In this document: positions 1 to 32,000 of the stretch, piece by piece
Layout of the letters: each line of letters starts with the position of its first letter
Numbering within the stretch: the stretch's first letter is position 1
DNA from: Nostoc punctiforme PCC 73102
GTDB taxonomy: Bacteria > Cyanobacteriota > Cyanobacteriia > Cyanobacteriales > Nostocaceae
Assembly: GCF_000020025.1 (NCBI RefSeq)
Contig: NC_010631.1
Coordinates: forward strand, 300,001 to 332,000
Length of the DNA stretch: 32,000 bases
Direction: 5' to 3'
Notes under the pieces: generated by a model
Databases searched by the model: none
What the model saw: the letters and a program-made list of their open reading frames with translations, nothing else
Told to the model about the DNA's origin: nothing
Made by a program: the position numbers and the translations under genes

Positions 1-191
1 TTCAGTTTAGCCATAATAAACCTCCTTATGCTCTGACACTATGGATTCAGTTAGATATTTTAGATATTTGCAATCAGTTATGTTCATCTTTCTTCAATTA
101 TTAAACTTCCTCAACGGATCTATGACAAGCAAATAGGGAGCGATCGCACCAAGCTCACTATCTTCATGCGATCCAAGTTATTCGGAGCTTT

Positions 192-1211
192 TTATTGTGG
201 AATGCGTTCAGCCCCGAACTTGCGCTGATGCCAGTAAGGATAGATTGGCGTGATCGCGCTAGCCTCATTGAGTCGATTGACTTCCTCTAATGTTAGCTCC
301 CACTGAGCAGCACCAAGGTTGTCTCGAAGTTGTTGTTCATTCCGCGCTCCGACAATAACGGATGTAATACCAGACTGACGTAACAGCCAGTTGAGCGCAA
401 CTTGAGCAACACTGACACCACGGTTATTAGCTACTTCGTGCAGAACTTCCACAATGTCGTATCCCTTTTCCAAGTCACTAACAGTGCCAATATCACCGAT
501 CTTTGCTCGTCGCGTCCCCTCCGGTTGGGACTGACCACGACGATACTTACCTGAGAGAAAACCAAAAGCAAGCGGACTCCACACTAAGATACCCACACCT
601 TGATCTAAAGAAAGAGGAATTAGTTCAAATTCCAACTCTCGCGCCACAAGCGAGTAATAAACCTGTTGTGACACATAATGCTCCAAGTTCAAACGCTCTG
701 ATACGGACAGCGCTTTCATTAAATGCCAAGCTGAATAATTAGAGCAGCCAATGTAGCGAACTTTGCCACTATGTACAAGTGAATCTAAAGCGCGAAGTGT
801 TTCTTCTAGTGGAGTCAAAGCATCGAAACCATGAACTTGGTAGAGGTCGATGTAATCTGTGTCTAATCGTCTTAGGCTGTCCTCACAGGCTCGAATCAGA
901 TGATAACGTGATAGTCCGGTATCATTTACTCCTTGTCCCATACGACCATAAGCCTTAGTTGCAATAATTACATCAGAACGACGCTTTCCGAGAGCTTTAC
1001 CAAGAATTTCTTCAGAAAGTCCATTCGAGTAAACATCTGCTGTATCAAAGATGTTGACACCTGCATCAAGGCAAATATCAATCAGATGTTGCGCCTCGTC
1101 TACCTGAGTCGCCCCAATTTCTTGGAAGAAGTCACTACCACCAAAGGTCATTGTACCGAAACTGAGAACCGAAATCTTGAGACCGGACTTTCCTAAAAAT
1201 CGCGTTTCCAT
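192..1211 (-). CDS. aldo/keto reductase family oxidoreductase
   Basis: 339-aa ORF with AKR hallmarks in the translation (FDTADVYSNGLSEEILGKAL, ATKAYG, DLYQVHGFD, IGCSNY, VIVGARNEQQLRDNL). AAGGAG lies 8 nt upstream of the ATG on the minus strand. Confidence 0.9.
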   Translation of the reverse strand: METRFLGKSGLKISVLSFGTMTFGGSDFFQEIGATQVDEAQHLIDICLDAGVNIFDTADVYSNGLSEEILGKALGKRRSDVIIATKAYGRMGQGVNDTGLSRYHLIRACEDSLRRLDTDYIDLYQVHGFDALTPLEETLRALDSLVHSGKVRYIGCSNYSAWHLMKALSVSERLNLEHYVSQQVYYSLVARELEFELIPLSLDQGVGILVWSPLAFGFLSGKYRRGQSQPEGTRRAKIGDIGTVSDLEKGYDIVEVLHEVANNRGVSVAQVALNWLLRQSGITSVIVGARNEQQLRDNLGAAQWELTLEEVNRLNEASAITPIYPYWHQRKFGAERIPQ

Positions 1212-1300
1212 CGCTGTTACTCCTTGAAGCCGTGCCTATTTGCAGCAGATCAAGTGAGCATTTTCTCACGTAATGGTAAATATGAGGCGAAAAGAAAACT

Positions 1301-1578
1301 ATGTCTTCCAATCAGTTCAATAATTCGATGAGAGTAAAAGTTGTCCCACTTAATCCAACGTGGTCAGTGGACTTTGAGGTGGATCAGAGCAAATTGCATT
1401 GGTGATGGGAGAAAATATTATTTCGATTCACCATATTGGTAGTACTGCAATTTTGGGCATTTATGCTAAACCTGTGATTGATTTTTTGATTGAAGTCAAA
1501 GATATTCACAAAACTGATGTACAAAGTGCAGCAATGGCAGCAATAGGGTATGAACGAATGGCACTAAGACTCATGTGA
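1301..1578 (+). pseudogene. GrpB/UPF0157-family remnant (frameshifted and 3'-truncated)
   Basis: Frame 1 (ATG 1301) reads MSSNQFNNSMRVKVVPLNPTWSVDFEVDQSKLHW and stops at 1403-1405. A shifted frame from 1405 reads MGENIISIHHIGSTAILGIYAKPVIDFLIEVKDIHKTDVQSAAMAAIGYERM, which matches the GrpB core motif IxHIGSTxxxGxxAKPxIDxxxxV. It stops at 1576-1578, far short of a full-length GrpB. Confidence 0.55.
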
Positions 1579-1588
1579 AACCTTGTGA

Positions 1589-1685
1589 GGGCAGGGTGTT
1601 GGGTGTTGGGTTCCAGACAATTGAATGCGAGTGCATCAAGTAGTTCAACATCTTCTTAATTCCCTACACCCTACACCCCACACCC
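1589..1685. repeat. inverted blocks of STRR-like heptamer repeats (GGGTGTN)n
   Basis: GGG-CA-GGG-TGTT-GGG-TGTT-GGG lies at 1589-1610 and CCCTACA-CCCTACA-CCCCACA-CCC at 1662-1685. The blocks are in inverted orientation, with 15 of 17 positions complementary between 1594-1610 and 1662-1678. Confidence 0.7.
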
Positions 1686-1859
1686 AAAAGCTAGGAATAC
1701 CAGGGATTTATGCTTTTCTTAGTGCCATTCGGTTGTGTGCTGCTATTACGTCTTTAAGCTTGGATGTAAAATTTGTAAATTTTGTCAAAGTAGATTTTAT
1801 AAATCAAAAACATCCTTCATACTTTAAAACAGTAATCCTACGTAAAAATTGAGGAAGGG

Positions 1860-4040
1860 ATGCCAATGACATCTCTATTACAGCGACTAAGTGCAGAACG
1901 AAATCGCAGATTTGTAGGACGTGGGTGGGAACTGGAGCTATTTCTTGATGCGATCGCCTCAAGAGAATTACCTTTTCACATTTTGCACGTCTTTGGCCCT
2001 GGGGGTGTGGGCAAGACAACCCTCATGCAGCAGTTTTTGCGGTTTTGTGAACAGTCAAAAATATCAACTATCTACGTAGAAGGGCGTAATATAGAAGCTG
2101 CGCCAGAATCTTTTGTTAGCACGTTGCGATCGTTGATGGGATTGAATGAATCAGATTCTCTTTTAGATGTGCTAGCCCAAAAACAAGAACGAAATGTAAT
2201 TTTAATTGATACTTATGAAGCTATTACGCAGCTAGATGAATGGTTGCGAGAAGTATTCTTACCCCATTTGTCTGTTAATACCTTAATTGTAATTGCTGGA
2301 CGCAACCCGCCCTCATCTGGTTGGTGCAGCGATCCAGGTTGGCAAGCTTTGATGCACACTTTGCCCCTACGCAACCTTACCCCAGAAGAAAGTCAAATTT
2401 ATCTCACCACACGAGATATTCCCACCACACAACACCAAGCGATTTTAAATTTTACCCACGGACATCCTCTAGCATTATCTTTGGTTGCTGAGGTATTTGC
2501 TCAGGGAAAAGAAATCTCTTTTCAAGCAGAACCTGCTCCCAATGTTGTTAAAACACTGTTAGAAAGATTCATAAAAGAAGTACCAACGCCCGCGCACCGT
2601 ATGGCTTTAGAAGCTTGTGCGGTGATCCGGCTGACTACCGAGGCCGCACTAGATCAAATATTGACTGTGCATCAAAATAGTTTGGCTATATCGGCTCACT
2701 ATTTAGGAGAAATAGTTGATGTTTATGATTTATTTGAGTGGTTGCGCGGACTGTCGTTTATCGAATCAGGGCAATTGGGTTTATTTCCGCACGATTTAGC
2801 ACGGGAGGTTTTAATTGCTGACTTGCGTTGGCGGAATTCGGAATTTTACAATGAATTACATCACCGAGCACGTCAATACTATACTAAACGGCTAGGACAA
2901 ACCCAAGGGCAAGAAAAGCATCGAGTGCTACTTGATTATATTTTCTTGCATCGGGATAACTCGGCGATTCGATCCTGTTTCACCTGGGGTGAGCAAAGTA
3001 GTTTATTGACGGACTCACTAAGAGAAACTGACAAAACCGCACTGCTGGGGATGGTGGCACAATACGAAGGTGAAGAATCAGCAAAGATAGCAGATCACTG
3101 GTTGAAGCGTCAACCGCAGAATGTAATAGTATTTCGTGACTTGCACTCCAAACCTGCGGGGTTTGCAATCATGGTGGCGTTGCACACAGCAACTGTTGAA
3201 GATTTGAGTGCAGATCCGGGCGCTCTTGCATCTTGGCAATATCTCCAAACCCATGCACCATTGCGCCCTAGTGAAGGCGCAACTATTTTCCGCTTCTGGA
3301 TGGCGCGGGACACTTATCAGGCTGTTTCCCCCACCCAAAGTTTAATTTTCACTAATTTTGTGCAGTATTTTCAGAATACACCGGGGTTAGCATACACCTT
3401 TCTACCTTGTGCCCAAGCAGATAGTTGGACAGCAATGTTAAACTACTTCGACTTAACACGAGTTTCTGAAACTGATTTTACTGTTGGGGGTAAACACTAT
3501 GGTGTTTATGGTCATGACTGGCGAATTGTGTCACCTGCCGCATGGAAGGAAATTTTGGCAAGAAAAGAGGTTACAACTGTCGAAGAATCTGGAGACAATA
3601 CTCCAGTCGGTGAACCTCTATTAGTTCTTAGTCAGCCAGAATTTGTGGAGGCAGTGCAAAATGCGTTACGTAATTTTAGTTGTCCTGATGCATTACAGAA
3701 TAATCCCTTAATACATTCGCGAAGCTTGCATGAAGCGCTTTCTAGTTTAGTTAAAGAACAAGTTGCCACAAAAGCAAATGTGAACGAAAATCCTTTGGAC
3801 ACATTAGGCAAACGCGTTAACGCTTTACAAAATCTGGTGAAACAAGCAGCTGAATATTTACAATCATCCCCGCGTGACGAAAAACTCTACCGCGCTGTTT
3901 ATCGAACTTATTTAAATCCCGCCCCCACGCAAGAACAAGCAGCTGAGTTACTAGATTTGCCTTTCAGTACCTATCGCCGCCATCTAAAAGCTGGGATGAC
4001 CAGAGTTGCAGATATTTTATGGCAAAGAGAAATTAGCTAA
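1860..4040 (+). CDS. STAND-type P-loop NTPase with C-terminal sigma70-region-4/LuxR-like HTH
   Basis: 726-aa ORF. FVGRGWELE is followed by Walker A GPGGVGKTT (aa 46-54), Walker B VILIDTYE (aa ~113-120) and a GxP-like motif THGHPLALSL (aa ~199-208). The C-terminus TQEQAAELLDLPFSTYRRHLKAGMTRVADIL resembles a sigma70 r4 HTH. GAGGAAGGG sits just upstream of the ATG. Confidence 0.75.
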   Translation: MPMTSLLQRLSAERNRRFVGRGWELELFLDAIASRELPFHILHVFGPGGVGKTTLMQQFLRFCEQSKISTIYVEGRNIEAAPESFVSTLRSLMGLNESDSLLDVLAQKQERNVILIDTYEAITQLDEWLREVFLPHLSVNTLIVIAGRNPPSSGWCSDPGWQALMHTLPLRNLTPEESQIYLTTRDIPTTQHQAILNFTHGHPLALSLVAEVFAQGKEISFQAEPAPNVVKTLLERFIKEVPTPAHRMALEACAVIRLTTEAALDQILTVHQNSLAISAHYLGEIVDVYDLFEWLRGLSFIESGQLGLFPHDLAREVLIADLRWRNSEFYNELHHRARQYYTKRLGQTQGQEKHRVLLDYIFLHRDNSAIRSCFTWGEQSSLLTDSLRETDKTALLGMVAQYEGEESAKIADHWLKRQPQNVIVFRDLHSKPAGFAIMVALHTATVEDLSADPGALASWQYLQTHAPLRPSEGATIFRFWMARDTYQAVSPTQSLIFTNFVQYFQNTPGLAYTFLPCAQADSWTAMLNYFDLTRVSETDFTVGGKHYGVYGHDWRIVSPAAWKEILARKEVTTVEESGDNTPVGEPLLVLSQPEFVEAVQNALRNFSCPDALQNNPLIHSRSLHEALSSLVKEQVATKANVNENPLDTLGKRVNALQNLVKQAAEYLQSSPRDEKLYRAVYRTYLNPAPTQEQAAELLDLPFSTYRRHLKAGMTRVADILWQREIS

Positions 4041-4449
4041 TCAGCTAAAATTACAAGTCTTAATGCGAAATGATTTTCGGCAGGGATAATATCAAAGACT
4101 TAGATTGAGCCAAAAAAGTGTTTCAGCCTGTGACAAGCTAAATTCAAAATAGCCTACTATGCACAAAGCAGTTATTAAAGAGATGAAGATAAATCGTTTC
4201 ATATTTGCCTCAAAAACATTTACTGACCAAGTTATCGCATACAGTTAGCAATGAATTAAATAGCCAATAATTATCCTTAGCTATTGCCAGTTTTGGAAGT
4301 TTACAGAAATTCTCGATTGAGTGAGGTACAAGAACCCTACCCGCAAGCGAGGAGAGGGCTAGATGTACATCATGTGATTAAGAAACGCATTAAGTCCTTA
4401 ACGGGCGATCACCCGTTAAGCGATCAATCTAGACTGATTGGTTAAGAAG

Positions 4450-5241
4450 TTAGTTAACAGTTTTTAGATTTCTCAGTTTGCGCTTTAGTATAAAGCTGCT
4501 ACCAAAAATACCAAAGGCTATTGTGCTGGCGATTGAAGAAGGTTCGGGGACATTTACCGGATTGCTACCGAGTGCAATATTACCAGGGCCTGTGATGGTA
4601 TTGGTAAAAGTGCCAAAACTGTTATTGCTATTGTCAAATCCAGTAGTGACTAAAAAATATTGATTATTAGCAGTTAAGCTTAAGCTACTAAAACTAGATG
4701 TGCCTTCATCGGGAAAAGGATCATTTCCGTTGAGTAAATTATCTAGTGGAGTAATTGGATTGAAGCTGTTCTGGTACAAGAACTGGATGCCCAGGAAATT
4801 TTGAGAACCTGCAACATTATAAGAGCCAGTAGTATTAACAGAGAAAGGCTGACTGTAATAAGAAACGGTGGTGCCATTACTAGAAAGTGACGTGGGCGGG
4901 TTAGTACCACCTTCAAACCCTTCCGTTTGAGGACGGTTAAAAGTTGGTGCGTTTGTTGTATCACCCGAATATGAAATAGTGGATGCCTTAGATGGCAGGA
5001 TAACACTTATAGATAGAGCGATGGCTACGCCCGCCGCAGACGCAATAAAAATTGAACATCTTAGCGATTTTTGCCAAAAATTAAATGAATACTGACTCAA
5101 ACTCTGAAGCTTGGGCGTTTGTGAAAATTTAGTAGAGTGATGAAATAGATTGTTTTCTGAGACAATGGATTCTTCAATTGCTTGTGACATATAGTTATTC
5201 AAGGTTTTTTTACAAAACTGAGTGATGTTTGTCTTTCGCAC
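4450..5241 (-). CDS. PEP-CTERM sorting-domain protein
   Basis: The C-terminus reads VPEPSS, then the hydrophobic stretch IASTIAFGIFGSSFIL, then a basic KRKLR tail, which is the classic PEP-CTERM anchor. A signal/anchor-like segment IFIASAAGVAIALSISVIL is present. The true start is uncertain because the N-terminal ~60 aa precede the hydrophobic segment. The gene lies 6 bp downstream of the transporter gene. Confidence 0.7.
   Translation of the reverse strand: MRKTNITQFCKKTLNNYMSQAIEESIVSENNLFHHSTKFSQTPKLQSLSQYSFNFWQKSLRCSIFIASAAGVAIALSISVILPSKASTISYSGDTTNAPTFNRPQTEGFEGGTNPPTSLSSNGTTVSYYSQPFSVNTTGSYNVAGSQNFLGIQFLYQNSFNPITPLDNLLNGNDPFPDEGTSSFSSLSLTANNQYFLVTTGFDNSNNSFGTFTNTITGPGNIALGSNPVNVPEPSSIASTIAFGIFGSSFILKRKLRNLKTVN
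5018..5044 (-). repeat. short dispersed repeat copy (GCGTCTGCGGCGGGCGTAGCCATCGC on the minus strand), inside a CDS
   Basis: Near-identical core CTGCGGCGGGC-N3-GCC-N3-GC is shared with 19038-19067 (+) and 25291-25320 (-). Here it encodes SAAGVAIA of the PEP-CTERM protein. Confidence 0.55.
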
Positions 5242-5247
5242 TTTTAT

Positions 5248-6714
5248 CTAGTTCCAGGGTTGTCCCAGAAAAGCTTGTGTAGTGATACCTAAGCCAATTA
5301 GGGTAATGCATAAGGCACTTGCTACAGGTAACATCTTTATCCTGGGTATTTGAAATGGCAAATGCTCAAATCGATCTTTGGCGTAGACCAGTATTAAGCC
5401 AATTCCAGTTAGCACTGCTGCTAGACCTAAGCTAAAGGCAGATACTAAGGCTAATCCAAAGCCAATTCGCCCCATTGCGATCGCACTTAGCAATACTACT
5501 AAGGCTGAAGGACAAGGTAACAAGCCACCCGATATTCCCAGCGCCAGTAGGCTAGACCACTTCATGGAAATTAGATCGCTGTGAGGCGGTAGATGCTCAT
5601 GGTGATGATGGTGATGACTGTGTTGGTGAGTATGTACATGGTTTTCATGCTCATGGTCGTGTGAATGACCTTGTACTCGACTAATGAACAAATTTAAACC
5701 AATTCCAATTACTACCAGACCAGAGATTACACTTAGCCAAGGGTATAATTGTTCAGTCAGCACAAATTGAGACGTGCCAAGTGTTACCAGCCCTAAAACA
5801 AATATGCTAGCTGTATGAGTAACCGTCACAGTCAACCCCAGGAATAGTGCGTGTTGGGGCTTGCTACGGGAACCCACCAAATAAGCGCCAACTATCGTTT
5901 TTCCATGACCAGGGGACAGGGCGTGTAAACCACCCCATAAAAAGGCGATCGCTAGAGCAATTAAGATAGTAAAGAAATTATGATTTTCCTGAGTAATTAA
6001 GCTGGTGAAAACATCATTGCTTCTTCCTGTCAAAGCATTATCTAAGCGACTGGATGATTTAACAAGCAGTGGAGGCGCTTGTTCACTTGATGTCAGAGAC
6101 AGATTGAGGTTAAAAGAGATCCGACGCTGGTCGAGAGGACTGCTAAGTAACTCATTCGGGTAATCTCTCAAACGGTTGGTGATACTCGAAGAAGTGAAAT
6201 CACCTTGAATAGGAACACCATTTGCAGCAACAGTAATTTCACGCCAGCCCAAGCGCTGTGGATAAAACTTATCTTCAAATGTTAACTGATTCGCGTTTAC
6301 TAACGCCCTTGCCCCTTGAAAGTTACAACTCAGCCGCAGTGTAGATAATCCTCCTACACCTGGAGGGAATTCAACTGTTGATTTTATTAAAGACAGTGCT
6401 AAAGGCTGTTTATCGATCAACAATTCTAGGTGTGAGTTGACTTGCTGACATTTCTGAGCGGGGTATTGAACCGTTTCTACAGGTTCAGCTTTGCGATCCC
6501 GATTAGTATCTAAGTGATTAATCTCCTGAAAAGCCGGAATCTCTGCCATGTCTAGAACATAATCAATCCCCACACCATCGGTTGCTACCTGCACTCCTGC
6601 GTAGTGATTGATCGTAAAATTGCCTAAAGGATGGGCATCCGCCTTCGGCATCCAAAATAAACATATTGCGATGATTGCGGTATTCCAGGCCAAGTAATGT
6701 AGCAGCTTTTTCAT
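5248..6714 (-). CDS. NicO/RcnA-like nickel/cobalt transporter with N-terminal periplasmic domain and His-rich loop
   Basis: 488 aa with a signal peptide (MKKLLHYLAWNTAIIAICLFWMPKADA) and a ~230-aa soluble domain. A multi-TM region follows, carrying HALSPGHGKT and the loop GHSHDHEHENHVHTHQHSHHHHHHEH. The start overlaps the upstream stop in an ATGA (6711-6714). Confidence 0.8.
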   Translation of the reverse strand: MKKLLHYLAWNTAIIAICLFWMPKADAHPLGNFTINHYAGVQVATDGVGIDYVLDMAEIPAFQEINHLDTNRDRKAEPVETVQYPAQKCQQVNSHLELLIDKQPLALSLIKSTVEFPPGVGGLSTLRLSCNFQGARALVNANQLTFEDKFYPQRLGWREITVAANGVPIQGDFTSSSITNRLRDYPNELLSSPLDQRRISFNLNLSLTSSEQAPPLLVKSSSRLDNALTGRSNDVFTSLITQENHNFFTILIALAIAFLWGGLHALSPGHGKTIVGAYLVGSRSKPQHALFLGLTVTVTHTASIFVLGLVTLGTSQFVLTEQLYPWLSVISGLVVIGIGLNLFISRVQGHSHDHEHENHVHTHQHSHHHHHHEHLPPHSDLISMKWSSLLALGISGGLLPCPSALVVLLSAIAMGRIGFGLALVSAFSLGLAAVLTGIGLILVYAKDRFEHLPFQIPRIKMLPVASALCITLIGLGITTQAFLGQPWN

Positions 6715-8123
6715 AAAGAACTCCCTATAGCATTAGCAGTGGGAAAAGAGACAGAGGATACTAAGTTAGCCAAGACTTGACGAGCTTCATCAGCATACTT
6801 GTGATGAAATTGAGGATTGAGGCTAATAGCTTGAGTTAATCGCTTTATTGCTTCTTCACGCTTACCTAAGTGAAACGCAATCATGCCAGCATGAAATTGC
6901 AGCAAGGCATCCTCTGTTCCAAAACGAGTTGCCCGTTGTGCTGCCTTTTGCGCTTCTTCCCATTGCCCATTAGCCGCAGCTGCCCAAGCCAAGGTATCCT
7001 CTGCGTATACATCGTCTCGCACTGCTACTTCATTACGCGCAATTTGTAGCGCCTCTGGTAGATGGATTCCATGTTCGGTATAGTATATTGCCAAAACGCG
7101 ATCGTAGATTCCTTTAACCTTGCTCAGGTAAGCTACTAACCCAATTAAATCTTCAGTTTCGGCTGCACCTTTTTGGTCTCCCAAAGCTAGTTGAGCATCA
7201 GCCTTATACCCCAACGTTTCTACCAACGGCATCAGTTCTATACCTTGGTTTGCAATATTTAGAACATCCTGCCAGCGATGCTGTGCCGCATAGAGGCGGG
7301 CCAGCCCTGTAAACGCAGCTATATGCCGGGGAAAGAGGTCAAAGCTCTCCTGATATCGCTGCTCAGACAGGGCAAAATCTCCGGCTGCAAAAGCAAGATC
7401 CCCAGTCCGTACATGAAACCAAGCACGAGTTTCTGCGCTTGTGGTGTAGAAAGAGTCCATCTCCTGCATAGCCTCATCTAGCAGTTGCCGCGCTGAGGCT
7501 AGATTGCCAGTTAACTCTAAATAACGGGCGACAACTGCATTATGACCAGAGTTAGATTCTCCCTCAGCAAGGCTCTGCAAAAGTTGATGAGTTGTTTCAT
7601 AGTCGCCCAACTCCATCTGAATCGATGCCAAGAGTGAGACAATATTGGGATTATCAACAGGTGAATTATTTAATACTTCTAAAGCTGATCGAAACTGGTG
7701 TTGAGATAGTAAAGCTGATGCTAGCAGCATAGAGGAAACTTCATTATGGCGCGGCTGTAGTGCTAGGGATCTACGTGCTGCTTGTTCTGCTCGTAACACA
7801 TCATCTGTATCTGCCAGTTCTCGAAAACGCCTCAAATATTGATCGGCTAACAGACGTAAAAATATTGAGGAATCGGGAGATTGGGCAACTTTCTCCTCAT
7901 AGACGCTGATAATATGCGATCGCTGTAAATAATCGGGGAAGACTAAATCTGACGGCTTTTCTGGTAATATCTGCCTAGAATTAACAGTCAGCAGTTGCAC
8001 GGTAGAGGAATATGTGTCTAACTTACCATTGGTGTAGGCTAAACTTAGCGCTTGTGTATCAGAGGGTCTTAGTAAAACCAGTAGGCTAGTCAGCACTAAC
8101 ACCCATAGTATTCTTAGATGCAT
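6711..8123 (-). CDS. secreted tetratricopeptide-repeat (TPR) protein
   Basis: 470 aa with an N-terminal signal peptide (LVLTSLLVLLRPSDTQA). TPR-like helical units recur along the protein (e.g. ARRSLALQPRHNE, FDLFPRHIAAFTGLARLYAAQHRW, AIKRLTQAISLNPQFH). Confidence 0.8.
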   Translation of the reverse strand: MHLRILWVLVLTSLLVLLRPSDTQALSLAYTNGKLDTYSSTVQLLTVNSRQILPEKPSDLVFPDYLQRSHIISVYEEKVAQSPDSSIFLRLLADQYLRRFRELADTDDVLRAEQAARRSLALQPRHNEVSSMLLASALLSQHQFRSALEVLNNSPVDNPNIVSLLASIQMELGDYETTHQLLQSLAEGESNSGHNAVVARYLELTGNLASARQLLDEAMQEMDSFYTTSAETRAWFHVRTGDLAFAAGDFALSEQRYQESFDLFPRHIAAFTGLARLYAAQHRWQDVLNIANQGIELMPLVETLGYKADAQLALGDQKGAAETEDLIGLVAYLSKVKGIYDRVLAIYYTEHGIHLPEALQIARNEVAVRDDVYAEDTLAWAAAANGQWEEAQKAAQRATRFGTEDALLQFHAGMIAFHLGKREEAIKRLTQAISLNPQFHHKYADEARQVLANLVSSVSFPTANAIGSSL

Positions 8124-8128
8124 AAACC

Positions 8129-9403
8129 TTACAAAGGATTGCCTAAATAAGGGAAGGTAGGAAGAAAGTTGGCATTATTAGGCCCAACATTATCGCTAGT
8201 CAGCCCCGGAATAATACCAGTAGAAATGCCTGTAACTGCATCACCAAAGACAACAGATGCTGTTACATCGATTACGTCATCTTTTGGTCTTCTACCACCA
8301 AAATTGTTGCCTAACTGAGTTCCAAAATAACTACCGCTAGGTTTAGAAAGGTCAGCCTGGATAACATCAGGAATCGCTACCGAGATAACTGCATCAGCTA
8401 TACCTTGAGGTCTACCGATCGCTTTAACAAAGGCTTGAATAAATTGTGATTGATTGCTAGCGTCTTGCGTTGGTGTCTGAAGATTACTATTATTATGAGC
8501 TTTAAAGTCCATAAAAAGTTCATTCAGGGCTGGAACTGCTAACCGCTCAATCTGAGCAAAATGATCCTTTCTGAGTCTAGGAGTTTTAACACTAGTTGTC
8601 ATCCAAGCACCAATCTTGCCACTACCAAGCAGTTTCCTGGGTAGCTCGACAATAATTGAGTGGACATTGAATGGGGCTAGGGTGTCTTTTGCTTGTCCAG
8701 GTGGTCTAAAGGTAAGAACTGTGAAAGGAGGACTGGGATTAGGCTGAAGGCTATAGTTCCGATCCGGGATGATTTTAAAGAACTGTTCCAAATCGAAAAA
8801 GAACGGGTCTTTGCGTGTCCCAACAAAGAACTTCATACCGTTAGATGCAGAGAATGTTTGGTTGAGTTGCCCTGTCCAAGTTACGGGAAGCAAAGCTGAC
8901 TCTGTTCCTACTGTGGTTGGACGATATGGGCCTCGGACTGTGACAGTTTGCTGTGATCCTTTACCATTTACATTAAATTGGAGTACAACATCTTCAATAC
9001 TGTCGCCAGTGTTATCAATCTTGAACTGATAAAGAACATTTGGATCGAATGGTCTTTTTTCACCAGAAACAATGAGAGGGTCGAAATCCATGACTAAGAC
9101 AACATTTTTGGGGTTTGTCGGACTCTCAAATACAAACAAATCAGTGAGATCCGCAGCTGTCAACTTAGTGGCAAGAAAAGTTGTGTCTTGGTGATCTGAA
9201 GCCAAAGCTTGAGGGGTGGCATAGATTAAGACTACGAGCAAGATAGCGACAAATGCCACTAGAGGACGAAAAAACCGAGTAGCTCCAGTCCAAGATAGCG
9301 ATCGCTTGATGGAAAGAAACCCCATATTTTGGACTGCTTTATCTATGGGGAACCTGCCTTCAGTTGGTATAAAAGAGGTAATACTCCAAGCATTTATTCT
9401 CAT
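8129..9403 (-). CDS. DUF4331-family secreted protein
   Basis: After a signal peptide ending QALA, the protein reads SDHQDT...DLTDLFVFESP...FDPNVLYQFKIDNTGDSIEDVVLQF. This matches the N-terminal DUF4331 pattern (SSHREAP...D.TD.Y.F...FDP...Y...IDN.GD..ED). An alternative start is the ATG at 9325 (MGFLSIKRS). The ATG at 9403 has the better SD (AAGAAGGG). Confidence 0.7.
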   Translation of the reverse strand: MRINAWSITSFIPTEGRFPIDKAVQNMGFLSIKRSLSWTGATRFFRPLVAFVAILLVVLIYATPQALASDHQDTTFLATKLTAADLTDLFVFESPTNPKNVVLVMDFDPLIVSGEKRPFDPNVLYQFKIDNTGDSIEDVVLQFNVNGKGSQQTVTVRGPYRPTTVGTESALLPVTWTGQLNQTFSASNGMKFFVGTRKDPFFFDLEQFFKIIPDRNYSLQPNPSPPFTVLTFRPPGQAKDTLAPFNVHSIIVELPRKLLGSGKIGAWMTTSVKTPRLRKDHFAQIERLAVPALNELFMDFKAHNNSNLQTPTQDASNQSQFIQAFVKAIGRPQGIADAVISVAIPDVIQADLSKPSGSYFGTQLGNNFGGRRPKDDVIDVTASVVFGDAVTGISTGIIPGLTSDNVGPNNANFLPTFPYLGNPL

Positions 9404-10130
9404 AGTTACCCTTCTTGAGGTGTTTAGCCTCTACTGTTGGTGTGGATATAAATAGCAAGTTGATTTGGATTTCAAAAAAGACTGCGGCTATTACCGAAGC
9501 GCTTATAGCTTATTTGCTCTTACTACTCACTTTACAGACCAAAACTTGCTCATTTCTTGCTCACTTTTGTCTATATTGATTTCCAGCTAAGGAATAAAAA
9601 TTCAATTCTGACTTTTTGATTACTTATGCTGATTTCCATCGATTTTGCAAATGCCGATAAACAAAGGTTTTGTTAACTCATCCTCGATTGCAGTTGCTGG
9701 GACATGAACTCTCAGATCACGAATTTAACTCCTCATGTTAAACTATTGACCCTGGAAAGAAGCGTTAGCTCCTTTTGCTCAAAGGATTAATAAGTATGGA
9801 CTACTTAGCTGGGATGATGCCAAAGCTGCCCTTCCAGAGTTAAGGCGTTTACGCAAAGACATTGCCCTAATCAGCAATCGTGTACAAGGGTATGCGATTG
9901 CAAAGGCATTGTCCCAAGAGTGAGGGTTGCCAACAGTAGATAGCAATAAGTTTTTTGTGAAAGCCCGATGCTTATTTAAGGTAGGAGAATTAACCACAAG
10001 CGTTTAAATATAGCTGCGTTTCTCCAGTTGACGCAGGCTCAAATAATCGCATTGCCAACGGGCAAGCGATCGCTTGAGCCTTTCCTTGGTGTAGCCTTAT
10101 GGTTGACACCAGTATATTAGTAATATTATC

Positions 10131-10463
10131 ATGTCAACTGGCGAGCGCAGTAAAAATAAAATTAAAGTGAAAATGAATATCACAGTAGATGTAACACCCA
10201 TTGCTGCGTTTAGGTGGAATGAAGAAAATGCCCAAAAACTCAGGGAGCTTAGAGAGAAAGCTGGATATAGTAGACAAAAGCTATCTGATGCTGTGGGAGT
10301 TTCTGTGGCTTATATTCAGCAGCTAGAGACTCCTCACGTCTTTATTAACAAACCAAAAAAACCAACTCAGATGACTGTTAGTACAGAAATTCTAGAGAAA
10401 CTTTGTGCTGCTTTAGATGGGGATATCACTTCACTTATTTGGAACATAGATTACAACAGTTAA
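10131..10463 (+). CDS. XRE-family helix-turn-helix transcriptional regulator
   Basis: LRELREKAGYSRQKLSDAVGVSVAYIQQLE is a typical Cro/CI-type HTH. The in-frame ATG at 10173 is an alternative start if transcription begins downstream of the TTGACA at 10103-10108. Confidence 0.8.
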   Translation: MSTGERSKNKIKVKMNITVDVTPIAAFRWNEENAQKLRELREKAGYSRQKLSDAVGVSVAYIQQLETPHVFINKPKKPTQMTVSTEILEKLCAALDGDITSLIWNIDYNS

Positions 10464-10472
10464 GAGAGTTAT

Positions 10473-10527
10473 TTACTACGCTCACCAGCTAAAATTGCTT
10501 GACAACCACTGGTGAGCGTAGTAATAT
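10473..10527 (+). promoter_or_regulatory. near-consensus sigma70-type promoter embedded in a 16-bp perfect inverted repeat (putative operator)
   Basis: TTGACA (10499-10504), a 17-bp spacer, then TAATAT (10522-10527). TTACTACGCTCACCAG (10473-10488) is the exact reverse complement of CTGGTGAGCGTAGTAA (10509-10524). A third copy of the box, ACTGGCGAGCGCAGTAA, lies at 10137-10153 (15/17 identical to 10508-10524). Confidence 0.55.
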
Positions 10528-10555
10528 AGTAATCATAAGAGAGGAGACGAGCGCG

Positions 10556-10735
10556 ATGCCTCTTTTGAAAAACAAAGAAGCGCTCAAAATTCAACCCTTA
10601 CAAATCGAGTTAACGATACGAAACCACAATAACCAGTCGCCGCCGGGACTAGCAGCCGGAAGCCTTAAACTTGTAATGGTCAAGCCGCCGCGAGATGATT
10701 CCGATGACCAAACTAAGTCTAAAAACTGGTTGTAA
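10556..10735 (+). CDS. possible 59-aa small protein, or the body of a non-coding transcript
   Basis: ATG 10556 is preceded by GAGAGGAGA. The ORF lies between the promoter at 10499-10527 and the terminator at 10758-10796. The composition (MPLLKNKEALKIQ...PPRDDSDDQTKSKNWL) is not clearly protein-like. Confidence 0.25.
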   Translation: MPLLKNKEALKIQPLQIELTIRNHNNQSPPGLAAGSLKLVMVKPPRDDSDDQTKSKNWL

Positions 10736-10757
10736 AAACTTCAATCCTCCCAGAATT

Positions 10758-10796
10758 AAGGCGATTACGTACTCAGTTGTATGCAATCGCCTTTTT
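10758..10796 (+). terminator. rho-independent terminator
   Basis: AAGGCGATT (10758-10766) pairs with AATCGCCTT (10785-10793) across an 18-nt loop, running into a T5 tract. Confidence 0.6.
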
Positions 10797-10910
10797 AAAA
10801 AATACAACATGGCTGTACAGAGGGCACGATGAATCCAATATCTTCTCTACAGCTTTGTGCTGTCTGGTGTTTTGACATCAGTTAATAGGCTTTACCCCTG
10901 AACATTTTTA

Positions 10911-11040
10911 CTAGCGTGGCAAAACTAGCTAGAGCAAAAACTTAAACGTAGTAAATTCGTTATTATTGAAAATTTTGGTTTACCTATTTAGGCCTATTTC
11001 AATCATGAAAAATCTACTCTAGCGAGTTTTACCACTCTAG
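10911..11040 (+). mobile_element. 130-bp MITE-like element, copy A
   Basis: 121/130 identical, without gaps, to 25111-25240. The ~24-bp termini are inverted repeats (CTAGCGTGGCAAAACTAGCTAGAG / CTCTAGCGAGTTTTACCACTCTAG). It is flanked by a perfect 8-bp direct repeat CATTTTTA (10903-10910 and 11041-11048), consistent with a target-site duplication. Confidence 0.65.
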
Positions 11041-11178
11041 CATTTTTATAAGGCTTCGCCAATTCTAGAGTGAGAGTGTTGTGCTGAAAGCACAACGAAC
11101 TGACTAATAAAAATAGGACGATCGCCGTCCCTGGAAAGTCTGCGATCGCCTTTTTACCCATTTAAGAGGTATTTCCTA

Positions 11179-11976
11179 ATGATGACACAACTTTCAGCCC
11201 CTACGCTAACAAAAGATCCGTTAACCTCACAGGATCGCCAAATCATTGCAACCATCGTCAATCAGTCGGATTACTCAAAAGAGTGCAAGCCCGAAGATGT
11301 AGTGACTATCTGGATCAACAGTGATGATATCGTGTGGGTAAAAATGACCCACGGTTATGCTCGATACCACAAACAATCCTTCAAACGCGCAGTAGCAGAG
11401 GTAAAAGCGAGTCTTTCTGCTCCAGTAGAGCGCAATCACAAGGAAGAAAAGGAATTAAAACAAGCTTCTGAGAAAATTGGCTTGTTGGGTGATTGTGATT
11501 GGCTATCGTTGAGCGTCCAGTACCATTCTGATAAAGTAACCGGTCATGCTGCTTGTTATATTTCCCACAAGGCTCGAATATTAACCCCACTTGCGGAATG
11601 GGACTTCACCATACCGAAGTGGAATATGCCTGCTGCCATCTGCCCAGATTGTGATGGTCATGGCTGCGGTAACTGTGGGTATCGTGGTACTCGTGCAGAA
11701 GACTTGTGTACGCCAGTGGACGGCTACCGACTGACCTATGTGGGCAAGACTGACATCCAGACGGCTCACAACGTCTATCTAGATGGTGTATTCTTGGGCA
11801 TACTCTTCAAGGTCAGAAACCCCGATGAAATCTGGGAAAACGACCCCAAGACGTACTATTGGCAAGGTAGTAATGGCATGAAGTATTGGAGCCTCAAAGA
11901 GGCTGTAGAATCCTTTACTCAAGATGTGGTGACTAATAAAGTGCCACAGGTTCGTCAGGAGTTGGCGGTAGCGTAA
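11179..11976 (+). CDS. hypothetical protein with DnaJ-like CxxCxGxG zinc-finger motif
   Basis: 265-aa ORF with AAGAGG upstream of the ATG. CPDCDGHGCGNCGYRG lies at aa 155-170 (nt 11641-11688). I recognise no other family. Confidence 0.6.
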   Translation: MMTQLSAPTLTKDPLTSQDRQIIATIVNQSDYSKECKPEDVVTIWINSDDIVWVKMTHGYARYHKQSFKRAVAEVKASLSAPVERNHKEEKELKQASEKIGLLGDCDWLSLSVQYHSDKVTGHAACYISHKARILTPLAEWDFTIPKWNMPAAICPDCDGHGCGNCGYRGTRAEDLCTPVDGYRLTYVGKTDIQTAHNVYLDGVFLGILFKVRNPDEIWENDPKTYYWQGSNGMKYWSLKEAVESFTQDVVTNKVPQVRQELAVA

Positions 11977-11994
11977 AATTAAAGAAATCTGACA

Positions 11995-12025
11995 GTGGAC
12001 AGGAGAAATTAGAAAAACTGTCCAC
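11995..12025 (+). terminator. weak stem-loop downstream of the 11179 gene
   Basis: GTGGACAG (11995-12002) pairs with CTGTCCAC (12018-12025). There is no clear U-tract, and an 8-bp stem is near chance level. Confidence 0.3.
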
Positions 12026-12139
12026 TTACCAATTTGAAAACGAGATCCTTTATTTAAATGTAAAGATAAAAGCAAATCTAAAAATTTTGCGCGATCAAAC
12101 ATTCTGTCGGTATCAGTTCAAACTTGAAGAGATAATACG

Positions 12140-12757
12140 ATGTTTCAAGCTTTACCAGAACCAGTTACTTTTGAAGAATTTCTAGAGTGGAAACCAGAAA
12201 ATGGCAGATATGAATTATATAAAGGAGCAATAGTAGAAATGCAGCCAACAGGAGAACATGAGCTAGTTAGAGCATTTCTGATTAGAGAACTCAATTTTGA
12301 GATTCGCAGGTTTAATCTAGCTTATACTATTCCTGGTCAAGTATTAGTCAAATCAGTTGATAAGAAATCTGGTTATATTCCAGACGTATTAGTATTGAAT
12401 CTTCCTAACTTGAGCAATGAACCGCTCTGGAAAAGAGCATCAACAGTTACTCAAGCAGAATCAATTCCATTAGCAGTGGAAGTTGTAAGTACAAATTGGC
12501 GTGATGATTATTTCCTGAAATTTGGTGAGTACGAGGAAATTGGGATTCCAGAATATTGGATTGTTGACTATGCTGCTCTTGGTGGAAAGCGATTTATTGG
12601 AAATCCTAAACAACCAACAATATCAGTTTATGCTTTAGTCGAAGGTGAATATCAAGTTACTCAATTTCGAGGAAATGACCGGATTCAATCACCTACTTTA
12701 AGAGAGCTAAATTTAACTGCTGAACAAGTTTTTCAAGCTGCTTTAGGAGAGTATTGA
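12140..12757 (+). CDS. Uma2-family (DUF820) PD-(D/E)xK-like endonuclease
   Basis: FEEFLEWKPENGRYELYKGAIVEM...GEHE...IPDVLVL...LAVEVVS...EYEEIGIPEYWIVD follows the Uma2 pattern found in multicopy in cyanobacteria. Confidence 0.8.
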   Translation: MFQALPEPVTFEEFLEWKPENGRYELYKGAIVEMQPTGEHELVRAFLIRELNFEIRRFNLAYTIPGQVLVKSVDKKSGYIPDVLVLNLPNLSNEPLWKRASTVTQAESIPLAVEVVSTNWRDDYFLKFGEYEEIGIPEYWIVDYAALGGKRFIGNPKQPTISVYALVEGEYQVTQFRGNDRIQSPTLRELNLTAEQVFQAALGEY

Positions 12758-12834
12758 TTAAGACTAATACTTTCCCAGTCAACGAAAGCGATTTTGGTAT
12801 TGGTATAAACTATCCTTCGCAATTTGTCCTTTGA

Positions 12835-13737
12835 ATGACCCAAAAATTTTATAGTCTCTTTGTTGAGCATTATCTCGAAGGCTTGCTTTCATCATTAGGT
12901 AGTGTAGAAGTTAGCGGCGTAATAACAGGTTCAGAAAGGCGGGGAATTGTTCTGTTTTTTCCGAAAGGGACAATTCAAACTGAAAGACACTCACTTGGAT
13001 TACTTGCTAAAGTTGCTCAAAGTGATTGTTCAATAAAAGTTTATTGTGAGCAAATTAGTGAAACAGAAGTCCGAAGCTGCCTACATAAACTTTTAAATGT
13101 CTTTTCAACTTTGAACTGTCGGGCATCGGCAGAAGGGAAAACTTTAGATGATGATAATTTACCTCGTTTGTGGATTTTAGTACCATCAGCTTCGCCAGAT
13201 TTACTCAAAGGTTTTGGCGCACAATTAGAGCTAAAAAACTGGACTACTGGAATATACATTCTGCCTAATGTTTTTAGAATTGCAATAGTAGCTATTAACC
13301 AACTACCAGTTACTTCAGAGACGCTATGGTTAAGGCTTTTGGGACGGGGAGTAATTCAAAAACAAGCAGTAAGTGAAATCATTGCACTTCCTTCATCCAA
13401 CCGACTACGCCAAAATGTTTTAGACATAGTTTACAGATGGCGTAGTAGTGTGATGACGCAGACAGATTTAACTGAAGATGACCAGGAGTTAATTATGAAT
13501 TTAACAGAAGCTTATCAAGAAGCAAGAGCGCAAGCTGTACAAGAGGGAGTAGAGCAAGAACGCCGTCAGGTTGTAGAAAACCTGTTGAGATTCCGGTTTG
13601 GTTCTGTGGATGAAGAACTCTCAAGAGTAGTCGATAATCTGTTGCAGTTAGCACTAGATGACTTTGCAAGATTTTTACTGGAATTGTCTAGTTTATCCCG
13701 TGAAGAGTTGTTAGCAAGATTTAATTCGCACGAATAA
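12835..13737 (+). CDS. DUF4351 domain-containing protein
   Basis: The C-terminal LTEAYQEARAQAVQEGVEQERRQVVENLLRFRFGSVDEELSRVVDNLLQLALDDFARFLLELSSLSREELLARF matches the cyanobacterial DUF4351 pattern. The N-terminal domain is unassigned. Confidence 0.65.
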   Translation: MTQKFYSLFVEHYLEGLLSSLGSVEVSGVITGSERRGIVLFFPKGTIQTERHSLGLLAKVAQSDCSIKVYCEQISETEVRSCLHKLLNVFSTLNCRASAEGKTLDDDNLPRLWILVPSASPDLLKGFGAQLELKNWTTGIYILPNVFRIAIVAINQLPVTSETLWLRLLGRGVIQKQAVSEIIALPSSNRLRQNVLDIVYRWRSSVMTQTDLTEDDQELIMNLTEAYQEARAQAVQEGVEQERRQVVENLLRFRFGSVDEELSRVVDNLLQLALDDFARFLLELSSLSREELLARFNSHE

Positions 13738-13766
13738 CCTGTAACTACAAATAATTATTAGTTAAA

Positions 13767-13800
13767 AGCGCTTTTGTGAAATCAAGAGCGCTGTTTTATT
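13767..13800 (+). terminator. rho-independent terminator after the DUF4351 gene
   Basis: AGCGCTTTT (13767-13775) pairs 8/9 with AAGAGCGCT (13784-13792) across an 8-nt loop, followed by GTTTTATT. Confidence 0.5.
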
Positions 13801-13873
13801 GGCTCTACGCTTCATATATCACAATTAAACGGCTGCGCCAATGCGAAAGTGAAAATACTTTTGGTACAAACAA

Positions 13874-14431
13874 ATGATCCCTCAAGAAACATCGGATTTA
13901 CTTGCTGCTTTAATGCGCCAAGAGGAACTACTCAAGCAATTAATCTCTTCAATCAATAAGCCAAAACTAGGATTGCACTCTGATGCAGGCAGTAGCAAAA
14001 TCTACTGCAATCGTCACAATGGTTCACTCTGGTATACCCTAAACAACAGTGAAGCGAGTGCGATTACCCAAACTGCCTTAACTGGATATCTAAAAGAACT
14101 GAAATTCGAGAAGTGTGAGCGCAGAGGAAAAGAAGTTTACAAGTTGCTGATTACAATTCAAGCAGACAGACCCTATATATTAGAAAGTGGGCATGATACT
14201 CACTTTGCTAAATCTGTATTAGCCGCGATCGCAACTTTGACCCCAGAACAATTGTATTCTCCCATCACACTACAGCCACAGCCAGGGACAACAGATGAAA
14301 ATGTGTTGTTCTGTCGCGTATGGGTTGGGTCGGAATTAATCATGGCATCCTACAACGAAGAAACGAACTGGCGTGAGGTCAGCAAGCAGGCAATTGCTGT
14401 AACCAAAGCTGCTCTTGAGATGGCGTTTTAG
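13874..14431 (+). CDS. hypothetical protein (185 aa)
   Basis: Long ORF co-oriented with its neighbours. No family recognised. A weak hairpin (14447-14467) follows the stop. Confidence 0.5.
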   Translation: MIPQETSDLLAALMRQEELLKQLISSINKPKLGLHSDAGSSKIYCNRHNGSLWYTLNNSEASAITQTALTGYLKELKFEKCERRGKEVYKLLITIQADRPYILESGHDTHFAKSVLAAIATLTPEQLYSPITLQPQPGTTDENVLFCRVWVGSELIMASYNEETNWREVSKQAIAVTKAALEMAF

Positions 14432-14658
14432 TCTTAAAGATGAAGTAAGGCAGGATTTACCTGCCTTGTGCGTCACTAAAATCAGCTTCATTTCATGAAT
14501 CTAACATTGCACATCTGATTGACAAAGACATTACCGACTTATGTCGAAACTGTGACTGCTAAAAGTTGTAACAAGAGTTTGGGGGACTGTAGTTATGAGT
14601 GACTCAAGCTTTGTCTACAACTAATACGTGCTGTTCAAATATTCACAAATAATCACAG

Positions 14659-14943
14659 ATGACTATTACAATTGTTCATCCCAGCATCGAAAATCTACAA
14701 CCATTTTCTGACTTGTTTGACCTGGAAAAACTTTTGCAATCTGGGGGAATTCTACCGTGGCTTTTGGCTAACGGTTGGGATTACAGGGATGAATCTTGTT
14801 TGATTGCAAATATTGTTGATGAGTCTACAAGTCTAGATGAAGTTTGGGATTCTAAAGAGTTTGATTTTCAAGCGCTACCAGATGAATCAAAGGAAAAATT
14901 GAATCAGATTATGTGTGAAAAACTCTCCAGTCAGACTGATTGA
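14659..14943 (+). CDS. small strongly acidic hypothetical protein (94 aa)
   Basis: 19 D/E against 6 K/R by my count. No family recognised. Confidence 0.45.
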   Translation: MTITIVHPSIENLQPFSDLFDLEKLLQSGGILPWLLANGWDYRDESCLIANIVDESTSLDEVWDSKEFDFQALPDESKEKLNQIMCEKLSSQTD

Positions 14944-14955
14944 ATCTGACTGGAG
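14925..14955 (+). other. 11-bp perfect stem-loop spanning the stop codon of the acidic ORF
   Basis: CTCCAGTCAGA (14925-14935) pairs with TCTGACTGGAG (14945-14955) across a 9-nt loop that contains the TGA (14941-14943). No downstream U-tract. Confidence 0.5.
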
Positions 14956-15009
14956 AGAAAAATCGATTCCACAAAAGATTATCACACACTCTACTTCAAT
15001 ACTAATCAG

Positions 15010-15279
15010 ATGGAAACAAATTTGATTAAAGTGTACGATGCAACACTATTAAGCTCATCGAAAGTTTACCAAATCGACGGTACGCTTTCACGATACTTGG
15101 GTGATGAAGGTACTATCCAACATCCACAGTATCTATTTTTGCCTTTGCCAAATCAAAGAAAAAAAGTCAGCTTTCGACTAAACCGAAACAAACTCATGAC
15201 TCGCTGTTATGAGGTCGAAGGTATGGTTTATGAAAAACCTGCGGTACAGGATAATTCACAGCAACTTCAACTATTTTAG
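15010..15279 (+). CDS. hypothetical protein (89 aa)
   Basis: ORF from the track, co-oriented with its neighbours. Another ORF follows 2 nt after its stop. Confidence 0.4.
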   Translation: METNLIKVYDATLLSSSKVYQIDGTLSRYLGDEGTIQHPQYLFLPLPNQRKKVSFRLNRNKLMTRCYEVEGMVYEKPAVQDNSQQLQLF

Positions 15280-15281
15280 CC

Positions 15282-15428
15282 ATGTCAATACATAAACCAC
15301 CAGTCATTAAAAGACATATCCGACTACAAAATGGCTCTACAAAAGTAATCTATAGAGCTACTACAGACATTCGCTCTCTTGAGAAATCACCACAAAGAAA
15401 GCTTCGCTTAATCGAAAGTGAAAAATAA
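15282..15428 (+). CDS. untracked 48-aa basic ORF
   Basis: MSIHKPPVIKRHIRLQNGSTKVIYRATTDIRSLEKSPQRKLRLIESEK. The ATG lies 2 nt after the upstream TAG (15277-15279). The stop (15426-15428) lies 18 nt before the next ATG (15447). The ORF is below the 60-aa cutoff of the track. Confidence 0.4.
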   Translation: MSIHKPPVIKRHIRLQNGSTKVIYRATTDIRSLEKSPQRKLRLIESEK

Positions 15429-15446
15429 TGATTGAGGTCAATAATC

Positions 15447-16520
15447 ATGGTACAAGCAATTGACAACCCTATTGTTGCAAATTTCCTAACTGATGCAGTA
15501 GTCGAGCGCCACAATTTCTCGCAATTAAATAAAACTCGCATCAGATTTCGTATTCAACTAAAGAAAAGTACAAAGTCTGCCGCTCCTAAATGGGCAGATG
15601 TTTTAAAAGCTGAAGTTTCTGAAATAGAATCAGACCTCGTTAAAGTCACAAATTCCGAAGTCGGTCTGCGAGGTATTAAGGTATTCAAAAAGCTGGATGA
15701 AGCTGCTGCCCAATTGAGGCAAGAGATTGCTTCGGTTCAAGAGTGGATGTCTGCTGATACTGGAGATTGGATTTGTCCGATTGATTTGGCTCCACTCGTT
15801 TGGAGTCAGTTAATCAATATCAGAGATAATATCGCTCCTGGATTGCGTAATCAATTAAAAGCTGATTACGAAGCGGGACTTCTTGATTATCAAGAGCGCA
15901 TTGATCAGTTCCTTTCACTTAACACCTGGGAATTAGCACAGGATAAGCAAGAGTCAGTCAAAGCCAACTTGCTAAGAGCATTTCCGACTCTGACCGATCT
16001 TGAAGACTATTTGCAAGTCGTTATTGGTCGTCCGGTAATTATCCCGGCACTGTCCGAACAACTGAACCAGCAACAAGCCAAATGTCTTGACCAGATTACC
16101 AAGTTCATTCAGCAGTATGACCAAAATCTGGAGCAAAGGCTACGGGAATCTGCTTTAGCTGGTGGTGAACAACTCGCCGCGCAACTCCTTGAAGAATTGA
16201 GCGACTGGGAGCCAGGACGTAAGCCAGTACAGTTCAAAAAAAAGATGGAAAAACACCTGATGAAAGTGCGGGTGTTACTGGCAAATGCCTCACCTGAAGC
16301 TGGCAGCAGTTTAGAACAGATGATGGCGCACTTAGATTCGATTGTCACCGACCCAGCGATTGAGTCGAAGAATCTTGGTTCTGATACGCGGAGTCAATTA
16401 CAGCAAAAAATGCAAGAGATCCGCATCAAGTTGTTAGATGAACAACGCAATCTACAATCACTTGCGACTGACGATGTGGGCTTGTCAAAAGCTACGGTGA
16501 TGTCGTTCAAGTTCAGGTAA
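15447..16520 (+). CDS. hypothetical, predicted mostly alpha-helical protein (357 aa from ATG 15447)
   Basis: The track ORF starts at TTG 15432. I prefer ATG 15447 (MVQAIDNPIV) because GAGG lies at 15434-15437. No family firmly recognised. Confidence 0.6.
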   Translation: MVQAIDNPIVANFLTDAVVERHNFSQLNKTRIRFRIQLKKSTKSAAPKWADVLKAEVSEIESDLVKVTNSEVGLRGIKVFKKLDEAAAQLRQEIASVQEWMSADTGDWICPIDLAPLVWSQLINIRDNIAPGLRNQLKADYEAGLLDYQERIDQFLSLNTWELAQDKQESVKANLLRAFPTLTDLEDYLQVVIGRPVIIPALSEQLNQQQAKCLDQITKFIQQYDQNLEQRLRESALAGGEQLAAQLLEELSDWEPGRKPVQFKKKMEKHLMKVRVLLANASPEAGSSLEQMMAHLDSIVTDPAIESKNLGSDTRSQLQQKMQEIRIKLLDEQRNLQSLATDDVGLSKATVMSFKFR

Positions 16521-16652
16521 AAACAGTCTTGGGCGGGTGCATTCGCTCAAGACTGATCCCAATGGATTTAATACGTAGTTTCCAGAATAACCCAAAAAGG
16601 ATATAGCACCTTTACTATTTCTCAAACCAATTTGAAAGCCTTGGAGCTAAAA

Positions 16653-17102
16653 ATGTCGCATTTCTCAACTGTTAAAACCAAGCTTGTTAACCGTGAATGT
16701 CTGGTACAAGCTTTACAAGATTTGAAACTGAATCCGCAAGTTCACGAAACAGCACAGCCACTAAAAGGATACTACGGTGATTCTCAAGGACAAAGCGCTG
16801 AAATTATCGTATCTGGTCGCACCATAAAAGCCCGTGCAGACATCGGATTTAAGTGGAGTCAGTCAAGCGGCGTGTACGAGATAATCCACGACAGTTACGA
16901 AACAGTTCCGAAGCTGGGCAAAGACTTTTTCAGCAATAAACTAATGCTGGCTTACGGTAAACGTTTGGTAAAAGCTAAAGCTGCCGAGTTACAAGAAAAG
17001 TTCGGGGAATGTGCGATCGCTGAAGAAACCAACGGTACAGTGCAAACCCTACGGCTGACGTTTGCCGGACATCAAGAAGTTAAACAGTACGTGAGGAGAT
17101 AA
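16653..17102 (+). CDS. DUF1257 (Ycf35-like) protein
   Basis: From ATG 16653 (GGAG 8 nt upstream) the protein starts MSHFSTVKTKLVNRECLVQALQDLKL, the typical DUF1257/Ycf35 N-terminus. The track start at 16632 is a TTG. Confidence 0.75.
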   Translation: MSHFSTVKTKLVNRECLVQALQDLKLNPQVHETAQPLKGYYGDSQGQSAEIIVSGRTIKARADIGFKWSQSSGVYEIIHDSYETVPKLGKDFFSNKLMLAYGKRLVKAKAAELQEKFGECAIAEETNGTVQTLRLTFAGHQEVKQYVRR

Positions 17103-17104
17103 AC

Positions 17105-17317
17105 ATGGAACGTTCAGTTTTGATTCATTTTGACGACGCTACAGGTGAAGTTCGAGTGGAGGCTAAAGGGTTCGAGGGTTTGAGTTGTTTATCGGCTACG
17201 CAACCATTTGAAGAGGCACTTGGAGTTGTCAGCGAGAGCGATCGCACCTACAAGGATGAAGCCCAAACCCAACAGCTTCGGGCTACGAACAGTAATCAAA
17301 CACGTTTGCGTCAGTAA
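17105..17317 (+). CDS. DUF2997-like small protein
   Basis: VLIHFDDATGEVRVEAKGFEGLSCLSATQPFEEALGVV fits the DUF2997 pattern (I.pDG.V...V.G..G..C...T..le..LG). The ATG lies 2 nt after the upstream TAA, and GAGGAG sits within the end of the upstream gene. Confidence 0.7.
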   Translation: MERSVLIHFDDATGEVRVEAKGFEGLSCLSATQPFEEALGVVSESDRTYKDEAQTQQLRATNSNQTRLRQ

Positions 17318-17321
17318 TTAG

Positions 17322-17360
17322 TCATCAGTTACCAGTTTTAACTCGGCTGGTAACTGCTGA
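17322..17360 (+). promoter_or_regulatory. stem-loop in the DUF2997 / AAA+ intergenic spacer
   Basis: TCATCAGTTACCAG (17322-17335) pairs 13/14 with CTGGTAACTGCTGA (17347-17360) across an 11-nt loop. The core 10 bp are perfect. No U-tract. Confidence 0.45.
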
Positions 17361-17407
17361 TCATAAAGGCTTCGCCATTTCATAAGTGAAATATTTGAAT
17401 AATTGAC

Positions 17408-19030
17408 ATGGAACTCTCAAATCTCCTCTCCACGCTCGATTCACAAATCCCGATCGCCGCAGTTGATGTCCTGTCCCCCGATGAAGCAACTATCATTCAG
17501 TGGTTAACTACAGAGGCATCGAGCAAGCTCTCATGTCCAGTGTTCTTCTGGAATCTGGGAGTATCAACCTTAGAGCAATGCCTGATTGCGGCAGATGGTG
17601 GACTGGTGTTTAAGCCAGTTGCAGAGTACAAAAGACCTCCACAGGCTGACCCACTGCTATTTGTATTTGACTACATTGCTAACTTTAGCGGTCATGGTGT
17701 ATTTATCCTTGGAGATATTCACCCTTTCATTGCTAAGAATTCACTCCAATTGAGTTGGGAGATTTTATCCAAAGTTAAAAACCTTTACCACAGGTTAAAA
17801 CCCACAGATAAACGCATCGTACTCTTAGGACAGAACATACAATTACACGAATCTCTAATCAGATTGATTCCTTATTGTGAAGTCCCTTTACCTAGTATTG
17901 ACCAAATACTACTTCATATCACTTCTTATTTGCATGACCTACAACAGTCAGCTAGGGAGCAAGAATTAAGTTTTACTGTTACGCTTGAAAATGCTGAATT
18001 TGAAACTCTTTCTCGTGCAGCGCTGGGTTTAACCCTGGAGGAGATTAGTGATTTTCTTCGCTTAACAGTCAAAGAAAACTTAACTAATGATGGTGTCGTC
18101 GTTGACGCTGATTTTATCCCCAAAGCCGTCGAGTACAAAACTCGGCTACTGTCTCAAATGGGTATCGAGTTGGGTAAGCCAGCTACCATTCCTTTTGGCG
18201 GTTTGGATCTACTGCGCGAGTGGCTGATGAGGCGGCGGCGACTATTCACACAAGAGGCGCGAAGTCTTAGCTTACCGCAACCCAAAGGGTTGTTACTTGC
18301 AGGGCCTCCAGGTACGGGTAAAACGAGTGTCGCTAAGAACATCGCTAATATTCTCAATTTGCCATTACTCCAGCTAGACATTGCTTCCCTTTTGGGTAGT
18401 CTGGTCGGTGAGTCTGAGGGGAATGTCAGACGGGCTTTGAAAACTGCCGAGGCGATCGCACCCTGCATCTTATGGGTAGACGAGATAGAAAAAGCACTTT
18501 CGGGAACTGGTGACACGAGTGGAGTCTCACAGAGGATTCTGGGCAATATTCTTACGTTTATGTCGGAATCAACTAGTGGGGTGTTTGTCGTGGCAACTTG
18601 CAATGACCCCTCTGCGTTACCGTCTGAACTCAAAAGGAAAGGACGTTTTGATGAAAATTTCTTTGTTGATCTTCCCACAGAACCAGAACGAGTCCAGATT
18701 CTAGGGATTCATCTGCAACGTTTTGGCATTCACCTGGAATCGGAGTACCTCGAAGCGATCGCAGCTTCCACCGCGAAATTCTCCGGCGCAGAACTGGAAA
18801 CCCTTGCTTCAGAAGCGGCACTGCTGGCATTCGATGAGGATAGACCGCAGCAGGTCACGCTTGCTGACCTCGAAACCTGTCGTCAAACCATTACCCCGCT
18901 TGCCATCCAGGATGCGGCGGCTGTAGAGCGTATGCAAGCGTGGGCATCCACCGCGCGACGGGCTAGTAGTCCCGCACAAGCGGCGAAAACTCAATCTCTC
19001 AGGACTGCTAAGTTCAGAAACATGAACTGA
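17408..19030 (+). CDS. classical AAA+ ATPase with a degenerate N-terminal AAA-like domain
   Basis: Walker A GPPGTGKT (aa 299-306), Walker B CILWVDEIE, and second region of homology VVATCNDPSALPSELKRKGRFD. The N-terminal ~260 aa lack a P-loop but have a Walker-B-like VFILGDIHPF and a lid-like LSRAALGLTLEEISDFL. Confidence 0.9.
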   Translation: MELSNLLSTLDSQIPIAAVDVLSPDEATIIQWLTTEASSKLSCPVFFWNLGVSTLEQCLIAADGGLVFKPVAEYKRPPQADPLLFVFDYIANFSGHGVFILGDIHPFIAKNSLQLSWEILSKVKNLYHRLKPTDKRIVLLGQNIQLHESLIRLIPYCEVPLPSIDQILLHITSYLHDLQQSAREQELSFTVTLENAEFETLSRAALGLTLEEISDFLRLTVKENLTNDGVVVDADFIPKAVEYKTRLLSQMGIELGKPATIPFGGLDLLREWLMRRRRLFTQEARSLSLPQPKGLLLAGPPGTGKTSVAKNIANILNLPLLQLDIASLLGSLVGESEGNVRRALKTAEAIAPCILWVDEIEKALSGTGDTSGVSQRILGNILTFMSESTSGVFVVATCNDPSALPSELKRKGRFDENFFVDLPTEPERVQILGIHLQRFGIHLESEYLEAIAASTAKFSGAELETLASEAALLAFDEDRPQQVTLADLETCRQTITPLAIQDAAAVERMQAWASTARRASSPAQAAKTQSLRTAKFRNMN

Positions 19031-19037
19031 TGATAAG

Positions 19038-19067
19038 GCGATGCCTGCGGCGGGCTGCGCCTACGCC
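19038..19067 (+). repeat. short dispersed repeat copy (GCGATGCCTGCGGCGGGCTGCGCCTACGCC), intergenic
   Basis: Begins 8 nt after the AAA+ stop. It shares the core with 25291-25320 (-) and 5018-5044 (-). Confidence 0.55.
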
Positions 19068-19177
19068 CTCTGATTCTATGGGGACAACCACAATTTTCAT
19101 TCTGTCAAAATATTTCATCACAATACCAATTTCGAGAGGCAATGCCCAGAAATTAACGGGTTAATTGGGTAAAGAAC

Positions 19178-19738
19178 ATGGAAATCTATTTAGTCTTTGT
19201 TAACGCGATCCAAAACAATAATAAATTCTGGAGTGCCAAAGTTGAGGATAGCAACTTAACAGTCCAATGGGGACGTGTTGGTTATCAGGCACAAACCAAA
19301 GTCCACACATTAAGAAATTATCAACAGGCTGTTAACAAATTTCATAACTTAGTCGCTGAGAAAAAAGCTAAGGGCTACAGCGAAACTCAGCCACAAATGG
19401 ATGGCTTACGCAGTCTTGGAGACATCCGACGAGCAATACATCTATTAAACATCATCCGCCCTTGTATTGCTAATCATATCTACCATGATGGCTATATTAG
19501 CGCCCTAAATGAGTATCTGAAAATCGTTCCCACACCTTTGGGAATGCAGATAGATTATCACGGGATTTACCGCAGTGTAAGAGATGTTGACTATCAAATG
19601 GAACTGCTTAATTCTCTGTTAGCCGCACCTGTACCACAAGTTGCTGTGGTAGCTGCTGCTTCTACAAAAGAACCAACTGTAGAATCCAAGGTAGTCAGTC
19701 TCAAGACTATCAGTAAGAACTTCTGGCGACATTTGTAA
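19178..19738 (+). CDS. stand-alone WGR-domain protein
   Basis: The N-terminus NNKFWSAKVEDSNLTVQWGRVGYQAQTKVH...AVNKFHNLVAEKKAKGY is the WGR signature. The C-terminal ~100 aa are unassigned. Confidence 0.8.
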   Translation: MEIYLVFVNAIQNNNKFWSAKVEDSNLTVQWGRVGYQAQTKVHTLRNYQQAVNKFHNLVAEKKAKGYSETQPQMDGLRSLGDIRRAIHLLNIIRPCIANHIYHDGYISALNEYLKIVPTPLGMQIDYHGIYRSVRDVDYQMELLNSLLAAPVPQVAVVAAASTKEPTVESKVVSLKTISKNFWRHL

Positions 19739-19796
19739 ATTAGCTTGTTGTAAAGTATTGTAGCCAATTTACTATAGCGATGCGGATTAATTAAAT

Positions 19797-19831
19797 ATAT
19801 CCCCCAGATGCACATCGCATCTGGGGGATAT
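19797..19831. terminator. bidirectional rho-independent terminator between convergent genes
   Basis: ATATCCCCCAGATGC (19797-19811) pairs perfectly with GCATCTGGGGGATAT (19817-19831) across a 5-nt loop. TTTT follows on the plus strand and T-rich sequence follows on the minus strand. Confidence 0.75.
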
Positions 19832-19852
19832 TTTCAACTTCCATCTCTACAA

Positions 19853-20179
19853 TTATTGTTCTTGTCCTTGTCCCCGTTCTTGTCCCCGTTCTTGTCCTTG
19901 TCCTTGTCCTTGTCCTTGTCCTCGTCTTTGTCCTTGTCCTCGCGGCATACAGGCTTCAAGAGCTTGGCGATTATTTGCAGCTTCGACACAGCTCTTTCTT
20001 TGCTGTATCTCAGAGAGCCGCGCACTAATACGTTTGAGGATTTCGTCTTTGTGCTGCTGAAATTGCTGTCCGTTACCCTGATTTTGGCTATCTGATGGGG
20101 GGTTGGGGCTACTTTGTCCTAAAGCTAGACTTGGGGAAGCTAAGATCGCGACAACCGCCAAAAAGCAATAATTTTTCAT
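19853..20179 (-). CDS. small secreted protein with C-terminal (R/E)GQ repeat tail
   Basis: I prefer ATG 20179 (MKNYCFLAVVAILASPSLALG signal peptide, GAGG 5 nt upstream) over the track start at 20200. The C-terminus reads PRGQGQRRGQGQGQGQGQERGQERGQGQEQ. Confidence 0.6.
   Translation of the reverse strand: MKNYCFLAVVAILASPSLALGQSSPNPPSDSQNQGNGQQFQQHKDEILKRISARLSEIQQRKSCVEAANNRQALEACMPRGQGQRRGQGQGQGQGQERGQERGQGQEQ
19856..19942. repeat. tandem hexanucleotide repeat (CTTGTC/CTTGTCC variants)
   Basis: About 14 imperfect units that encode the GQ/RGQ tail on the minus strand. Confidence 0.8.
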
Positions 20180-20580
20180 AGTAGCCTCTAGTAAAAACAA
20201 AAGTATTCATCTATTTAAGCTATAGCTTTATCGTGATAAATATTACTGCTTAATGCTTCAGTCTTTGTACTAGTAATCTTAGGTACTTTTAATTTATCAG
20301 ACATCAGCATTTATAAGAGGTTTTAGAACAAGAAACTAGTGAGCGTTTCAGCAATGATTTTCCTCACTTGTGGGCTTGGTTTGCATAAGGTTTGGCACTA
20401 TTTCTGATTACCTACACCAAAATGTTGGGACTACCAGATTTTTTCCCGTGAGCTTATTACACTACAACATCTTTTCTGGGTGAAAAAATTATGTAAATTT
20501 AACCACATCACCCTAACGAAAGTTTACAATATAATTACTGAAACTAATCTAGCTATAACCAACAGGCTTTGGTTTGACCT

Positions 20581-20823
20581 ATGACTGATAATAAACAAAT
20601 TGTCTCCCAACTCATTCAACAAAAACCAAGACGTGTTTTGGTTGTAGCTCCAAGTGAACTAGCTATCCATCATCGTCACAGAGAATCCTTTCAAACACCG
20701 CCTAGTTTAACCAATTGCATTTTCAAAGTCATCGCTAAATTATCTATCGTCAGCGCTATGTTGTTTGGCATCAGTGCATTAGGCTATTGGGGATTAGAAA
20801 TTGTTGAAGCTAAAACAATCTAG
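20581..20823 (+). CDS. doubtful small ORF with C-terminal hydrophobic helix
   Basis: 80-aa ORF with no SD and no recognised family. The only hydrophobic segment is KLSIVSAMLFGISALGYWGL. Confidence 0.25.
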   Translation: MTDNKQIVSQLIQQKPRRVLVVAPSELAIHHRHRESFQTPPSLTNCIFKVIAKLSIVSAMLFGISALGYWGLEIVEAKTI

Positions 20824-21124
20824 ACAATAGAAGACAGATACGATTGGCAAACCCAAAAACATATTTGTTTCGGTTGGATGCTAGTTACTTTTTCTAGCTT
20901 TCTTGGGAGTGCTTCTTTTGGTAACGAGTCTCACTAATCAGTTCCAGAGAATAGAGTTCATAATAAAAATTCATCACTCAAAAGTCATAATTGAGAAGCA
21001 ATTTAATATGATTGGTAGATTGATTCATGAAAATTTCTGTTGATGTTTTAACTATTCAGACAGATGTATTCAGAATAGTTGAATTCTTATATTTGATATC
21101 TAAGTAAATTTTAGTGGAGCAATT

Positions 21125-21349
21125 ATGAATCCTATTAATCAGGCTATTTTAGAATCTCTGCGTTCTGGCGAGAAAACTGCTGGAGAATTAAAAGACATAT
21201 TTGATTGTAGTTACAGCGTCCTTGATAAGGGATTGCAGGATCTGATTGACACACACCAGATTGAAGCCGGATGGAGTAATGATAATTATCCAGCAAGAAT
21301 TTATCGGCTCAAGCGTCAGCAACAATCTATTCATTTTTGGAAAAATTAG
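21125..21349 (+). CDS. small winged-helix-like DNA-binding protein (tentative)
   Basis: GGAG lies 6 nt upstream of the ATG. ILESLRSGEKTAGELKDIFDCSYSVLDKGLQDLIDTHQIE resembles an ArsR/MarR-type wHTH core. Confidence 0.45.
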   Translation: MNPINQAILESLRSGEKTAGELKDIFDCSYSVLDKGLQDLIDTHQIEAGWSNDNYPARIYRLKRQQQSIHFWKN

Positions 21350-21983
21350 TCATTTATTTTGTTAACTGGTCAATACCTTTGCCAAAAGAAGAGGATGAGG
21401 AGAGAGGGCCGATGTAGTAGAGTTATTGTCTCTCACAACGACAAATCAAAAATCACAATCAAAAGAATGTAAAGAATATACAAAGCTCAGTATTTATATA
21501 TACATTTTTCGGCAAATAATGTGAAGAATATGCAAAGATGCATTTTTCAGCATAGATATCTAAGTAATATATTTACTAAGCAGTTATTTTGAGGCTATTT
21601 CTTCAAGCTAGACATTCACACCAAATAGTCAACAATGAGGGCAGAATTTTTTTTTGCCGCTCAAAAGTCAAATGTTAACTATTTTATTTTCTAGTAGGAC
21701 TTAAGCACTGGCAAAAAAAATATGAAGGGTGGTTGTATGCATTCAATTGTGATGAATACACACCCTGATAATTCTGTACAGTGCTTAAGACTTAGATAGT
21801 AAGAGAATAGTAAATAAGTCATAGTTAAAGCCATCTAATTGGGTAAGTTTTCGATAAATTTACTGTTCATCAAGGTTGAGGTCTGAAATATGCAGATTTC
21901 GGTGAAATTTTGTGTTTGAAAACAAGGAAAACTGTAAATTCACAACTGAAAGTTACTGAAAAAATCAATTTAGGTAGAAAATT

Positions 21984-24900
21984 ATGGCGAATATCATTGG
22001 AACCAACGGTAACGATACTCTAGTAGGCAGTTACGAAGCGGACACGATTAATGGAGAAGCAGGTAACGATACCATCACAGGTAACGAAGGTGATGACACC
22101 CTAACTGGTGGTGGTGGCAAAGATCAGTTTGTTTACAACTATTACACCGGAATTGATATCATCACGGATTTTGGCGGTATAGGCAAAGGCGTAAATCCCT
22201 CGGCAGGAGTCATCGCCGAAGTGGATACACTACAATTCCAAGGTGCTGCCTTGACTGACCGAAATATGCTGCTGACGCAGAATGGAAAGAATCTGGAAAT
22301 CACATTTGAAAATGTGCTTGATTCCAAAGTCATCCTGGAAAACTTTGCCCTGGAAAACCTGGAAAACCTGAGCAAATCTACCGGAGCCAGTGTAGACTTG
22401 GGCAATATAGAGTTTGATGGGCAAACTAGCATCACCGACAGCTTTGATGTTTTCAATGCCAACTCCACCCAAAGCACTATCTTCAACAAGAACACTGTTA
22501 CCTTCCTTAACGACCTCTCCAATAATGTTAGTGGCTTTGACAACTCAGATGATGTGATCAATGGTCAAGGTGGAAATGACCGCATTGACGGCTTGAGTGG
22601 CGACGACATACTGAGGGGTGGTGCAGGGAATGATACTCTTATTGGTGGTGCAGGGAATGATACTCTCATTGGTTATCAAGGCAATAATGCACTCATTGGT
22701 GACATTGGTGAAGACTATTTGAATGTTGATACTTCAACAGGCGATAACACTCTCAATGGTGGCATTGGTGACGATACTTTAAATGCTAGGGGAACAACAG
22801 GCAATAATTCCCTTTCTGGGGGCGATGGCAATGATTATCTTTCCACCTCTTCTTTTCCTATTTACAGCGGATACAGCTATATTGCCTCTTCAAGCAATAA
22901 CACCCTTGACGGTGGTGCTGGTAACGATACATTGAATGCTGAGTCTCCATCCGGCGATAACTTACTCTCTGGAGGCGATGGCAATGATTATCTCTCTACC
23001 TCTGGTACTAAAAGTGATAATGGGCAGCTTAATTTTACCTCAGAGGGTAATAACACCCTCGATGGTGGTGCTGGTGACGATCGCTTGTATGCTGATATTT
23101 CAACGGGTAATAACTTACTGTCTGGAGGCGATGGCAATGATACTCTCTCTACCTCTGGCACTTACACAAGAAACTCTTTTATCGTACCATCCTCTGGCAA
23201 TAACACGCTCAATGGCGGCGCTGGTGACGATTACTTGTATGCTAGCGCTTCAACGGGCAGTAACTTTTTCTCTGGGGGCGATGGCAATGATTCTTTCTCT
23301 CTAAGCACCATATCTTCAGATGGTTCCCCCTCTAACTCTTATTTAGTGACTCAAACGGTAGACGGAGGTAAGGGTGACGATTTGTTATCTTTCAATTTGT
23401 TACCTTTTCATGACAGCGACAGCAATGTTGCTGGAGGGATCATAACGACATTCAATCCAACTACAAACAAGGGAACAATTACTGCTGGTACGTATGGGGT
23501 TAATTACAAGAATATCGAAAAATTAAATATCTCAGGTACAGCCGACGATGACTTGATTTTGGGGAGCAATGGAAACGATACACTCTCCACAGGCAATGGT
23601 GGCAAAGATACGATAGATGGGGGTAAGGGTGACGATGTAATATCTATTGATTACAGTAATGCTACAAGCAAAATCATAACAACATTCAATGCCACTACTA
23701 ATACTGGCTTAATTACCGCAGGTACTTATCAGATTAGTTACAAGAATATTGAACGATTAAATATCACAGGTACAGCCTACGATGACAACATTTTGGGCAA
23801 CAATGGCAATGATACGCTCTCTACAGGCAGTGGTGGCAATGATACGATCAATGGCGGTCAAGGCGACGATATACTGTCAGTTGATTACTACACTAATACA
23901 ACAGGTATTACAACGACATACAATACCACTACTAATGCTGGAGTAATTACAGCAGGCAGTAATCGGGTTAGTTACAAGAATATCGAACGATTAGATATCT
24001 CTGGCACAGTCTCCGATGACTATATTATAGGCAACAATGGCAACGATACGCTTTCCGGGGGCTATGACGGTAATGATACGATTATTGGCGGTGCAGGAAA
24101 TGATGTCGTGATAGGTGGGAAGGGTAATGACATTTTAACTGGTGGTGTCGGCAATGATAAATTTGTTTACGATCTTTTAGAGAGCAACTATGATACTGGT
24201 ACTGATATAATCACAGATTTCGGTGGCATTGGTAAAGATTCAAATCCCTCACAAGCGGTAATTGCCTCCCTAGACACTTTGGAATTTATAGACAACAGTG
24301 GCTTCCGTCTATTTAGCGCTCAAAATCTGCAATTAACTCAAAATGGTAACAATTTAGAAATTACCTTTGAAGATTTATTTAATAGCAGTAATAGCAAAGT
24401 CATTCTCCAAAATTTCCAACTAGAAAACCTCGATGGTGAGAATATTCTATTTCCTGGACAAACCACCATCACCAACAGTATTGATGTGTTTGATGCTAAT
24501 TCCACTCAAACTAGCCTGTTGAACAAAAACACTGTTACCTTCCTCAATGACCTCAACAACAACATTACGGGTTTTGACAATTCCAATGATGTGGTGAATG
24601 GTCAAGGGGGTGACGATATCATCAACGGCTTAAGTGGTAACGATCTTTTGAGAGGTAATGCGGGAAATGATACTCTCATTGGTGGTGCGGGAAATGATAC
24701 CCTTTACGGTGGTGCTGGCAATGATCTCCTCTATGGTGGCGCTGGCAGTGATATTCTCACGGGTGACAACGGTAACGATATCTTTGCTTTTGCTGCTGGG
24801 GAAGGTACTGATACGATTACTGATTTCACTAAAAATAATGATTTGATTGGACTGTATGGTGGTTTGAGCTTTGGGCAATTAAGTTTCTCAGGTAACAATA

Positions 24901-24989
24901 TCCTGGTGACTTCTACGAATGAGATTTTGGCAACGCTGACTGGCATTAATACTACGACGCTGACTGCTGTTAATTTCGTCACGCTTTAA
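21984..24989 (+). CDS. RTX-type calcium-binding repeat protein (1001 aa)
   Basis: Dozens of GGxGxDxL/I nonapeptides (GGAGNDTLIGGAGNDTL and similar), several layers of internal duplication, and a C-terminal uncleaved secretion-signal-like tail (ILATLTGINTTTLTAVNFVTL). Confidence 0.9.
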   Translation: MANIIGTNGNDTLVGSYEADTINGEAGNDTITGNEGDDTLTGGGGKDQFVYNYYTGIDIITDFGGIGKGVNPSAGVIAEVDTLQFQGAALTDRNMLLTQNGKNLEITFENVLDSKVILENFALENLENLSKSTGASVDLGNIEFDGQTSITDSFDVFNANSTQSTIFNKNTVTFLNDLSNNVSGFDNSDDVINGQGGNDRIDGLSGDDILRGGAGNDTLIGGAGNDTLIGYQGNNALIGDIGEDYLNVDTSTGDNTLNGGIGDDTLNARGTTGNNSLSGGDGNDYLSTSSFPIYSGYSYIASSSNNTLDGGAGNDTLNAESPSGDNLLSGGDGNDYLSTSGTKSDNGQLNFTSEGNNTLDGGAGDDRLYADISTGNNLLSGGDGNDTLSTSGTYTRNSFIVPSSGNNTLNGGAGDDYLYASASTGSNFFSGGDGNDSFSLSTISSDGSPSNSYLVTQTVDGGKGDDLLSFNLLPFHDSDSNVAGGIITTFNPTTNKGTITAGTYGVNYKNIEKLNISGTADDDLILGSNGNDTLSTGNGGKDTIDGGKGDDVISIDYSNATSKIITTFNATTNTGLITAGTYQISYKNIERLNITGTAYDDNILGNNGNDTLSTGSGGNDTINGGQGDDILSVDYYTNTTGITTTYNTTTNAGVITAGSNRVSYKNIERLDISGTVSDDYIIGNNGNDTLSGGYDGNDTIIGGAGNDVVIGGKGNDILTGGVGNDKFVYDLLESNYDTGTDIITDFGGIGKDSNPSQAVIASLDTLEFIDNSGFRLFSAQNLQLTQNGNNLEITFEDLFNSSNSKVILQNFQLENLDGENILFPGQTTITNSIDVFDANSTQTSLLNKNTVTFLNDLNNNITGFDNSNDVVNGQGGDDIINGLSGNDLLRGNAGNDTLIGGAGNDTLYGGAGNDLLYGGAGSDILTGDNGNDIFAFAAGEGTDTITDFTKNNDLIGLYGGLSFGQLSFSGNNILVTSTNEILATLTGINTTTLTAVNFVTL

Positions 24990-25033
24990 TGATCTCGATT
25001 TATGCAACGCCGACCTTAGTTGCATGAATCTGC

Positions 25034-25065
25034 AACTTTGATGCAGGTCGATGCATCAAAGTTGT
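25034..25065 (+). terminator. 13-bp perfect hairpin downstream of the RTX gene
   Basis: CAACTTTGATGCA (25034-25046) pairs with TGCATCAAAGTTG (25053-25065) across a 6-nt loop. A smaller hairpin ATGCAAC/GTTGCAT lies at 25003-25026. The U-tract is weak. Confidence 0.5.
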
Positions 25066-25110
25066 ACCTAAGTTGCAAAAATGAGCTTACTTCTTTAACC
25101 TTGTTTAATC

Positions 25111-25240
25111 CTAGAGTGGCAAAGCTAGCTAGAGAAAAAACTTAAACGTAGTAAATTCGTTATTATTGAAAATTTTGGTTTACCTATTTACGCATACTTC
25201 AATCATTAAAAATCTACTCTAGCAACTTTTACCACTCTAG
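25111..25240 (+). mobile_element. 130-bp MITE-like element, copy B
   Basis: Same orientation as copy A and 121/130 identical to it. Terminal inverted repeats are CTAGAGTGGCAAAGCTAGCTAGAG / CTCTAGCAACTTTTACCACTCTAG. The flanks GTTTAATC and CTTTTCTC are not a clean duplication. Confidence 0.6.
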
Positions 25241-25251
25241 CTTTTCTCACC

Positions 25252-26304
25252 TCACGGGCATCCGGGCATTATCATAAATTCTTGTAGTTCTGCGATGGCT
25301 ATGCCCGCCGCAGGCATCGCAGAATTTAGAGATTTTTCATTTTGGGCGACGGACGCGGCGAAACTTTCACCCTCATGATCCGCTTTCATTTCTACACCCG
25401 AAACTGAATTTTCAGTCATCAACTCAGCAGAGGGGCAACTCGGTTCTATTTTCTGATCTGCGATCGCTGGAGTTGAAGAAAATTCATTTTCGGCAACGGG
25501 CGCGGCGGAATCAGTGCCTTCATGAGGGAATATCGCTTCAACGCCAGAGACTTGGTTCTCTGCCAACAGCGAAGCAGATTCACCCTGTACAGCTTCCACA
25601 AGCGCCAGCGATGTACAGTCATTCGCCGTAGGCGAGTCTTCCTCATTCTCTGACACGCCCTCGACAGTCTGAGGCGAAGCGCCCCCCAAGGGCGCGTGAG
25701 CCGTCTTCTCAACTTGCAAAATCTCATTTAGCGTGTCAGAGACACAGCTAACGAACTCTTCAAAAGAGTTCGTTAGCTGTTCCTGAATAGTTCGTGAGGG
25801 TTTTTGAAACCCTTGCTCTGACTGGTCTTTAGCTAAAATAGACGCTTTATACAAAGCACGTATTTCTTCAGAGCCAGCATCTATCTCTGAATCCCCAGCA
25901 TTTGGTTCTTGTTTTAGAGAATCTGGTTCTTGCTTTTCAGCATTAGCTTTCTCCCAAAATTCCTTCATCCGGCTACCATGCAAATTCTTCACCATCCAGC
26001 TAGCCGTTTCTCGGCCATCCTCTATGGACTTGTCGGGCTTGAAGATGAATAGCCCACTGTCGGAGAGAATTTTCTTCGCAGAGATAAAAGTAATGTAACC
26101 CATCGGAGTAGAAAGGGGCATCCACCGAGAACCATAAGGGTCAGCCGTCCAGCATTCCTGCCATAGCTGATTAACTGATGGTTTTTGCTGCGATGCCCAG
26201 AGCATATCTTCGATGGGGATAATCACATGAAGTCTTTTATATGGGGATTCCTTTTTACTAGCAGCAGCCTTTTTCGGTTTGGGACGAGTAATAGTTGCAG
26301 TCAT
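25252..26304 (-). CDS. hypothetical protein with basic N-terminus and acidic, internally repeated C-terminal half
   Basis: AGGAG lies 8 nt upstream of ATG 26304. There are two ~32-aa repeats (LLAENQVSGVEAIFPHEGTDSAAPVAENEFS and LMTENSVSGVEMKADHEGESFAASVAQNEKS). No family recognised. Confidence 0.6.
   Translation of the reverse strand: MTATITRPKPKKAAASKKESPYKRLHVIIPIEDMLWASQQKPSVNQLWQECWTADPYGSRWMPLSTPMGYITFISAKKILSDSGLFIFKPDKSIEDGRETASWMVKNLHGSRMKEFWEKANAEKQEPDSLKQEPNAGDSEIDAGSEEIRALYKASILAKDQSEQGFQKPSRTIQEQLTNSFEEFVSCVSDTLNEILQVEKTAHAPLGGASPQTVEGVSENEEDSPTANDCTSLALVEAVQGESASLLAENQVSGVEAIFPHEGTDSAAPVAENEFSSTPAIADQKIEPSCPSAELMTENSVSGVEMKADHEGESFAASVAQNEKSLNSAMPAAGIAIAELQEFMIMPGCP
25291..25320 (-). 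repeat. short dispersed repeat copy (GCGATGCCTGCGGCGGGCATAGCCATCGCA on the minus strand), inside a CDS
   Basis: Encodes MPAAGIAIA near the C-terminus of the 350-aa protein. Confidence 0.55.
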
Positions 26305-26426
26305 TGTACAATCTCCTGTTTATGTTGACGCACGGAATTTTCCCTACAGCGTTGTTTACCGCCTTCGGCATCGCAGGGTTTAGTTCGATATTTGTTCGTC
26401 TAAAAAGTTACCGATACACTGGAAAC

Positions 26427-27416
26427 CTATTGAGCTTGCCAGAATCGCAATTCATCTCGAAAGTACCTCTCAGTCTTCTTTGAGCGCTCTTTCCAACAAT
26501 CCCAGGCAACCAGGAACTCTTCGCCTAAATCCTCTACAACTTCACCCCTCTCGACATACAAAGTGCGGTATGGATCAGCGTGGGCAACGATAGAACCAAG
26601 CCCGATTGTGTCCGGTTGAGAGGATGTGTTCTGGAGAGCAGTAATTAAATCAGTCTCTTGGGTTGTTAATTCCGCCCAGTAGTCCTGTTTGATTACCTCA
26701 TACTCTTGCGCTACTGCCCAAAACTCTTGCCACATACACCCCGGTTTAACTAGCACTGCCCTAATGTCGCTAACTGCCTGGGGTAGCATTTCCAGTTGTT
26801 CGGCTCGGTAAGCAATCGCTTCAGGAGTCGGACTACTGCCCAGAATTATCGCTGCGGCTTCGAGCGCTTGAGTGCTGTTCATGGCACTGGCAAGGTTTTT
26901 CAGTGCCATACCCATCAAGCGCAGACATTCTTGGGCGTTCTCTTTGGGTGGTTCAGCAGCTAGCGATCGCAGATCAATGGTTTTCTCTAGGGCAAGTTTG
27001 ACCTGCTTGTTCAAAGCTTTAGTCGCTTGCTGGGTCATGGTATTTCCCCATTGTTGTGAAGGATGTTGCTTTACAGCGTTTTCCAAATCTTGAATACGCT
27101 GTCTAAGCTGTTGGTTCTCAGTCTCCAACTGCCGTAATGATTCCATCTCATCCAATCGCTGCTGCAATTGAACGTTTTGCTCCCTTTGCTGCTTGTACAG
27201 GTTTTGCAAGGATGAGATTTGCTCTTGTACCTGGGCTTCGGCTTTAGCTCCTGCTTCTGCCTGTAGCCCAACTCTCAATTCCTGGGAAAGTCGCTCTAGT
27301 TCCTGTTTATGGCGTTCTTCAATAGCAGCGATCGCTTCGGTATATTCTGGTGAATATTTACGCTCTCTGGTAAAGGGAACGCTGGGTGCATCTAAATCAG
27401 CATTGTTGATCAACAA
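26427..27416 (-). CDS. hypothetical coiled-coil protein
   Basis: 329-aa ORF with a TTG start in the track. A Q/E/L-rich heptad-like segment runs over aa ~30-115 (QELERLSQELR...QNVQLQQRLDEMESLRQLETENQQLRQRIQDLENAV). Confidence 0.55.
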   Translation of the reverse strand: MLINNADLDAPSVPFTRERKYSPEYTEAIAAIEERHKQELERLSQELRVGLQAEAGAKAEAQVQEQISSLQNLYKQQREQNVQLQQRLDEMESLRQLETENQQLRQRIQDLENAVKQHPSQQWGNTMTQQATKALNKQVKLALEKTIDLRSLAAEPPKENAQECLRLMGMALKNLASAMNSTQALEAAAIILGSSPTPEAIAYRAEQLEMLPQAVSDIRAVLVKPGCMWQEFWAVAQEYEVIKQDYWAELTTQETDLITALQNTSSQPDTIGLGSIVAHADPYRTLYVERGEVVEDLGEEFLVAWDCWKERSKKTERYFRDELRFWQAQ

Positions 27417-27728
27417 CCTCTCGCCATCAACAAAAGTGACAATCTGCTGCTAGCGATTTGGCGCGTCTGCTGAGATCACTCCCGACTCTCCATAACGGAA
27501 ATGTGAAAGGGAAGAAACAGTGACTAATCAGCAAATTAATTCATTCAAGCGAAAAATTGTTTTTAAACACTCAAATCGAGACGGAATAGGGCAAAAAGCG
27601 AGTATTTTGTAAATAAGCTTAAATTTGCTTAAACAAACTCTATCGTAAATTTACTGAGACTGCTATAGTCAGTCTGGAATCCTGTCTTATATATTTGTAG
27701 CTTTATATAGGTACTATCTAGATTAACC

Positions 27729-27890
27729 ATGATGCAGATTAGTATCACAGACGACCTGAAGAAACGCTTTCATGCTGCTTGTGCTTTGCGTGGGCTGAAG
27801 ATGAGTCATGTCGTAGTGGAGATGATTGAGCAGTGGCTGAAAACTAATGAGGTACAATCATCTTCTCAAGTTTCAAGTGTAAAGCATTAA
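27729..27890 (+). CDS. untracked 53-aa ribbon-helix-helix (CopG/ParG/Arc-like) protein
   Basis: MMQISITDDLKKRFHAACALRGLKMSHVVVEMIEQWLKTNEVQSSSQVSSVKH shows a beta-strand (QISITDDL), helix, G-turn, helix pattern typical of RHH. It is below the track cutoff. Confidence 0.5.
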   Translation: MMQISITDDLKKRFHAACALRGLKMSHVVVEMIEQWLKTNEVQSSSQVSSVKH

Positions 27891-28040
27891 ATCAAAAGGT
27901 AGCAGAGCTTGAAGTGAGGATGGCAACGATAGAAGCATTGATAAAAGTCAGCTAATTCGAGACTAGTTGAGAAATCTTATGTCAGCATAAATCCCCACAC
28001 CGAAACCTCAAAAAGAATTTTTTATTGAAAATTTGGCAAT

Positions 28041-28376
28041 ATGAAAATTGAAATCCAAGGAAAAGATGCGGTAAAAGCTACAGAGGAACTGTTAGCGATT
28101 GAGGGAATAGAGGGAAGCTATCAGACAATTGATGAAGTAGAACGGGAAGGAACAGTAGCCACAATTGCAACCATAATTGGGATTGTCAGTGGCACATTTG
28201 CGATCGCAGAGAGTCTCCACAAGTGGAAGGAAAAATACCAAAAATCGCTATACGACCCAACAGGTGCAAGGATTGAGAAAGTTTTGATTGTCACACCTGA
28301 TAATCATCGGCTGCTGCTCAAAGACGCAACAGTAGAGCAAATCCAAGCGATTTTGGAAAAATCTAAGAAAAAATGA
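28041..28376 (+). CDS. small single-pass membrane protein coupled to the CHAT-NTPase gene
   Basis: 111 aa with a central hydrophobic helix (VATIATIIGIVSGTFAIA). Its stop overlaps the start of the next gene in an ATGA at 28373-28376. Confidence 0.55.
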   Translation: MKIEIQGKDAVKATEELLAIEGIEGSYQTIDEVEREGTVATIATIIGIVSGTFAIAESLHKWKEKYQKSLYDPTGARIEKVLIVTPDNHRLLLKDATVEQIQAILEKSKKK

Positions 28377-31270
28377 AAATTCTCCACATCAGCTTGAAAG
28401 AGCAAGGCAAGGATTACGTTTCTCTGCGTTATTTTTGGGATAATCCTTCAGATTATAAAGAACATAAACTGTCTGTAGCTGAAATCAAGCAGTTGGGTGA
28501 TAGAGCAGAAACCGACTACTATACCCGCTTACCTGTAGATTATTCTGTTACTGGGCAAGCACTGTACAATTGGCTAGACAAAAGCGATCGCCTCTTAGCT
28601 AATGCCCTCAATCACCCCCATCAACAAGGATTAGTAATAGCGATCGCCACAGACAAGGGACTAGCTCATCTGCCTTGGGAACTGCTGCATGATGGCAAGT
28701 GCTTTTTGGTAGAGAAAACGCCTCCGATTATTCCGGTGCGTTGGATGTCCAATGGTCAACCAATAGTTACGGCTGATAATCCTCAAAATCGCCCTCTCAA
28801 TGTGCTATTTATGGCGACCTCGCCCTTGGGGGTTGAACCGGAATTGGATTATGAAGCAGAGGAAGGGAAGATTTTGTCGGCAACCAAGCGCACTCCCGTT
28901 AATCTGAGAGTAGAAGAAAGTGGCTGTTTAAATGAATTGAGTTATGTGGTTCGGGAATATGAGGCAGGATATTTTGATGTTTTTCATTTAACAGGCCACG
29001 CTACTGTTAATGATAAAACGCCCTGCTTTCTGACTGAAGATGAATATGGCAATCGAGTTGATAGCAGTACGGACGCGATCGCAAAAGCCATGATGTTTCG
29101 TTTACCTGCGTTAGTCTTCCTATCTGGTTGCCGTACAGGTTATTCGTCAGAGGGTGCAGTTCCTTCGATGGCAGAAAAACTACTCAGCATGGGCGCAACT
29201 GCTGTTATTGGTTGGGGTGAGCGAGTCAAAGATACTGATGCGACTGCTGCTGCTGGTCAATTGTATTGGGAGTTATCACAAGGAGGAACGCTAACACAAG
29301 CGATGGCTTCTACTTATCAAAAATCAATTGAGCAAAAAGTACCAGATTGGCATAAATTACGGCTGTATGCAGCAAATACTTTACCAGGAACGTTAGTAAC
29401 TTCATTAAGAACTCCGAGACGCAAGCAACTACCTAAACCGTCTAATGAAGTGGAGTTCAGAGATGATGAAAAACGCTTAAGGGTGACAACAAGAGAGAAC
29501 TTTGTTGGTCGTCGCCGTCAATTACAAAACTGTTTGCGGACTCTAAAAACAGATTTTGACAAAGTAGGGATCTTAATTCACGGTATGGGAGGATGGGGAA
29601 AGAGTAGTATTGCCTCTCGACTATGGGATAGGTTGCCTGAACATGAAAAGATTCTTTGGTGGCAACAAATTGATGAATCTTATTTAATTAAAAAACTAAA
29701 AGATAAATTAATTAATCCAAAGCAACTAGAATTAATACCTGATCTAGAAAATAGCAAAATCCCACTTAAATCTCGATTAATTTACTTGTTTACTCAATTA
29801 GCAGAAACAGGAGAAAAATCATTTCTCTTAATTCTGGATGATTTTGAATGGAATCTTGAACCCCGTGAAGGGCAATATGTTCTTAAAGCTGAAGTAGCCC
29901 CGATTCTAGAAGCTTTAGTACAAGCAATCCAATCAACAGGAACTAATAATAGAATTATTATTACCTGTCGTTATGATTTTGATTCTGACCTATTAGATTT
30001 TTTATATAAACAAGGTCTAGAACCATTTAAAAAAGCTGAGTTAACTAAAAAAGTTAGTCGCTTAGAAAATTTTAGCTCTGGCAAAATACCTGATAATTTA
30101 CGGGAACGAGCGTTAAATTTAGCAGATGGTAATCCTCGGTTATTGGAATTCCTCAATGATGAATTAAGCAATATAGATGTAGAAACGAGATTAACAAAAC
30201 TAGAACAAAGTCCTGAATTATGGAAAGCTCAAATTATTTGGGAGGAGCTATATCGGCTAATTGATGAGTTACTACAAAAGATTCTTAGCTATTGCTTAGT
30301 TTATGATATTCCTGTTCCAATGGTAGTTTTAGAAGCGGCTTGTGATCAGCTTCCTAATTATCAACAGCAATTACAAACGGGGCTAAAACTGGGACTGATA
30401 GAAGTCAGCCCCGAACCAGACGAATCCAAACGGCTTTATCGAGTTTCACGTATTATTACCCACATCATCCCCACTATCCGCCTCCCTGAAGCACCAAAAG
30501 TTTATTCTCTCTACCAGAAAGCTCATGAAAGATTACATCAATTGTGGGGGAATAAAGAAAACGAAAGCCAAGAAAAATGGCAAGAGATTTTTCGATTGAA
30601 GTTCGCTAACAAAGAAAATCCTGAACGATTCAGGCAAGGCTTTGATGAGATGTTGGCAGTTCAATGTAATTTAGAAGCCGATAAAGCTTTTGAATCCGAA
30701 TTGAGGAAAGTTGCCGATGACTTGGTAAAGGATGGACTATGTACTCAGTTGGAAAATTATCTTCAGCAGAAACAATGGCAAAAGGCAGATGAAGAAACTG
30801 CTTGGATTTTTTACCAAGTCATGGTTAAAGAAAACTACGAAGATTGGGAGGAACTGCTGAAGGATTTCCCCTGTGAAACTCTCCGGGAAATCAATAGGCT
30901 CTGGCTTATTAGCAGTAACAATAGATTTGGCATCAGCATCCAAGCGGAAATTTACCAGAGTTTAGGTAGTCCAAGATATGACGTAGTACAATGGGATGCG
31001 TTTGGTGAGCGTATAGGTTGGAAACAATTAGATTGGTTGAGCAATAATGAGTTAATGGAAAAGTTCGGAAAAAATGGCCAAGGAGTGGAGAATTTGCCAT
31101 CGCCGCCAGGGGCACTACCCGTTAAAATTTATACTCGTATTATTCTTCCCAAATTACTGCGGGGGGGTTCGTTTGAGTTATGGAGGGCTAGGGAGTGGGG
31201 GGGGTTTAAAGTTAGTGAGAGTGAAGGATTAATATTTCTCTTCTCTCGCGCCAAGACTTGTAGAGTGTAA
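28373..31270 (+). CDS. CHAT protease-like / NB-ARC-type STAND NTPase / GUN4 domain fusion protein
   Basis: CHAT His/Cys dyad context: FHLTGHA (His209) and LVFLSGCRTG (Cys253), then GATAVIGWGERVKD. NTPase: FVGRRRQL, Walker A GMGGWGKSS (aa 404-412), Walker B FLLILDDFE, GxP-like ADGNPRLLEFL. C-terminal GUN4 pattern: QWQKADEETAW...DFPCETLREINRLWLISSNNRFGISIQAEIYQSLG...WDAFGERIGWK (aa ~790-925). Confidence 0.9.
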   Translation: MKILHISLKEQGKDYVSLRYFWDNPSDYKEHKLSVAEIKQLGDRAETDYYTRLPVDYSVTGQALYNWLDKSDRLLANALNHPHQQGLVIAIATDKGLAHLPWELLHDGKCFLVEKTPPIIPVRWMSNGQPIVTADNPQNRPLNVLFMATSPLGVEPELDYEAEEGKILSATKRTPVNLRVEESGCLNELSYVVREYEAGYFDVFHLTGHATVNDKTPCFLTEDEYGNRVDSSTDAIAKAMMFRLPALVFLSGCRTGYSSEGAVPSMAEKLLSMGATAVIGWGERVKDTDATAAAGQLYWELSQGGTLTQAMASTYQKSIEQKVPDWHKLRLYAANTLPGTLVTSLRTPRRKQLPKPSNEVEFRDDEKRLRVTTRENFVGRRRQLQNCLRTLKTDFDKVGILIHGMGGWGKSSIASRLWDRLPEHEKILWWQQIDESYLIKKLKDKLINPKQLELIPDLENSKIPLKSRLIYLFTQLAETGEKSFLLILDDFEWNLEPREGQYVLKAEVAPILEALVQAIQSTGTNNRIIITCRYDFDSDLLDFLYKQGLEPFKKAELTKKVSRLENFSSGKIPDNLRERALNLADGNPRLLEFLNDELSNIDVETRLTKLEQSPELWKAQIIWEELYRLIDELLQKILSYCLVYDIPVPMVVLEAACDQLPNYQQQLQTGLKLGLIEVSPEPDESKRLYRVSRIITHIIPTIRLPEAPKVYSLYQKAHERLHQLWGNKENESQEKWQEIFRLKFANKENPERFRQGFDEMLAVQCNLEADKAFESELRKVADDLVKDGLCTQLENYLQQKQWQKADEETAWIFYQVMVKENYEDWEELLKDFPCETLREINRLWLISSNNRFGISIQAEIYQSLGSPRYDVVQWDAFGERIGWKQLDWLSNNELMEKFGKNGQGVENLPSPPGALPVKIYTRIILPKLLRGGSFELWRAREWGGFKVSESEGLIFLFSRAKTCRV

Positions 31271-31331
31271 CATATAAAGCTTTCACAAGTTTGTAAATAT
31301 TTATCACACCCTTATTTCCCAATAATCAGCA

Positions 31332-31800
31332 TTACGCGAAACCGATACCTGGCACTGGTGGCTGATAACAATTTTCCTGAATAAATTTTGCTGCTACCTC
31401 ATGCACCTCAGTACTCTCGGTTACTTGCTGCTTGTCCCAAGGTAAACTCATCTGTCCTGGTGATGACTTCTTTGCTTTCGCACCCTTCACTACTGATGGC
31501 AAAAAGCTTCTCCCCCAGTGATTTCGCAACTCTTGTTTTGCCTGTGGCCGATATTTTGACAAAACCACCGATACTTCGCCGCACATGCATAATTAATTTG
31601 GGGCAGGTCTTCTGGTTGTTGAGGCTCAAGTAGGTGGTAAGTATGATTGCTTATGATACACAGAGCGTAAAGTTTAAATCCATATTTCTGTTGTGCTTTT
31701 TTGATGTCATAAAGCAGGACTTCATGCAATACTGTTCAGTTAAGGGAAAATAGGTGGTGGAGTCAAGGAGAATTAGTTCGCGTGTTGTTTACGAGAACAA
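31332..31800 (-). pseudogene. decayed IS200/IS605-type (RAYT-like) Y1 transposase
   Basis: Three overlapping minus-strand ORFs in different frames read like consecutive pieces of one Y1 transposase. An example is AQQKYGFKLYALCIISNHTYHLLEPQQPEDLPQI, which matches the family pattern YG..L.AYC.MSNHVHLL.EP. At least two frameshifts are needed to join them, and the N-terminus is interrupted by stops. Confidence 0.55.
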
Positions 31801-31842
31801 AATTAACTAAAGAGTCTTCAACTCCCTTGTCATCCGTTAAGA

Positions 31843-32000
31843 TTATTGGGATAGGTTCCAGCGAGATTTGCAATAGTTTTCAATCTCTTCGTCTGTTGTC
31901 AGTTTGCTAGTTAAATTTCCACTCCGCACGAATAAACAGCGTTGATTTTTCTTACCTTTAGTTTTGACTTCGATGGATACTGGACGTGGGGAAGGCTTTA
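31843..32000 (-). CDS. 3' end of an ORF running off the window edge
   Basis: The open frame reads ...KPSPRPVSIEVKTKGKKNQRCLFVRSGNLTSKLTTDEEIENYCKSRWNLSQ, with TAA at 31843-31845. It loosely resembles the end of an AlbA_2/Schlafen-like domain (V.I.V......yvR.Gs.t..at.eEi). Confidence 0.3.
   Translation of the reverse strand, partial: KPSPRPVSIEVKTKGKKNQRCLFVRSGNLTSKLTTDEEIENYCKSRWNLSQ

Follow-up and report, generated by a model that had tools for sequence, protein, structure and literature searches.

The four genes for DUF1257, DUF2997, AAA+ and WGR proteins found in the window (the whole 32-kb stretch analysed here, which is plasmid DNA of Nostoc punctiforme PCC 73102) form the 3′ end of a co-directional cluster of ~9.7 kb, and the locus is tentatively read as encoding an ATP-driven protein unfoldase or segregase with dedicated partners that would serve the plasmid and not host defence. 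On the preferred reading the module is related to the orphan Ycf46/Ycf35/Ycf34 set but mobile, and its four products most probably target proteins that sit on plasmid DNA. This plasmid-serving remodeller is suggested by the plasmid origin of the locus, its conserved synteny, purifying selection, the D1/D2 architecture of the AAA+ protein, an obligate gene pair and DNA-handling partners. An earlier note had presented the four genes as a free-standing module in an accessory block; the genes themselves stand, but not their independence, and the ‘block’ is plasmid backbone. The neighbours described there (an XRE gene, a MITE-like repeat, Uma2/DUF4351 genes) were confirmed. So was the association with mobile elements: the window is itself plasmid, and the trio DUF1257/DUF2997/AAA turns up in several phyla, on plasmids as well as phages. 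The cluster runs in the order XRE, p265, variable genes, p89, p357/362, DUF1257, DUF2997, AAA and WGR, the last four ORFs all lying on the + strand. Its features are as follows.

10131..10463, +, XRE-family HTH regulator at the 5′ edge of the conserved cluster (Pfam HTH_3, 7.8e-9)
10473..10527, +, perfect 16-bp inverted repeat (arms 10473-10488 / 10509-10524) and promoter region
10904..11046, unstranded, MITE-like ~140-bp repeat just upstream of the cluster
11050..11073, +, cluster-specific 24-nt motif AAGGCTTCGCCAATTCGAAAGTGA, copy 1 (motif search)
11179..11976, +, p265 (Npun_AF249), conserved cluster protein, syntenic in plasmids
12140-12757, +, Uma2 gene, variable insert inside the cluster (Pfam, 1e-31)
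12835-13737, +, DUF4351-like gene, variable insert inside the cluster (UniRef name)
13829-13852, 15398-15421 and 17366-17389, +, other copies of the 24-nt motif (motif search)
13874-14431, +, p185, small cluster protein conserved among plasmids
14659-14943, +, p94, small cluster protein conserved among plasmids
15010-15279, +, p89, small conserved cluster protein (dN/dS 0.096)
15432..16520, +, p362, the most conserved cluster protein
16653..17102, +, DUF1257/Ycf35-family protein, 149 aa (Pfam 62.1 bits, 6.5e-17; phrog_20456)
17105..17317, +, DUF2997 protein, 70 aa (Pfam 45.4 bits, 7.5e-12)
17321..17361, +, spacer hairpin between DUF2997 and AAA (folding against shuffles)
17408..19030, +, Ycf46-like type-II AAA+ protein, 540 aa (Pfam AAA 110.9 bits, 7.7e-32)
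19178..19738, +, WGR protein, 186 aa (Pfam WGR 74.1 bits, 1e-20)
19797..19831, unstranded, perfect 15-16-bp hairpin closing the cluster (inverted-repeat search)

The cluster occurs on most of the large Nostoc plasmids and is kept on at least 20 large Nostocales plasmids with the same gene order and 84-88% nucleotide identity, roughly one copy per large plasmid, and gene-neighbourhood analysis bears out that the four genes and those upstream recur together. The suspected co-occurrence with the genes at 15010-16520 holds, p362 being intact in 63 of the 69 evaluable loci. Restricted to Nostocales and always directly upstream of DUF1257, p362 (~93-97% amino acid identity in most loci; dN/dS 0.056) occurs on 36 plasmids, ~27 of which have WGR 3-6 kb downstream; its true start is likely ATG 15447, giving 357 aa. 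Distant trio loci hold no p362 homologue, family and structure searches with p362 gave no match, and p265 has no significant match in Pfam, PHROG, PADLOC or PDB. Around these fixed members the content varies: only 3 of 80 related loci have a detectable Uma2 gene, and a DUF5895 protein takes the p185 slot in some plasmids.

Genomes often carry several diverged copies of the cluster, three to five per cell, and purifying selection acts on all six genes tested and on every copy, the copies having dN/dS 0.06-0.19. Copies that share a genome have diverged as far as those of different species (dS ~0.6-0.85) yet remain constrained, with some of these pairs deriving from MAGs, which may mix strains. 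IS elements truncate several plasmid copies, so replicon survival does not require the cluster; its genes also have chromosomal copies. Replication-type genes of phages and plasmids (BRO, MT-A70, DnaB, CyRepA1) surround the cluster, which adjoins CyRepA1 in pCC7120alpha and DnaB in pNPM1. In the N. punctiforme window, the cluster does not adjoin replication genes.

At the 5′ edge, the XRE regulator is kept with the cluster in several plasmids, and in pCC7120alpha and pNPM1 an HTH gene occupies the same edge in divergent orientation. A near-consensus promoter (TTGACA-17-TAATAT, 10499-10527) has its -35 bracketed by the 16-bp inverted repeat, and together they are a candidate operator/promoter for the cluster. 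Copies of the MITE-like repeat, 93-97% identical, sit at unannotated sites on other Nostoc plasmids; three related loci begin matching exactly at 11047, a sharp homology break explained by insertion of this repeat. The 24-nt motif has only its four matches in the window, all on the + strand, and in 780 kb of related loci all of its 115 hits fall on the strand of the cluster (0 on the opposite one), at fixed distances from the starts of p265, p185, p362 and AAA. The hairpin reported in the 90-nt DUF2997–AAA spacer exists (MFE -25.4 kcal/mol; z = -3.6 against shuffles), but its supposed 14-bp stem has 13 of 14 pairs formed and one mismatch; in many related plasmids (pNPM1, pCC7120alpha, loci L084-L090) a gene of ~85 aa replaces this spacer. 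The perfect 15-bp hairpin said to close the block was recovered at 15-16 bp and resembles a terminator for both strands; homology to other plasmids stops at ~19740.

Pfam scores above the gathering cut-offs support all four domain calls. The DUF1257 protein bears the N-terminal MSH motif of the DUF1257/Ycf35 family (PMC13060386), and because this family-wide motif begins at ATG 16653, that codon and not the upstream TTG 16632 is taken as the start; its AF2 model (pLDDT 87.8) finds no structural relative in PDB or BFVD. Family alignment of DUF2997 reveals a single invariant Cys within a G-x-x-G-x-x-C motif. The proposed tight coupling of the two genes is evident at their junction, GTGAGGAGATAA-AC-ATG, with GAGGAG inside the end of the upstream gene, TAA at 17100-17102 and ATG at 17105. 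They are adjacent in 77 of 78 Nostocales loci and 79 of 80 viral loci, and thus are an obligate gene pair, one that often accompanies this AAA in several phyla, whether on a plasmid, a phage or a chromosome. The trio occurs in Planktothrix, Geminocystis, Crocosphaera-like and Leptolyngbya elements, and also in Bacillus, Clostridium, an environmental chromosome and a marine element. Among 79 viral contigs with the AAA family, 35 carry DUF2997 and 22 DUF1257; 42 of these viral loci and some chromosomal ones have no detectable DUF partners. Often alongside the trio are DNA-handling proteins (WGR, HhH, RecA-like, Pol III delta), with Ku encoded in the same phage gene array, and Fe-S proteins (Ycf34, Fer4_12).

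From its sequence, the 540-aa protein (dN/dS 0.077) is a compact tandem AAA+ of the Cdc48/Pex6 type with a predicted nucleotide-dead D1 (aa ~1-270) and a catalytically complete D2 (aa ~285-500) followed by a lid; it also matches AAA_lid_3 (37.6 bits) and phrog_8638 (2.6e-96). The canonical C-terminal module recognized earlier is present, with GPPGTGKT (Walker A), ILWVDEIE (Walker B) and RKGRFD, all at positions that do not vary across 92 family members. Aligning the N-half of the family with its C-half in HHalign (probability 95.6%, E = 1e-8) supports an AAA-like domain without P-loop in the N-terminal half, as does full-length superposition on tandem D1-D2 proteins: in Foldseek the AF2 model (pLDDT 86.8) aligns with Pex1/Pex6, p97/Cdc48, Rix7 and Drg1 over 550-600 columns (TM 0.65-0.69). 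The likeness to these type-II unfoldases (Cdc48/p97/VAT, Pex1-Pex6, Rix7/NVL, Drg1/AFG2) extends to a classical-clade D2 with Walker A, Walker B, sensor-1 and SRH arginines and, as in Pex6, to an inactive D1; by analogy, dependence on small cofactors is plausible. In contrast to them, the Nostoc protein is bacterial and encoded on a mobile element, has no N-terminal cofactor-binding domain and no P-loop in D1, and its partners DUF1257 and DUF2997 are unrelated to UBX, Ufd1 or Npl4. Pore loop 1 of D2 is Leu-Val-Gly, lacking the usual aromatic-hydrophobic-Gly of these unfoldases, and vigorous threading is therefore not assured.

The WGR protein, the least conserved of the cluster (dN/dS 0.16), consists of a WGR domain (aa 1-72) and a C-terminal region like the helical/regulatory domain (HD) of PARPs; a catalytic domain is absent. 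It thus looks like a PARP WGR plus helical domain minus the catalytic part, in the same order as in the DNA-break sensor module of PARP1/2/3 and including the ...IP-x-x-[FL]-G-[ML] motif. The family profile matches PARP2 WGR and then HD, in order (E = 0.0014), and the pLBX orthologue matches PARP_reg at E = 0.0046, under the Pfam cut-off; the HD similarity is partial and weak, single stretches in the PDB search not being significant alone. Without an ADP-ribosyltransferase domain, its output must go via partner proteins and not ADP-ribosylation. The gene is frequent and optional, present in 48 of the 62 evaluable loci; 5 loci whose AAA is intact lack it, as do all 79 viral loci with AAA. That WGR is a real partner, as proposed, is supported by its renewed linkage in Leptolyngbya, to an AAA of only ~30% identity.

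In the proposed mechanism, the AAA+ protein would form a double-ring hexamer, a DUF1257–DUF2997 heterodimer would dock on its inactive D1 ring as adaptor or regulator, in the manner of p97/Pex6 cofactors, and the WGR-HD protein would anchor the machine, or switch it on, where the element's own DNA has nicks, ends or replication intermediates, a role that HhH or RecA-like proteins may take in other lineages. D2 would extract or unfold a DNA-bound protein, candidate actions being the recycling of an initiator or relaxase and the eviction of host nucleoid or restriction factors; if this is true, it would promote plasmid establishment, replication or stable inheritance. Fe-S partners elsewhere (Ycf34, Fer4_12, Fed7) suggest that the ancestral system was redox-gated. 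The linked gain and loss pattern of ycf34, ycf35 and ycf46 in red-algal plastids (PMC5940233) and the Ycf34 gene within the pLBX array also speak for the remodeller. Against this remodeller speak the L-V-G pore loop, the optional WGR, the DUF-less viral loci, the absence of adjoining rep genes here, the IS-truncated and chromosomal copies, and the weak HD similarity.

A different reading takes the locus for a plasmid-encoded paralogue of the Ycf46-Ycf35(-Ycf34) stress system of cyanobacteria and plastids, adaptive cargo for redox-gated proteostasis under light, oxidative or nutrient stress with no DNA-specific role. The known sets are the slr0373-slr0374-slr0376 (= Synpcc7942_0416-0418) operon, a three-gene core ycf46 operon induced by stress, ppGpp and RpaB (bioRxiv 10.1101/2025.07.21.665879; PMC7496141), and the DUF2997-ycf35-fed7 cluster conserved in cyanobacteria (PMC4284462); ycf34, ycf35 and ycf46 also correlate in presence/absence across red-algal plastid genomes (PMC5940233). 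Homology of the AAA+ protein to the Synechocystis slr0373-slr0376 system, raised in the earlier note, is plausible given its UniRef name ‘ycf46’ and an N-domain match that is weak (E ~5e-4) and concerns a Ycf46-named protein of a Crocosphaera-like mobile element, not a canonical chromosomal or plastid Ycf46. Shared with these sets are an AAA with a family-specific degenerate N-domain, the MSH-bearing DUF1257, DUF2997, recurring Fe-S partners and, in the homologous pLBX array, a Ycf34 gene. The Nostoc copy differs in being plasmid-borne and multi-copy, in an XRE-headed cluster with p265, p89 and p357, and in carrying WGR-HD. The earlier note had considered that the trio might be core-genome and syntenic, with no mobile link and no WGR; what was found is a separate, mobile lineage that has WGR linked to it, and to which these core-genome sets are related. 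Partners added on mobile elements are DNA-handling, the XRE switch heads a cluster with replication-type neighbours, the module is abundant in viruses of non-photosynthetic hosts, and cargo that benefits the host would hardly be expected in several diverged copies per cell, all of which makes the stress paralogue unlikely.

Somewhat less credible still is the anti-phage or anti-plasmid NTPase defence suggested in the earlier note, in which WGR would detect broken or foreign DNA, whereupon AAA and its small partners would trigger growth arrest or destroy an invader protein. Sensor-plus-NTPase logic fits, and the AAA core scores against IetA and TRIP13 models, but PADLOC/NCBIfam matches are to the generic AAA core only (IteA_antiphage 79 bits against a cut-off of 510), and the small proteins and WGR match no PADLOC defence model. 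The cluster resembles IetAS/IteA and CBASS TRIP13-HORMA in that a mobile element encodes an AAA core of classical type, and would share the logic of an NTPase plus a small partner; it differs in its tandem D1-D2 architecture, phage presence, scores far under family cut-offs and lack of an IetS protease or HORMA partner. It contains no named defence system or defence effector, be it nuclease, protease, TIR, Sir2, toxin or membrane protein. Defence systems do cluster on mobile elements such as these, with BREX adjoining in pNsp_c, CRISPR type III-B and other systems on the same plasmids, and Ssp/Dnd-like genes adjoining in two small plasmids; however, the cluster is rigidly syntenic backbone and not part of a variable island, phage and viral contigs commonly carry the trio, and three to five diverged copies per cell under purifying selection are unexpected for trans-acting redundant immunity. 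An unconventional Par/Rep module, by which the replicon would control its own partition or replication, appears the most doubtful. Roughly one copy per large plasmid, divergence of co-resident copies (as expected of incompatibility determinants), rep genes adjoining in two plasmids and the CP026684 (pNPM3-like) record starting at the p362 gene would agree with it, but trio-bearing small plasmids carry a separate Rep (CyRepA1, DUF3987) and ParA/ParB/ParG, truncated copies persist on otherwise intact plasmids, pCC7120alpha is the only PCC 7120 record in the plasmid lists, most PCC 7120 plasmids being without the cluster, and the cluster contains neither a ParA, ParB or Rep domain nor an iteron- or centromere-like repeat array.

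Two further plasmids carry related genes, the second of them in a setting that agrees with the preferred plasmid-serving remodeller. In Treponema plasmid pTRESU01, the same AAA family (N-domain HMM, 5.6e-68) has the context of an extracellular contractile injection system, lying among VgrG, baseplate genes and a 4Fe-4S protein, without DUF1257/DUF2997; this context fits a generic protein-unfolding or loading role of the family, by analogy, although no injection-system genes lie near the Nostoc cluster. On rhizobial conjugative plasmids, LPU83_pLPU83a_0137 is likewise a small WGR protein of the backbone, co-induced with conjugative DNA-transfer genes (PMC13055273); it lies near traG and a thermonuclease gene, without AAA or DUF partners, and resembles the Nostoc protein in the WGR domain alone (~31% identity over ~65 aa).

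The region represents a stretch of plasmid-backbone synteny that is under purifying selection and occurs widely on mobile elements. Its last four genes are the co-directional reading frames described in the earlier note, which lie at the positions it gave and whose assignments all exceed the curated Pfam cut-offs (4/4).

Genes of the DUF1257–WGR segment (reading frame and Pfam)
16653-17102, +, DUF1257 gene
17105-17317, +, DUF2997 gene
17408-19030, +, AAA gene
19178-19738, +, WGR gene

The start of the DUF1257 gene is placed at ATG 16653, since the N-terminal MSH motif found throughout the family has its first residue at that codon. The GAGGAG reported at the DUF1257/DUF2997 junction is present (GAGGAG-A-TAA-AC-ATG), as is a perfect closing hairpin of 15-16 bp at 19797-19831. 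The stem-loop described in the spacer between DUF2997 and AAA is a genuine hairpin (z = -3.6 versus shuffles), but its stem of 14 bp is not fully paired, with 13/14 pairs forming. In many related plasmids this 90-nt spacer (17318-17407) corresponds to a gene of ~85 aa (MxxLPKEY...IVIKANTEGLCVL...; 16898-17181 and 12321-12578 in the related loci L003 and L096, respectively), and the spacer and gene forms are both common.

The idea that these genes form a free-standing unit did not survive a megablast search of PLSDB, in which the interval from ~10,015 or 11,047 to ~19,740 is kept at 84-88% nucleotide identity in at least 20 large Nostoc plasmids. Gene order is constant: XRE, p265, a variable segment, p94, p89, p357/362 (proteins named by their length in amino acids), DUF1257, DUF2997, AAA and WGR. 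The variable segment consists of a Uma2 + DUF4351 insert and p185 in the window and of a DUF5895 protein on other plasmids. At 11,047 the conserved interval ends abruptly on its left side, which is explained by a MITE-like repeat (10,904-11,046); copies of this ~140-bp element, 93-97% identical, are found at unannotated sites in several other Nostoc plasmids. On pCC7120alpha of Anabaena PCC 7120, the cluster is divergent from CyRepA1, DUF1392 and an HTH gene, and on pNPM1 the divergent side carries HTH, BRO, MT-A70, DUF5131, DnaB and DUF1392. The upstream neighbours in the window are unrelated and belong to a DUF4331-TPR-DsbD/NicO-like operon (4450-9403, -), a plasmid cargo not conserved with the cluster. 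A conjugative leading region was considered and rejected, no relaxase or T4SS being found in ~60 kb of pNPM1 on the divergent (rep/DnaB) side of the cluster.

The window proteins are identical to N. punctiforme PCC 73102 entries ACC85104-ACC85114, of which ACC85104 bears the plasmid locus tag Npun_AF249, and the replicon measures 354,564 bp; a replicon of 254,918 bp carries an AAA protein 96% identical to that of the window. The searchable literature yielded no paper naming tags Npun_AF249-259 (extrapolated from Npun_AF249 = ACC85104) and no experimental or expression data on the plasmid genes. Searches of p362, p265 and DUF4351 against the PDB gave no significant match, permissive Pfam searches of the cluster proteins returned noise (e.g. 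DarA_N for p265, E = 0.08), and Rfam yielded sub-threshold chance matches over the cluster. Looking up the exact window AAA protein among contigs gave no match.

Two kinds of putative control signal accompany the genes. A perfect 16-bp inverted repeat (TTACTACGCTCACCAG / CTGGTGAGCGTAGTAA, 10473-10524) directly follows the XRE stop codon and flanks the -35 of a near-consensus promoter (TTGACA-17-TAATAT), the two together (10473-10527) looking like a candidate operator-promoter pair for the downstream cluster. In addition, a 24-nt motif, AAGGCTTCGCCAATTCGAAAGTGA, precedes p265, p185, p362 and AAA (11050-11073, 13829-13852, 15398-15421 and 17366-17389, all +) and is found nowhere else on either strand of the window. 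Across 780 kb of related loci, it occurs 115 times on the cluster strand and 0 times on the other, at a fixed distance from the gene start. The motif contains a GGC-TTC-GCC mini-hairpin; at p362 this becomes AGC-TTC-GCT, as though one change compensated for the other. A regulatory or RNA-level role common to these genes is probable.

Via DUF1257, a scan of a genome collection reached close Nostocales copies only and no core ycf35/ycf46 loci; linkage was assessed on the 80 Nostocales loci so found, those with enough flanking sequence being considered evaluable.

Retention in evaluable Nostocales loci and median dN/dS of the tested genes
p362: intact in 63/69; dN/dS 0.056
AAA: intact in 60/68 (8 truncated, IS elements in some); dN/dS 0.077
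p89: dN/dS 0.096
DUF1257: dN/dS 0.114
DUF2997: intact in 77/78; dN/dS 0.129
WGR: intact in 48/62 (5 partial, 9 absent); dN/dS 0.162

The PARP-like WGR protein is a frequent partner of the trio (DUF1257, DUF2997 and AAA) in the Nostocales cluster. An intact AAA gene without WGR occurs at five loci, all in more divergent lineages with the ~85-aa gene in place of the spacer. Linkage is stronger from the WGR side, nearly all full-length plasmid matches lying 3-6 kb downstream of p362 on the same strand, including those on pCC7120alpha and on a plasmid of T. variabilis ATCC 29413. All six tested genes are under purifying selection (dS ~0.4-1.2). Some genomes carry up to five copies, and chromosomal copies were also found. 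Copies within one assembly (some assemblies being MAGs) have diverged as much as copies from different species (dS 0.6-0.85, dN/dS 0.07-0.19) with low dN/dS and are therefore regarded as old and individually maintained. Such co-resident copies would fit a function serving the replicon more easily than a redundant trans-acting host function.

Profile alignment and the predicted structure show the AAA protein to be a compact type-II AAA+ of Cdc48/Pex6-like type, whose D1 is a degenerate AAA domain. The active domain, a classical AAA (PF00004), contains Walker A GPPGTGKT (299-306) and Walker B ILWVDEIE (354-361); G299, G302, G304, K305, D358 and E359 are invariant among 92 homologues, as are sensor-1 N399 and the SRH arginines R410 and R413 (RKGRFD), which were aligned to Cdc48 D1/D2. 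This C-terminal module is nearest to Cdc48/p97/VAT. The P-loop-less AAA-like domain proposed earlier for the N-terminal half was borne out: the two halves of the family align in HHalign (probability 95.6%, E = 1e-8) from after Walker A through Walker B, SRH and lid, the P-loop being absent from D1, and the AlphaFold model (pLDDT 86.8) superposes over its full length on the tandem AAA proteins Pex1/Pex6, p97/Cdc48, Rix7 and Drg1 (Foldseek, 550-600 columns, TM 0.65-0.69). A dead D1 recalls Pex6. The aromatic-hydrophobic-Gly signature of pore loop 1 is absent, the position reading L-V-G (S-L-V-G-E-S-E; family consensus G-L-V-G); however, Cdc48 D1 itself has M-A-G there, so that L-V-G is not disqualifying. 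Defined by its N-domain, the family has no fewer than 124 clusters (50% identity), almost all of them with proteins of 490-600 aa, and includes a Crocosphaera protein named ycf46, a name that UniRef also gives to the window protein. The latter has the Ycf46 layout (expected length ~500-560 aa), in which an N-domain specific to the family precedes a single active AAA module. The Crocosphaera ‘ycf46’, considered as a core gene, proved to lie on a mobile element as well; the window copy is of a plasmid lineage.

DUF1257 and DUF2997 form an obligate gene pair, adjacent in 77/78 Nostocales loci and in 79/80 IMG/VR loci found via DUF1257, mostly overlapping in the latter. DUF1257 (PF06868, 62.1 bits versus a gathering threshold of 22.2) begins with MSHFSTVKT, in which H3, T6 and T9 are invariant over 60 sequences; an N-terminal M-S-H motif has been described for Ycf35 (PMC13060386). 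Searches with its confident AlphaFold model (pLDDT 87.8) detected no structural relative, whether in the PDB or in a set of viral models. DUF2997 (PF11211, 45.4 bits versus 24.1) has a single invariant Cys within a G-x-x-G-x-x-C motif in the alignment. None of the 80 IMG/VR loci contains AAA, nor an ORF with the ferredoxin motif CxxCxxCxxxCP within 600 nt of the pair (0/80). These AAA-less viral loci resemble the cyanobacterial DUF2997-ycf35-fed7 cluster, which also has no AAA and of which Fed7 is the Fe-S member (PMC4284462). Altogether, 317 IMG/VR viral contigs, phage or host fragments, carry the pair without AAA in the order DUF2997 then DUF1257, often overlapping (L097-L176).

In the WGR protein, the WGR domain spans aa 1-72 (Pfam 1e-20) and matches PDB 2ra8 and the PARP3 WGR, and the C-terminal region has a motif, Y-L-x-[IL]-[VI]-P-x-P-[LV]-G-M, conserved between Nostocales and Leptolyngbya. 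Against PARP2, the family profile matches two stretches in PARP order, WGR then the helical regulatory domain (HD; whole-sequence E = 0.0014), with 76-148 aligned to PARP2 275-345 in the HD stretch (‘NEYLKIVPTPLGM’ versus ‘NEFYTRIPHDFGL’). PARP fragments without WGR are still matched by this profile at ~0.03, and Pfam PARP_reg matches the WGR protein of the Leptolyngbya boryana plasmid pLBX with E = 0.0046, below the cut-off. No ADP-ribosyltransferase domain was found in the WGR protein, which ends at residue 186, or in its neighbours. Because of the two-stretch PARP2 match and the PARP_reg match, the protein has the look of a PARP reduced to its sensor half, with the catalytic domain missing; this resemblance in sequence is suggestive, not conclusive.

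Beyond Nostoc, the trio, or AAA with DUF2997, recurs in diverse replicons.

Recurrence of the trio, or of AAA with DUF2997
Small plasmids of Planktothrix and Geminocystis, with Rep and Par genes of their own
Crocosphaera-like element, with ParAB, PemK and Sipho_Gp157
Leptolyngbya pLBX
Bacillus thuringiensis megaplasmid; Clostridium chromosome
Environmental chromosome, with FHA proteins and a second AAA
Marine element
Rhodobacter phage RcTiptonus

PHROGs families exist for all three trio proteins, and among 79 viral contigs with AAA, DUF2997 is found in 35 and DUF1257 in 22 (same strand, within 5 kb), WGR in none. Additional partners of two kinds recur. The first kind comprises DNA-handling proteins: WGR, which accompanies AAA in Nostocales and independently so in Leptolyngbya (AAA only ~30% identical); a ComEA-like HhH protein in Firmicutes; a RecA-like protein in the marine element; and, in a Cloacimonetes contig, Pol III delta, whose gene overlaps the stop of AAA. 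In phage Corndog (L006, 5875-13101), a Ycf46-like AAA (gp96), a ParB-like nuclease (gp90) and Ku (gp87; Pfam 1.4e-28) share one gene array.

Fe-S proteins form the second kind of recurrent partner, among them Fer4_12/radical-SAM-like proteins. On pLBX (L014, 6261-9720), DUF1257, DUF2997, AAA, a bona fide Ycf34 (Fe-S) and WGR form one array, with holA and a macrodomain (O-acetyl-ADP-ribose deacetylase) gene a few kb upstream. Over 127 red-algal plastid genomes, the presence and absence of ycf34, ycf35 and ycf46 are correlated (PMC5940233). Plasmid synteny and plastid phylogenetic profile therefore indicate the same functional set, and the pLBX array together with the plastid correlation suggests that these three orphan genes act together. 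In Treponema succinifaciens pTRESU01 (L015, 6186-8341), an AAA of the same family follows a 4Fe-4S protein within a contractile-injection-system cluster (VgrG/Pvc8, baseplate V), a hint that eCIS-associated ATPases belong or are close to the Ycf46-like family.

The main explanation, tentative and of somewhat less than even probability, is an element-serving, DNA-targeted remodeller of a DNA-bound protein; the PARP-like sensor without an enzyme domain in the plasmid version points to a DNA-linked role. On this view, the dead D1 ring would be where the DUF1257/DUF2997 pair works as an adaptor or regulator, and WGR-HD (elsewhere HhH or RecA-like proteins) would direct the machine to DNA. Remodelling of a protein bound there would help the element to become established, replicate or be inherited, possibly through the removal of host factors. 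An unlikely proposal is a DNA-protein segregase, the bacterial counterpart of p97 chromatin extraction, in which a PARP-derived WGR-HD reads plasmid nicks or ends and passes a DNA-bound protein to a Cdc48-like unfoldase gated by Ycf35/DUF2997 and ancestrally also by an Fe-S protein, with HhH or RecA-like proteins as sensors in other lineages. That the cluster is instead Ycf46-like cargo for stress proteostasis has a similarly low probability. The anti-phage or anti-plasmid role suggested in the earlier note is rather more doubtful and was not upheld: PADLOC matched no model over the cluster proteins except generic AAA cores, the NCBIfam IteA profile gives 79 bits for the window AAA (cut-off 510), such core matches carry no evidence of membership, and Pfam finds no effector-type domain in the cluster. 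For IetAS, which needs the protease IetS as partner, the cluster has no protease gene at all; for CBASS of the TRIP13-HORMA type, the small proteins have no PADLOC match and the cluster has neither a HORMA partner nor a CD-NTase operon. An unconventional Par/Rep module is very improbable and was rejected because the small trio plasmids already have separate Rep and Par genes and truncated cluster copies persist; Pfam found no ParA/ParB/ParM or Rep initiator domain in the cluster, and an iteron or centromere repeat array is absent.

The genes ycf35, ycf46 and ycf34 are long-standing orphans of cyanobacteria and red-lineage plastids. The physical linkage of Ycf35-type (DUF1257), DUF2997 and Ycf46-type proteins extends over phyla, plasmids and viruses, and in some lineages it takes in Ycf34 or another Fe-S protein. 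In this way, separate orphan families become one machine that is open to testing, namely a Cdc48/Pex6-like unfoldase and the adaptor pair dedicated to it. If the segregase proposal were true, the products of ycf46, ycf35 and ycf34 would make up one unfolding machine under redox gating, repeatedly co-opted by plasmids and phages to clear host proteins, possibly defence factors, off their DNA. The cluster may also represent a backbone function of the large Nostoc plasmids, which are poorly understood, and its copy on pCC7120alpha, adjoining the CyRepA1 replication gene, offers a tractable model.

Other features of the window lie outside the cluster. Just past the terminator hairpin, a 12-nt tandem repeat, TTGTCC[CC/TT]GTTC..., covers 19844-19945 (ORFs 19808-20095, +, and 19853-20200, -); read on the minus strand, it encodes the GQ/ERGQ-repeat tail of a protein of 115 aa whose N-terminus is hydrophobic and resembles a signal peptide. 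STAND-type NTPases, typical cyanobacterial conflict or signalling proteins, flank the region and are unrelated to the cluster: a 726-aa AAA_16/NB-ARC-like protein (1860-4040) and a 965-aa CHAT-NB-ARC-GUN4 protein (28041-31270), which follows a 111-aa ORF with overlapping stop and start. A 1001-aa RTX calcium-binding repeat protein (21984-24989, +) is plasmid cargo not conserved with the cluster.

Follow-up and report, generated by a model that had tools for sequence, protein, structure and literature searches.

Two overlapping genes of Nostoc punctiforme PCC 73102 probably form a proteolysis-gated cell-death module of the abortive-infection type, belonging to the EACC1-caspase class. They lie on the forward strand of the 32,000-nucleotide stretch of DNA that we analysed (the window, to which all coordinates refer), and encode a small protein of 111 aa and a 965-aa protein which joins a CHAT protease, a STAND NTPase and a GUN4-like domain. 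The design of such a defence module is already known; what is new here is the GUN4-like sensor variant with its hypervariable tail. The earlier note on this DNA was aware of no characterised example of the architecture, a statement contradicted by the two-gene system of Kaur et al. (2020, PMC7159879) and by the EACC1-caspase-Avs12 system of Evans et al. (2025).

Kaur et al. (2020, eLife, PMC7159879) described EACC1 and a caspase-superfamily protein as a two-gene system, 'System 4', which is prevalent in actinobacteria, sporadic in proteobacteria and enriched in multicellular bacteria. In a preprint, Evans et al. (2025, bioRxiv 10.1101/2025.11.14.688446) reported that KrAvs12, a protease-STAND protein of Ktedonobacter racemifer, cleaves the adjacent EACC1. 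KrEACC1 is a soluble substrate, whose N-terminal fragment forms a sheet with two C-terminal strands and is non-toxic, and whose C-terminal fragment alone is toxic and permeabilises liposomes. The pair is fired by a phage tail connector protein (bioRxiv 10.1101/2025.11.14.688446).

The small ORF occupies 28041..28376 and the large ORF 28373..31270 in the ORF list, and the sequence reads directly as an ATGA stop/start overlap at 28373..28376, as originally described. The linkage of the two genes supports the proposal that the small protein encoded 5' is either a conserved partner of the large one or its substrate. In cyanobacterial genomes, a CHAT-NTPase gene was found 3' of the small ORF at almost all of the 57 loci with enough sequence, and in metagenomes the small ORF stood 5' of the large gene at 57 of 66 testable loci. 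The junction between the genes is -4 or +2 to +12 nt at most of the relatives' loci, and a relative of the small ORF in Streptosporangiaceae lies 18 nt 5' of a CHAT-AAA_16-TPR gene. The small ORF and the CHAT-NTPase gene are thus tightly linked both ways and across phyla. PADLOC did not assign the pair to any known defence system. Its match to PD-T4-6 was rejected, as it covered only model positions 297-410 of 450, fell on the GUN4-like region, and Pfam found no kinase domain.

Judged by sequence homology, the 111-aa protein is a divergent EACC1. It has 262 homologues with a mean column identity of 76%, and the HMM of this family matched KrEACC1 at 18.3 bits (E 1e-7 for a single target), the best of 1000 shuffles reaching 7.6 bits. 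Using hhalign, the family aligned to KrEACC1 over 75 collinear columns (P 7.8e-4), pairing W62 with W73 and T41 with T52; the HHalign probability was just 25%, a consequence of having one sequence alone as the template. Pfam EACC1 was the commonest match among 59 diverse relatives (14/59, all sub-threshold, best E 3.4e-4), and these matches were collinear and spanned nearly the entire model. The window protein gave no match to Pfam EACC1 (PF19953) at E<=10, and consensus sequences of the broad family scored 16-17 bits, below the gathering threshold of 23.6. KrEACC1 itself clears this cut-off barely, at 28.2 bits, so the Pfam model is narrow. Besides its detectable homology to the experimentally characterised KrEACC1, the protein is small and non-enzymatic with a central hydrophobic segment bearing a small/Gly patch, and its gene is directly 5' of a caspase-superfamily protease gene with a variable C-terminal part.

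The gene pair can be compared with 'System 4' as a whole. In both, the small conserved protein specified by the 5' gene has a hydrophobic segment rich in small residues at its centre, between short alpha+beta flanks, and the product of the 3' gene begins with a caspase-superfamily protease and continues with variable domains, among them STAND NTPases and repeats. Unlike 'System 4', the branch described here is cyanobacterial and its small protein falls under the Pfam EACC1 threshold; the protease is a CHAT domain, the NTPase is constant whereas there it is one option among many, and what varies is the sensor, which is GUN4-like, TPR or TRADD-N.

Three parts of the small protein were delineated. 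On the basis of the AF2 model and KrEACC1, the acidic N-terminal part (aa 1-36, 28041..28148, pI about 4.3) is predicted to be an autoinhibitory fragment. The loop E34-R35-E36-G37-T38 (28140..28154) is the protease cleavage region predicted from the hhalign alignment to KrEACC1. Next comes a hydrophobic Gly/Thr-rich segment, TVATIATIIGIVSGTFAIA (aa 38-56, 28152..28208), which Kyte-Doolittle hydropathy (mean 1.92 over 19 residues) and conservation mark as a predicted latent membrane-active core; of its residues, T41, I42, I45, I48 and G51 do not vary, and G47 is kept by 31 of 34 close relatives. The AF2 model (pLDDT 83, pTM 0.73) is a compact soluble alpha+beta domain with this segment buried, and has the order E2-7, H10-18, E23-30, E40-48, H52-71, E78-84, E90-92 and H98-109. 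Its hydrophobic segment makes up strand 40-48 and the start of helix 52-71, not a single TM helix. This predicted order fits the autoinhibited monomer described for KrEACC1.

These data bear on the proposal of Kaur et al. (2020) that EACC1 is a permanent membrane sensor or anchor which responds to membrane perturbation and activates the protease, here CHAT, the protease then processing itself to release its C-terminal domains. The hydrophobic segment does score as a TM helix and includes the conserved small-residue patch that those authors highlighted (PMC7159879). However, the AF2 model is soluble and compact with the segment buried, the sole experimental study (Evans et al.) found EACC1 to be soluble and cleaved with a C-terminal fragment toxic by itself, and the GUN4-like and TPR C-terminal domains resemble sensors rather than effectors awaiting release. 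We therefore regard a permanent anchor as highly improbable. The single-TM membrane protein of the earlier note stands as far as hydrophobicity is concerned, but not against the soluble predicted fold, and 'latent pore-forming pro-toxin' describes it better. Because of its homology to EACC1 and the cleavage and permeabilisation results of Evans et al., we take the 111-aa protein to be, most likely, a pro-toxin that is soluble and autoinhibited and serves as the substrate of the CHAT protease.

As in the Ktedonobacter racemifer EACC1-KrAvs12 pair, a small EACC1 precedes a clan-CD protease-STAND gene, and the predicted order of strands and helices is compatible with the same autoinhibited fold. 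The hydrophobic core and the Trp following it align with those of KrEACC1, and the cleavage loop, here a predicted one, is just before the hydrophobic segment in both. The sequence similarity is nevertheless remote (18 bits), and the cleavage residue Asp49 of KrEACC1 is not kept. In the hhalign alignment R35 is opposite Kr R46, and T38 is opposite the mapped Asp49; the aligned position thus has no Asp. Among 59 diverse relatives, 58 have R/K at position 35 and 40 have E/D at position 36. We infer from this alignment that the scissile bond falls within the E34-T38 loop. KrAvs12 has a caspase-like protease with Cys152 and an Avs12 sensor binding phage tail connector proteins, whereas the protein described here has a CHAT protease with Cys253 and a GUN4-like sensor. 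The two proteases are differently classified, and substrate specificity need not carry over.

The 965-aa protein is 100% identical to the 'GUN4 domain-containing protein' of Nostoc punctiforme at NCBI, and its architecture is common to more than 100 among the 120 homologues listed. The three-domain composition that had been read from the sequence holds, each domain being supported by Pfam above its curated cut-off, and the strings quoted for it (GMGGWGKSS, LILDDFE, GNPRLLEFL, FPCETLREINRLWLISSNNRFGISIQ and FGERIGWK) are all present in the translation. The CHAT domain, a clan CD cysteine protease, spans aa 60-324 (28550..29344; PF12770, E 6e-19, 69 bits, cut-off 24), with the catalytic codons for His209 at 28997-28999 and for Cys253 at 29129-29131. 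Both residues are retained in 74/74 relatives, as are Lys410, Ser411 and Asp489, so that the dyad is intact as claimed.

The STAND NTPase module follows at aa 376-620 (29498..30232). Pfam AAA_16 matched aa 376-494 at 41.1 bits (cut-off 32.6), and relatives also match nSTAND1 above threshold. Walker A (GMGGWGKS, 29582-29605) is invariant in the relatives, as are D489/D490 of Walker B (LILDDFE, 29828-29848) and G586, N587 and R589-E592 of the GNPRLLE motif (aa 586-592). The previous description of this part as an NB-ARC-like NTPase is right as to the NTPase, but NB-ARC (PF00931) itself stays just under its cut-off, at 21.1 vs 23.5 bits, and is passed by some relatives. The module fits the definition of a STAND NTPase, in which a P-loop domain with both Walker motifs leads into a helical or winged-helix stretch and then a sensor at the C-terminus. 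The helical linker or arm (aa 621-775, 30233..30697) had no Pfam match; it is 68-83% conserved with close relatives, and its alignment with TPR-type relatives is weak (24-34%). The STAND-switch logic put forward earlier, that of a candidate cell-death or anti-phage system pairing a clan-CD protease at the N-terminus with a sensor at the C-terminus, is supported by this arrangement. It is shared with the Avs and bacterial NLR-like STAND sensors (Gao et al.; Nature 2026, PMC13581612), which have an N-terminal effector, a central NTPase and a C-terminal sensor; Avs sensors recognise phage proteins. GUN4, CHAT and EACC1 go unmentioned in that survey of bacterial NLR-like and Avs proteins (Nature 2026, PMC13581612).

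The identification of the C-terminal domain as GUN4-like was confirmed by both profile and structure. The domain, whose core is conserved, lies at aa 776-923 (30698..31141), and Pfam GUN4 (PF05419, E 3.7e-20) matched aa 791-886 at 72.9 bits (cut-off 29.2), the match being limited to profile positions 9-101 of 141 and the remainder divergent. A profile of the domain matched 12 PDB entries, which represent five distinct GUN4 sequences, with E values of 3e-17 to 2e-9. The core was modelled by AF2 with pLDDT >85, and the top 14 Foldseek matches in the PDB were all GUN4 structures. With GUN4/Ycf53 (PDB 1Y6I, 1Z3X, 4YKB, 7E2R) the domain shares the helical fold, the motifs ADEET, LW..S...FG.S.Q and GxLP, and an equivalent of Arg214. 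It differs from this Mg-chelatase cofactor in having neither Asn211 nor the orthologue-type C-terminal helices, and in its hypervariable tail and its fusion to a protease and NTPase. The last residues of the domain, GALPVKIYTR, correspond to GHLPLLNQLR of Synechocystis Gun4; where GUN4 orthologues have LxNxLR, it reads V-K-I-Y-T-R, so that in Synechocystis numbering Ile919 stands in place of Asn211 and Arg922 is the equivalent of Arg214.

The earlier note had proposed that the protein may sense tetrapyrroles. On this reading, the GUN4-like domain would bind a porphyrin or bilin and the system would fire when free tetrapyrroles rise or change, as might occur under photo-oxidative stress or on rewiring of pigment metabolism by a cyanophage, with the same protease-then-pore path downstream. 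In its favour are the confirmed GUN4 fold, the suggestion by Kaur et al. that tetrapyrroles act allosterically in GUN4 fusions, and the finding of plasmid GUN4-like domains in cyanobacteria only, which make these pigments. The Arg214 equivalent is R/K in 54/74 relatives (Arg in 42, Lys in 12), and R211 of Arabidopsis is experimentally important for porphyrin binding (PMC8967248). Against this, an equivalent of Asn211, which is essential for bilin binding and absent in non-functional paralogues (PMC10156173), is found in 0/74 relatives, and the domain resembles the GUN4 'paralogue' class, not known to bind bilins (PMC10156173). Moreover, the Pfam match stops at position 101 of 141. The region expected to form the lid of the pocket is hypervariable, both in its sequence and in its length, and has pLDDT <50; this is hard to square with a single small ligand that never changes. 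In sister systems the small protein and the CHAT-STAND core are retained, but the place of GUN4 is taken by protein-binding TPR arrays or a TRADD-N domain. Tetrapyrrole sensing is weakly supported on balance, and we consider it unlikely.

The hypervariable cassette (aa 887-952, 31031..31228), which has a GxLPxLxxTR motif inside, is a candidate specificity determinant. The 11 closest relatives share 12-52% identity with it at aa 887-911 and 7-28% at aa 924-952, as against 79-92% in CHAT. The length of the tail also varies, and in an alignment of 20 sequences the Leu and Arg of the semi-conserved C-terminal LFSR motif, which together with the stop codon occupies 31229..31270, were nearly invariant. 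At the DNA level, identity to five relatives was 35-61% over 31041-31270, with 11% in one window of locus L011, and returned to 66-72% past the stop codon in four of the five (34% in L011). The sensor tail is the fastest-evolving part of the 965-aa protein, with conserved DNA on both sides. A DGR test, which covered the 32-kb window and the five relatives' loci (<=6 kb on each side of the small ORF), found no TR-like copy of the tail. Among relatives with the CHAT-STAND core, the C-terminus consists of GUN4, TPR or TRADD-like-N, or of no recognised domain; such a constant core with a variable C-terminal sensor is the pattern defined for the EACC1 system.

It is tempting to speculate, though the chances are rather low, that the GUN4-like domain is an unrecognised type of STAND sensor, in which an ancient fold for pigment binding acts as the scaffold and the lid over the porphyrin pocket has given way to a hypervariable cassette. 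The cassette may possibly have been repurposed to recognise rapidly evolving cyanophage proteins. It is also possible that a tetrapyrrole or bilin is still bound, and that the tail tunes which pigment state is read as 'infected'. This second version is the more striking, since if true, manipulation of pigment metabolism by cyanophages would be detected and answered by EACC1 pores.

The same machinery might instead serve a non-antiviral programmed cell death or a developmental switch of a multicellular cyanobacterium, triggered by endogenous stress. Systems of this kind are, as mentioned, enriched in multicellular bacteria, and EACC1-protease modules also occur fused to DnaK-like chaperones (bioRxiv 10.1101/2025.11.14.688446), which suggests stress inputs. 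On the other hand, relatives of the pair are annotated on plasmids, and its host replicon in Nostoc punctiforme is probably a large plasmid. Relatives also show IS-mediated decay in Nostoc flagelliforme and a patchy, multi-copy distribution. Together with the hypervariable sensor, these are signatures of conflict systems and not of core developmental genes, making a developmental role quite improbable.

Based on these observations, we favour a conflict module triggered by a phage or other invader protein over one triggered by a tetrapyrrole. The 965-aa protein would idle as a STAND NTPase until the trigger binds its C-terminal GUN4-like sensor, with the hypervariable tail setting specificity. 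Binding would lead to NTP-dependent oligomerisation, which would bring the N-terminal CHAT domains together and activate them. The activated protease would then cut the co-translated EACC1-like protein in the E34-R35-E36-G37-T38 loop, removing the acidic N-terminal autoinhibitory piece of about 4 kDa. The basic hydrophobic C-terminal fragment (about 8 kDa) would self-assemble into membrane pores, and the cell would be killed or arrested. Cleavage, pore formation and activation by oligomerisation are all extrapolated from the Ktedonobacter system. In this scheme the pair would resemble the bacterial gasdermin-protease and Pepco-protease modules, where a sensor-controlled protease strips an inhibitory piece from a small membrane-permeabilising pro-toxin; the effector fold is unrelated to theirs, being of the EACC1 type and about 110 aa long.

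These findings offer a concrete mechanism, a protease-licensed pore toxin, for a large family of cyanobacterial genes which are labelled merely 'GUN4 domain-containing', 'CHAT domain-containing' or 'hypothetical protein'. With them, the EACC1 class as defined by experiment gains a divergent branch in cyanobacteria, one that escapes the Pfam model. To our knowledge, very few defence triggers are known in bloom-forming or symbiotic filamentous cyanobacteria. The small, sharply bounded hypervariable cassette on the GUN4 scaffold is a likely specificity determinant, and would provide a handle on what triggers immunity or cell death in such organisms (Nostoc, Microcystis, Trichodesmium).

The locus comprises two genes on the forward strand, a small ORF at 28041-28376 (+, 111 aa) and a large gene at 28373-31270 (+, 965 aa), and the stop codon of the first and the start codon of the second share the ATGA at 28373-28376, as the earlier note had described. 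Its reading of the large protein as a fusion of CHAT, NTPase and GUN4 parts also held, Pfam matching all three in the form of CHAT at aa 60-324 (E 6e-19), AAA_16 at aa 376-494 (E 3e-10) and GUN4 at aa 791-886 (E 3.7e-20), with NB-ARC just under the Pfam threshold. On alignment of 74 family members, His209 and Cys253 were found to be invariant, confirming that the CHAT dyad is intact, and the same was true of Walker A Lys410/Ser411, Walker B Asp489 and the GNPRLLE motif. This invariance of the catalytic and Walker residues points to purifying selection on the protease and the NTPase as active enzymes. Each of the two proteins has an entry at 100% identity in Nostoc punctiforme, on a contig of 354,564 bp, the size of which agrees with that of plasmid pNPUN01 of strain PCC 73102. 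A plasmid location is annotated for several close relatives. Promoter and terminator matches were no more numerous than in shuffled sequence.

Direct scans of the 111-aa protein gave no match in Pfam, NCBIfam or PADLOC. The small ORF was observed to be among the most conserved parts of the locus (262 homologues, mean column identity 76%), with T41, I42, I45, I48 and G51 of its hydrophobic segment invariant. A scan of 34 close relatives yielded a single weak match, to EACC1. The link to this family emerged only when an exhaustive profile search had recovered 192 relatives from 1.8 billion representatives and a diverse set of 59 relatives had been scanned. In that set EACC1 (PF19953) was clearly the commonest Pfam match (14 of 59, best E 3.4e-4); all 14 matches were collinear and nearly full-length, and all lay under the 23.6-bit cut-off. 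Some of the 192 relatives are Ala/Arg/Gly-rich in composition. For comparison we used KrEACC1, the experimentally characterised EACC1 protein of a Ktedonobacter racemifer pair, with the sequence taken from the supplementary table of Evans et al. As a single target it scored 18.3 bits (E 1e-7) against the HMM of the small-protein family, compared to a best score of 7.6 bits for 1000 shuffled versions, and hhalign aligned the family with it over 75 collinear columns (P 7.8e-4). KrEACC1 itself reaches only 28.2 bits against the Pfam EACC1 model. The Pfam model is narrow, and the cyanobacterial small proteins form a divergent branch which it misses. A search for homologues of P0367, the actinobacterial relative, recovered the query alone, and a PDB fold search with the small-protein model gave generic ferredoxin-like matches only. 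In some relatives, such as P0319 (368 aa), P0336 (224 aa) and P0383 (166 aa), the EACC1-like domain is preceded by a long N-terminal extension without a Pfam match. Such extensions, which may serve as adaptor domains, are reminiscent of the EAD-EACC1 fusions that Kaur et al. mention. Several homologues (P0007, P0041, P0062 and P0064) carry the JGI/IMG name 'cysteine synthase', evidently an annotation error for a protein of ~107 aa.

KrEACC1 has been described as a soluble autoinhibited monomer, whose N-fragment was modelled in a sheet with the two C-terminal strands; a phage tail connector protein triggers the adjacent caspase-like-Avs12 STAND protein, which cuts KrEACC1, at a predicted site at Asp49, to give an N-fragment of 5.7 kDa and a C-fragment of 7.1 kDa, toxicity being confined to the latter and liposomes being permeabilised only by cleaved EACC1 (Evans et al., bioRxiv 10.1101/2025.11.14.688446). 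The AlphaFold2 model of the 111-aa protein (pLDDT 83, pTM 0.73) contains strands at residues 2-7 and 23-30, a strand at 40-48 followed by a helix at 52-71, strands at 78-84 and 90-92 and a final helix, a predicted order of elements that fits the autoinhibited KrEACC1 monomer. The small protein had previously been read as a single-TM protein. That reading is now unlikely: the TM-scoring segment is modelled, despite a KD value of 1.92, as strand 40-48 and helix 52-71 and not as a TM helix. On the strength of the model, a latent membrane-active element is the best interpretation of this segment, in preference to a constitutive anchor. The KrEACC1 cleavage residue was aligned by hhalign at T38, directly after E34-R35-E36-G37, and all but one of the 59 diverse relatives (58 of 59) have Arg or Lys at position 35. 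A cut in the T38 region was computed to release an acidic fragment of ~4 kDa and a basic one of ~8 kDa. By analogy with KrEACC1, we infer that the STAND module would oligomerise and that the CHAT domain would then cut the small protein in the E34-T38 region.

Linkage of the two genes was checked both from the small protein and from the large one. Starting from the small protein, 57 loci were obtained from species-representative genomes, nearly all labelled cyanobacterial, the rest being a few 'uncultured bacterium' bins and one Acetobacteraceae label. Where the sequence extended far enough downstream, a CHAT-NTPase gene almost always followed the small ORF, most junctions being of the ATGA type (-4 nt) or +2 to +12 nt long. 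Among large-gene loci of an independent metagenome collection, 57 of 66 testable ones had the small ORF upstream on the same strand, so that the pairing is conserved. Most of the exceptions without a small ORF encode a large protein with another N-terminal extension, for example a transglutaminase-like domain or a Peptidase_C14 caspase. The place ahead of CHAT thus acts as an effector slot. No fusion of the small and large proteins was seen in loci without the small ORF. Further afield, a Streptosporangiaceae actinobacterium carries a relative of the small protein 18 nt upstream of a 1839-aa CHAT-AAA_16-TPR gene. Among the loci, the small protein and the CHAT-STAND core are constant and the C-terminus changes, being GUN4-like in closer relatives and elsewhere a TPR array (loci L038, L042 and L049-L051), TRADD-like-N (Trichodesmium, L024) or unrecognised.

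Some copies are rearranged or broken. In Nostoc flagelliforme CCNUN1, an IS630 element leaves an 89-aa CHAT stub in one copy (L061, NZ_CP024791.1, 6449-7050) and the CHAT gene of the other is truncated at 636 aa beside a transposase (L062, NZ_CP024793.1, 5449-7691), while the small ORF is intact in both; this shows ongoing decay or turnover on plasmids. The module occurs in tandem or in several nearby copies in some genomes, as in L026 (CAVUSO010000001.1, 6001-12312), with a second CHAT match ~5 kb downstream, and in Tolypothrix sp. PCC 7910, where the locus tags of two small-protein paralogues (P0009, P0024) are only eight genes apart. One metagenome locus (L065, JAAUYD010271657.1, 1828-2160) has its small ORF upstream as usual but in the orientation opposite to that of the large gene, suggestive of a local inversion.

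At the level of fold, the C-terminal domain is GUN4-like, as had been claimed: a profile of the region matched five distinct GUN4 PDB sequences (12 entries, E 3e-17 to 2e-9), and the AlphaFold2 core was confident, its best 14 PDB matches all being GUN4 structures. Conservation of the porphyrin- and bilin-binding residues was found to be partial. Synechocystis G205-H-L-P-L-L-N211-Q-L-R214 aligns with G-A-L-P-V-K-I919-Y-T-R922 of the large protein; the Arg214 position, important for porphyrin binding (PMC8967248), is Arg in 42 of 74 relatives and Lys in 12, but an equivalent of Asn211, a residue that bilin binding requires and that GUN4 paralogues typically lack (PMC10156173), occurs in 0 of 74. 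The ligand-binding features of GUN4 are only half kept in the family. On plasmids, GUN4-like domains occur in cyanobacteria only, joined to many conflict-type partners. A PADLOC match to PD-T4-6 was confined to the GUN4-like part of that model, and membership was ruled out; the match probably arises because GUN4-like-kinase fusions are common on cyanobacterial plasmids, and no role for GUN4 in PD-T4-6 is given in the literature.

The end of the large protein was observed to be hypervariable. Compared with the 11 closest relatives, identity is 79-92% in CHAT, against 12-52% over aa 887-911 and 7-28% over aa 924-952, with length also variable around and after the GxLP motif segment. For the five relatives compared, DNA identity is ~70-95% along both genes, only 35-61% over 31041-31270 (with a single L011 window at 11%) and again 66-72% in the non-coding DNA past the stop codon in four of the five. 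Within 31041-31400, the DNA just 3' of the stop is thus better conserved between species than the final ~230 nt of the large gene; this 3' stretch may represent a regulatory element, a recombination boundary or a small RNA gene. Hypermutation driven by a DGR was set aside, as the 32-kb window and the loci of five relatives, taken up to 6 kb on each side of the small ORF, contained no DGR-like template repeat. For an arms-race specificity determinant, one would expect such a hypervariable cassette with sharp bounds on a scaffold that is conserved. Sensing of a tetrapyrrole, suggested earlier for the GUN4-like domain, is a weak explanation, since such a cassette would be unexpected for the pocket of an invariant metabolite and sister systems carry TPR arrays in its place. 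For these two reasons an invader-derived trigger, probably a protein, is ranked above a tetrapyrrole.

Elsewhere in the window, the gene at 27729-27890 (+), 150 nt upstream of the small ORF, encodes a ribbon-helix-helix protein of 53 aa (ParG, RelB or 56B-like), whose N. flagelliforme counterpart carries the annotation 'plasmid partition protein ParG'. It accompanies the module in the closest relatives only (the N. flagelliforme copies) and was ruled out as a third component, no counterpart being present upstream of the small ORF in the 57 loci. Between an RTX-like gene and the module, two ORFs of 350 aa and 329 aa (25252-27416, -) gave no family matches, the latter being rich in coiled-coil-like Q/E repeats; in L002 and L003 their homologues lie on the opposite strand ~1.6-2.1 kb downstream of the large gene, which is ~5 kb downstream of the small ORF. 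The RTX-like gene (21984-24989, +) encodes 1001 aa, nearly all of which belong to calcium-binding repeats of the GGxGxD type (RTX/haemolysin-like), with blocks duplicated inside the protein; the related segment of N. flagelliforme also has a 'calcium-binding protein' annotated ~4 kb upstream (L061 204-2381). Just downstream of the module, an ORF with 'ISNHTYHLL' (31490-31729, -) recalls by eye the motifs of IS200/IS605 or REP-associated tyrosine transposases (HUH), and is possibly a transposase remnant. Further away are a 726-aa protein (1860-4040, +), unrelated to the large protein, with an N-terminal AAA_16/ATPase_2 P-loop (STAND-like) and no Pfam match in its C-terminal 600 residues; a 540-aa classical AAA+ ATPase (17408-19030, +; PF00004 and AAA_lid_3) with an uncharacterised 290-residue N-terminal region; and a four-gene cluster (4450-9403, -) of DUF4331 (424 aa), TPR (470 aa), a NicO/DsbD_2 membrane protein (488 aa) and a 263-aa protein without a Pfam match, which looks like a metal-handling operon.

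In the two-gene system defined by Kaur et al. (2020, PMC7159879), EACC1 is the invariable 5' member, and the 3' gene specifies a caspase-superfamily protease at the N-terminus with domains behind it that vary greatly. Kaur et al. also reported cyanobacterial GUN4 domains fused to caspases, kinases, trypsin and TIR, and a 2026 Nature survey of STAND sensors makes no mention of GUN4, CHAT or EACC1 (PMC13581612). The module is very probably a divergent member of this EACC1-caspase class and, by analogy, would work like it. The earlier note had considered the architecture uncharacterised, which is incorrect given that the class is known (Kaur 2020; Evans 2025); its logic of sensor, switch, protease and partner stands, and its tetrapyrrole part is weak. 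New here are the recognition, by sequence comparison, of the unannotated small ORF as EACC1-like, the demonstration that EACC1 and a CHAT-STAND core with swappable sensors span cyanobacteria and actinobacteria, and the identification of the hypervariable tail on a GUN4 scaffold. The mechanism of the module is now largely predictable from a characterised homologue.
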